From assembly GCF_964204645.1 (NCBI RefSeq), contig NC_134032.1, positions 6,002,275-6,066,274 on the forward strand: a DNA stretch of 64,000 nt. Reading direction: 5' to 3'. The position numbers and the translations under genes are program-made. Shown one piece after another: positions 1 to 64,000 of the stretch (the stretch's first letter is position 1; each line of letters starts with the position of its first letter). A model generated the notes under the pieces. It did not search any database and was not told the DNA's origin. It saw nothing but the letters and a program-made list of their open reading frames with translations. Source of the stretch: Tubulanus polymorphus (Eukaryota > Animalia > Nemertea).

Positions 1-3000
1 TCTAGCACTCGTGAGCATTATATTCCTCATCACCCGGTTTTCAGGCAGTCATCTACTACTCCGATTCGTATTGTTTTCGATTGCAGCTGTCGACAGTCGA
101 AGTCTTCCGTATCTCTTAATGACTGCCTGGAAGCTGGGTCACCGTTGCTGAACGATATTACTTCTATTTTGATGCGTTTCCGTTTGTTCAATTATGGGAT
201 TGCCACCGATATCGAGAAAGCATTCTTGCAGATTGAATTAAGTCCTGATGATCGTGATTCAACCAGATTTTTTTGGTTGAGTGACTCTAGCGATCCGGAG
301 AGCGAGTTTACTATATATAGATTCAAGCGTATCTTGTTCGGGGCTACATGTTCACCCTTTTTATTGAATAGTTGCATTATAAACCATGAGAAATCATGAG
401 AGTGAACTTTCTCAACAACTTCTGAGAGACATATATGTTGATAACATTGTATCTAGTGTTCCTACTGAGTCAGATGCTTTGCGTTTTTTCCACGGTTCTA
501 GACAAGCTTCTCGGAAGTCAATTTGAATTTACGTTGTTGGTCCTCTCACTCGAAAGAGCTCCAAAAGTTTGCTACTGATCATGGGTATATAGAAAGCTCT
601 ACTGTCGTGAATATTTTTGGTATCAGTTGGGATGTTGAAAAGGATGAATTGTCTTATGTTCCCAAAGTTTTATCATCTGTTTATCCATGCACAAAACGCC
701 TTGTCCTACAGAGAGCTGCAACAGTTTATGATCCACTAGGTCTCCTAGCTCCAGTTACGATTCGAACTAAAATGCTATTGCAGGATATTTGGAAGCAAAA
801 CTTTGACTGGGATGAACCCTTGTCCGTAGAGTTTCGAACTAAATGGCAAACTATACTTGTTGATATTCGTGAGAGTTTAGAGTTGAGTTTCCCTCGTATT
901 GTAAATTGTCATTTACTGGACGGTACAGATTCACCCGTTGAGTTACATGTTACATGTTTTGTGACAGCAGTATCTCCGCTTATGGAGCCGTTGTTTATAT
1001 CCGTTGTGGAAATGAATCAAGTAATTTTGATTGCAAAAGCTAGGGTCGCACCTGTCAAGGAACTCACGGTTCCTAAACTTGAACTTATGGCCGCGTTAAT
1101 TGGTTCGCGATTGATTAAACATGCTTATGATTCTATATCTGTTGTTATTGATTTACCTGTTGGACTCTTTGCGTGGTCCGACAGTCAAATTGTACTTGGC
1201 TGGCTTTGTTCGAACAAGAAGTTGTCTGCTTTTGTTTCTAACCGTGTAAAAGAGATCAAGTCTCTCGTATCAGTTGAAAACTGGCATTATTGTCCTACAG
1301 CTTTCAACTCGGCTGATTTGTTAACAAGAGGTGGTTCAGTTCAAAATTTGAAGTCCGATTTGTGGCTCCATGGTCCGGATTGGTTGGTCAACGATTTATT
1401 TCGTCCTACTCTTGTTGACACGTCAGCGTTGTTACATTCTGATGTAATTAATGATGATTCTATTCATACGAATCCTATCATAGATGTTCCTGGTTCTATT
1501 GATCAAGTGATCAACATTGATGATTACTCGTCTTTGATTGTATTGTTGAGAGTTACGGCTTATGTCCGTCGTTTTATATTTAACCTGAAGTGTCGTGGTG
1601 ATGGACGCGTCACGCATCAACTTCATGCTTCTGAAATCGACGAAGCGGAATGTTTGTGGATTAAACGGCTGCAAGATGTATCGTATCATGACGTGAAAAC
1701 TAACCTTCTTAATGGTTCGAAGAAACGTTGTTCATTAATCGGTCAACTCCATGTGTTCCTTGATGAAAGGGGTATAATTCGTTGTAAGGGACGCATTCAA
1801 AATTCTTCGTTACCTTCTGATATGAAATGTCCTATTCTTATTCCAAAACATTCTCGCTTAGCCGATTTGATAGCACATGACGCACATTTGAGAGTATTTC
1901 ACCTCGGTGTTCCTGCAACGGTCGCTAAGATTAGAGAAAGGTATTGGATAATACAAATTCGTCAGTTCATTAAGTCTCATGTGCGACGTTGCGTGACATG
2001 CCAAAGGTTACAATCTTTGTCATATCGACGGCCTGATTCTCCTGCGTTACCAGAATTCAGGGTGTCTGAACTACCAGCATTTAGTTATACGGGACTGGAT
2101 TACTGTGGTCCTTTTATTGTTAAGGGCAATGTGAAATGTTGGGTTTGTTAATTCACATGCGCGGTTTCGCGCGCTGTGCACATTGAACTTGTTTATAGTA
2201 ATTCTACCGAAGATTTTCTTCTCTCTTTCAGACGTTTCACAGAAAGACGCTCCATACCAAGGCTTCTAATTTCTGACAATCAAACTGCTTTTATTGGAGC
2301 GAACGCTGAACTACGGCGAATTTATCGCGACACCAAAGTACACAATTTTCTTTCTCGGAAAAACGTCGATTGGAAGTTCATAGTGAAACGCGGACCTTGG
2401 TATGGAGGCTTCTGGGAACGGCTGATTGGGCTTACGAAGAGTAGTTTGATGAAGGTACTCGGTAGAACGTCTGTAACTGGTGTCGAGTTGTACACGGTAT
2501 TGTGTGAGATAGAAGCTTGTCTCAATGATCGACCGTTAGTTTACGTATCCAGTGATCTGGAGTCTGAGTCACTGACTCCTTCCCATTTGATGTGGGGACG
2601 ACGCATCACCGCATTGTCAAAATTATGCCCGATCGATAATTTGGAGGATGATGCCGAGTTTGGAAATGATGGGTCAGTCCTAGCCAAAAGGTACTTGCAT
2701 TTAAACAGGCTTCTTGATCATTTTTGGTTGCGTTGGCGCAAGGAGTACTTAACGAACCTTAGAGAATATCATAGGTTTACAGGGGACAATCGTGAGATTG
2801 CTAAACCTGGCTCTGTTGTCATCATACATGATGAAAACGTCCCTCGACTAAGGTGGAAATTAGGAATAATTCAGAAATTGCACAGGGGTAGTGATGGTTT
2901 AGTAAGATCCGCCACTGTCAAAACCGCTACTGGTGTAACTAGTAGGCCCATTTCAAGGTTATATCCACTTGAGATTGATACCACCATTGAAGAGAACAAA

Positions 3001-3105
3001 GCTTGTTCAGATCCGGTTGACACAGATCAAGTAGCTTCTAGACCTGTCCGTAGAGCTGCAGAGTTAGCTAAACTTAAGATCAATCAGTATTTTGCTAATA
3101 ATTGA
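1..3105 (+). pseudogene. pol: BEL/Pao pol (RT, RNase H/peptidase A17 region, integrase, DUF5641-like tail), interrupted by stops/frameshifts near 399, ~520, ~950-1020 and 2151
   Basis: DIEKAFLQI and FGATCSPFLL (RT); YDPLGLLAP, AKARVAP..LTVPKLEL, WSDSQIVLGWL; HHCC and GLDYCGPF; ISDNQTAF, GPWYGGFWERLIG, FWLRWRKEYL, RPISRLYPLE. Confidence 0.95.
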
Positions 3106-3201
3106 TAACTAGAGACTATTTTGTATTTGTATGTATTTGTTTGATCATGTTTATATAATGCTCAATTGTTAGTCTATTTCTAGATTTCTTCGCTGGCGGA
3201 G

Positions 3202-3432
3202 TGTCGTGACTCGCACGATAGTGTTTAAGCCCCGTCAACACACATTGAGTTCTCAGTCACAAATCTCAATCGCTGTCACATATCGTTGAATTTCTATAGA
3301 TAAATCAAGATATATCAAGTCATATGTTATGAATAAAACTCAGATCGTGTCTGTATTCCAAGCAGTACTGTGTTTCTCTCTATCTCTCTTATGTGGTGTC
3401 GGCGATCTCATACTGGCATGTATTTCACCACA
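3202..3432 (+). repeat. 3' LTR of the BEL element (231 bp)
   Basis: starts TGTCGTGA after GCTGGCGGAG (PPT-like), ends TCACCACA (7/8 inverted match), AATAAA at ~3332; partner LTR not in window. Confidence 0.75.
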
Positions 3433-3587
3433 TACGAAAGAGAATTGGCTCGGGCCATCCGTAATTTCAATCACACTGTGATTAACAATTTCCTTCAACA
3501 GAAGCAAATTTTGTGGCACTTTTCCCCACCATACGCCTCACACTTTGGGGGTGTATGAGAGAGATTAGTTAAGTCAGTAAAGAGATC
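3433..3587 (+). pseudogene. fragment of an older, different BEL/Pao integrase
   Basis: reads YERELARAIRNFNHTVINNFLQQKQILWHFSPPYASHFGGV*ERLVKSVKRS, the BEL integrase WxFxPPxAxHxGGxWERLV motif. Confidence 0.85.
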
Positions 3588-3734
3588 ATAGGGAATATGG
3601 GGGTTCAGATCAAAGGTCGAGAGGTCGAGTTCATAAAAATGAAAAATAAATCCTCGCACACTCGAATTTATTTTTCATTTTTATGAATTCGCCCTCTCAA
3701 CCTTTAATCTGAACCCCATATTCCCTATTACTCT
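3581..3734. repeat. left terminal inverted repeat folded into a ~150-bp imperfect hairpin
   Basis: ATAGGGAATATGGGGGTTCAGATCAAAGGTCGAGAGGTCGAGTTCATAAAAATGAAAAATAAAT is followed after ~15 nt by its near reverse complement ending CCCTATTACTCT. Confidence 0.85.
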
Positions 3735-3792
3735 TAAAATATTAATCTAAATAACTTCTAAAATCAATTTTAATAAAAAATTGGATATTCAA

Positions 3793-3965
3793 ATGGAATC
3801 AAATAAGTACTACTGTTCAACATGTAAAATTGATTTAGATACATCTCAAAAAGCAAGACATGATAAAACTAAAACACACTTAGAAAATAAATTAAAGTTG
3901 TAATATAAAGATAATACATTAGAAACTAAATTAGATGAATTAGAGAATGAAAAAGAAATATATAA
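3793..3965 (+). pseudogene. polB: pPolB segment 1 (N-terminal C2H2/U1-type zinc finger)
   Basis: MESNKYYCSTCKIDLDTSQKARHDKTKTHLEN; frame continues after the insertion at 9925. Confidence 0.7.
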
Positions 3966-4024
3966 ATATAGCTGCAAAGCAGCGATAACGGGTTTTCTGC
4001 ACAGTCTTTGAATCCTGTTCAACG

Positions 4025-4256
4025 GTGGATTTTGACGAAGCATTTGATAAGGCACAACATCAGCCATTACTTAACAGGCTATTAGGAAACAGTTTCAATG
4101 ATAGGTCGCGCAAATGGCTCAGCAGTTATCTCTGAACGAAAACTTGTAGCTGATATCAACGGAACGCCTCATCTTGGAATAAGTCGGTCAAACTAGTGGA
4201 GTCACGCAAGGTAGTATCCTAAGTTGTCTTCTGTTTATTGTCCTGGCAAATGGCAT
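4025..4256 (+). pseudogene. non-LTR (CR1/L2-like) reverse transcriptase fragment
   Basis: VDFDEAFDKAQHQPLLNRL..KWLSSYL / RKLVADING / SGVTQGSILSCLLFI correspond to the LDFSKAFD..H and GVPQGSILGPLLF motifs. Confidence 0.8.
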
Positions 4257-4304
4257 ACACAGTAATCCAACATATACCAGACCGCGTAAATTTCCAAATC
4301 GACC

Positions 4305-4835
4305 TTAACACGCTGTACGACCAAAAAACTTAATGTTCCAACAAGAAAATCTTGTTCGAATGAAAATAATTCTGTTTGATCGAACAATACGCTTTTTGCT
4401 TGAACCAAAAATTTTCTTCATTCTGACAAAAAATGTGTTCGAATAAAAAGCTATGTTATTGTTGAAATGAAAAAAAATTTGGTTGAGCGAAAACAATTTT
4501 TTTCGAACGAATGTTTGAATGAAAACAATTCTGTTCGATTGAACGAAATACTTAATACTTTCGGTTCGGAGAAAAAACTTTTTTCAATATACTTGTTCGA
4601 ACGAAAAACTTAATGTTCTGACAAGAAAATTCTGTTCAAATTAAAACGATTCTGTTCAATCGAATGATTGTTCGAACGAAAAACCTTTCGTTTGGACAGA
4701 AAAAAGTTTGTTCAACTTTGTTCTAACGATTTTTTCAAATTGGTTCAATTGTATAGAATATTATTGGTTCGAACGAAATAAATTTTGTTCCGACGAAAGA
4801 ATTTTCAAGCGAAAGGTCTTTTGAACGAAAAAAAA
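4305..4835. repeat. degenerate short-unit repeat rich in TGTTCGAACGAA
   Basis: many imperfect copies of GTTCGAACGA / TTCTGTTC motifs. Confidence 0.55.
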
Positions 4836-5058
4836 AGATATTTCTGGTGCTCCGCAGTAACTTAAAGCCAGACGTAGGTTGTTCTTGTGACACGATGCGA
4901 TCCTCGCGTTGCATCGCAAAATTCGATGCAAGTCACTTGCAATACGATTGTGTGCGACTAGTTTCTGCCAGTCGCAAGAGCGCGTCGGTTGGTTGTGACA
5001 GTCGTGTCGCGTCGCAGAAAGTAGAACACGTACGACTCCATGTGACTGGCGTTGTTGA

Positions 5059-5200
5059 AAGATGAGGACTGAGTTTCAAGTCGTCAAAACGTCACGATAT
5101 GTCGACATATTCATGACGAATTGATGCGATATATCGACATAAATATGGCGACTTGTCGAGTTGGAACGCAACAACTCGAGGCCCTTTATCGCTTCCGTAG
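5059..5200. repeat. partial copy (one arm) of the 5296-5711 MITE
   Basis: ends CTCGAGGCCCTTTATCGCTTCCGTAG, near identical to 5687-5711. Confidence 0.7.
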
Positions 5201-5295
5201 ATCTTTCATTAAGTAGGATCACTTGAATGATCGCTTTAATATCACTTTAAAAAAAAGGGATCTGCCAAAATGACCTTAATATTCGACACTATATC

Positions 5296-5711
5296 TACGG
5301 AAGCGATAAGGGGCCTCGAGATGACGCGTTCCAACTCGACAAGTCGCCATATTATTGTCGACTTGATGCGATATATCGCGTCAAGTCGACATGAATATGT
5401 CGATATATCGTGACGTTTTGACGACATATTTCGTTTTCTCAACCATTTTCCTCGCGACAAGTCGACATATTCATGACGACTTGAAACTCAGTCGTCATAT
5501 TACTGGCGTCCTCATCTTACATTTAGACATGTCTTCAAATGACGGCTTGTCCCGTGGAAAATGAGCAAATAAGCGAAATTTGTCGTGAAAACGTCACGAT
5601 ATGTAGACATATTCATGTGGACTTGACACGATATATCGCGATATATCGACATAAATATGGCGACTTGTCGAGTTTGAACGCGACGACTCGAGGCCCTTTA
5701 TCGCTTCCGTA
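5296..5711. mobile_element. MITE with long imperfect TIRs
   Basis: TACGGAAGCGATAAGGGGCCTCGAG ... CTCGAGGCCCTTTATCGCTTCCGTA, flanked by direct repeat CTATATC. Confidence 0.75.
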
Positions 5712-5827
5712 CTATATCAGATTAATCGACTTATAGGCGAAAGATAGGCTATATCAGACTAATAGGCGAAAGCATAAGTCTTTATTACGTTATTAATTGG
5801 CCTAATTATTCAAAAGCTAATAATGTA

Positions 5828-8522
5828 GGCGACAAAACCAAAAAAATTAATTGTCGCGGGCGATAAAACCAAAATAATCAATTGTCGCGGGCGATAAAAC
5901 CAAAATAATAAATTGTCGCAGACGATAAAACCAAAATAATGAATTGTCGCAGGCGATAAAACCAAAATATTGAAGTGTCGCAGGCGATAAAACCGTGACA
6001 AAAAGAAGAAAAAAAATTGTCGCGGGCGATAAAACCAAAATAATGAATTGTCGCGGGCGATAAAACCAAAATATTGAATTGTCGTGGGTGACAAAACCAA
6101 AATATTGTTTTGTCGCGGTGATAAAACCAAATTAATGAATTGTCGCGGGCGATAAAACCAAAATAATGAATTGTCGCGGGCGATAAAACCAAAATAATGA
6201 ATTGTCGCTGGCGATAAAACCAAAATATTGAATTGTCGCGGGCTACAAATCCAAAATCATGAATTGTCGCGGGCGACAAAAACAAAATATTCAATTGCCG
6301 CAGGCGACAAAACCAAACTAATGAATTGTCGTGGGCGATAAAACCAAAATAATGAATTGTCGCAGGCGATAAAACCAAGATATTGAAGTGTCGCAGGCGA
6401 CAAAACCGCGACAAAAAGAAAAAAAAATTGTCGCGGGCGATAAAACCAAAATAATGAATTGTCGCGGGCGATAAAACCAAAATATTGAATTGTCGTGGGC
6501 GACAAATCCAAAAAATGAATTGTCGCGGGCGATAAAACCAAAATCTTGAATTGTCGCTATTGTCGCGTGCGACAAAACCAAAATAATGAATTGTCGCGGG
6601 CGATAAAACCAAAATATTGAATTGTCGTGGGCGACAAAACCAAAATATTGTTTTGTCGCGGGTGATAAAACCAAATTAATGAATTGTCCTGGGCGATAAA
6701 ACCAAAATAATGAATTGTCGCGGGCGATAAAACCAAAATATTGAATTGTCGTGGGCGACAAAACCAAAATATTGTTTTGTCGCGGGTGACAAAACCAAAT
6801 TAATGAATTGTCGCGGGCGATAAAACCAAAATAATGAATTGTCGCTGACGATAAAACCAAAAAAATGAATTGTCGCGGGCGATAAAACCAAAATAATAAA
6901 TTGTCGCAGACGATAAAACCAAAAAAATGAATTTTCGCGGGCGATAAAACCAAAATCATGAATTGTCGCGGGCGAAAAAAACAAAATATTCAATTGTCGC
7001 GGGCGACAAAACCAAACTAATGATTTGTCGCGGGCGATAAAACCAAAATAATGAATTGTCGCAGGCGATAAAACCAAAATATTGAAGTGTCGCAGGCGAT
7101 TAAACCGTGACAAAAAGAAAAAAAAATTGTTGCGGGCGATAAAACCAAAATAATGAATTGTCGCGGGCGATAAAACCAAAATATTGAATTGTCGTGGGCG
7201 ACAAATCCAAAAAATGAATTGTCGCGGGCGATAAAACCAAAATCTTGAATTGTCGCTATTGTCGCGTGCGACAAAACCAAAATAATGAATTGTCGCGGGC
7301 GATAAAACCAAAATAATGAATTGTCGCGGGCGATAAAACCAAAATATTGAATTGTCGTGGGCGACAAAACCAAAATATTGTTTTGTCGCGGTGATAAAAC
7401 CAAATTAATGAATTGTCGCGGGCGATAAAACCAAAATAATGAATTGTCGCGGGCGATAAAACCAAAATATTGAATTGTCGTGGGCGACAAAACCAAAATA
7501 TTGTTTTGTCGCGGGTGACAAAACCAAATTAATGAATTGTCGCGGGCGATAAAACCAAAATAATGAATTGTCGCGGGCGATAAAACCAAAATAATGAATT
7601 GTCGCTGGCGATAAAACCAAAATATTGAATTGTCGCGGGCGACAAATCCAAAATCATGAATTGTCGCGGGCGACAAAAACAAAATATTCAATTGTCGCGG
7701 GCGACAAAACCAAACTAATGAATTGTCGCGGGCGATAAAACCAAAATAATGAATTGTCGCAGGCGATAAAACCAAAATATTGAAGTGTCGCAGGCGATAA
7801 AACCGCGACAAAAAGAAAAAAAAAATTGTCGCGGGCGATAAAACCAAAATAATGAATTGTCGCGGGCGATAAAACCAAAATATTGAATTGTCGTGGGCGA
7901 CAAATCCAAAAAATGAATTGTCGCGGGCGATAAAACCAAAATCTTGAATTGTCGCTATTGTCGCGTGCGACAAAACCAAAATAATGAATTGTCGCGGGCG
8001 ATAAAACCAAAATAATGAATTGTCGCGGGCGATAAAACCAAAATATTGAATTGTCGTGGGCGACAAAACCAAAATATTGTTTTGTCGCGGGTGATAAAAC
8101 CAAATTAATGAATTGTCCCGGGCGATAAAACCAAAATAATGAATTGTCGCGGGCGATAAAACCAAAATATTGAATTGTCGTGGGCGACAAAACCAAAATA
8201 TTGTTTTGTCGCGGGTGACAAAACCAAATTAATGAATTGTCGCGGGCGATAAAACCAAAATAATGAATTGTCGCGGGCGATAAAACCAAAATAATGAATT
8301 GTCGCTGGCGATAAAACCAAAATGTTGAATTGTCGCGGGCGACAAATCCAAAAGATGAATTGTCGCGGCAGAAAAACCAAAATCTTGAATTGTCGCGGGT
8401 GACAAAACCAAATTAATGAATTGTCGCGGGCGATAAAACCAAAATAATGAATTGTCGCGGGCGATAAAACCAAAATAATGAATTGTCGCGGGCGACAAAA
8501 CCAAAATTATTGATTTGTCGCG
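5828..8522. repeat. 31-bp minisatellite (~87 units) with ~700-bp higher-order periodicity
   Basis: unit GAATTGTCGCGGGCGATAAAACCAAAATAAT; variant TGTCGCTATTGTCGCGTGCGAC recurs at ~6552, 7251, 7950. Confidence 0.97.
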
Positions 8523-9924
8523 TTATTTTAGTTTTGTCGTTTTGTCATAATGTCGCCCTCATTTGCATATACGTGTTTTTTTTTACGCATGGCCCTTATC
8601 AGCCACCATACTAAAGCCTTAAGGTCGCGTATCGAGTTTTACGCTAAAACTCGATAAACACTTCAAGCGACACAGCGAACGATCTCCTTTCCCCCACAGC
8701 GAAAGCTAAACCTAGTAGAGGCTACTAGCCTATGTAGGCCTATGTATATGCGTAGGCCTAACATCCGGACAGATTGGTCGTAGGCCTATTGAATTTAACA
8801 ACCCACCTAAATATCTTTTTTTTAAATAATTAATTTTGTTTTGAAGTTCAATCCAATGAGTCCGTTAATAAACGCAACAATTGTACTGTGTTTGTTTGAT
8901 ACAGTAAAGCTCAGTACCGGTAGGCCTAAAGCCGCGTCAAACTCGATAAACACTTCAAGCGACACAGCGAACGATCCCTTTCCCCCACAGCGAACGCTTA
9001 CTCCGAATGTCAAGTGTGAGTCCAGCATACGGATAGGAGTGTGTTATATACTTGTATTTAGTAAACACCTTGTGCATTTGACAATGATCGGTATGTACTG
9101 TAAGAAATATAGAGTATTGATGGTATTGATATAGAGGTTGAAGCCCGCGGCCGAATAAAGTAATATATTCTTTTATTTTGATACCTCGTCGACATAACAG
9201 TTTTTCTCCGCTATATCTCTTCGGCGTGTTTAGTTTAGGCCTACGATTCCCCGGTACACTAAAGATTTATCTTAGTAAATACACGGTTAATTCGGTAAAG
9301 AAAAATAGAAATTGTTGTACTAACTCCTTGAAACCCGCAGCCAAATCACTGGTAGTAATAAATTAATTTAATACTCGATTTGATTCTCATGATGAGGAGA
9401 AACTCGCAGCTGATCCCCGGAACGACGTAACACACGTCGATTCGTCGATGTTTACGGCTCGACAGTGCTTTTAAAATCTAAAGTAGTAAATTTCCAGTGT
9501 ATCGGTAATATGATTTGATGAGGAAAATGGGCTATTGTAAAAATCACTGTTTGAAGACCGCGACTGAATTTGAAGTCTGCGGCAATAAATTAGTTCATTT
9601 ATACTTGAATTGATAATCGAAGTGACAGTCGGCCTGCGGGTTGATTTCGGGATGATGACTCGAAAAACATGTCGCCCCATTGAATGGGGCTAAATTTTCG
9701 ATGTTTACGGCCCGACAGCGCTTTTGTAACGATGATTCGTGAAAAAACACGCGGGCTATTTGTAGATCTCAGTAAGCTGAACGATATTATATGGATTGTA
9801 TATGAAACAGCGGTAAGGTAACAAAGCCTATGTTCTTTTGGTAAAAATAGTGTGGAAGAAATAATAATAATAATAATCACGCGGATATCAATAGGGTTTT
9901 CTGTGAAATAACAGAAAACCCAAA

Positions 9925-11444
9925 ATATGACACATGTAATCAATCATTCAGTAACAAAAGATATTATAAAGAACATTTAAAGTCTAAAACGTCATATTAG
10001 AAATATGAATAATGATATTTTAGGTGAAGATTATTTTGATAATGATAATGATAAGAAACAGAAGACAATTAAAAGAATAGAAAATAAAATAAACAATAAA
10101 AGGCTATACATGGAAGATGTAAGAAATTACATTAATTCATAAGATAATAGAAAAGAAATAGAAATAACCGAAGCATTTAAAAGCGATATTGGACCAGCTG
10201 CTAGTGCATTTAAATTTCATAAAGGTAAAACATTAGAAGAAAATAAAAAATATTTTGAAAATATGAAAAATATTAAAAGAATAATTACTGATGTTGAATA
10301 CCCTAAAATTAGTATATCTTCTAAAGTAAAATTTTTAAAATCTGAAGATAAACCAAAATATAATATGAATTCCCATCCACAACATATCATATCTAAACAA
10401 CACATAGATGATAGATTAAATAAATGTTATAATGAAATAAAAAGTAAAATAGAAGAGAAATATTTTGAAGGATCAGGTTTAATATTTGATGAAATAATAT
10501 TTATGACTTAACAAAGTTAACTAAATCAAAACCAATTGATGAAAATAATTTATCATATTATATAAAGATGATAATATAAATGGATCAAGTTATATCAAAT
10601 TACCATTTAAAACTAAAGCTGTTATAAATGTACAAAATGAAGATGATAAATGTTTTCTATGGTCAATTATAAGTTGCTTACATCCTGCAACTGATAATTT
10701 GTAGAATATCAAATTAGAAATCATTTGAAAATAATTATAAGATAGACAATTATCCTGTTAGAATTAAAAATATCCCAAAAATAGAAAGAGATAATAATAC
10801 ATTGTATAAAGATAAATGTGTTTGATTAATCAAATTACCAAAAACAAAAGGCAATAAAATTGAACATTTTACATTAGAGCCTTTATACCTATCAAAAGAT
10901 TATGATTCAAATGGTGTTATAGATATATTATATTATGAGAAACATTATATGTGGATTAAACAAATTATTAAACAATTTATTTTTAGAACAGAAAATGATC
11001 ACCATAAAATATATCTATGTAGAAAATGTATAACTAAATTCAATAATGAAAGGGCATTATTAAATCATAAGCAATTATGTGATAATCATGATTATTGTAA
11101 AATAGTTTTACCAAATGAAAAGGATAAAGTATTAGAATTCAAAAATATAATTACAAGAATAAAGTGCCATTTGTAATATATGGAGATTTTGAATCATTAA
11201 ATAAAGAATTAACTGATCAAGATTGAAAAGAAATATGTTATAAAAGAAAGAAATTAAATTCTAATGAAAATGATGTAATTGATTATTCAGATCCTCTAAT
11301 AACAAATACTATTAAAAAGATTCATCAATCAGCTGCAGCCTTTGGATTATATATAAAATCTGATTATCCAGAACTAATTAAAAGTGAATATTATCATTAT
11401 AGAAATGAAAATGTTATCAATCATTTTTGTGACTTATTAATTGA
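9925..11444 (+). pseudogene. polB: pPolB segment 2 (second zinc finger, N-terminal domain, exonuclease I motif)
   Basis: EGSG; GSSYIKLP..KAVINVQNEDDKCFLWSIISCLHP; CRKC..HKQLC; VPFVIYGDFES; several frameshifts. Confidence 0.9.
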
Positions 11445-13759
11445 CGGTTCCTGAACTTCGCTGAAAAAGCTGAAACGCTGAAATGCCGAAAATAAAACGC
11501 TGAAATTTCAGGGAATTTCCGAAAAACGCTGAAATTTCAGGGAATTCCCAAAAAATGCTGAAATCGTGCTAGGAACCGACAATACACCTTTTGAATTTTT
11601 TCCGGGCCGGAACCGCTGCCGGGTCCTGAACCTTTGCTTTTGTCTCTACCTAAATTTTGGTTATACAGACATGCATAAACAGTATGTATCAAAACCCTAT
11701 CACAACCGCACAAGCCAACTTCAAACACTATGCTGAATATTCCAAGAATGTGGTTTACTTCTACAAGACAAAAAAATCGTATTTGAACATTTCAATGTAT
11801 ATAAAATATGATTAGGAGAACCACTTTTCTTTTGTCAACACGTCACACATGACTATGGGCGACTGTGGTGTTCTCTGTTGGAGACTGAAGGTAAGTTAAA
11901 TTTGATAGCTAGTTATAATGATGATACGGCTTTTGGACAAAGGGGATCTTACTTAATTTCTTTTTAATTCATAGTGCGCATGGAATAGATTTAACAATTG
12001 CAAATAATGTATTTGCTGTGGAGAGAAAATCATCAGGTTTTGTTAAAGAAATGACATAGCATCTGTTAGATACATTTTTCTATCTATAAAAGGAGGAATC
12101 ATGGACCAATTAAGTTGATTTGCTAAGATGGACATGCAGATACCGAGAAAAGACTTCTTGTAGCAGCAGTGATTATATTTCATGCAATCAGATGCCACCA
12201 GTGAACTTCAACTGTGAAATTTGCAGCAGGGATAGCTAAACGACACAATTTTAAAAAATAAAATAAAACGAACGCTATTTCAGTAATAACTTGATTCAAC
12301 CAGAGAAAGATAAGTCGACAGCTGATGTACAGTAGTACCCCGCCTTACTTGGTTTTCCTGGGACAAAATGTGTAGTCTTTAAAAGTTAAGCGATATTCCG
12401 AGGTAACAAAGGGGATTTCAATAGAATACCAAGCAATGGACCCAGAATTCAAGCCCAAGCTAAGCGAATCTGTGGCTTTAACGCTTGATTCGGATAAAAT
12501 GTAGAACTGATTTCTTTTATGTATAATGTATAATGTATAACTTAAGCTGTTAATTAATATAGTTAGATAAGCGTTCAATCATTGGATCTTTCTTGTTGAC
12601 TCGTTTTATTTTGAGAGTTTAGAGTTCCAGTTAATCAACAATGTGCAGTGCCTAGCCTTCATCTACACTAAAGCCAAGCCTGTGTATGGAAAAATGTTGT
12701 TCGACTCTCATAGGCCAGACAAATCGGGGTATGAATGCAGATGGTAGTCTCCAGCAACTTGAGAAAGTTGCCCAAGTTTTGACCTCTACCCGGGGACGAT
12801 CCTTTAAGGCCTCCCAGTAGAAAATGTAGAAATATGAAACCCAATCAAAGCTATGCTGAGTACAATGACAGTTGAACCTTTATTTACGAATTTCAATGAC
12901 ACCGATAATAAAATCGAAATAACCAAATTTCGATGCTAGCACTTATTATGGGTTGTCAGGTTCAGCCTAACTGTACTTTCATTCAACTACTTCTTGTATG
13001 AAACGTAGAAATGAGAAGTTGCAAGGAATACAAGGGTTGCAAGGAGTACCAAACAATAATAAAAACAATTGAGAATTAGAATTACTGTAGTTAAGTGTTT
13101 ATTCAAATGAAGTGAAAACTTCATTGTTAGCTCATACAACATACATGCACATAAAACAATAACAACAATTTATATCATGATGCACAGACAAATGAAAGTA
13201 AAATATTATTTATTTATTTTCCATTTTGGGGAAGCATGATGGTAGTTTTTGGAACTGCAGTTTGAACTAATTTTTGGCTAGTAAGTATCCTGTTATACAG
13301 TTTGTCCTGAACAATTATTGTTCCTCCTGATTCAACTGATGATTCCGGCTCTTCTTGTCAATGAAATGAGGTCCTCCATCAATCGATCAAAAGTTGAGCT
13401 CAGACCACTCTTCTTCGCTCTAGCTACTTGGTCCGGCCATACGCATTTTCAAGCTACTAACCTATTAATTGTGGTCTGATGCCAGTTGAAAATGTTGAAG
13501 GGAGCCGAAGACAACGACCTTGTAGGCGTATCTGTATAACCCGAAAAAATCGGTAAAGACTAAAGCACGGTTTAGGTCCCGGCAGCAGACATCGGGCCCG
13601 AAAAATTTTTCAAAACGTGTATCGTCGATTCCTAGCACGATTTCAACGTTTTTCGGGAATTCCTTGAAATTTCTTCGTTTTTCTGGAATTCCCTGAAATT
13701 TCAGCGTTTTATTTTCAGCGTTTCAGTGTTTCAGCTTTTTCAGCGAAGTTCAGGAACCG
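11445..13759. mobile_element. Mutator/MULE-like non-autonomous DNA transposon
   Basis: ~185-bp TIRs starting CGGTTCCTGAACTTCGCTGAAAAAGCTGAAAC; perfect 9-bp TSD ATTAATTGA (11436-11444, 13760-13768); no transposase ORF. Confidence 0.85.
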
Positions 13760-13768
13760 ATTAATTGA

Positions 13769-14189
13769 GTATGAAATAAAATTTAATGAAAAGTTAAATG
13801 AAAATAAAGAAATAATTATGACAGAAGAAGAGAATGAATAATTTGAGTTTGCTGATAAATGTTATTATTGTGAAAAGACATTTAATTTTAGTTAATAAAA
13901 AGTTAGAGACCATGATCATTTGAATGGAAAGTTTAGAGGTTCAGCACATGAGAATTGTAACTTACAAGCTAAGAAAATTAACTTTTTTCCAGTTATATTT
14001 CATAATTTATCAGGGTATGATGCACATTTATTCATCAAGCAACTGTGCCATAAAATAGAAGAAATCAATAATGAAATAGAAAGAGTAAATTCAAATAGAT
14101 CAAACGATAAAATACCAACATATAAATAGTTCATTAGATAATTTATCAAAATCATTAGTTGATGATGAATTAAAAATATTAAAACAACA
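13769..14189 (+). pseudogene. polB: pPolB segment 3 (endonuclease VII-like insert, exonuclease II motif)
   Basis: CYYC..VRDHDHLNGKFRGSAHENCNL..PVIFHNLSGYDAHLFIKQL. Confidence 0.92.
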
Positions 14190-14694
14190 ATATAGCTGCA
14201 AAGCAGCGATAACGGGTTTTCTGGATGCATGTGATCGAAAGGAAAAATTAATTACCGGGTATTCGATGGAAAAAATAAAATGAGATGATTTTGATATTAT
14301 CGGAGCAATCCTCTTTTTGGTTGAATGGTCTAACCCCAGTATAGTCCCCCGTGATTTGGAAATTCTCGGAGCCCTCCTTTATTTACTTACTAAATGACGT
14401 CACAAACTGTTATTTCGCCGGTGCTTGTTGTCGAACAATTCTATTCAATTCTTTATTTACAGTAACCTAATAAGTAATTTTAAGTTTCAAATAGGATGGA
14501 AAGTACATTCAGACAATCTGTTGGTTCAGAGAGACCGTTATTACAGTATCAATTTATACATTTCGTTTCGAAGCTGTCAGTTGCCGAATCTGAATGAAGA
14601 TGAATTTTATTTGACGAAATCGGCGGAAAATATATAATAATAATAATCAACAGAATTTCAAGAGGGTTTTCGACGAAAGTCAGAAAACCCTAAT
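14190..14694 (-). mobile_element. short Helentron-type non-autonomous element (HINE-like)
   Basis: same TAGCTGCAAAGCAGCGATAACGGGTTTTCTG end and GGGTTTT..CAGAAAACCC hairpin end as 3966-9924; removal restores polB frame KQQ/YQNNDDFQLMRYKG. Confidence 0.82.
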
Positions 14695-16009
14695 TATCAA
14701 AATAATGATGATTTTCAATTAATGAGATATAAAGGAGCAATTCCATATTCATTATATAAAAATCATAATTATTTCAATATAACTAAATTATTAAAAGAAC
14801 AATTCTACGATGAATTAAAAAATGAATATATTGAAGATGAAGTCTATGATAGAACATTGAATATTTGGAATCATTTTAGAATGAAAAATCATGGAGAATT
14901 AGTAGATTTGTATCTAAAATCAGATGTGTTATTATTAACAGATATATATGAAAGGTTTAGAGATGTAAATCTAAAATATTTCAATATTGATCCTTGCCAT
15001 TGTTATTCTAGTCCGGGTTTAACTTGGGACTGTGGTTTAAAATTTACAGATATAAAAATGGATTTGTTAACAAATATAGATCAATGATTATTATTTGAAA
15101 AATCTATAAGAAGAGGAGATGCGGGTGTATTAGGTGATAGATATTTCAATGTAAATGATAACGCTGGATATAAATTATTATATATAGATGCAAATAATCT
15201 ATATGGTTGGGCAATGATGGAACCAAAACCTTATGGAGTATTTGAAATAAGTGAAGTTTTACAACATGAAAATAATGATAAATTTGATTGGAAGAAAAGA
15301 ATTCTAGATATTGCAGATGATTCAGATACTGGTTACTTCTTTGTTGTAGATTTAGAATATCCTGAAAATATTAAATTTAAATCTAGAAATCTAGCATACT
15401 GCCCCGAACATAAAACTGTTACGCATGAAGAATTATCAAATTATCAAAAAAGAATTAAACCTGAAAATCATATTCATACAGAAAAGTTAATGGTTACTCA
15501 GGAAGATAAATATAATTATGTAGTGCATTATAGAATGTTGAAGTTTTATCTAAATCAAGGAATGATTCTAAAAAAAGTACATAGATATATTTCATTCAGT
15601 CAATCTAAATGGTTAGAAAAATATATAGATTTTAACACCAAACAGAGAACTAAAGCTAAAACTGATTTTGAGAAAGATTTCTTCAAGTTAATGAATAATG
15701 CATTCTATGGTAAGACTTGTGAGAATATTAGAAATAGAAATGATATCGAGTTAGTTAGTAATGGTAAAAGAATTAGGCATTTACAAACATATCCTAAATT
15801 TATAGATAACAGAATATTTGATAAAAATTTAGCTGCAGTTAAAATGAGGAAAACTTCTATGAAATCTAATAAACCAATTTATGTTGGTGCTTCAGTTTTG
15901 GAAATATCAAAATTATTGATGTATGAATTTTACTATAACGTATTACAACCTCATTTTGGAGAAAAGCATATGGAAATCTTATATTTTGATACTGACAGTT
16001 ACATATTAA
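14695..16009 (+). pseudogene. polB: pPolB segment 4 (exonuclease III, polymerase motifs A, B, C)
   Basis: YLKSDVLLL; IDPCHCYSSPGLTWD; YIDANNLYGWAM; KLMNNAFYGKT; YFDTDSY. Confidence 0.96.
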
Positions 16010-16643
16010 CCCTTTAAGACTTTGATACATATTTATATGTATCATATTCAAATTGCGTTAAAACTTTGATACATATAAATATGTACTTTGGCAAATGAGT
16101 AATTTTCTCTGGTAGGAACAACATTATTCAAACTCTGGAGATTCAAGGTCAATGTAAAGCATCAGGAAAACATTTTTATCAATATTTTTTTGAGTTCTAC
16201 AGGATTTTGAAGGATAATATCATATAGTAGAACTACATCTCATGTGACAATAAGTGACCCTACATTCTTCGACTCAGACACTAGTAATTTAGACAGTGAT
16301 AGTGATGATATTATGCATTTTATTGATGGAAATAGCTGTCTAGTAGTCAAAATAAACATTCTACACCTTTTCTTAGTATATAAATTTTCTAATGATAATG
16401 TCCAGACCCAGGTTTTGCTCGCTACCCATACATGCCCAATTTTGCTTTCAATAACCCTAAAAAACAAAGGGCGCCCCTGCTAGAAAAAAAGTAAACAGAA
16501 ATAAAGTAGATCTATATATTACATCTATTTGCAGATATCCTATAATTTATAGAACTTTATTCATAACAGGTGTTTTAGAGCTTTGTTTGGACTTGTTCCG
16601 TGAAAAAATATCTAAAAATGTCCATGATAAAATTATTAAAGGG
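16010..16643. mobile_element. piggyBac-like MITE
   Basis: TTAA|CCCTTTAA ... TTAAAGGG|TTAA; removal restores polB frame DTDSYIL/KIKTNN. Confidence 0.85.
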
Positions 16644-16647
16644 TTAA

Positions 16648-17159
16648 AGATAAAAACTAATAACGTAACAGATGATTTAAAAACATAAAAACATCATTTT
16701 GATTTCAGTAACTATCCAAAAGCTGATGAATTGTTTAACAATGATAATAAAAAGGTGCCCAGGAAGTTTAAGGATGAACTAGGAGGTGAAGAAATGATAG
16801 AGTTTATTGGAATTAGATCTAAAATGTATTCATATAAAACTAAAACTCATGAAGCTAAAAAGTTAAAAGGAATTACCAAAAGTGTAGTAGAAAAAAATAT
16901 TCATTTCAAAGATTACATCAATTGTATATTTAATGAAGAAGTCAGAAAACATAAGATGAAATGTTTAAGATCTGAGTACCACGAGATGTATATTGTAGAA
17001 ATAGAGAAGATAAGTCTAAACCCATTTGATGATAAAAGATATATTTTAGATGATGGAATTCATACAGGTGCTTATGGTTGCAATTTAGATGAATACTTAA
17101 AATTTAAAAGAGAAGAAACAAAAGAGAATGAGATTATGAAAAGGTTTATTACATGTTAA
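16648..17159 (+). pseudogene. polB: pPolB segment 5 (C-terminus)
   Basis: FDFSNYP..KFKDE..EFIGIRSKMYS..KKLKGI..SLNPFDDKRYI. Confidence 0.93.
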
Positions 17160-17189
17160 TTCAATTTTAATAAAAAATATGTTATTAAA

Positions 17190-17543
17190 ATGTAGAGTAA
17201 ACAAGCACACAGTGAGAACAACAAATCATTTCTAGATAGGATAAAAGATATCACAAATGCTAAATCTGTAGATTATAAATTTTAGAAGTTAACAGAATTA
17301 ACAATTCATAAGAAATATCTAATTACAAATATTGATACAGTTTCTAACAAATATGGAGATAAATTAGTTATTCACTTAGAATATGAAGGATTGAAAGGAA
17401 ATAAATATAAATTCAGAACATATTTACCAGATAGATTTCATAGATTATCAAGTGAAGATTTAGAAGAATTATGTTCAGGTGATTTCTATTTCATATACAA
17501 AGGTAAGAATGAAAAAGGGCACCATGAAATAGATTTCGAATAA
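17190..17543 (+). pseudogene. small Polinton ORF (~117 codons, two in-frame stops), function unknown
   Basis: M*SKQ..KLTEL..KYLITNI..SNKYGDKLVIHL..FRTYLPDRF..FIYKGKN..IDFE; fills the gap between polB and the next gene. Confidence 0.6.
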
Positions 17544-17557
17544 AATATGTAAAATAA

Positions 17558-18314
17558 ATGGTAGAATTAAAAGAATACAGAATATTTGTTGATTCTAGAA
17601 GACTTACAAATTATAAATCACATAATTTACTAGTACAATTAGATAGAGAATTTAAGAATTGTGTAGATTTAAATTAGTAAATGTAAGTTTATGTAATTCT
17701 TTTTATAACATATCGAATAAAACTATTGAACATGGAGCCTTTTTAATTTTTGATAAAAATAAAAATGAATGGTCCTATATAATATTTAAAACGGGGTTAT
17801 ATATTTTAGATACATTATCGCAAGAAATAAATAGAAAAGTCTGGCACAAGTTAGGTAGTAATTCCGGGTTTAGTATTAGATTTTTAAAAAGTGAGAGTTC
17901 TGATTAAATAAAGATAAGGTTGTCTAATAGTGAAAAACATAAATTTATGGTAAAAAACCTATAGCTAAACTGTTAGGAATTCCACCAGATAGATCTTTTA
18001 CACATATTGATGCTACAACAAACTTAATACCTTACACACATTTTTATATTTACTGCAATTTAATTGACCCTTTAAAAACTTTCGAAGCAACTAAAGATAT
18101 AACTAGTAATTCTAGTATATAAAATATTTTACCATTGAAGAATGTTAAAGAATTTGGAATGCAAATAAATTAAAATTTAACAGAATGTGATTTCAAACCA
18201 TGCATTCCTCAATTTAATAATTTTAGATTAGAAAATAGAAATCACAGTGGATACTTAATTGATTTAAAAAACTTTCCTGTAATTTATGAATTAGTTATAA
18301 GTTGTAAAGAGTAA
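17558..18314 (+). pseudogene. probable minor capsid (penton) protein, frameshifted
   Basis: IFVDSR..SHN..VQLDREF; SLCNSFYNI; KTGLY; FYIYCNLID; RNHSGYLIDLKNFPVIYEL, pattern resembling Polinton single-jelly-roll mCP. Confidence 0.65.
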
Positions 18315-18331
18315 TTTTTCACTATATAAAT

Positions 18332-18665
18332 ATGAATATAACTGTTGGACCGAGTATATGTTTTGGGTTTGATTTTAAACATGGTAAAGAAATGAGAATT
18401 AAACTAAATGATTACTGATATTAAACGTAAATCATTTAATAATGCATCAATGATTAATAAAGGAAATTATAATATAGAAAAGGTAATTGATTTAATTAGA
18501 ACACCATTAGAATATTATGAATTAAATGAAGATGGAATTATCGATGATATTAAAAACATATTAACTGAAATATATGATAATCATAAAAGTAGTAATGAAA
18601 TAAATGTTGAAATAATCATAAATAAGATAACTAAATATTTTGAAGATGGTAATTTTTTTGATTAA
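18332..18665 (+). pseudogene. hypothetical Polinton protein
   Basis: ORF 18408-18665 plus upstream ATG region; no recognisable motif. Confidence 0.4.
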
Positions 18666-18668
18666 TAA

Positions 18669-18889
18669 ATGAGTGATAATAAGTGGATAATAAATGGATT
18701 ATATAATCGTGCCTTCCTATCATTTGGAGCTGTTGGTTATTCAATGGTATTAAAAAAGTATTTAAAATGGGAAGTGTTAATGTTGATAGATTTGATATCA
18801 ATGATATTTTGAAATTAACATTAGCAGTAACTTTATCTAATTTAACAATTGATTATTTGGAAAAACAAAAATATATTCCTCCTATATAA
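18669..18889 (+). pseudogene. small predicted membrane protein (frameshifted)
   Basis: MSDNKWIINGLYNRAFLSFGAVGYSMVLKK / ILKLTLAVTLSNLTIDYLEKQKYIPPI; ATAAATG start. Confidence 0.55.
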
Positions 18890-18911
18890 ATGCGTAAATT
18901 TTGTTAAATAA

Positions 18912-19335
18912 ATGGCATCTGCAATTATAACTATTATAGGATCGGCAATTGTTAACGCTTTGGCATTTACTGGTGGTGGATATTTATTTAAACATATTGA
19001 TTAAAATGGATCATTATCAGAACAAAAAAGACATAATTTAGCATTAGAGAAATATAATATAGCTGCAGAAGAATACTGAGAAAAAAGATAAAACTATATG
19101 GATTACATTAACAAAGAATTACATAACCAGAAAATTACACATAGAGATTTTCAATCAGTTGATGAAGCTATGAGTTTATATAATGCAGTAACAAATAAAG
19201 AAAAATTTTATCTATACAAACCTAAATTATCAGATTATTATACACCAAGTAAAGAACAACAACAATATGAAATAATTTGGATTTATAGGTGGAACTGTTA
19301 TTGTATTATTTGTTTCATATAAATTTACTAATTAG
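18912..19335 (+). pseudogene. predicted membrane/coiled-coil protein
   Basis: MASAIITIIGSAIVNALAFTGGGYLF..EQKRHNLALEK..MDYINKEL..PKLSDYYTPSKEQ plus hydrophobic tail; stops present. Confidence 0.6.
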
Positions 19336-19354
19336 TAATTTCTTTTCTAAATAA

Positions 19355-19729
19355 ATGGATGATAAAGTTGATAATATTGATATTATTCCTCATGATATAA
19401 ATAAAACTAAATTAAAATTATATTTAGAAAAACAAATATTAGAATTTGAAAATGACTTAAAGATAAAAAAGAAAAAATATTTAAAATCTAAAATTATATA
19501 TAATTTTATTATTAGTGGATCGGTTACAATTAGTTCTGTAATAACATTTCTAGCATTATTCTCACCATTAACACCTTTAGTTATCTCAATTGGAGCTTTA
19601 GGTTTAAGTTCAAGTGTATTAACCGGCATAAGTTCAAAATTAAATATAAAAAGCTATAAAGAAAAAATAAAATCTAATATAAAAGAAATTAATAAATTTA
19701 AAAAAAAATTAGATTATATAATAAGTTAA
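19355..19729 (+). CDS. two-TM membrane protein flanked by coiled-coil-like segments
   Basis: IIYNFIISGSVTISSVITFLALFSPLTPLVISIGALGLSSSVLTGI; ATAAATG start. Confidence 0.6.
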   Translation: MDDKVDNIDIIPHDINKTKLKLYLEKQILEFENDLKIKKKKYLKSKIIYNFIISGSVTISSVITFLALFSPLTPLVISIGALGLSSSVLTGISSKLNIKSYKEKIKSNIKEINKFKKKLDYIIS

Positions 19730-19805
19730 AATGGTAATATAACAGTTGAAGAACAAGATAAATTATTTAAAGAATTAATAAATTATTAATTTTTTTATTA
19801 TATAA

Positions 19806-21192
19806 ATGGGGTTTCCAAAAGCTTTCCAATATAATAAATGAATTAAATATAATATTCCAGCAATAGATTTCAATAAAGATATTTCATATGGAAATGAAGT
19901 TTTAAATTCATTAATTAATTTAGATATTTATGTTACTGAAAGTAATCATTTTAATGTAAAGATGGAAAATATATTCAATGTTTATGAAATTAATTTTGAA
20001 AAAGAATTAAGTAAAGCAAAATTATGGATGTTAAAATCAAATATGCAATTCTGGCAAAACCAATTAAATTTTGCAGTTTATTGTGCAACAGCAGGGTGTG
20101 GTATGAGTTGGAATAATCATTTAAATGAACCAAATTTACCATTGATATTATCGCTCTTTAGATTTCATACATACTTAAATAAGATTAATATTAAATGAAT
20201 TAGAGTGTCCTTTACCAGGATCTAGATATTTTAAAGAATTAGATAATAGTATTAATTTATCAAAGTATTATAAGATATGTAATGAATTTAATATAGATAT
20301 AAATGATTCTGATTTTAGATCAAAGATGGGAACAATTACAGTGGGAGATTTATCTAAAGTAGAGAAAGCTATGGATGCAATGAATAATTCATCATTTCCA
20401 ATCGGAGGTTTTGCTGTCCCTTATACTAAATAATATAGAAAAACAATAAAAAATATTAACCAAAAAACGTTTAAATGGAATGAAATACCAAAATATTATA
20501 TCTATATCAAACAACAACAAAATAATGATGGTTGGATTAATTTCATTTTAGAAAATAGTGAAGGTTTTACAAAACCAGGTATACAAAGAATAAATCAATC
20601 TATTAGAACTTATTTGATTTGTATATTAGGATCACAGGTTGAAACAAGATCCCCAATAATTGGAAATTTAAATACTTCATTTGACGCGCAGAAACAATTT
20701 AAAGTTTTATTTGAAGATTCCATTCATAATGATAAAAATAGATCGATTCCAGAAAATATAGTCAGGTACCAAAATTATTTAGATGAATCACATGTAAGAT
20801 TGAATTATTGTATAGGGCCCAATTTATTAATTATTTCTAATGATTTAATATTACAAATGGGAAATATAATTGGTTATAATAATCTAATTAAAACTGCAAC
20901 AATACATAATAAGTTTCGATTAGATGACATAAATAAAACGATTATTACTGCTCCAAAATTAATGGAAGGTGAAAAAAAATTAAAGAAATATTCAATCCAC
21001 TGAAACTAAAACTAAGAATATTAAATTAAATAATGATTCTAAAATAAAAGATTACATACATCAGAAAATATAAAAACTGATATTATTCAGCATGATATAA
21101 TTAAAACTAATAATGATAATAAATCACATGAAAATACTAAATTAGCTATAACTTGTATAGGAATTGTAATTGTAGGAATATTATGTTTTTAA
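19806..21192 (+). pseudogene. Polinton protein of unknown function (~450 aa) with C-terminal TM
   Basis: fragments FWQNQLNFAVYCATAGCG, FRFH, CILGSQVETRS, DAQKQF, ending LAITCIGIVIVGILCF. Confidence 0.6.
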
Positions 21193-21214
21193 ATTTTAAT
21201 TTTTTATCATATAA

Positions 21215-22919
21215 ATGGATGAAGAAATTCCATTGGATGACATGGATCCTTTAGATGAACCTGGTATAAGTGATGAACCACAACCTGATTATAATGAAAC
21301 TAATATTGATAATGAAGTTGGATCAGCATATAATACTAATTTAGGTGAAGATGATTCTAGTGGGCCTATATTATATGATTTTGATGAATTTAAAGATGAT
21401 ACTATAACAGATAAAAAATCAAAAAATTATTTAGAATCCCACTATGAGATGATAATTAAAACTTGACCAGAAAGAAAAGATTTAATAAATAGATTAGAAA
21501 GAACAGAAAACCCTGAATTGAAAAAAGAATTATTATACATAAAACATAGTGTAACAAATACAGTTATTGAAGAATTATTACCAAAAAATATAACAGATAA
21601 CATTGAACCAGAAGATATTTCAGAACAAATTAGAGAAGATGATCCACATTTCATGAATAATTTAGAATTTAAAAATGATTCATGGAATTATAATGTTGAA
21701 TTAAATAACAAAACTGTATCAATTCAATTATCTAAAATGGGACAAGAAGATCTGTACCATCCTGAAATGCGTGCAGGATCTTCAATTGAACGTTGAAAAG
21801 GTGGTTCAGAATTTCTCAGAATTATATGGAATGCACTCGATAGAATACATGAAGGAAAACCAAATCCGAATATTGATATTAACAAATATTCACCATTTAA
21901 AAATCCAAATTTAAATCCTACTTATGTTGATCCAGAAATGGAAGAGTATGGAGATCGATTAGATAAATTATGAACTTCAACACCAGAAACATCGAGAAGA
22001 GATATTCAACAAATTGATAATGATTCAAGACAATTACAATTAGTATTAGAAAAACAAATTGATAGATTAAGAGATTCAGAAGAAGAGATGAATAGTACTT
22101 TAGATACATCTCGTACTGGAACAAATCAAATACAACATTTATTAGAAAAAGGATTACTTCATTTAAATGAAGAACAATTAAAAATATTTCCAGAACAAGC
22201 ACGTAGAGAAATTAAAGGTATGCAAGAATCAGCTGGTGAAATTGCTAATATTAAGATGAGATTTTCTAAAATAACCATGTTAGAAAAAGAATTAACTGAT
22301 GCAAATGAAGAATCAAAACAATTAGAATTAGATAAAGATCTTCAAGTAATTGATGAAGTTGAATATGAATGCAGAACGTTAGCTTTAGAAAAAGAAATTG
22401 ATGATTTAAAATATAACAAAGAATTACAGGAAAAAGAAAGAGATGTATTATTGAAATCATATGATCTTAATCATATTAAAAAATTTAAAGTTATTTTTAA
22501 AGATTTAATAATAAAACCGGATTCTAAAATATCATTAAAAGATAGAATAAGATTATTATTTAAATTAGAAGGTATAACAATTCTTTCAATTCTAACAGCG
22601 GTAACTATGATATTTACAACAATTGGTTTAGCTATTTCAAATTCATTAAAATCTACACCAAATGATAATACTACCAAATGATAATAATTCTATACAAGAT
22701 AAAGTGAAAGATGGTTTAAAAAAATTAGCAAAATATCTATGGGAACTATCTAAAAAATCTGCTGCATCATTACTTGGAATTATTGCATCAATTGTTGGTT
22801 TTATATTGAAATCTGCTGGAAATATTCTTAACTTTGCTGCTGAACATATTATTTTATTTTTAATTACTGTTGCAAGTGCAATTATTTTTGGGTTAGTGAA
22901 TATGATCAAAAATAAATAA
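21215..22919 (+). pseudogene. large acidic/coiled-coil protein with C-terminal membrane segments
   Basis: ORFs 21215, 21518, 22088, 22662 are collinear; EGITILSILTAVTMIFTTIGL, LLGIIASIVGFIL, HIILFLITVASAIIFGL. Confidence 0.6.
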
Positions 22920-22939
22920 TTAATATTTTTGTTAAATAA

Positions 22940-24130
22940 ATGAGTGGGAGTTACATGAATCCTTCTAAGAATTCTAGAATATCTAATGCTATTAAAGCAG
23001 AGAGATCGCATCATATTATTACTCATAATCATTCTAATATTAATCCCGATGAAACTTTATATGTTAGAATCCCTCGATTAAAACAACATACTTTTTATGT
23101 TCCAAATAGTATTTATTTATCAGCTGATATAAAAGTAACTGGCCATGATAATAATTATGTTGTAGATAATGTTGGGAGATATCTAATTAAAAAATTAACC
23201 ATAAAGATTGGACCAGAAATAGTTTTTTCATTAGATGATTATAATTTATTTATGCATTAAGATTTATGGTTAACAAAAGAAAATAGAAAAAAATATGATA
23301 TTTCGAGGCATCCAATCAGAAAACATAATAAATTAAGATCAGAAGCTAATAATGCAATAATAACTAATGCTACAGATAATTTGATTAAAAAGATTTATGG
23401 AAGCAAATATAAAATTCCATAAGACTTTGAATTGATAAATAATAATGCACCTTTGTATAAATATGCAATTCATGAAGATATTATATTCGAAATAACATTT
23501 GCTCCCGTTAATGAAATTGTGCTATCTAGCGTTGTTAAAGATATGGGTTATAAATTATCGAATATATGTTTAGAATATGATACAGTAACTGATGAAAATA
23601 TTGCTAGCATAATTCAAACTCAATACAATCAAGGATTTTCTTTATTATGTGATTTTATTGATAAATTTAAAACTGTAACTATTAATGCAAGTGATGAAAT
23701 AATTAACTTCCCAAGAAGATCTATTAAAGGTATATTAATATTTTTTTACCATTGCAACATATTCTTTTCGTGCAATAAATGTTGATAATTATTACAATCC
23801 GGAAATAACAAAAGTAGAAATAACTATCGAATGTATAGAAAATAAAATATTTTGCCAAGGAATGAGAATGATTGATCAGTGGCCAGAAATTAGAAAACAT
23901 TTTATGAATGAAAAAATAAATATAATAAATATGCATTATGGTTAGATTTTAGAACAACTGAGGATAATTTATTACATGGTTCTGGGGAAAAACTACAGAA
24001 CACTAAAGATGGAATACAACTATTCATGACAAAGGAAAAAGGAAGCTTAAATTTCAAAATGCACATTTATATTATATATGACGCGCAATTAAATATTGTT
24101 GATTCTCAATTTAATAGTGTTATGTATTAG
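22940..24130 (+). pseudogene. probable major capsid protein (double jelly-roll), frameshifted
   Basis: ~395 codons of beta-rich sequence: THNHSNINPDETLYVRIPRL..YVPNSIYLSADI..NVGRYLIKKLTIKIG..LSNICLEYD..PRRSIKGILIFF..YNPEITKVEI..LWLDFRT..LHGSG; size and position fit MCP. Confidence 0.72.
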
Positions 24131-24162
24131 AATTTCAGTTTTAATAAAAAATTCTATAATAA

Positions 24163-25373
24163 ATGGATGAAGGTAAGTTATATGAAAGAATAAATGCTGA
24201 TAAAGAAATCAATGATGATTTGTATTATGTAATACCTTATAAAAGAATAAATGAATATATTGGAACATTTTTATTAAATGAATTAAATCAATACAAAGAA
24301 TATCTAATTGAACGTAATAATGATATAAAAAAAAGATAATATAGGTAATGATAATATAGATATTATACCTTCTACATCTAATAATAAGAATATTGAAACT
24401 AAAAAAAGATGATAATATTGAAACAAAAATAGAAAATAATGTTGAACCTAAAATAGAAGATAATATTGAATCTAAAATAGAAGATAATATTGAAACAAAA
24501 AAAGAAGGTAATGTTATACCTTCTAAATTGAATGATGATAAGATTGAACCTGATATTAAAACCAAAAAGACAAATGAAAAATATTGTGACGTATGTAAGA
24601 AATATATATCACATAAAAATTGGGCAACTCATAAGAAATCAAAGAAACATGTAGAAAAAGAAAAGAATAATAATATCATAGATAAAGTTAATACAATTGA
24701 AACTAATGATACCATAGATAATATAACAGATAATGTTGATACAATTGAAAATAATGATAATGAAACAATTGATGATTCTAAAAAACATTATAATGTTTGT
24801 AATTTAGATATTTCTAAAAGTAATTTTTCTAAGCATAAAAAATCTCAGGGACATATAGAAAATGAAAGGGAGTTAGAAGAACATGAAAAGAAATTGGAAA
24901 GAAATAAAACGTGTCAATATTTTAATAAGAGAATTGAACCTGTTGATGAAAATACTCATTATAAATCAAAATTACATCTAATTAATGTTTATAAAAATGA
25001 AAGTATGATACCATTGTTAAATAACCCAATGAAATGTATCAAATATTTTGATCCTAAAACTAAACAATATTATATATTCTATAAGTTGTTATTTGAAAAA
25101 TTATTAGCTTATGCAGAAGATAATCCTAAACAAATATATAAATTATCATATTCGAGAAAAATAGATTTAAGTTATCTAACAAAAAATTTTGGATATCATT
25201 TTGATTTCTATTTTGATGAATACTTTGAAAAATTAAGAAAAGAAGGTAAGATACATACTAATTATTATTATTTGATGGCTCAACTGAAATTAATAAATCT
25301 ACCTAAGCATTATTATGGATAAGATATAAACCAAGATGACTTTATAAACTTACTAGAAACAAAATTAGAATAA
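24163..25373 (+). pseudogene. protein with 8-aa repeats and three U1/matrin-type C2H2 zinc fingers
   Basis: IETKIENN/VEPKIEDN/IESKIEDN repeats; CDVCKKYISHKNWATHKKSKKH and two degenerate copies; ORF 24393-25322 with frameshifted N-terminus. Confidence 0.7.
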
Positions 25374-25385
25374 AAATTGTTAATA

Positions 25386-25888
25386 ATAACTATTTATATA
25401 TCTATGTAGTAGACGTACGTAAGAATCCAAGAATCCAAGAAAGTAAGAAAGTACTCATACGTCTAGTACATACATATATAAATTAGTTTTCTTAAAAATT
25501 AAAAATATAAATTATTAATTGAAGTATAGAAATAGTTATAACATAATCTATTTTTATTTTATTGAGTGAAAACATATAATTTATTCATTTTTATATACTT
25601 CATTTAATAATTGATATTTGTAATTATCATAAATATAAATTATATATATAAATAATTTATATAATTTATATATTTGTACCCCTGTGTAAACATAAATTAT
25701 AAACATAGTTTTAATATATAATTTATTCATTATTATATATTTCATTTAATAATTTTTAAAAAACTAATTTATATATCTATATACTAGACGTATGAGTAAG
25801 AATCCAAGAATTCTTACTTTCTTACTTTCTTAGCAAGAATCTTGGTTTCTTACTCATACGTCTAGTACTTAGATATTTAAATAGTTAT
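25386..25888. repeat. large inverted repeat whose two arms are each hairpins, at the meeting point of convergent gene blocks
   Basis: 28-bp stem TACTAGACGTATGAGTAAGAATCCAAGA (25782) / TCTTGGTTTCTTACTCATACGTCTAGTA (to 25867), 1 mismatch; degenerate inverted copy at 25386-25500. Confidence 0.85.
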
Positions 25889-26496
25889 TTTATAAATTTA
25901 TATTCATAAGGAAATTGAAGCCTCAGTAATAATTTTGAGCCTTTATTACTTTTTAATGTATTCATATATTCATCATGTAATTCAGTAGGTATAATTTGAT
26001 TTTCTTCCAGAGATTGTTGCATAGATTTTCCATCTTTATTGTAGAATAAAACTAAAAATCTAATGTTTTCTCTAAAGGGTTTAACAATTGAATTATATTT
26101 TTGATTTAAAACCCATGTTGTTATCCCAAAATGTCTACCAGAGAAAGCTAAATAACATAACTCACTTTCTCTAACTTTTGAATCATGTAAATTAGCACAA
26201 TCATCTATAATGAATAATGTATTTGATACTTTATAAATATCTAATGCTATTTTAATACAATTATCTAAATTTTCTTTTACTGTTTTAGGATCTAATATAA
26301 TAAACTTTTTTATCTTAACTATATCTCTATTATATGTTTTATTCATTTCATACGTGGGGCAGAATAATATTATATTATCAAAATGATTCTAATAAATAGT
26401 TTCTAACAAATCTAGTATGAAATGTGTTTTACCACAATTTGTTACTCCAGTAACTAACATATTATGTGGTTCAAATATAAATAAATCTTTATTCAT
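25885..26496 (-). pseudogene. A32/FtsK-like genome packaging ATPase (one in-frame stop)
   Basis: MLVTGVTNCGKT (Walker A), LFIIDDCA (Walker B), SGRH..LNQ. Confidence 0.92.
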
Positions 26497-26497
26497 T

Positions 26498-27527
26498 TAT
26501 TCTTTTAATTTTACTAAATTAAATTTATCATCATACCCTTTATATTTCACTAAAGAATACTTTTTTCCTTTAAGAGTTTTTGTTTTTATTACCTTTTTTG
26601 TATCCTAATTCATCTGGATTTGGTACAAGTGATAATTCTTGTTCATAAAAATAACCTAATATTTCTTCATCTTTTAAATTTTCTAATTTATAAACAAATG
26701 GTTTAGTTAATATTATCTTTTTGATCTTGAATATTTCTTCGGTAAAATTTGGAGGTATAACCTTTATAAAATGTTTTTCGATATTTAGATATTCTAACAT
26801 GTTGTCCAATTTTAAATTTAGGTTCACCGAAATCATGTGTAACAAATGCGTTATATAAATTATTCCAAACTATTTCTGAATTATCTTCTTTTCTTGCTTG
26901 TATAAGTTTCATACCAATACTTGAATGTTTAGAATTATTATAACCTTTAACTAAATCATCTAATACATCGATATATTTATATGTTTCATTTGCTGTAAAA
27001 TATTTCCACATTCTAGTTTTCAATGTTTTATTAAATCTTTCTATAATGGATGCTTTTTTTATCTGAGTGCATTGAAGAATACTCTACATCGTTTTCAGAT
27101 AATAGTTTTTTAAAATGTTTATTATAGAATTCCTTACCTTCATAAAATTGTATCTTACCTGGAATAGCTTCTTTAAATATTGATTTAAAGGTATTAGTAA
27201 CTTCTATACCAGTTTTATTTTTTGATTGGTATACTCCATGCTTATCTACTGAATATATCTATAACATATATATCTATTCATGTTTATTAAATCTGCTTGC
27301 CATTGTTGATCAATATATGAAACCATAACTTTTCTTGTTAAATAATTCTTATCCATTTTCTTATGGATTTGATATGTCGGTTGATTTTGCAACCACAATT
27401 TTGATTCACTATATTTTATATTTTCTTTATCAGATTTAATTTTATCCCATAATTCTGAAATACTAGAATATGATACTTCACTCTCTGGGTTATAATATAA
27501 ATCTCTTAAATATTGTTCTTTGTTCAT
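26498..27527 (-). pseudogene. int: retroviral-type (rve) integrase with C-terminal chromodomain-like region
   Basis: LYYNP..WLQNQPTYQIH; QWQADL; GKEFYN; ASIIERFNKTLK; YNNSKHSSIGM; FKIGQHVRI; FYEQEL; LVKYKGY. Confidence 0.93.
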
Positions 27528-27606
27528 CTTCTTTTAATCCATTAATAATAATCTTGGTTTATTTTCAATGGTTTTATCATTTGACTTATTTTCTGGTATA
27601 ATAGGT

Positions 27607-27897
27607 TTAATCATCGGAATCATTATTATTAGATTTGGATTTATATTTATTTATTACGCCAGAAAATATAATAACTGTTACTAATCCAATTGTAATATAT
27701 AATTTACTATTACTTCCAGCATTAGAAGAATCAGATGGATTATCATTCGAATTAATAACAGATAATTTCTGTGGTTCATTTACATCAGTTAATTTCTTTT
27801 TCTTAGCTCTTTTTAACTCTGAAGATCTTTTACCGAATTCCCTTGCCCATTTAATTTGTTTTTCAGATCTAGGCTTCTTCTTAACATCATCACTCAT
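27607..27897 (-). CDS. small basic protein with one TM segment
   Basis: KKKPRSEKQIKWAREFGKRS..LYITIGLVTVIIFSGVI; ATAAATG start. Confidence 0.55.
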   Translation of the reverse strand: MSDDVKKKPRSEKQIKWAREFGKRSSELKRAKKKKLTDVNEPQKLSVINSNDNPSDSSNAGSNSKLYITIGLVTVIIFSGVINKYKSKSNNNDSDD

Positions 27898-27904
27898 TTA
27901 TTTT

Positions 27905-28458
27905 AGTTAATTTTTGTTCTGATTCAATATCTTCTGATTTATTTTTATCTTTGTATTCTATAGGTTTGATACTAGAAAATGTTATAACTCCAGTGGAAAT
28001 CAATGTCATTATTCCTCCTAATTGGAATGAAGCGTATCCAACCTATTTTTGAAGTTCTGTCATAACTAAATAATCATTTTTTAAATCACTATATAATTTA
28101 TTTTCATCATCAATTGGTATAATCCGGTTACATAACTTAGAGTAATATTTAACTATTCCATCACTAATAGAGTCATTTATTCTAGCTAATCTAGCTTCTT
28201 CATATATTTTGAAATGTTTGATTACTTTATCTGGTTTCATGGCATCTAGTTCTTGAAAAGTTAAAATTTTTCCGATAAACATTTACCACTAGCAATTAAT
28301 AATTCTAGATGGTGCTTACATGTTAAATAGTATTCAAAATCAATATTATTATCAACTTGAGCACAATTAGAAACAACTGTATCTTTATTATCTGTAATAT
28401 CTAAATCCTCAATTGTCTTTTCAATATCGGTATTATTCTTATTAGATTTCTTTGACAT
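27905..28458 (-). pseudogene. hypothetical Polinton protein with C-terminal hydrophobic segment
   Basis: ORFs 28458-28261 and 28282-28043 overlap across a frameshift and continue past a stop. Confidence 0.55.
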
Positions 28459-29227
28459 TTATATTAAAAAAAGCGCAAAGAAATATTATAAGTATTCTTC
28501 AGATGATACTAATAACTCTTTGGGTTAATACTAGTGTCTCTTTGGGTTAATACTAGCTATTTGAAGTCATTGTTTTTTAGTATTTTTTATTTGTGATATA
28601 AAGTATTCTCTTTTTGAAAAGAAATGCAAAAGAAAATATAAAAAATATAATAGAATTCACTATCTATTTGAAGATATGTAATTTTTATTTAAATCTTATC
28701 AAAATCTATTCAATCTTGTGCCAATTAGAATTGCCAAAAGAAAATATTAAAAATATAATAGAATTCACTGGCTAGTTGAAGTAATTGTTTTTTTAAATAC
28801 TTCTTATTTAAATTAGGATTCAATATCTCATTACAATTGTCTATCTATTAGGAGCAATTTAATTGTCCAGATATTTCGGATCCTCGATAAAAAATCCTCA
28901 ACTGAAAATCAATTCAACGAAAACACCGGGTGGAAATACTATTTCATAAACACATATATTTATTATGCAAATTTTAGCGATCGAAGATAGAACAATGAAA
29001 AGCGGTCCTAGAAGACCGCTTTTGCTTCTGCGCATGCGCCAATTATATAATTTATTCCGTAAACTACAACATTCAAACATAGAACAGTAACCAATCAATA
29101 CAGAACAGCCGTCGCCATCAACAACGACCGAACGACTAATGCATAACAATACAATATTAAAGCAGATATACACAATCAAGAATACACTTTTTGATATCTA
29201 TATTACAAAGATCTTCAGCGTTATAAT

Positions 29228-29974
29228 TTATAATTTCGTCCAGAAATCTTTAATTACTAAATCGTTTTCAATCATTTCTTCAATTTCTGGTAAATAGTTG
29301 ACAACTTCACTAAATGTTAAACTTAATGATTGGAATTTTTCATATTCTATCAATCTTCCCTCTCTTCTCAGTTTTCTTTCCTAACCGGTGCTGATTTCTA
29401 TGTTCTTTTTTACCCAAGCCCCCCAAGAAATCCCCTCAGTTTTTTTGTCGAACATGTTAAACCCTATAATCAAATAACTCCCGAAAATGATGTGATCCCA
29501 TAAGTGATTTGCTTTTCTTTTTAATATTGTCTTATAACTTATTTTTAATATATTAGTAATTTTTTCAAATGAAATAACTTCACCAATTTGTATTTCTGGA
29601 AAGTTTAAATGTTCTGTTTCAATAATTAATTTTGATTTTAAAAACTTATTCAACTCTTCTCCACTCATTTTCAATTTCTCGAGTCCCGACAGCAATTCAG
29701 ATTCCTTGAGTCCCAACAACAATTTCAGGTTTGTTGTTGGTAATTTTGGTAATTGTGGTTCGCGTGGTAATTGTTTATTATGAATTATGTCACCCAACAT
29801 TTTCGTCATTTCTTTATGATAATCCAAATGTTTTTATAATTTGTTTAAAGTTTGATTGTCAATAACTTGAGTTCCTTCCTCCATTTCTGTTGAATCCTGT
29901 GAATAACTATCCATCGGCATTGGTTCCTCTTCCGATGGTTGCCTTGGAATTTCTGGTCGATCTCTGTATTCCAT
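29228..29974 (-). pseudogene. ~248-aa helical, possibly DNA-binding protein (two in-frame stops)
   Basis: MEYRDRPEIPRQP..in frame with ORF 29827-29381..GISWGAWVKKNIEISTG*ERKLRR..IKDFWTKL. Confidence 0.65.
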
Positions 29975-29980
29975 TTTAAT

Positions 29981-30213
29981 CTAAAAGATGTCGTGAAAAT
30001 GAATACCTTTACTTAAATATGTTTAAAGGTTTCCCTACTTCATAATAACTACAAAAAACGGTACTTACATTTCGATTTAGAACTGTTAACTGTGTTTTGA
30101 GAGAGAATATCCAATACGTCCTGCATGCGCGATCGAGGATGATGTAATGTATGTCTCAATACGTCAAGGCACTGTCTGGCACCATGGAAACGCTTGATAG
30201 CTGCTCTTTTATA
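29981..30213 (-). promoter_or_regulatory. putative Pol II promoter and 88-nt 5'UTR intron
   Basis: minus strand TATAAAAG (30213-30206), donor GTAAGT (30068), acceptor CATCTTTTAG (to 29981), 6 nt before ATG 29974. Confidence 0.55.
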
Positions 30214-30382
30214 GGCTTAATGAGATTAATTAATTCTTTACAATTTAAATGTAACAGAAGTTTACTAAAACACCCGATAATACTCAACCAGCAATATAGT
30301 TGAGTATTATAAGCGCTTATAAAGATTCAGTATGTGGGCAATTCTGCGAACTACTATTCCATAATTCAACAAATGTCTTTGT

Positions 30383-30958
30383 TTAATCTAATTGCTCCAA
30401 ATATAACTGAAAATCTAGTTTGTTCGTTTTAATTTTATTTTCCTTCTTTTCAAGAGGCCTTAAATTTCTCCAATTCCATACCAATTTCTTATTGCGTTCA
30501 TCATTCATGTTAAATTTAGAAATCGGCAACACATGATCAATATGAAAGTATTCGTCATAATTATTTATATTCATTTCACCTTTAAACTGATTTATAATCC
30601 ATGATTTTAAGAATTCATCTGTACAACCCAACAAATTAGATAGTGTGTATGAGTGTTTGTCTTTACTGAATAATTGTGATAATCTAATTCTTAAACATTG
30701 TTTCAATTTAAAATTAAAATCTGTATGCTATTTTTCTTTATAATAATTTCTATTATACACTTTAATATGTTCTAAATGATTTTCTTTCCACTGCTTATGT
30801 TTATCTTTGCGTGTTTCAGTATTATTTCTATAATTTTGTTTGTCACTTAGTTTACTACAAGTTTTAAAATAACTTTGCTTACCATCTTTCTGAGTTTTAT
30901 GATTATAATAATCTGTAAATGCCTTATTCAATTCACATTTTGAACATTTCTTGTAGTA
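30383..30958 (-). pseudogene. HNH-type endonuclease with N-terminal Cys motif
   Basis: KKCSKC..KDGKQSYFKTC; LGCTDEFLKSWIINQF..MNINNY..FHIDHVLPISKF..NWRNLRPLEKKENKIKTNK. Confidence 0.8.
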
Positions 30959-30973
30959 TATATTTAGAGAATA

Positions 30974-31007
30974 TATTTTTCACTTTTATGAACTCGACCT
31001 CTCGACC
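30974..31007. repeat. truncated right terminal inverted repeat of the Polinton
   Basis: TATTTTTCACTTTTATGAACTCGACCTCTCGACC is the reverse complement of 3615-3648 with 1 mismatch. Confidence 0.85.
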
Positions 31008-32153
31008 AGAGGGCTATTAAGAACGGACACCTTGCACCCAGGGTCGGTACCGTAGCGGTCTTATACTCCATGGTTTGTGCTAGGAAAGTCAGTGGGAGTC
31101 TTTAAATTTGAAAAGTTGACAGACAATATCCTTGAATGCCTTAAATTTTCACAGTTGAACCGAAATTATCGCCGAGTTGTATGGCAGTTTGGCGTGCTTT
31201 TGTTCATTCACTGCAGACGTATTGCGTAGCAACAGTCGGCGCCTGTGGATTCCTCATTAACGGAGTTAATGCATCGCAACAATCAGAGCTGCGCGCACCT
31301 GCTACGGAGTCCCGTCGATAGACTGTTTAGTAACACATTTTCCTTTCCAAACATGTATAATTCTAAATCCATATTGTATGAAAATAGAAATATTAATTTG
31401 AAAATATTTTGCATTCTAAAATTTTTGGTGCAATAGTTATTTGCATGAAAAAACACCGAACAGGTGAACTAGGATATAATCGTCATTCTTAATCACGATG
31501 CGGCTTATCCGTAGCGATCCCGTCTTTGCATGGGCATCGTGTGGGAGAATGAGCAATGTGACTGCATGTCGTCATGACGCTCTAATTTCCGCCTCCGGCT
31601 GTGGCAGTGGCAGCGGCAGCGGCGGTCTGTATACGGGTCAATTCAGAAAAAGTGGCAAGATCTATGTGATTGAATTTGCTCCGTGACCAGGCCTACACTA
31701 AATTTGAAAATCTATATTAATGGAAACCTCAATGTTGTAGATAATTTGATAATGTATTATAACCAGTTAAATAATATTTGGAGAGGCATATTTAGGGAAA
31801 ACAATTATCCGAAACCACTAACCCTCTTAAAAATATTCATGTAATGGGCTGAGTTACATAGGTTTATGGGCTGATAATTTTACATAGAAGATCAATTTTG
31901 GTATTATTCCATGAAGTTGGTTTTATAATGATTAATACTTTTTAACTTTAATATTTTAAGATTAATATTTTATGATACCTAAATCACTTTTTGAGAAATA
32001 TTTACATTTATCATTGTAATGCGTTTATTTGTTAATTCTGCAACAGTCCCCTTTTTGTCCACTACCAGCAAGTGGTGACATCTGTCCGATTAGTGAGGTC
32101 TCCAACCAAAATTGATTGCAACAATGAGATCGGTTACGTGATTCCCATTCACC

Positions 32154-32859
32154 CCAGGGAGGTAAGTTTTCTATTTGACTTAAAATAGTCCGTTTCTAGG
32201 CCGTATCACTCAGAATTGTCAATTCTCCAACGATCCTTAGTATCTTCAACTTGTCACAATTTCATGAGAAGTGGCAATGTTTTAGGTTAAATCAATGACA
32301 TGTCAATTCTGCAACATTGGTCACAATAGACTTTGTTGCAGAATTGACTCTGCGTGACAGAATTGACAAAATGTTCTTGAAAATGACAGTAATGAAGTAT
32401 CAGATCCATTATCAGTATTTCAAAATGATGTTGAGGCAATGTGTAAGATACTTTTTGCCGATTCAACAAGTTTATTCAAGTATACACAAGGGTGTTATAT
32501 GTCGTACCAGGGAGGTAAGTTTACTATTTGACTTAAAATAGTCCGTTTCTAGGCCGTATCACTCAGAATTGTCAATTCTCCAACGATCCTTAGTATCTTC
32601 AACTTGTCACAATTTCATGAGAAGTGGCAATGTTTTAGGTTAAATCAATGACATGTCAATTCTGCAACATTGGTCACAATAGACTTTGTTGCAGAATTGA
32701 CTCTGCGTGACAGAATTGACAAAATGTTCTTGAAAATGACAGTAATGAAGTATCAGATCCATTATCAGTATTTCAAAATGATGTTGAGGCAATGTGTAAG
32801 ATACTTTTTGCCGATTCAACAAGTTTTTTCAAGTATACACAAGGGTGTTATATGTCGTA
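32154..32859. repeat. 353-bp tandem duplication
   Basis: 32154-32506 repeated at 32507-32859 with ~2-3 differences. Confidence 0.95.
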
Positions 32860-35030
32860 CGTACGCCATCCATTTTTGTTTTTTTTAACTATAGAATGGC
32901 ACCTCCACTGTCAATGAAAGAACGATCGAAAAGACATTTTCAAAAACTAAAATAGGATCCAGCTTAGTATGAAGAAAAAAAAGCGGACAAATTGCGAGCG
33001 GTATTATAAACGGAAAACCTGAGGTGAAATCAAGCTCATCGATCATCTATCAGACCGTGAAAAAAGAACTAAGCGTAAACACTGGATCTTTAGTATCAGA
33101 AGTGCGTTTAGAGGAATACGCTCTTTACGACAGAATGTCTCGGAAAAAGATGTTATAATCCATATGGATTTTAGTGAAAACTGGACTTGCAAGTATTACT
33201 CAGAAATAACTACCGCCCATTTCGATGCATCGACGCAGCACGCATCGCTCCATGATGGAATCTACATGTCAGACGATATAGTGCCATTCTGTACAATATT
33301 GGATTTCTACACAGAATGACACCCCAGCAATTTGGGCTCACTTGGAACCGGTCTTAAACTTTATTAGGACGAAGTACCCTGGAAAAACATTGCTGCACTG
33401 TATTAGTGATTCGCCAACCTCACAGTACCATGGCAGGAAAACCTCTGTATGATTACCAATGTGCCATTTCCATATGGGTTCGAAAGAACTACCTGGAATT
33501 ACTTGGAAGCTGGACACGGCAAAGGAGCTGCAGACGGAATTGGAGCCAGCGTCAAACGAACGGCGGACCGAATTGTTTCTAATGGCAAGGATCTACCCTC
33601 AGCAAAAGATCTATATGAGAATCTACCTGAAACATCAAGTATCAAATACTTCTATATGTTGATGAAAAATTGGTTAAGAAATACAAGACGCTCATTACAG
33701 ATGAGATCACTACCATACGTGGGACTATGAAAATACAACAGGTAAGCAAAATCAGAATCCTCAAAACTATTGGGTTCGAATCACTTAACATTATGATGAA
33801 TCTGTATAAACCAATCCCAGGGTCAACTCCCCATATTCAACGAAACTTTTAACCGGTTTGTTGACCGTGGTCAAGCGAGTAGCTAAAAGTTTTTTTAGAT
33901 GATACATGCTAAATGTCCAATATACATGTATATTCTAGGTATTCACATCGACCAGGGAGCAACTTCATTACAGACTAGTTAGTTGTTACTGTAAAGGCAC
34001 AACAGACTTCTGCCCATGTTTTTCGCCCAAGATCGCAAAATACCCGCTGGTGTGTGATGGAGCTTCAACAGAAGAAGAAAATCAGTTGGTACTAGTATTT
34101 TGGCAAATATTCCCATGTCACTTGTTTATCAACGAATTTATCGTAAACTGATAATACCTTAACCTTTCTCTGTTTCTGTCAATGCTTACGGAGATTGCCC
34201 AACTACGAGTACACCTGCTGTTACTGATGTGGACATTGGAAAATGGTGCATTGTATATTATGAGCATGATGACCAAGCGTATCCAGGTTTGTACTTAGTC
34301 ATGTTCATATGTTGTACATTACATGCCATGGAAACATATATTTATTTATTAATCCTTTTCAGGGATCATAAAACAGGTCAGGAGTTCGGAGTTACAAGTG
34401 AGTGCCATGCGCACCGTAGGCACTTACAAATTCCTCTGGCCAAAACGAGACAGTTTATCAAACCTGCATCAGAAAAAGGCCGACACTACTTACTTTCCAA
34501 AGAGGACTGGAATGAAACCCATATTATCAATTCTTAATGCTTGTCGTGCCGGTACGAAAAAATGTAGCTGTTTAAATATTTTGTGACCTTAAGTGGAATG
34601 AGACTTAAAGACATGGAAAAATGCATAATTTTACATGATTTTTAACTCAATTGCTAATGTTGTAAGTTAAATTTGTTATAATGAGGTTTATGTTTTGTTT
34701 TGAAGATAAATGTTATAGTGTTTAATAAAGAATTTTATATTTTAGATCAGTAATAAATGTGTTCTGAGTGAAAAGGCTGGCATTGTCATTTCTGCAACGA
34801 GAATGTCAATTCTGCAACACGCCTTCATTCAATATCATTTGATCATAATTACTTTCATTTTAATCATTTCCATCATTTTCATCATTGTGAATGAAATTGA
34901 TAACACAGTAATGTAGATTGTGTTATCTATGAAATTTAGCTCTCAATTGTTTAGGAATAAATGATTTTTCATGCTACTGATTTAACTTACAGGATCGTTG
35001 CAGAATTGACATTTTATAGTTAAAAACGTA
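32188..35030 (+). mobile_element. decayed DNA transposon, Sola2-like (ends approximate)
   Basis: subterminal inverted motif TGTCAATTCT(C/G)CAACGATCC at ~32217 and, inverted, ~34992; transposase remnant inside. Confidence 0.65.
32896..34537 (+). pseudogene. DDE transposase remnant with probable introns and an internal deletion (Sola2-type motifs)
   Basis: HMDFSENW; DTPAIWAHL; ISDSPTSQY; WNYLEAGHGKGAADGIGASVKR; IRGTMKIQQV; GKWCIVYY. Confidence 0.75.
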
Positions 35031-35322
35031 ATAATATGGAACTGGCTGCGAAATTCTCAAAATGAAAGCGATGGTAAATGTAAAATAGGCATAGTCAAAT
35101 CGACCTCACGTATCTGTTCCTGCCTACCACTGTCCGAGGCGTATCACCGTAATGCCCAGGGCAGTTGTTAAAGCAAACAGATCTGCACCAATTCAAAGAG
35201 TAGTAGAATGGACAATGTAATATGTATTCATTGATATCATTAAAAAAACGGTACCTCGAGACCACAGGACCTTTGGTCCTCTAGTTGTAGACTTCACTCA
35301 GGTCGCTTACAACAAGAACTAG

Positions 35323-35746
35323 TGATAGTTGACTAGGGTTAACCAAATAATGAAATAAATATTAGTAACGTCTGGGAAAAAATAATGATTTAATGGGAAC
35401 AGTTGGGTTTAACGAAGCAAACAAGAAATATCTTAGTCTAAGGGAATAGTTCAGAAAACATGATTCAGAAACTTGGTATGTTGTGTTGGTGGTTGGGAAT
35501 ATATTTCTAGTCAGAGAGTGGTTGATGGAGGCTGCAGATTCTGTAGAAACCATACTAAATTTGGTAGGGAGAGATCACGTGGTTGAAACTTGGTAGAGGG
35601 AGATACTAGTTAAGTTGGGGAACAAGTAGAGAGGGAGAGTTCAGTTTTTGGCAGCCACTAGGACAGTTGTCAGCAGTAGATCCTATGAGATTGCCTGGTC
35701 GTTAGTTTAATTTTTGGAGAGAAGACATCTTAGAGGCAATCGATCA
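35323..35746 (+). repeat. 5' LTR (424 bp)
   Basis: TGATAGTTGACTAGGG...GGCAATCGATCA; differs from the 3' LTR by about 4 substitutions and one small indel. Confidence 0.97.
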
Positions 35747-35747
35747 A

Positions 35748-35765
35748 TGGTGGAGAACCCGGGCA
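35748..35765 (+). promoter_or_regulatory. primer binding site, tRNA-Ala-like
   Basis: TGGTGGAGAACCCGGGCA 1 nt after the LTR; complementary to a tRNA-Ala 3' end (..TTCTCCACCA). Confidence 0.8.
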
Positions 35766-35908
35766 ATTTTTGACAACTATTAAGAGGAAAAGTGAGCACA
35801 GAAGAAAACTATAACAACAGCGAACTCGGGAAAATTCAAGCGCGAACGGAAGACTCAAATACTTTGACCTTGGACGTGAAGAAAATTTGACGTAAGTTGT
35901 GAAAATGA

Positions 35909-37046
35909 ATGTGCCGGTCTTTAGTTTGGAAAACAGTCAAGCTACATCACCACTTTGTGAGTAAAATTAATCAGTTGCAGACTCAAATTGCTACTTTGGA
36001 AGCGGGGACAACGGTAACCCCAGACGGGCTAGCTTTTAGGCCCGATATTCACTTTTCTGGGGATGCAGATGAAGATATTGTAGATTTTTTGCGGGATTTT
36101 CAAATAAGAGTTGAGTTTGGGGGGTGGAAGAAGAGTAAAGCGCTGGCCGCTTTACCGATGTACTTGAAAGGGCGTGCCCGAGAGTACTATTACTATTTAC
36201 GATAAAACCCTCCGCTGGATGCGGAAAATAAGATCATAGAAAGATCTTTAGAGGAAATTTTAGATTTGTTTGAAGAAAAGTTTAAGAGTAAGGACATGCA
36301 ATTTGTGACTCGGCAACAATTTTACATGTTGAAGATGAATGAAGGTGAGTCACTTGACTCGTATATTAGGAGGTTACTTTACTTGGCTGGTAAACTTGAG
36401 AAGTCGGGTGAGGACCTGTTGCAGCCATTTCTGCATGGGTTGCTACCAGCCACAAAGGCGTTTGTAATTGGGAAATGCCTAATCAATTTTGACCAGGCGA
36501 TAACTTATGCCAGATTATCGCAGGAACTTGAAAAAATATCGCCGGCACAGGCATCAATCAGGTCATTGAATATAGATTATTCCCGCCAGATAGCCTTAGA
36601 GCAGGAAGTAAAAGGTTTAAATGAGAAAATGACTGAGTTGTTGCAGTTACAAAAGGGTGAAACGAGTCAAAACAAATCTCGACCGATTAGATTGTCGGAT
36701 GGTCGGCCATACTGCGAGTATTGTCAAACGGTAGGGCATACAACATCAAGATGCCGAATATGCCATAATTGTGGTCGTCGTGGTCATATCGCCCGACAAT
36801 GTCGGAGTCCACGGCAAAACTATAATAATCCGACTAATTCCAACCGTCTACCGCAACGACAATATTCGCAAGTGAGGCAACCAGCTGATAATCGATTTGA
36901 TCGTTTCCGGGGAAGTTCAGTTTATCAGGATAATTCACGTGAACCGCCGCCTCTTAGACAGCAAGCTCAATCATTTATACCACGAGATAGAACGCACAGT
37001 GAATAGTTTATATGAATTTGAGACCCCGCCTCCGGGAAACGAGTAA
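35909..37046 (+). pseudogene. gag: gag with two CCHC zinc knuckles (stop at 36203, late frameshift)
   Basis: FSGDADEDIVDFL, YLKGRAREYY, CEYCQTVGHTTSRC, CHNCGRRGHIARQC; likely true end TVNSLYEFETPPPGNE*. Confidence 0.9.
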
Positions 37047-37077
37047 GGGCCTATGATTACGGGGTGAATCAAGGTCC
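37034..37077 (+). promoter_or_regulatory. -1 programmed ribosomal frameshift signal
   Basis: slippery G GGA AAC, 6-nt spacer, stem-loop GGGCCTATGATT..AATCAAGGTCC; the -1 frame is the 37064 ORF. Confidence 0.75.
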
Positions 37078-40000
37078 TATAGCCACATCGGCATTTACGA
37101 ACGGACATTTAGGTAAATGTAATTATGATGATAGATATGATTATTTACGATGCTATAATGAATTTAGAGAAAGAAACTTCCCTTCAGAATATGAGCAGAA
37201 TTATTTTGAGCCTTATGCTTACGATAAGACAGACGATCTGTATGGTAATGAGTTTATTTTAACGGACAGGTGCGATGGGTATAATATGTGTAGGTCTGCT
37301 GGCGAGGATCCCAGACGAAATATGAATAGTTTAGTGTATACTGATGAATCTATGGGGGTATCCGCACTTAGTGAAAATAAACCGTTTATGAAAACAGATA
37401 GTAATTTATCGGAAAAAGGTCTGTCAGAAGCAGAAAGTAAATCTGAAAGAATTGAATCGAATAGCCTATTGAACTTAAATAGAGAAGATATTACATTGAG
37501 TTATGATGGTATGAATAATAAATTTGATAGTAAAATTAGTAATGATTGCGATGGTCAGATTGAATCTACCGCAGTAAATGACGGAAAGATAGATAATGAA
37601 AATGTTTCTAGTTTTAGCTCATACTCTGAAGGAGAGGATAATTCAGAAATCATATCAAATAAGGAATTAGAAGAAAAGTGTATACAAAATCAGTTTGAAA
37701 TTGAAACTAAGAAAATTAAAAAACGTGTAAGTTTTGATAAGATGTCCGACGTAAATGCGGAGGTTCAAATTGCCTCAAAGATAACTCGTGAACCCAGATG
37801 TTGTGACCCTGGGGAGAATGACAAAAGGTCCGATGAAGATTTAGTAGATACATGTACGCGAAATCAATGTGAAATGGAATCGGCGAAGATTAAGAAACAT
37901 GTAAAATTCGATGAAATGTCTGAATTAGACACCGAAGTACAAAATACCTCTAAAATAGCTCGTGAATTTAAATTGTGGGACCCTGGTGAAGAAATTATTG
38001 AAATGTGCAAGTGGGCAGCAAATAAATTACAGAAACTTCAGTGTCGAAATGTAGGAACGAACGATATTAATTTTAGGAAATGCGAAAAATCATATTCAAG
38101 GTCTGGAAATGAAATTCTAAATGATGTGTCTGAATTTTTGATTGATGTTTCTGCTGGAACTTATGCTGTATCTTCTAACTATCCCAGGTTAGAATTCCAA
38201 AATAAATGCGAGGCAGCTGTTACCGATCTCCAACTAGTCGAGTGCGAAGATTCCTTGTCTCAAGCCGTTATAGGCGAGGTTTCGGAATTTTTACGAGAAC
38301 AGTCACCTCTGAATACCCTGCAGAGGATGCTTATTTTAGTACCGAGAATGATAAACATCCAATCATCTTAGCATCTGTAGCCAGTACAGTTAATGGGAAG
38401 ATAGGAAACACCCCTTATAATGTTTTAATTGACAGCGGAGCCATGATCTCCGAAATGGATAATAGAGTTTATCATTCATCTTCTCTACTTAATAAATTAC
38501 CTACCAAAGAAGCATCGTTAACCGTGGCGCATTCAGCAAATGGAACCCCTATATCTTTAGATGGAACGGTAGATATACCTATTCAAATAGGTTCTGAGCG
38601 ATTTTCTCAAACAGTATTTTTAGCGAGCCCTATACAACAAACTTTGAATTGGGATTAGATTTCATGAATGAGAAAAAGGTTGTGTTAGATTTTGGTTCAG
38701 GAAATATGTCTATAGATAATGGACACCCAATAAAATTACAAAATCAAGTTGGTTTGGGTCATCAGGCTAAAGTGAGAACTGTTAATGAAATAGTAGTACC
38801 ACCGAAATCACAGTATGAAATAAGGGGTAAACTCTCGAATTATCTTTCTGACAGCAACCAGGTTCTTTTAGAACCAGATCGCAATCTTGGATCGAGGTAC
38901 AGTATTCATAGTGATGAGTCAGTAGTCGAGGTGCGCAATAAAACAGTGCCATTTACACTATACAACTTTACGAATGCCCCGATAAAATTACATAAAGGCA
39001 CATCTTTAGGTTTTGTAACGCTGAATTATATGATAGTTCCCGAGGCTAATCAATCAAGTGACTCGGAGGGTGAAAAATCAAAGAACTCGGGACCTAAAGA
39101 ATTTAAAGTCTCTGATGGTAAACGATTTTTAGAAAATGACACTGAAAATATCAATTTTCAAGATATTAATATAACTGATACAGGTCTCAGTCCAGAAGGT
39201 AAAATTAAACTGTACAATTTATTAGTAGAATGTAAAGATATTTTTGCGAATGAAACGAAGGAATTATCGAGAGCTAAGGTACCCTGGGAGCATCGAATAC
39301 ACACTGGTTCATCTCCCCCGGTAAGGTTAAAACCCTATAGACCCGCTGTTGCACTCAGAGAAGTTGAAGATAACTTAATTATAAATTAGCTGATAAAGGA
39401 ATCATTCGGGAGTCAACTTCCGAATGGGCGTCTCCTTGCATACTAGTACGAAAAGCTTCATTGAACCCTGATAAAACACCAGCTTATCGCTTGGTTCATG
39501 ACTACCGCCAGCTCAATAAAGTAACAAAAATTGACACATTCCCTGGACCTACATTAAATGAGATATTCACTAACATTGGTAAAGGGAAAGGCAATATATT
39601 TACAACACTAGATTTACATTCGGGATATATTAAGATTCCTATGCATTCGGATTCTATAGACAAAACAGCTTTTGTTTGCAACAGTGGAAAATGGGAATAC
39701 ATAATGATGCCGCAAGGGTTAGGAGCACCCGCCACATTTTGGCGGAATATTACATATGTTTTAAAAGATCTCCTTCACGACATTTGTGAAGTGTTTTTGG
39801 ATGATATTATTATATACTCTGAGGATGAGGAATCTCACTTAGCACATCTGAGACTAGTGTTTGAACGACTGCGTGAAGCGAATTTGAAATTAAAACGACT
39901 TAAATGTCATTTCTTTTCTAATAAAGTTAAATATTTAGGTTACTTAGTAACTGAATTTGGATTGCTACCATTGAAAGAGAAAATTCATAAGATTGAAGAA

Positions 40001-42193
40001 TGTGCTACTCCAAACTCTCTTAAAACGCTGAGAGGATTTCTTTGTCTGACAGGATTCTATAGATCATTTGTAAGAGATTATGCCACGATTGCTTAACCCC
40101 TAACGTTACTACTTCAAAAGGATGTTAAATTTGAGTGGTCTGATGAATGTCAGAAATCGTTCGAAAATTTGAAGATGGCTCTTCAGTCAGCTCCGGTATT
40201 AGAATTTCCTGATTTCGACAAACCGTTCATTCTGCAGTGTGATGCTAGTAACTTTGCTTGCGGTATGGTTTTAAGTCAAATTTCAGACGATGGCAAGGAG
40301 CATCCTATTTCGTATGCATCAAAACAGTTTACAAAAGCCGAACTTAATTACAATACCACTCGCAAGGAATTAGCCGCCATACTGTACGGTGTCCGTCATT
40401 TTCGGCCATTTCTTTATGGTAAACCGTTTGTCATTCAAACTGATCATGCGGCATTGTCTTACGTTAAGCGAATGAAAAATCCTACCCCACAGGTATTACG
40501 AGTGTTAGATGAGTTATCGGAATATGATTTTGAAATAAAACACAAGCCCGGTAGGATTCACGGTAACGCAGATGGGTTAAGCAGAATGAATTTCGGATCC
40601 AACACCAAGATTTATGAGTTAGCACGTGTTGATGTAGATAATATTCGCAATGAGCAATTAAAAGACAGGCATTTATCTGACATGATAAATTATTTAGAAA
40701 ATGGTACTCTACCTGATGACGAGTCGGAAGCAAGATTAGTTCTACTAGAAGCTGATCATTATACCTTGAATGAAAAAGGGGTTTTATATCATATCCCAAG
40801 GCCGTCGAAGGATGAAAACGGAGATTATTTCTTACAATTAGTAGTACCCGAATCATTGAAACAAGAAATTCTGCAATTTGTGCATGACGAGAATATTTCT
40901 GGGCATTTTGGTATACCTAAGACTTATTCTAGAATATATCGAAACTATTTTTGGAAGAACTTGTATCGAGATGTATCTCACTTTGTATCCAGCTGTTCTA
41001 ATTGTTATCAGCGAAAGAGGTCTAATAGACGTGGTCATGCACCAATACAACCACAGGAGATTCCCGATGGTCCTTTTGTCAAAATATCAGTAGATTGTGT
41101 GGCCCCCTTGACAAGGTCTAGTGATGGGATGAACCAAATTATGGTCTTTGTGTGTAATTTTACACGAAATTGTGAAGCATTTGCGGTTCCTGATATAAAT
41201 GCTCCTACTATTGCTAGAATCATGTACGATGAAATTTTCCTAAGATATGCTTTCCCTAAAGAATTATTAAGTGATCGCGGAAGTAATTTCGTAAGTGAAA
41301 TTGTGGAGGAAATACTTAAATTCTCGAATATTACACATAAGAAGACTGCTTCATTCAATCCTAAATGCAATGGTCTCTGTGAAGTTACGAACAAGTCAAT
41401 TAAATCCTCATTATTTATGATGATTTCTGATAATCAAACCGATTGGACTACTTACTTGCGTGCTGCAGTCTTTGCTTATAATACTAGTCCAATGAAGTCA
41501 ATATCAAATTATAGTCCATTTTACTTAATGTTTTTAAGGCATCCGAACACGCCGCTAGATAGTGCGTTATTGGAACCTATGTATAATCCTCTAAAGATAA
41601 ACACACATGTCAGACTGGCCCAAGATAAATTACGGTATGTTTACAAGATAGCTAAAGGTGCGATCCTTACGGCACAAGCTGCATTCAAAAAGATCAGCGA
41701 TAAACATGCTACCCCGGTCAACTTTGAAGTTGGGGACCACTGTTGGGTTTTCTTTCCAAATTTTAAGAAAGGGTTGACTAGGAAGTTACAAAAGCGTCAT
41801 CGTGGACCGTTCCAGATTGTAAAGTCAATAGGTCCTTCTACATTTAGAGTCAAATGTGTTAAAACTGGTAAATATATGAAAAGTCCTATAGCAGCAGATA
41901 GGTTGAAGAAGTTTGTTCACAGGGACGATCTTCCAATAGGAGATCAAGACGCTTGTTTTGGCAAACCTTTAAGATCGGATTTAGCAAATCAGGAAGATGA
42001 GTTAGTTGATATTCCAGATGACATTCTTATAGTTAAAGAGATTTTAGATGATAAAGCTATTAATGGTAAACGCCATTTTAAGATATGGTGGGAGGGTTAT
42101 ACGAAAGGCGAGTCTACTTTCGAACCTGAGGAAAATATATTAAACCCGAGTTTAATTGAGAACTATTTTAAAACGAAGAAACTAAAGGAATAA
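37041..42193 (+). pseudogene. pol: pol: long N-terminal insert, protease, RT, RNase H, integrase, chromodomain (several stops/frameshifts)
   Basis: LIDSGA; WASP..DYRQLN; LDLHSGY; FLDDII; CDASNFACG; HDENISGHFG..CSNC; SDRGSNF; GPF; VKEILD..KIWWEGY..STFEPEENI. Confidence 0.96.
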
Positions 42194-42246
42194 GTTTGGT
42201 TCACGGAATGTAGTAACTATATTTCGTTCTCTTTTAGGATACTACC

Positions 42247-44662
42247 ATGAGGCTTTACATTTTATTACTGGCTGTTTACATGACGACGTTGGAACCGGTT
42301 GACACTTCGGCGAATTCAGTTGTTATGTTGAATTGGGGAATTGTCTTCAATAAGTTCACAAATATTCTTAATGGTGTTTCCAAGTATAGGCATACCTTCT
42401 GTATTCCCTGGCCTAAATTTGACCTAGATATTATAACCCCTCTATCATGCCCTATAAATTATCATTTTCACCCGTATAACGGTTGTAGGATGTTAAATAC
42501 GATTATTGAGCGATTAAATTCTCAGATTAAAGAAACACGAACACGGCTTAACGCTAATATGAATACCGTTAAATCTTTGATTCCTGTTAGGGCAAGTGGT
42601 CGTGGGAAAAGAGCTTTATTAAACTTTGTAGGGAGTTTTGCGAAATCGCTATTTGGCACGGCTACTGAAGAGGACGTGGACGCACTTAGGCAACATGTCC
42701 TCAAAGTGGAGTCAGGGGTAACTGCCTTGGCTGATCAGGTTGTACAAGACGGCAAGTTGCTTAATTCATTCATGAACACAACTAACGAAAGAATTGATAA
42801 TGCTATGGTGGCCATCAAAGAGAATCATGAAACAATTAAGAGGTTTGCCGATTCTTATAATATTTTGACTGTAGAGTACCGAAATTCTCGGAAGGAAATA
42901 TTTTATAAATTGGATCGTTTAAATGTCACAGTTTCGGCTTTGTCCATTTTAATGAGGAACTTGGTTGACTACCAATACCGTTTTGGGGTAGTAGTTGGCC
43001 AGTCGGAGAAATTTTCTACAGGCAACTCAGTTATTATTGGATGGCTTTTTGCCTATTTCTCTCGTGGGTCCTGAACAGATCAATAAAGTAATTAATAATG
43101 TACAGGATATTCTCAGCGATCATTATCCTAGTTTTAAGGTAACGCATAGTCAGCCTAGTTTTTATTATCAAATGCGGGATATCACGTTCACGTCGACTGA
43201 AAACGTATTTATATATATAACGATCGCCATTCCCATCCATAGTTTGGCTGGTTTTATGGATGTTTATCATATTGATACATTACCTGTACCGTCGAATGCC
43301 ACTAGTGCTAATACGACTCAAATTTTTGGTTTACCTCAGTATATCGCCGTTACAAGTGATAACGAATATTATACCGAATTCGATTGTGATTTTTTACTTT
43401 CCTGCAATGGTAGAGACCTTAAAGTGTGTAGTACAACTAAATCTCTCAATTCCCGTCATAAATTAACGTGTGCGTCAGCGCTATTTTGGGACCAACCCGA
43501 GGCTATAATGAAATTGTGTGACATTAGATATGAGGAAGCGTTACTGTTTGAAGGTAGTTATGAATTAGCGGATGGGCGTTATTTACTGTCATCTGCTGAC
43601 GAAGTTTGGACTATGCATTGTTCTGACCGACAGGTTAAGTCTATCAATGGTTGCAGGTTGTGCGTAATGACAATCCCTTGTTTTTGTTCTATAATTGCGT
43701 CATCTTGTCGGATCCCTTATAAACTCACAGGTTGTCATATTGGTAAGGAGGATAAAACTGTTTTGCATGTAGTAAATTTACCTGTGCTGCATTCGTTGTT
43801 CTCTAATGCTGCAGATTTGAGAAAGATAAGGGGGAATGAGTTATCGAAAGCGCCCATGGTTGAGGTTCCACCCTTAAAACTGAATAAAGAATCATGGGAT
43901 TAGCGGCGCTTGCTATGTCAATTTATTCTTCATGATAAGGTATAATCCAGGGGGTATTTTTCCGGTTGCAGCCTTGGGTGCAGCTCATGCAGCACCACTT
44001 GCTGGGGCAACGGTTATACAGTCTAATAGGACTATTTCATTTTTAGAACAGTCTTCGCGGGTTGCTCAATCGCTAATTGACGACGATTCCAATTTTCTAG
44101 TTGACGCGATAGTTCTTCTGGCTATTATCTACTGTGCGTTGCATTTCCTGTGTTATGATATTAAATACCTATTTACCTTTCTAAGGGGCAGGCGTAATAT
44201 GGTTCAACGGTGTAAATCACAACTACTTTTAGAGAATGTATCTTACTTCCATTAATTGATCTTAATGCCTGTGCGGGCAGTATTTCCTTACTTGGATCCC
44301 CTGCTTTACGTAAGCTACATTGTAATTCTCATTTCTTTAAATTGTTTATCAATCTTGATTGGGTTACACCTTGTAAAATTCAGTATGATGGAATTGCTAT
44401 TGATTTTCCGGATAAAATTCCGGTCAAGCCTTCTCTATATAGGCGAATTGAAAGATTGATTATGAGCTCATCATTTACTTTACGCATATATGTAAAACAT
44501 CACGATCTTTTGGTTCCTTTGTCGATCAGTGAAGATAAAGGAATACCTCATGAGATTCAATATTCTCAAGACATGATTCGAAATATTGATGCATCTAGTT
44601 TAGCTGGGAGACCAGGTGGGAGGTCAGGTCTTTATCCGGACTTGTCACTTTATCAGCCTTAA
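42247..44662 (+). pseudogene. env: env-like class I fusion glycoprotein (baculovirus F/errantivirus-like) with extended C-terminus, frameshifted
   Basis: signal peptide, furin-like RGKR followed by fusion peptide ALLNFVGSFAKSLFGTAT, heptad region, Cys-rich ectodomain, TM segments; splice acceptor TTCGTTCTCTTTTAG at 42237. Confidence 0.88.
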
Positions 44663-45826
44663 TTTTTGAAAATTTTATGAAATCATTCATATTTGGAATG
44701 TAGTTGTGTTGCTGTGTTCGTTTGGTTCTATAGTCACTAATTGCAAATTCCTTTATTATTTATAAAAGATATTACGTTCATTTGGAACTATATAACGTAT
44801 GTTATATCGTATATCGTTGCATAATTATCATTTATCGTGATCTTTTGGTTTAGCATTGGGGATGAATTGTACCTTATCTATTTACTGAAAATCTCATATA
44901 TTATTGCTATGCTATCTTTATCTGCAAAACCATGGGGAGTGTTTTGGGTTTGATTGCTTAGTTTGTTTGGGTTGTTTCATGTCACTTTCGTTCCGGCCAG
45001 AGTCGAACTCGTCGGGAGTGAACTGTACTGTTTCGAGATCGTCGTGAGACCGTAGCCGTCGCCGTCTTCACATATACTTGCAGTCGCCGGATTCGCTTTA
45101 CGTGACCTCAACTTAGCGCTATCGTCCGTATCATGGATCTGAATGCCGTTGTTCGGACTTCGCCCAATTCGCTGTTCGTGCAGATTGTCGAGCGTTCGGT
45201 CGCTTGTTCCGTTATACCGCTGCTGAATCGTTCTGGAGAGTGATTCTCAATATGGTCCCGTCGTTCTTGCGATCCCTGGAAGTCACGTAAATTATGGCAG
45301 GTGTGATGGATAATTATATTCAGGATCGTAGTATGGTCCATCCGAAAAAAAAAATAAAACCGAAACGAGCTGTGAGACTGTGCTAGGTTGTTCGTTAACA
45401 CCTATGGCCGTCATTCTGTATTATTAGCTGTCAGTTGTTTGTTCGAAAAAGAAAAGAAAACCGCTTCGTCATCGATCAACTTTTGTTTTGCGCGTTGTAT
45501 GCTGAACTGCTGCGAAAGTGAAAATAGAATCGTGAAAAAAAATATTTACATATTTAATAATGCATTAATGAATAAAATAATGATAAAATAATGATAAATG
45601 AATAAATAAATTGCCATGTATAATGATAAATGAATGATGATATTAATTATGATAATATATACTACTGATGATTATTATGTTAAATTAAGTTCCTTAAGAA
45701 TGCTGTCGTATCTGTATTGTATTGTTTGTATATTGTTTTATCTTATATTTAATCTGGTTGAATAAAGTTCATGTCTGGATGGTTGCCATTTGTTTTTCGG
45801 GGCGAAAAAAATTAAGCCTGGGGGGA

Positions 45827-46247
45827 TGATAGTTGACTAGGGTTAACCAAATAATGAAACAAATATTAGTAACGTCTGGGAAAAAATAATGATTTAATGG
45901 GAACAGTTGGGTTTAACGAAGCAAACAAGAAATATCTTAGTATAAGGGAATAGTTCAGAAAACATGATTCAGAAACTTGGTATGTTGTGTTGGTGGTTGG
46001 GAATATATTTCTAGTCAGAGAGTGGTTGATGGAGGCTGCAGATTCTGTAGAAACCATACTACAGGTAGGGAGAGATCACGTGGTTGAAACTTGGTAGAGG
46101 GAGATACTAGTTAAGTTGGGGAACAAGTAGAGAGGGAGAGTTCAGTTTTTGGCAGCCACCAGGACAGTTGTCAGTAGTAGATCCTATGAGATTGCCTGGT
46201 CGTTAGTTTAATTTTTGGAGAGAAGACATCTTAGAGGCAATCGATCA
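45827..46247 (+). repeat. 3' LTR (421 bp) preceded by PPT
   Basis: AAGCCTGGGGGGA|TGATAG...GATCA|CTAG. Confidence 0.97.
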
Positions 46248-48900
46248 CTAGCAACGACTGCCGGCAACTGATTAAAACGTTCAGCTGCGCGCTCCGGTTG
46301 CCTACGACCGTTGCTGCAACGCACGATGCAATTGATCACGTGATCTGTTCAAAATAGCGCGCCCATGTTTATCAGCGCGTATTTTTGTTTCCGACTGAAT
46401 ATTTAGTTCAAATATTTCTTGATTTAAGCAAATTAAGCAACGTCTCATTGCGGGGATTCATCAATTCAATTCGATTCAATCTGCTAATGATAAGGCGATA
46501 AAATATTTTGTCGTTTTCGCTCAAAAATCACTTTTTAGAAAACCAGTCGCTGACGATCGCTGCCAGTTGCTCGAATCAGTCGTCCAGCGGCTTATATTAC
46601 ATCATTTTGTATCTATTCTTGCTACTTCAAATTTTGTAATTTAAATCGCGAATAAAACATATACAAATGGTTTTATACATCAGTATGTGTTGGTGAAGTG
46701 ACCAACTGCTAGAACTTTGCGATATAAAAGGCCTTCATTTATGTTAAACTTGTTTTTATTGACTACACAATATGTGGTTACACAATTACATGACGTTTAT
46801 ATATCCAAGCTTATTCATCAACGATTCTATCTCTCCTAGGAACTGGTTGATTGGATGTTGGGTAATTGAATCGGTAGTTAGAATAGCCTAGCTTGAGCAA
46901 GCTTGAATATTTAACATGTGTGATTAATCCTCAACAAAATCTTCACCACTGGAAACAATATGATGATCTATCATTATTTGAATATACACCTGATTTCACA
47001 CACCTGATACTGAAATGTGCCTGGTTACATCAGGGTTTTTCGTTATTCATACGGATAGTACCAAAACCTATCAGTAGTTCCTTAGTTCTTCAAATTCTAG
47101 GGCAGTAAATATTGAACCTGGCCGGTTACTGGCGACCTCACGTTTATCGACTGACTGTGGTTTGATAGTTTGACGATAGGATTTATTTTCTTCTTTGCAA
47201 AATGTTCCCTGCCAAAAATACATAAATAGGCCTCATATCAAAAAATGAGAGCTACAAGGACTTTGTAGCTACATTTAAGTTTAAAGGTTAAAGCTACAAA
47301 ATCGTGCATTAACTTGGTGATAATAGGCAGTTAAACCAAGGCAGCGGGTAGCAAAATGGATCGTAATGTGTTCATAAAAAGTCCCAGTGATTACCACTTG
47401 CTCTTCACTATAATCCATTGCTTCATGAATAGTAGTTGCTTTACAGTGGTACCGAGTCACTGGACAACGCATTGGTCATCAACCAATCAAATGCTGTTTG
47501 CTTACTGTATTCGAGAATGCTCACGAAGTGACGACGTCCGGCTAGGTATATCAAAACGAAGATGTATCAGGATACTGACTTCAAAGCTTCCCAGTTTCGA
47601 AACAAGCCAACCGATATCCATCAAATTAACATTCAACGACCAAGAAGAGAGTACATTTTCACATATATAATGCACACGAATATCCGTGCCGCAAAAACCT
47701 GCATTTTAGGGGTCTGACCGCATTATATCAAAATCCCTGAGTGATAGGATTATGAACTCTACGGCCAATTAAGAAAATATAATGTGATACAGTATCATAC
47801 AAAGAATAGCATAATTCGTCAATCGGGTCTAAATCTGGAGGCACGTACGCACATAGTATTTCATCGTTGTACGTACTAAAATGTTTCGATTTATTGAAAG
47901 AACTAATTGAAATGTGGCTTAAACGGTATTTGGAATAAATCATCAAACAAGTATTTCATGTAGGCGAAAGATTTTCCAGACAAAATCTTTATCCCTGCCA
48001 ATGAAGATGTACGTACGAAAATCCCTTTAACGGATTTTTGCGCGATGCTTTCTAAATAGTTATCCCCCCAAAAGGGCCTCAAAATCTAGAATGCTCTAAA
48101 TGAAATCATCGTTGATATTCATTACGATTTAACATCTAAGACCAAAAAATGATCGTTTCTCTATTAAGGACAGCTGTATGCTCAACAGTGACCTGGCAGG
48201 CAGCATTTTATTTTCATTTTTTTCCTTAAAAAAAGTATGAAATTTGACATATTTTCATCAGGCCGGCCTCTTTTTATTTTATTTAAAGAACAGTCTCCAC
48301 TGAAAACTTTTAAAATAAAGGAATAAAAAGTACAGGATATGGTTTTCAGAAGTTCTTATCGTTTTTCAAATACCATACCATATGAGTAGGTCTATTTTGA
48401 TTGCCAGATGTTGGATCATTCCTACTCTCAAGTTTCCCCAATTTTCGAGGGTACGTCAACTGTTCAACTATTTTTCGAAATAGCTTGATCATAAACTTTA
48501 GGAAAGAGACTCTGCCTAGTTAAGCTGTCAGACCTTGGATCATTCCTTACTACCGTGGTTTTTTTCTCCCGTGGCTACAAAGCATTCTATAGAATAAGCT
48601 TTAGTATCAAAGAAACGCCATTAGAATGGGAAGTTGCCGCGATTCAATCTAGCGAAAATACTAATTAAGTGCTATGAATTAGAAACCCTAAAGTAAATGC
48701 AAATATATTCTCCAAATCCTAGACAAGAATCATGATCAACAGCATGAACCAAATATTAATTACCTTATATCTACAAGCTGAATATGATTTCTAAATCACA
48801 ACTTCAAAAACAATGAATCTTTTTGAGAAACAAGAGTTCAAGTTATGTAATTTTTAGTTTGCCCCGTTTGCTTACTGAAATACACATCATTTTGACCGGA

Positions 48901-49484
48901 AACGCAGTCTCAAATGTTTTGTGACTTTCTCAAAATGTATCAAAAATTTAACTAATTTTTAGTTCATAAGTCCTCAAATATTCATAAATGAACAGTTAAA
49001 AATTGTTGAAACATGTCGACTCTGCCGTAAAATCAACCTATTAACAGTCCGGAATTTGGGATAATATTGGGCTTTAGAGAACATAATGCCCCGAGGTCTT
49101 CACATTTACAGAAAATATTACGTAAGTGATTCACGCGCAGCGCGCGATAGGAGCACAATAGAAATCTGAGCCGCGCGTTCTTTGAGTGTCACCAATTAAG
49201 AGGACCGCTATTGTGAAAATTGACTGCGGGAGGAATGTTCCTCCCAATGTCAATCGATGGAAACTTGACCATGGGGTCCAATATTTTAACAATTGACTTT
49301 GGGAGGAATATTCCTCCCAAGGTCAAACGAAGAGAATTTGACCTTCAGGTCTGATATTCAAAGTATCGACTTCAGGAGGAATGTTCCTCCGAATGTCAAA
49401 CGAAGGAAACTGGACCTGGTCTGTTATTCGAAATATAGACTTTGGGATGAATGTTCTTCCAAACCACTAAACGCTTAAACCTGA
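48901..49484 (+). repeat. dispersed repeat family A, copy 1
   Basis: highly similar inverted copy at ~61102-61778; internal GGGAGGAAT(G/A)TTCCTCCC palindromic units. Confidence 0.9.
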
Positions 49485-50239
49485 GCTTTTAGAATGATAG
49501 GTATATATATATATATATTAATTATATTGGTGTAATAATTGTTTTAATAAGTAGTATACTATAGCGACGACACCAGACATATTTAGGCAATTTGAGTGAT
49601 AATGTACACGGTATTTGAGGGTCTGCGACGAGTGATTTATAGAAAGTTGAATAGCTATAGTGCAGGTTCTAATAATAAGCCTAATATAGTCTTCACATCG
49701 CAATCAGTTGTTAGAATGCATCTTCCTTTTTCTTTACTTGATCTTGAGTCTTTGACTATAATTAACTATAATCAATATTACTTATTTCATTATATAGCGC
49801 ACTGCTGCAAATTGTAATTAGTGTGCTTTGCATGAGTATAAAACTAACACAAGCTGAAAGAATCGAAATTTAAATACGTGGATGATAAAAATCAAGTTAA
49901 AAGGTGTAGGGACGGAGAGATCTGGCGAAAAAAAAAAACAGTAATGGGCGCAAAATGGACCCGTACCTAATCGCCCGACCAAAAACTACGGACCAGACCT
50001 GAGTCAAATTAAGCGTGTTGATTTAAACTGGTTCTGGAAGTCAGTCACTTCGCTTGGTTTAAGTATGGACTCGTTTTAGATTCCATGGTTTAAGCATTGT
50101 TTAGTAACGAATGAATGGGTTTGAATTTGAATGTGAAATGAATTTGAACATGAAAATCTGCGCGCTCTTTGGTAAGCCATGCGTAAAATTTAAGTCGGAC
50201 CTGATTCGAGCCAATTTAGCCCCGACAAATCGTCTCTAT

Positions 50240-50385
50240 AGCTGCGATCACACGTGTATTTTTGGCCAGGGCCAAATTCGAGTGAATGGTTTGCGTGTGA
50301 TCGCGCTGTCTAATTACCAAATTTGGCCCGAACCTGATCGGTGCTTATTTGGCCCGGGCCAAATCGTCTCCGTGTGATCGCGGCT
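50240..50385. mobile_element. PIF/Harbinger-like MITE
   Basis: TIR AGCTGCGATCACACG / CGTGTGATCGCGGCT, 3-bp flanking repeat TAT. Confidence 0.65.
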
Positions 50386-51133
50386 TATGTGGGTCATGAT
50401 TGTTGGGAGCAATCTTTCCCTTTATGTTTGCAAATTAGCCATTGTCCTAGTTTTAACTTCTGATTTGTACCCTGTAGAGGGTTTATATTTCTGTTTGTAA
50501 TCTTTCATAGAAATACGACAGATATCAAATGGAATCTTTGATTAAAGACACTGTAGATCGGTACACACTAATATGTCCATCCATCCGACCTACGAGCGAT
50601 CATCTCATTAATGTGATAATTGCTCGAAAATCCGACAGCTACATTTTGCAACTAGAAATATATTAGATCAGATTCCTAATAATAAAATCATTACTATTAA
50701 GAATATGTTATTGATTATGAATAAATTCAAAATGAAATGACAAAATATATTGCTTTGAATGGCCTTTAGATATTGGATAGGGCGATTTTGAATTATTTTT
50801 GGGGAATTTTATCGAGAAGCTCAAACTCCCTAAGGCGATAAAGTGTTTAAGGCAGATCTTTCCCGATTATGATCCCACCATATGAATTCTCATATATATT
50901 CCCACCTCACGAAACTATTATGTATAAACACCTCACAATTAACGTAATGACTCAGTGACGTCCTGTTGCACAAGCTATATTACACCATGATAAAAAGCCT
51001 ATTATAGTCGAGTAGGATTTCTCGATGTATAAATGCAGGGAGGGTTGGGAGCTTTATGTTCAATAACATTAGGTTCCAATGTTTGCTCTATGGATTTCAA
51101 AATAAAAGAAAAATCTACGTTTAAACGTGATAT

Positions 51134-51545
51134 AACGCGTTCTCAAATGTTTTGATACTTTCTCAGTTTGTATCAAAAATATTGCCGATTTCTGGTCCTT
51201 AAGTCCTGAAAAATGATAAATTTACAGTGTAAAATCGTACAAACGTGTCATCTATACCTCAAAACACTTTATTTCCTGACCAATTTATGATGTTATGTGT
51301 GGGCCATAGACCTCAATATCTGCCTGTGATCTCAACTTTCAATTAAGATTACGTAAGCTACTCGTGCCCAAAACGCGGCAGGCGCACAATAGAAAGAAAG
51401 TTACGCGCAGGGTACTTTTATTGTCGCCGACATAGAGGACCGATATTTTGCTAATTGGATTCGGGAGGTTTAAACCTCCCAAGGTCAATTTACTAAAATT
51501 GTGACCTTCAGGGAGATTCTACGAAAGGCCGATCGTTATCAATTT
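51134..51545 (+). repeat. dispersed repeat family A' (diverged relative of A), copy 1
   Basis: AACGCGTTCTCAAATGTTTTGATACTTTCTCAG...; inverted copy at ~57105-57511. Confidence 0.85.
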
Positions 51546-54500
51546 TGGTTGAACTTGATACCATAATGCTCGCTGGTTTTAATGTCAAACCATGTAGTCC
51601 ATATTTGGTAAGTTGTAAATTACGTAAAACCGAAAGAAAAACCAATTATTGGATCGAGTTTTTCCTAATTACACGAATTACGTGAAATATCTAATAAATG
51701 AAATGTATACACAATACCAATAAGAACAACCTGATTTGATTCTGTTCAGAATTCATTCCTATATTTTCGTCATAAAAATCGGAGGCAGTATTTCTCATTG
51801 ATTTTTTCAATAGCGTCATTTCAGCCATGGACTGTAAAAAAACGTTACTGATTCCGTGGTTAAGCTCGTTTTCGAGTAAAATATTGCATTTGATTCATTT
51901 CTCGTTGTGGTTTTGTCAAAGCTATATTTTCACAGTCCGATCAGTGATACAAATAGCTAGTCAGTTACCAACGGTATAGCCAATAGTCTACAGAACCACC
52001 CGAACAGCGAAAATTAGCAAATTGTACCAGTGATACCAGTTTTTGTCATGATTTTATCGAACATGTCATTCAATAATCGATGTGATCGGGTAAAAACTCG
52101 CCCCGTAAAGGTCCCTTTCAGTAAAAATCCCCTTGTTAAATATACCCCAAGGTAAAGGCCCCAGGTAAAAAACCCGAATAAAGATTTTTTAGTGTCTAGT
52201 TGGATGTTCTTTTCTTGTTCCTCTGTATACCTGTATACCTTCTCTATCAGATAGAAATGTTGTTAACTGCAACTATCCGTTAATCAAACTGTTGAATTAT
52301 ATTTGATAATCGGGAGTGATGAAAAGTTAGGAATGAAAATTAACGGTTTAGCTACTTATATATAGTTTAAAATCATGTGTTCTGCTTTAACAAATGCACT
52401 GTTTTATCTAAAAATATTATCTGACCCGAGTGCCTCAATCACAGTCCATCTCACTGATTACTTCATCACAAATAATCACCAGCCATTGAAATGTTTAATC
52501 CTCATACAATACAATACAATTATCTCAAATCTAAATTTCATGAGATAAATGCCCCTAGATTTCATAGGTTTTATTCCAACTGTTGCGACAGTCATATCAA
52601 AACTGGACCATTCATATCAATAGACGTTAAACTGGACTGTTAATATATGAAAAGTCTTTAAGGCCATATCATATATCTGAAGTGCGCTATGTTTTGCCTT
52701 GCAGTAACAATTTGATTTGTCACATGATTACTCCATATCTTCATATAATTTCCAAATAAACGAATACATTTCCATTGTTATGTTAAATGACATCAGCAAA
52801 AGCAAATAGACACAAACTACTACACTACTGTGTTTAGGATGGTTTAAGAGATTGGACGCCGATTGATACGAAAAGTAGATTTCATGCAATCATTTTCTTT
52901 CTTTAAAATCGTTGCGAATTAACGCGCGAGTGTTCGACTCTGGACGAACGGTTAATAGAATTTTATCGGGTTAGTCTTTCTATAGCCGACTAGCTATTGA
53001 ATACCAGTGATTAAGCCATAAGTAAATAAAGAAGTTACTTGGGATGTTTAATCAATTGATGACAATGTACAAGTAAAACCAGGCCTATGAGACACCCGTA
53101 ATGTAAAATGATATCATGCAAGATATCCATATAAGCGTATTTTAGTCCTGATTTGAATGAATGTACCCACATTTTAGGCAATGAATCGAGACTTGGTTTT
53201 ATCCCATAGCGTCAGCGCTAGTACATGCTTGAGATGAGATTGTTGGTTTATATTTTGAACTCTGTAAAGAAGTTTTGTACATTTAAGCGTGAATGACGCA
53301 CTGTGATGAACTATGTACGAAATACATTATTAAATTCAATGAAAGAATCTTAATGTTCCAAAAGGAATATAAGTGTAGTTAAGATTAATAGTTGTTTTTT
53401 TTTTCTTAATGAAAACCGATGATATAAAATAATTTAGCTTATTATCCCCAAAGTTAAAATCCCCCGGTAAAATATTCCCAATATTTGATTTAACTAACAT
53501 AAAATCAACACAATTTATTATGTTCAAAAAAACTCAACTCATAGATTCAAGATTTTATTGCACTTCTATTAACTGAAGATGATAGTAATGATGTATAGAT
53601 GTATAATATGATGAACGAACGTTTGATGAGGAATAACTACTGTGGTTAGATACAATTCTCATTCTTAGGATACGAATCGGTTGATTGAATTCGGTCGTTG
53701 AAACTACTGGCTAATTTACAGTGGTCACTATTGAAACGATTAATTGAAGTGCCCTTGAAATCAAGATAGATTCCTGTTGCGTAAATTAACTAATTTTTAA
53801 GCGACCACCTTCTATTGTCGGTATTCGGTTAGCTCTTGGTTAGCCAGAGGTTTTACCATACAGACTCGGACTAGATGATTGAATTAAATCTTTGAATCAA
53901 AATATTGTCACTGGAGTAAATATATATTCCTTATTACACTTTCAGCAGTGATCATATTTTACATGTAAATTGAAGGTATTACTGTCATCTAAAGTTAATA
54001 AGGGATTAGAATCGCAAAATTTAAGTTGTTCAAAACCAACATGAAAATGAGAAGAAAATACACAATATCCGTGTATGGTGAATAACGAGACAAATCCCAC
54101 AATGAATTCAGCTAAAAATCAAATGTTCTACGAGCAATGTTTCGGCTAATGCTATTAGCCATCATCAGGCCCCCGTCAACATGAAAATATTGATACGTAA
54201 ATCGAATCCATATCATAAGCATACTATACCACAAGTTAAAAAGAGTTATTTAGTTCGAATTAAAATATAGTAGGAATAAGAATATGAAAAGATAGTATGA
54301 ATAAAAAGTTCATTAATTTCATTTATTCTATGAATTTATTTAAAGATTTATTTCATCAAAAGAGATCAATGCACAGTTAAATATATTGCAGTTGTATTGT
54401 GGATGAATATGTTTGAATAAATATCGTGCTTTCAAATGTTCTTGAAAAATCGCCAAGTGAGGATTTTACCAAGATTTTACCCCAGGCCCTAAATCCAGTA

Positions 54501-57104
54501 GGTTAATGGCGAAAGGTTAAGATTAGGAATGTATTAGCAATATGATTTTTTGAAACAGTATTTTGTCTCCCGATGATTTGATTTGCAGGTCAGACTTATT
54601 GTTGACCAAAGTTCTTAAAGTGAATCGCTTTAAAGTAATAAATATCAATGAAACAATATCATAAATTTTGAAGTGAGTTATTTTGTAATAATCCAATTTA
54701 AGTGCACTCCGATGCATGCTAAATTCTTATAAATTCATTTATAAATTCAATTTATACATTTTCCCTCCTCACTTGTAATTCTATATTAGTTTTACTAATG
54801 AACATAACAGTGACTTGTGCCTAATGTCAATAAGCAGCGATTGGGTGCCGCCTTTCTGTGTTAATCTATCACGAAAGATTTAACTCGATTAGAGCCGCTG
54901 AATACGTATTTCTTTGCAGCCTAGAGTTTATGCATACATGTTCTAAATCAAGACAATATGCTCTATATCAGAGCCTATACTAAAGCATGCACTCATAATT
55001 CGTTGAAGAGTCCGAGGCTTAATTGTGAGAGTTGTTATACAATGAGTAATTAAATGGTGGGATTACAATGGGAGAGATCATTTCATCAGCCACATCGTTG
55101 CCCCAGGGAGTTAGTTATATTCGTTATAGCCAAAATACCTTGACCATGGACTCTAAAACGTCCATGACTTGACAGAATATAGAAATTTGCCCAGAAAAAG
55201 TTATGCATATTCCAACAAAAAAAGAATCAATAAAGACTTATATTATTTGAATTTAAATGAAGAGACGAGTAGTACTTTAAAGGTTAACTATTTATTTCGA
55301 CGCACGAGCTTTCGCTTCTGATGTATAGAAGCTTCAATGAGTGAATTATTAGAATTGGTACATTTAGTAAATTCCGGAAACAAAACCTAGTCTTAAGAAC
55401 TACCATTAACCAAGTTTCAAAGAATTTTGTTCCCTTATGATATTGAATGGTGTGAAATTGAAGTGTCCCTAATGATATATCTTTATGTAAGTTCAACTAA
55501 CTTACCCAGTTAGTGATGATAGTTGAATAATTAACAAAATAATAGTTGGAATATCGTTTAGGACAAATTAGGATTTTACCGGATAAGTTTTTTCCTAATA
55601 GGCTACCTTTTTGAAGAGCATGCATCCTGAGATACGTATACAAAAATTCGTTTGACGCTAAATGCAGAGTTTTCACGGTAGAACATATTTGGACATCAAT
55701 TAATCACGTGAAGGAGATGAAATGACAATTTGTCACTGCTGAGCTTATTTTCCTTCACTGAACTTTTTCTAAGTTTTTTCAATATTCTCTAATCCGACAT
55801 TATATACGCTGCGTACTAACTGTACACAATTTCGGGTTTGGGTTGTTTTTGGAAAAAACAGATTCCCAGAAAATTGTAATTTTTGGGTTCTTGAAAACGG
55901 TCAATATGTTATAGCAGGTTAATGTATAAACCGCATAGAATAGCTACAATAAACAAAATGTATCCAGGAAAATATATATTTCAGAACACGATCGATTTCA
56001 CTGAATTTAGCCTCATCATGTAGGATAAAATGAACTTCTGTTGATATTGCGATTGTGCTGTCGTTAGCTGTCGCATAGCTTATTCGAATCGCTATCGAAA
56101 GTAACAAAACAATGGTCACATGTGTCAATGAACTTATCGCTATTCGAAGTAATGGGCGTATTGAAAAATTTCTCAAGCACTTCGAATTTCCGATTGCTTA
56201 ATCGCCAAATTTGCATTCGAAATATTAAGCCAATCTATTCTAATTCATACCTGGTCGTGTTATAAGCAATTCAAGCGTTTAGTTTGTACTTTAAAATAGA
56301 ATGAAATAGATTTATTGATGAAATACAAAACAAGTCAAACAAACTCAACTAACTGACTACTGCTGAGTTATTTATATTTGATGAAAGAACATATTCTAGT
56401 TACTGACATTGGCTCGCACCTTGATTATTGTCTAAGTTGTACTATAACTTACATGCCAATGGATGTTTGCATGCGCCTCTCTGATTGGCTAGAATCCTTG
56501 CATTCGATAGAAACTGACGGCATCAGTGAACTAACGGGGAAATTAGAATTGTATGTTTGACCACGGATTCTTCGTTTTTGAGTCCATGGTTTTGGCTCTG
56601 GTTTTATCGTGAGTTTGATTAACGTACATTGTAGAGAACAATGGTGGGGATTCGAATAACGTGCATCCTTTATTCAGAAAGAGTATCATTACGTATATAC
56701 ATATAGAAATTAATACAATAACTTTAATCAGAATTATCTCATCACGCAGAACCAGTGAAATAGCCGTTGTAAAGCCGCAAAGTAAATTGAATGAAATTGA
56801 CATAATGTCAACGTCTTACGGTCAACAAATGAAACATATTGTACAATAATGAACGAATCAATGAGTAGTGCTCACGCATTTGTTTCCATTTCATAAGAAT
56901 CAATTCCAAACAGATGAATCAGATTCGAATTTTTGCTTCTTCGTTATGCAAAGTTTTTTTTTTATACCAGGGACTCTTAAACGATTTAGGTTTTAGAGTC
57001 CATGGTTATATGAATATCTTATGATTTCTCAACTTTCATCAAATACTTAGGAATGCCATTGAAAGATTTTCAAACCATTAAACGTTTGGGTAAAAAGTTC
57101 TGCT

Positions 57105-57511
57105 AAATTTGATTACCATCGGCTTTTTAGATAATCTCCACGAAGGTCACAATTTTAGTGATTTGACCTTGGGAGGTTTAAACCTCCCGAATCCAATTTG
57201 CGAAATATCGGTCCTCTATGTCGGCGGTAATGAAAGAATACATAGAGCGAAGTTTCTATTGTGCGCCGGCCGCATTTTGTTCACGAATAGCTTACGTAAT
57301 AAATTGAAAGTCGAGATCACAGGCGGATATAGCGCTCTATGGCCCACGCTCAATTCATAAACTGGTCCGCAAATAAAGTGTTTAGAAGTATAATTGACAC
57401 GTTTGTACGATTTTGCGCTGTAAATTTATCATTTTTCAGGACTCAATGACCAGAAATTGGCAATATTTTTGATACAAACTGAGAAAGTATCAAAACATTT
57501 GGGAACGTGTT
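57105..57511 (-). repeat. dispersed repeat family A', copy 2
   Basis: reverse-complement similarity to 51134-51545. Confidence 0.85.
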
Positions 57512-58664
57512 ATATCTGTTTCATTACTCGTGATATATCGGGGAATCTCTGCAATGAAATTGGACGATTTCAAAAATATTACAAAATGAGCAAATTGCGA
57601 TTCTTAGTGATTTTTGCTAACAGTATGGATTCTAGCGTATACGCGGATTTGTGTGTTATGGATAAGTATCGTAGCGAATAATCAAAGTATCTACTGTAGC
57701 TAGATATGACAATTAAAAATCCCCCAGAATATCTCCTTCAAAATACCTTAATCCGTTCAAAAAAGATAACCTGGTAAAGATTTCCTATGTAGAAATCTAA
57801 AAAATCTAAACCCTACGTAAACATACCCTGGGTAAAAATCCCCCAAATATTCATACTTGGTGATTGTCAAGAACATGTCAAAGCATGATGTTTCTCGAAT
57901 TTGCAATGAGACTGAAATATGTTTGAACTTGAAATCTTTCGTTCTTACGGATAAAATAAATTGTAAGAATTAATAAGAGTAATAAACTTTTATTTGTAAT
58001 ATCTTAAGATTCGAACTGGAATATTTTTGAATTTAAGCTGTGCGATGCCATGAATTATTAGAAATAACGTTCTTTTGATATTAAATATTTTAGATTCAAG
58101 CTAGTGTAATATATTTGAAATGTGCGATGAACCCCTTCACTAAGCTGTGCAATAACTACATGTATATGTACTAATTTAGTATCAATGAAAGGTTAATTTG
58201 TAGTATGTTTTAATTTAAATAGCATAGTTTGTATGGGCATATTGATATCCTTACGGTGTTCGACAGTAAAATATGAATAAATTGGATATACGTATCAATA
58301 ATACGAATTAATTGACCTTAAGATTGTATCTACTTATAATCCCTTCAAAGGGAGGGGATTACCTAATTTGAAGAATTGGGGATTTTTACCGAGGGGATTT
58401 TTACTCGCTTACTTAGATGTTTTGAATTATTGACTTAGTTATTTTATTAAGTTTAAGTTAATCACTAGTAAGTTTATTCATTGACCACTTGCATGATAGT
58501 TCTCGATATATTCATTATATGCAATGAAATGAAATGTAAGTTCATCACATTTCTGAATTCATTAATACCGATTTTAATTGTTTTAAGCCCCATGAAAAAT
58601 ATGTGATGTCATTATATTGAAAGCTTAATGTTTTATTAACATTGGCAGTAGTTCTCATAGATTT

Positions 58665-58797
58665 TCCTTGGCCTTTTTTTCCGTGGCCATTTAAACCTTG
58701 GCCATTTTTTCCTGGACAAATTACCTTGGCCATTTTTTCCTTGGCCATTCTTTCCTGGCCATTTTTCCTTGGCCATTTTTCCTTGGCCATTTTTCCA
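58665..58797. repeat. ~15-bp tandem repeat (CCTTGGCCATTTTTT)
   Basis: about 8-9 imperfect units. Confidence 0.85.
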
Positions 58798-61101
58798 ACA
58801 TTCTGGGTTTTTTTTACAACTAACCCTTAGCAATGCACTGTAATGAACAATTTACTTTGTTTTGCTAAATTAACTACTTGTAATCAATTCACTATAGAAC
58901 TGTGGTCGATCCTAACAAAGAGTCCGGCGTGCTATTCTAAACTTCAGTGGACAAAAATCTCTTTCTAAAAATTATATTGCTAAGATATTCTTAGTCTTCA
59001 TCCTTCAGCATGAACTCTAGGCCTGAATATATTTCGGATTCATTAAATGGTATCATGTGTGTGTAGAACGTTTGGGCGAAGGTATTATCCCCCTGGATCA
59101 CGCGTAAAACAAACAGAAAACATCTTTTCATACATAGGTCATCGCATTATAGAAATTGAACTGATGACAAGTTGTATTAAATCTCTATAGATCAAACACT
59201 TTTAAGGAAAATGCATTATGTGTGTTGTTTCTATATAACTACTATCGACTTTGCGCCTCGGGCTCAGTCAACTCGCCATCTTCATGATTGAAATATTTGA
59301 TTCGGCAGTCCTATCAAAAGTGGCGTAAATTCATACAAGCGAATAATTTGTTGTTTCCAAAGGTTTTTGTTACCGGCTCGTCTACACGGTAATGGTCGAA
59401 ATTCCCCGGTAAAAATCCCCTAAGAATACCAATTAAAGAGCTTATGATTTGCTGCCGCTGGTATGTTTTCGTTTGTATTGCAAAATTAAGTCCAAAATAA
59501 CTGGAATCGTTTTAAAGGATTTCTGTGAAAATTTTCAATTTTTCTCCACACGTCAACAAGTGCCTTTCAAATCAAGATCGATTATTTTACCAGTGCGATA
59601 ACTTTTAGTATTAGTTTAGTACTAATGAAGTATTTCAATCTTTGGATAAACGTTGGAAAAATGGCAAGGGGAAAATTGCCGCTAAATAAACATTAGAATT
59701 TGCAAGTTTTGTAATAACTTTGAATTGTTAAATTTTACTGGACATTGGTGTATGCTGAATATCACGAACAACGAAACATATATCTCATAAAAACGTTGAT
59801 TGTCTTTTTCAACTTTCATCATTTCAATAACAATCAATCGATTTTTAAGTCGATTTGATTACCAGGATAGCGACTATATGCGTTTGTGCTTTTAATCAAC
59901 TAGTTTCCGAATCCGTGGTATGTCAATCAAATAATAATTTTTAAGTCGAGAAAAAGTAAGATGCATTCTATCAACTAATTTCAATGTAAAGACTATAATG
60001 CTTCCTATATGAATCAATACTAAATCATTCATACCGCAGGCCACTTAATCTTAAGCTTGATTGTGAGAGGTGTTTAAACATAATGGTCACATGAGTAATT
60101 AAATGGTTGTGTCACAAAGGGAGAAATCTGCCTTAGACATAACATCCCGATATCTGGAGTTCTGGGCTTAGTAACGCATGTTTAGAATGAATTTTATCCA
60201 ATATTTTTGTAACATAATGTTTTCTCTCTGCAAATTCCCGACGTTTTCTGGGTGCTAACGTTCAGTGGCTAGTAGGCTGGATTGTATTTTCCCTTATTTC
60301 ATAGATCTCCATGCATATAAACTTGAACTGAACTGAATGGGAACTGAGTTCGGTTAGGAGTAAAAACCTCCTTATCAACTCCTATTTCTGAATTGTATAT
60401 AAAGGAGTGAAGAAAGAAACAAACCCTCATACCGAATACACTTTTACGTATAAATGAGAATAATGCCCACTAGGACAATGGCTAATTTGCGACCGTAAAT
60501 GAAAGAAATACGACTCGAATAATTTTCTTTTATCATGCGTGACACGCGAATCTCCTATTAACGCTAGTAATGAGAGAAGAATCCACACGAATGAAATGTA
60601 TCAGCTTCATAATGATCTTTAATCCTTGAATGACCATTCTTAATTAACACAAAACACTTAATATAAATGATTTGTATCGATTACTATAGAATTTCCATTA
60701 AAAGAATGCATTTATCAAATTACGTCCATAGACTCTGAAAATGAACCTTTAAACCCGTAAATTAGCTAAACTCGTGCCGTTAAGCTATTTAGATTTATCG
60801 CAGTCTAGTGAAAATTTGTAAGCAGTCCTAATATATTCCCTGTATAATCAAAACTTAATTTCTATGTTATGCACGTGTTTTAATTACGATTTCCCCTCTA
60901 CATGTTTATCGGGAAGGGCCTGATTACAATCTGATTACAATTGATTGTCAATCTATTTAGTTTTCTAAAATTGTATGTATGTCTCATACCGTCTCATTAC
61001 CTCGAACACTGTGTATCGTATCACTCGAAATTCATAAATCTACCTGGCTTTATGGCTTTAAAAAAACTAATTACACCCAAAACACCTATCTTTCTAAAAT
61101 T

Positions 61102-61778
61102 TCAGGTTATAGCGTTTAGTGGTGGGAGGAAAAATTCCTCCCTAAATCAATATACTTTGAATCTAAGACTCGGGTTCCTTTTCCTTCAGTTGACAAATGA
61201 CAATATTTCGAATATCAGACCAGGTCCATTTTCCCTCGTTTGACCATGGACGTATGAACTAGATTATACGTCCATGGTTTGACATAGGGAGGAACATTCC
61301 TCCCGACGTCGATACTTTGAATATCAGACCTGAAGGTCAAATTCTCTTCGTTTGACCTTGGGAGGAATATTCCTCCCAAAGTCAATTGTAAAAATATCGA
61401 ACCCCATGGTCAAGTTTCCATCGATTGACATTGGGAGGAATATTCCTCCCGCAGTCAATTTTCACAATAGCGGTCCTCTTAATTGGTGACACTCAAAGAA
61501 CGCGCGGCTCAAATTTCTATTGTGCGCCTATCGCGCGCTGCGCGTGTATCACTTACGTAATCTTTTCTGTAAATGTGAAGACCTCGGGGGCATTATGTTC
61601 TCGAAAGCCCAATATTATCCCAAATTCCGGACTGTTAATAGGTTGATTTTACGGCAGAGTCGACATGTTTCAACAATTTTTAACTGTTCATTTATGAATA
61701 TTTGAGGACTTATGAACTAAAAATTAGTTAAATTTTTGATACAATTTGAGAAAGTCACAAAACATTTGAGACTGCGTT
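61102..61778 (-). repeat. dispersed repeat family A, copy 2
   Basis: reverse complement of 48901-49484 plus extra internal sequence including a 32-bp insertion. Confidence 0.9.
61245..61276. mobile_element. 32-bp P-element-like remnant (probable excision footprint)
   Basis: GTTTGAC|CATGGACGTAT..ATACGTCCATG|GTTTGAC; the paralogous site near 49396 has a single GTTTGAC. Confidence 0.7.
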
Positions 61779-61860
61779 CGGAGTGGATTAGTCTGGACGC
61801 CAGTCGATGTTACGGTTTCCGGAACAACATCTTGTAGTAGGTTCGAGTCCCGACCTCACG
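61779..61860 (+). repeat. tRNA-derived SINE-like head (not a tRNA gene)
   Basis: A-box-like CGGAGTGGATTAG and B-box GGTTCGAGTCCC; no cloverleaf; similar B boxes at ~62443 (-) and ~62730 (+). Confidence 0.4.
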
Positions 61861-64000
61861 CTATTCGGCATATGATTCTAATCTATTAAAATCGTTACCA
61901 TATACTACTTATATTGACCCGCCCGGCCGGTTTTTATTTTCATCATAACAAGAAGATAAGGTATCAATTCTAGGCCCGGCCGGTAGCATTTTATTTTTAC
62001 GATTTTCGCCGTTAATTTATCTGACCCGGCCGGAAATGAGAAACGAGGTATCATTTTGGCTTGAAATTGTAGAGTTTGAGACGGAAAAAATGGTTAAAAT
62101 TTAAAATGCGGATACGTATAAATATAATCATATACTCGACATACGGTTTCAAGGTAACAGCTATCAATATTAAGATGAATATCGACTTGTATGTTGATCG
62201 TATGATAAGCAATATTCGGTGACATATTTCACCAGTATGAATACTATCCGGACCGAAAGCTTGCCAAATATTACTAATAAACGGATTGAAATTGTCGCTA
62301 GAAGGGAATAATCATAGCGTAAATCCATCGGTAGGTTCTAGTTTTGGACATTATAAATCCAAACATAATTGTCGTAATAACCAGAACTGTTGAGAAAAGT
62401 GCCAAAAATCAGGCCTAAATTCCTCATGCTCTCCCACGGCAGGGATTCGAACCTGATAGCATCGCTACACTCAGCCACGGCACGAACCACCTGCCACAGA
62501 AGGCCGGTTGCGCGTGCACATGCGCAGCTTTGCCACGCGAAAAATGCGGCACCAATCAGATCGTCGTATAATCGCTGAGGTAAATTTCACGGTAGAACTA
62601 TAAATGGGAAAACCCGGGCTAAAATAAAACGGGATATCTGATTGGCTGATAATGACATCACCTAAGCTGTAGCTATGCACTCGGTCAAGTGTGCCAGAGT
62701 TTTGTATCGTGGCAATCTCGATGCCATCAGGTTTGAATCCCCGCCGGAGAGGATGACATTCCTAGGAAATTCAGTAATTAAAACCTTCATGGTCACCTGT
62801 TTGCCGTCCAATGATTTATTAGGAAGTTGTTGTAGGAAATCAGTTGTAGGAAGTGAGGACGATTACAAGTCGCTGCAATTACATAAGATACGACGGAGAC
62901 TGCATTGAAACCGTGAGCAGTACACCTCTTTTCTTCCAGTGACTTCGATTTATAGACAGTGTCAATCGCATAATACGGGCCGCTATCCCTGCCAAAGAGA
63001 CGTTAAAGTCATCATGTGAAGGATAACCCATAACGTGAAGTATAATGTAGTAACGTATAAACTCGTAACGTGAAGGGTCAACTCGCGTCATCGAGACTTG
63101 CTGTGGATTGAAGGATACGAGCTTTGCTATGTTCAATGCCGCCATGTTCAAATTCGTCTAATGAAATATCACAATTAAGCAGAACGTCGAGGAAGACACC
63201 TATTCTTTACAGCCAGGCTCTACACTTTCTAATACACATCTTTCTAATACTCACAGTTTTCGGGCCTACTGCCCAAACGTGACATGAAGAATAATGTTAT
63301 TCCTATGGATATGGAATTCCAGTCTATCACAAACTTCACTTAAGGTTATTTTCACTTTAAAACATTCACAAAAAGTATCACTTATGATTACAATTACCTC
63401 GTAGAAGGAAGGAGGTATAAACAAATATATCAAATATAAGATAGCGATGCTTATAAATATGGCTGTATACCCCACGTATGGTTCCTAACCAGTCAACGCC
63501 CTCCTCACAGTCAGCACTCGGCCAAAGTACGATGTCAGCATTCGCAACTCGTCAGCCTTCAGCCGCCAGTCAACCTAACCAGTCAACGCCCTTCTCACAG
63601 TCAGCACTCAGCCAAATAAATGGAAGTTCGAATTCAGCATTTCTTTTCTCATCAGACGAGTTTTACCTTCCTGGAATTCATCAGATGATGGAAGACCAAC
63701 AACGCAGAATCAGTACATTCAGATGAACCAATTAGCAGTTGTTTGTACTTCTCAACATTCTGCGACTTTCTCAGTCCAATAACAGGCTCGGTTTAAGATC
63801 AGGATTCTATTATTGACGGTGCTAGTAGTATAGTTATCATTCGTGACACGAACGATGTCATGACACTCAAATATATATTGAACATGCTTCAGCCCGATGA
63901 ACATGAAAATGGGATAAATTTGATACATTTAGGGGACCGCAGTGAGGTACTCTATGTCGGATTTCGAGCTGCTTTTAAGAACAAAATAGTGGTGGGCACG

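Follow-up and report, generated by a model that had tools for sequence, protein, structure and literature searches.

A poxvirus-late-like start signal across a family of Polinton-like viruses, with a decayed copy in a probable animal genome

Introduction

The chief mark by which virophages show in sequence is their mimicry of helper promoters. The parts of the literature available to us document such mimicry for protist systems, whose helpers are of the mimivirus type or pacmanviruses. As a precedent, the late motif of CroV precedes all genes of mavirus (PMC6723459), and related EMALE types carry other motifs that have been read as pointing to other helpers (PMC6723459, PMC10945749). The sole earlier poxvirus link that we found is the co-packaging of three insect Polinton-like viruses (PLVs), described from entomopoxvirus occlusion bodies without promoter analysis (PMC11296320); in the accessible portion of that text the words "promoter", "motif" and "transcription" have 0 occurrences, as does "promoter" in one of its supplements. 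The description of adintoviruses mentions promoters 0 times (PMC8502044). In vaccinia virus, the late consensus combines TAAAT(G) over the start codon with a conserved T at the 10th nucleotide upstream (PMC11980589). A clade-wide, two-part promoter of this poxvirus late type on an integrating virus with a likely animal host makes testable whether some animal Polinton-like proviruses are helper-dependent, and on what.

Results

To judge from its genes, the element in the window (the whole 64,000-nt stretch analyzed) is a decayed endogenous polinton-like virus with most of its genes broken and a likely animal host (Table 1). A double jelly-roll capsid, an A32-type ATPase (with matches to PF04665) and the Polinton/Maverick-type pair of protein-primed polB and rve integrase are all present in decayed form, in DNA of 75-80% AT; the 5' end of polB is not placeable in the window, and homologs of the integrase carry PF00665 and PF00385. 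The capsid feature, which is broadly that of Polisuviricotina, was identified by Foldseek with a model of an intact homolog (pLDDT 86.5 from a 24-row alignment, 42.8 from a 10-row alignment), which matched an iridovirus major capsid protein (E 3e-16, TM about 0.6) as well as the capsids of PBCV-1 and mavirus. The minor capsid candidate belongs to a conserved family (alignment A4) with no Pfam or PDB match, and a penton-like motif makes it a candidate penton (single jelly-roll). A homolog of the 144-aa membrane gene gave a weak SLATT-like match below cut-off (PF18142, E=0.0013), and the 442-aa homolog of the 380-440-aa gene received no Pfam, PDB or Atlas assignment.

Table 1. Features of the element in window coordinates
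Position	Strand	Feature	Start context	Support
9851..17159	+	Protein-primed family B DNA polymerase, stop-broken		PF03175 weak, E=0.002; 40-43% identity to polB of L066/L076/L069
about 11445-13759, 14190-14700, 16020-16640		Three insertions interrupting polB		First has 151-nt inverted arms
17190..17543	+	Decayed 114-aa accessory gene	TAAAATG behind A-rich box	tblastn to L005 ORF, E=1e-15
17555..18314	+	Likely minor capsid (penton), broken	TAAATG	Homolog in L005, 254 aa
18327..18665	+	126-aa family gene, broken	TAAATATG, T-run upstream	N-terminus matches L005 ORF
18666..18889	+	75-80-aa membrane protein, broken	T-run + TAAATG	Intact homolog; start context
18909..19322	+	139-aa membrane protein, broken	TAAATG	73% identity to L005 ORF
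19352..19789	+	144-aa two-helix membrane gene, broken	T-run + TAAATG	Intact homolog
19803..21192	+	Conserved 380-440-aa gene, C-terminal hydrophobic segment, broken	T-run + TAAATG	Intact homolog
21212..22919	+	350-485-aa coiled gene, C-terminal hydrophobic segments, broken	T-run + TAAATG	C-terminal half aligns
22937..24130	+	Major capsid protein (double jelly-roll), broken	T-run + TAAATG	67-80% to intact 415-aa homologs
24160..25322	+	Variable zinc-finger-like gene, broken	A-rich box + TAAATG	N-terminus matches L002 ORF
25885..26499	-	A32-type packaging ATPase, broken	TAAATG	PF04665, E=1e-5; 80% to L002
26518..27527	-	rve integrase + chromodomain, broken	Decayed/uncertain	59% to L002/L006 integrases
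27607..27900	-	Basic protein with membrane anchor	TAAATG	Intact homolog
27890..28461	-	Conserved 160-220-aa gene, broken	T-run + TAAATG	76% to L002/L005 ORFs
29381..29974	-	ORF pieces	TAAAATG	No Pfam match, no homolog support
30353..30952	-	HNH-type nuclease gene, broken	5' end not placeable	39% to L006 ORF; PF01844 weak

As no adenain maturation protease was matched among 46 pieces of the window or 43 ORFs from the partial loci of relatives, we do not file the element as an adintovirus. No terminal inverted repeats are recognizable in the window; in relatives, whose contigs are partial, inverted terminal arms measure 133 nt in L076 and 26 nt in L030, with none in L028. Scans of a viral contig collection gave no true relative, the sole match (L001) being an unrelated phage-like contig, and neither the ATPase nor polB had any match in an annotated phage collection.

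An earlier, sequence-only reading of this locus had reported ATAAATG at 11 gene starts. ATAA does directly precede all 11 ATGs, 10 of which are the N-terminus or lie within a few codons of it according to intact homologs, the one at 21215 being placed by ORF start and gene order only. Fifteen starts are placeable in the window: 11 read TAAATG, 18332 reads TAAATATG, TAAAATG is found at both 17190 and 29974, and no such motif precedes the integrase ATG at 27527. When compared with other ATGs between 17100 and 31000, as that reading had proposed, TAAATG was found at 11/15 starts vs 34/538 other ATGs (Fisher p=3e-10, or 2.5e-9 if taken as 11/17), with the full ATAAATG at 11/538 of the latter. The conserved core is TAAATG and the leading A is no part of it: among relatives, the base before the core is A at 58, T at 55, G at 12 and C at 10 of 135 starts. 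An upstream AATTTTT, described as frequent, occurs literally in 3 of the 11; a TTT run lies at -16..-11 in 7, and the other 4 are A-rich there.

We then turned to intact conserved genes of three ATPase clades (6, 17 and 25 rows) in 39 dereplicated loci, all of them partial (at most 12.4 kb) and some from metagenomes. Here TAAATG stands at 133/141 conserved gene starts, vs 3/103 in other lineages of the same family, and purines occupy +4 in 126/141. By gene, it precedes 38/41 ATPases, 12/12 major capsid proteins, 10/13 integrases, 5/5 likely minor capsids and 26/26 members of the 160-220-aa family; its range takes in genes for replication, for integration, for capsid and membrane proteins, and accessory ones. 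A restriction to structural genes, as first suggested, is thus contradicted by the integrase and accessory genes of intact relatives. The reported absence from polB and integrase is true of the window integrase ATG, but most intact integrases carry the motif and the single intact polB start (in L030) reads TAAATG; against the latter, in L028, a near-identical sister of L030, an ORF stays open past that start point. The apparent absence from these two genes in the window, where the polB 5' end is not placeable, likely comes from decay of this copy.

Could the motif simply follow from AT-rich DNA, together with ORF calls that take the first ATG behind a stop? The element is AT-rich and ORF callers prefer ATGs soon after stops, but the proportion of TAAATG starts holds with rising GC level (22/25, 51/56 and 60/60, the last at 34% or more), equally AT-rich sister loci have none (L017 at 20% GC, 0/4; L019 at 24%, 0/2), and shuffled upstream windows gave a mean of 6.9 and a maximum of 15 such starts vs 133 observed. 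These controls refute the compositional account, to which we assign almost no probability.

It is also very unlikely that TAA-ATG is a translation signal, serving termination-reinitiation on long transcripts or reading-frame insulation. Genes are tightly packed and 11/11 abutting gene pairs use TAAATG, but just 11/141 starts abut an upstream stop, and 51/52 starts whose upstream neighbor is on the opposite strand, and which therefore have no same-strand gene before them, read TAAATG; divergent genes just 4-6 nt apart carry the motif on both strands. The triplet before ATG (n=152) is TAA in 135 cases, TAG in 1 and TGA in 0, whereas gene ends use TAA 86, TGA 29 and TAG 20 times. Variants such as TAAATATG retain TAAAT but lose the in-frame stop, and a fixed T-run would be left unexplained. 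Stop-start coupling was accordingly rejected as the source of the motif, and a splice acceptor reading was rejected with AA at -2,-1 in 94% and 91%.

That T-run, 9-12 nt upstream of TAAATG, is the second part of the signal and has fixed spacing. T occupies -14 in 86% of starts (C/G in 1%) vs 31% of 171 non-start TAAATG sites, and TT is found at -15..-12 in 110/133 starts vs 45/171 non-start sites (p=1.5e-23); the run is retained in 64/71 cases in which -14 falls inside another conserved gene. The 17-row and 25-row clades show T frequencies of 0.62-0.92 at nucleotides 9-11 upstream; in the 6-row clade TAAATG is present but no T-run stands out (T 0.38-0.54 at nucleotides 9-12). In its motif and layout the two-part signal matches the published vaccinia late promoter, with T enriched at the 9th-11th nucleotide and peaking at the 11th, one off the vaccinia figure. 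An A-rich stretch lies upstream at 12/36 ATPases, 2/2 zinc-finger genes and 2/12 major capsids, which is only suggestive of an intermediate/late promoter split by gene class. A putative promoter motif of the virophage-helper kind is present before most genes, the match being to the poxvirus consensus.

Sister lineages have a T-run with TATA in place of TAAATG, an arrangement that resembles asfarvirus late promoters, and in outgroup loci no motif stands out (TATA in 34/70 vs a shuffled mean of 27.3, max 36). As an alternative to a poxvirus, the helper could be a different cytoplasmic element that uses an initiator of the TAAA type, either an undescribed non-pox large DNA virus or a linear virus-like element that encodes a polymerase. 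An asfarvirus-like version occurs within the same family, so helpers may vary. In the sections available, yeast virus-like elements are described as starting transcripts at TAAAN, where slippage yields 5' poly(A) (PMC6211774), and some iridovirus promoters as containing AAAAT or TAAAT (PMC5294985). The yeast element motif ATNTGA is, however, absent as an upstream signal (8 vs 9.2 shuffled), and in the literature portions at hand it is for poxvirus late genes that a T-run plus ATG-fused TAAAT is reported; we regard such a helper as unlikely.

Other signals were sought at both gene ends. TCTA, the CroV-late motif, is not enriched upstream (21 vs 21.4 shuffled), and mimivirus-early, CroV-late, baculovirus-late, nimavirus-type and yeast-element motifs were all rejected as none was enriched at starts. 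An apparent AATAAA excess at gene ends (50/122 vs 25.6) proved an artefact that disappeared once AATAAATG starts were left out (23/122 vs 24.6), and AATAAA is not avoided in coding DNA (226 vs 228); other lineages have it at 15/91 gene ends vs 9.6, so that this signal separates the groups poorly. Hairpins at gene ends are not in excess (mean z -0.19). Coding DNA shows a mild deficit of the poxvirus early terminator TTTTTNT (59 vs 78.6, z -2.7, compared with z -1.2 in other lineages), which we do not count as evidence. We saw no gene for a multisubunit RNA polymerase in the window or in 47 partial loci (<=12.4 kb), whose only ORF of 490 aa or more is polB, although sequence beyond these contigs may encode a polymerase or transcription factor, and several conserved genes lack an assignment; no named poxvirus was among 38 homologs of an accessory deoxynucleoside kinase of L005.

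These searches bear on the possibility that host RNA polymerase II, perhaps with a cofactor from the element, reads TAAAT in the nucleus to place its start sites, the virus being autonomous and its pox likeness due to convergence or shared ancestry. TATA boxes at the usual distance upstream of TAAATG starts number only 6 vs 14.1 shuffled, and gene ends lack a poly(A)-signal excess. T stands at -3 in 134/141 starts, which under Kozak preference would be a poor start context if so transcribed. Several conserved genes without assigned function leave room for a cofactor, and coral polintoviruses, whose kinship to the present family is not implied, are described in the available text as transcribed in ordinary samples, with no known helper (PMC11131425). 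The 9-12 nt spacing, on the other hand, fits poxvirus late promoters and, following the part of an ASFV study available, is too tight for a classical Pol II complex (PMC7163114). We consider transcription by Pol II a minor possibility.

Discussion

Overall, the sequence-only reading is partly supported. Its central proposal of a pox-late-type promoter gains a two-part motif with fixed spacing and survives its own three caveats: AT-richness (answered by the starts at 34% GC or more), A-rich start contexts (by T at -3) and stop/start overlap (by starts that have no same-strand gene upstream).

Probably, then, the two-part signal is a late promoter of the poxvirus type, recognized by the RNA polymerase that a co-infecting, pox-like virus brings into the cytoplasm, with transcription helper-dependent. 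Because the same signal is found at nearly every gene, the family likely borrows this machinery. Each gene would be under its own promoter, with transcripts beginning inside the AAA of TAAAT, where the polymerase would slip and add a 5' poly(A) leader that would swap the T at -3 for A and so give a good start context. If every gene depends on the same kind of late promoter and the provirus indeed lacks an RNA polymerase, it would remain unexpressed until the arrival of a helper virus; it may then replicate with its own polB inside the factory of that helper, the course that mavirus takes with CroV.

More tentatively, the family might be a widespread group of virophages of pox/asfar-class viruses. 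Promoter switching between pox-type and asfar-type would then record helper switches, undiscovered invertebrate pox-like viruses would exist, and infection would trigger intact copies to work as antiviral proviruses in animals; the window copy, being decayed, cannot itself serve in defence. The TATA-type sister lineages suggest that helper switching is readable from gene starts, and if true, pox-like viruses are predicted in hosts for which none has been described.

Among known systems, yeast cytoplasmic virus-like elements (pGKL) are likewise protein-primed linear elements that initiate at TAAA, where slippage is predicted to give 5' poly(A), but as described in the accessible text they encode an RNA polymerase as well as a capping enzyme and have ATNTGA upstream and no capsids (PMC6211774); neither polymerase nor ATNTGA was found here. 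The family shares pPolB, rve integrase, ATPase, a major and a probable minor capsid and a likely animal genome with Polintons/Mavericks (adintoviruses; PMC8502044), as well as 133-nt terminal inverted repeats in one relative (L076), and differs from adintoviruses in the lack of an adenain match in ORFs of intact relatives and in its conserved set of membrane-protein genes. The entomopoxvirus-associated AHEV_PLV1/2, CBEV_PLV1 and Ca_PLV1 are also animal PLVs with a pox link and mosaic replication modules. Compared by the available description, they differ in an adenovirus-type protease and a mu-like protein, AHEV_PLV1 and Ca_PLV1 have no known integrase, unlike the present family, and their pox link is co-packaging, not a promoter (PMC11296320). 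As in the vaccinia/entomopoxvirus late promoter described in the sections available, TAAAT is fused to the start codon with a T-run about 10 nt upstream and a 5-7 nt spacer (PMC11980589, PMC5294985, PMC3061580); here, however, the T peak covers the 9th-11th nucleotides, all gene classes carry the signal, no polymerase gene is seen in the element, and the promoter is predicted from sequence. Finally, mavirus has TCTA where this family has T-run + TAAATG, its capsid is only about 10% identical in the structural match, no protease was seen here, and the likely host here is an animal, with dependence predicted from the DNA. Like mavirus/EMALE type 4 with CroV in Cafeteria, as far as the available text describes them, this is nevertheless a small dsDNA virus that integrates and encodes polB, an rve integrase, an A32-type ATPase and jelly-roll capsids, with one putative late-promoter motif, in their case the helper's, before all or most genes (PMC6723459).

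A decayed polinton-like provirus and its surroundings

The AT-rich island of the window (19-31% GC in most 1-kb bins, higher in a nested insertion) lies in a repeat-rich chromosome stretch and is a decayed polinton-like provirus. It carries polB, A32 ATPase, rve-chromo integrase and 415-aa-type major capsid genes along with about 10 conserved small or membrane genes, and probably a minor capsid gene; most are broken by stops or frameshifts. An intact homolog of the capsid protein is predicted to adopt a double jelly-roll fold (pLDDT 86.5), with Foldseek matches of the model to iridovirus (E 3e-16) and mavirus (E 3e-11) capsids. At 50% identity this large capsid family splits into 126 clusters (E up to 1e-30), and in the 20 clusters examined no named capsid or ATPase family members were found, except ATPase records labelled bacterial. 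The BEL/Pao and Gypsy elements of the flanks, the latter with a baculovirus-F-type envelope, fit an animal host, given where such elements usually occur, and such a host is likely.

Replicases are mosaic across loci (window, L066, L069, L076, L028, L075): the window polB shares 40-43% identity with its counterparts in outgroup loci L066, L069 and L076, tblastn gave no match between it and polB of the TAAATG loci L028 and L030, and in L075 a superfamily-1-type helicase occupies the polB place. Between the convergent 3' ends of the window zinc-finger and ATPase genes lie ~500 non-coding nt in which inverted repeats of 59-64 nt are nested; this is likely a small insertion, since the gap is ~160 nt in L002 and L006. 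A two-helix membrane gene gives a weak SLATT-like match that falls below the cut-off (E=0.0013); such viruses commonly carry SLATT and holin-like genes, according to 10.64898/2026.10.13.758929.

Features of the window and of relative loci (positions without a locus number refer to the window)
Feature	Position	Remarks
BEL/Pao pol remnant	502-3105	PF05380
Palindromic repeats and 31-bp satellite	5700-8520	after BEL/Pao remnant; ~79 copies of the satellite
AT-rich island	~9850-30990	
polB	9851-17159	three insertions
First polB insertion	11445-13759	151-nt terminal inverted arms, 91%
Further polB insertions	~14190-14700; ~16020-16640	
TTTTAATAAAAAA upstream class	17148-17192; 24122-24166	also in L002, L005, L006
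Two-helix membrane gene	19352-19789; L005:2541-2975	
Gypsy LTR retrotransposon	35323-46278	long ORF pieces, chromodomain integrase, baculovirus-F-type envelope gene; LTR segments 92-99% identical
Nested inverted-repeat elements	48901-61778	73-nt subrepeats
Inverted-repeat arms	48901-49407/61271-61778	96-99%
Further arms	51129-51582/57069-57516	
Deoxynucleoside kinase	L005:10340-10981 (-)	PF01712; own T-run and TAAATG
Overlapping TAAATG initiators	L012:1427-1436; L015:1017-1026; L014:1585-1596	on TTAA or TTATAA palindrome; divergent genes

A two-part signal at gene starts

Each of the 11 ATAAATG sites cited in the sequence-only reading as poxvirus-late-promoter-like is present, and homologs place 10 of them at N-termini. 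Within the element, TAAATG stands at 11 of 15 placeable starts versus 34 of 538 other ATGs (p=3e-10), with TAAA kept a few bases from the ATG at three further starts.

Relatives were gathered with an ATPase profile: of the 229 metagenome stretches it matched, 126 passed confirmation and the best 80 of these were retained, while genome contigs supplied 3 more loci. Counts per locus are two-peaked, with TAAATG at almost all starts or almost none. After 10 near-duplicate loci were dropped and ORFs limited to those of at least 80 aa that recur in two or more other loci, TAAATG begins 135 of the 152 genes of 41 loci versus 3 of 103 in 24 others, and 133 of 141 once the decayed loci L056 and L064 are removed. 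By family, it is found at 38/41 ATPase, 12/12 major capsid, 5/5 minor capsid and 26/26 160-220-aa genes, and also on lineage-specific genes (for example the L005 deoxynucleoside kinase and the L006 HNH genes). The earlier impression that polB and integrase lack the motif does not extend to relatives, where 10 of 13 integrase genes carry it and the single intact polB start (L030) reads TAAATG; the L028 polB ORF is open to the contig end. The L005 kinase has three close homologs at 60-67%, the remainder being below 39%, and none of its homologs bears a poxviral name.

An ATPase tree of 76 rows (the window piece and 75 loci, with 8 further loci yielding no usable ATPase) places most TAAATG loci in three well-supported clades, with 6, 17 and 25 rows. 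Unresolved beside these are two clades that lack the motif, one of 4 and one of 6 rows, and the outgroup comprises 18 rows. The label requires 7 changes, at least 4 of them forced, and may have had one origin.

Caveats raised against the motif, AT-rich composition and stop/start overlap among them, do not hold. From low to high GC, TAAATG occurs at 22/25, 51/56 and 60/60 starts; the longer ATAAATG drops to 19/60 at high GC. The core is TAAATG. Only 11 of 141 starts abut an upstream stop, and TAG and TGA almost never precede the ATG, yet terminate 49 of 135 genes. Where the upstream neighbour lies on the opposite strand, a class that may contain some spurious neighbours, 51 of 52 starts keep TAAATG, and divergent pairs 4-6 nt apart carry it on both strands.

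Upstream, T occupies positions -15 to -12 (relative to the ATG's first base) in 56, 86, 67 and 72% of cases, with C or G in 1% at -14, versus T in 31% at -14 for 171 non-start TAAATG sites. The upstream T persists within other conserved genes (64/71). This T-run stands out in the TAAATG clades of 17 and 25 rows but is not clear in that of 6 rows. The signal is real, clade-wide and two-part; it is fixed and spans all gene classes. Other known promoter motifs are not enriched upstream of TAAATG genes, where TATA boxes are rarer than in shuffled sequence. Another class of upstream element, TTTTAATAAAAAA placed some 8 nt ahead of the initiator, occurs on the 114-aa and zinc-finger genes and on the L005 minor capsid gene; it resembles A-rich intermediate-type promoters.

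Sister lineages and the candidate helper

In the two nearest clades without TAAATG, TATA lies within 30 nt of the ATG in 29 of 33 genes (shuffle mean 13.1, max 21), and in 20 of the 29 it comes within 9 nt, a distance too short for a TBP-type box. A TT stands 10-14 nt before TATA in 22/29 versus 45/102 coding-region TATAs, with a p of 0.003 that is optimistic because the pattern was spotted by eye and then tested on the same loci. This T-run plus TATA (L017, L018, L019, L021, L022, L023, L025, L027), clearest in L023 and L025 at 47-49% GC, resembles asfarvirus late promoters.

The TAAATG signal can be compared with the vaccinia late promoter, which a review (PMC11980589) gives as TAAAT then G, overlapping the start codon; among weaker upstream Ts the one at the 10th nt is conserved, and intermediate promoters lack it. 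The T peak of the TAAATG family falls at the 9th-11th nt. No RNA polymerase gene was found in the DNA examined (window and relatives, whose loci are partial), and we lean towards a pox-type helper. Its polymerase, acting in trans, would initiate in AAA, slip and add a poly(A) leader, as outlined for vaccinia and yeast virus-like elements (PMC6211774). Such a leader would put A in place of the unfavourable T at -3 (134/141 starts), next to starts where +4 is a purine (126/141). Against a pox-type helper stand the T-run spacing, one base off, the clade without a T-run, and coral polintoviruses expressed in ordinary samples (PMC11131425). Intact relatives might act as antiviral proviruses; the window copy itself is decayed.

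Comparison with known systems

We found no report of a poxvirus-late or TAAAT promoter on polintons or virophages in a search of mainly open-access papers, nor in the accessible portions of PMC8502044, PMC8363768, PMC10120064, PMC3061580, 10.1101/2022.07.28.501842 and 10.64898/2026.10.13.758929. Entomopoxvirus occlusion bodies contain PLVs (KJ683044-KJ683046), and the accessible sections of PMC11296320, which describe them, hold no promoter analysis. The TAAATG family is assigned neither to virophages nor to adintoviruses. A single late promoter before all genes, that for integrase among them, is the pattern of mavirus (PMC6723459), and among endogenous mavirus-like types only the type with the CroV motif was reactivated upon CroV infection (PMC10945749). 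The TAAATG signal likely works like virophage helper-promoter mimicry, with a poxvirus-type promoter and a likely animal host.
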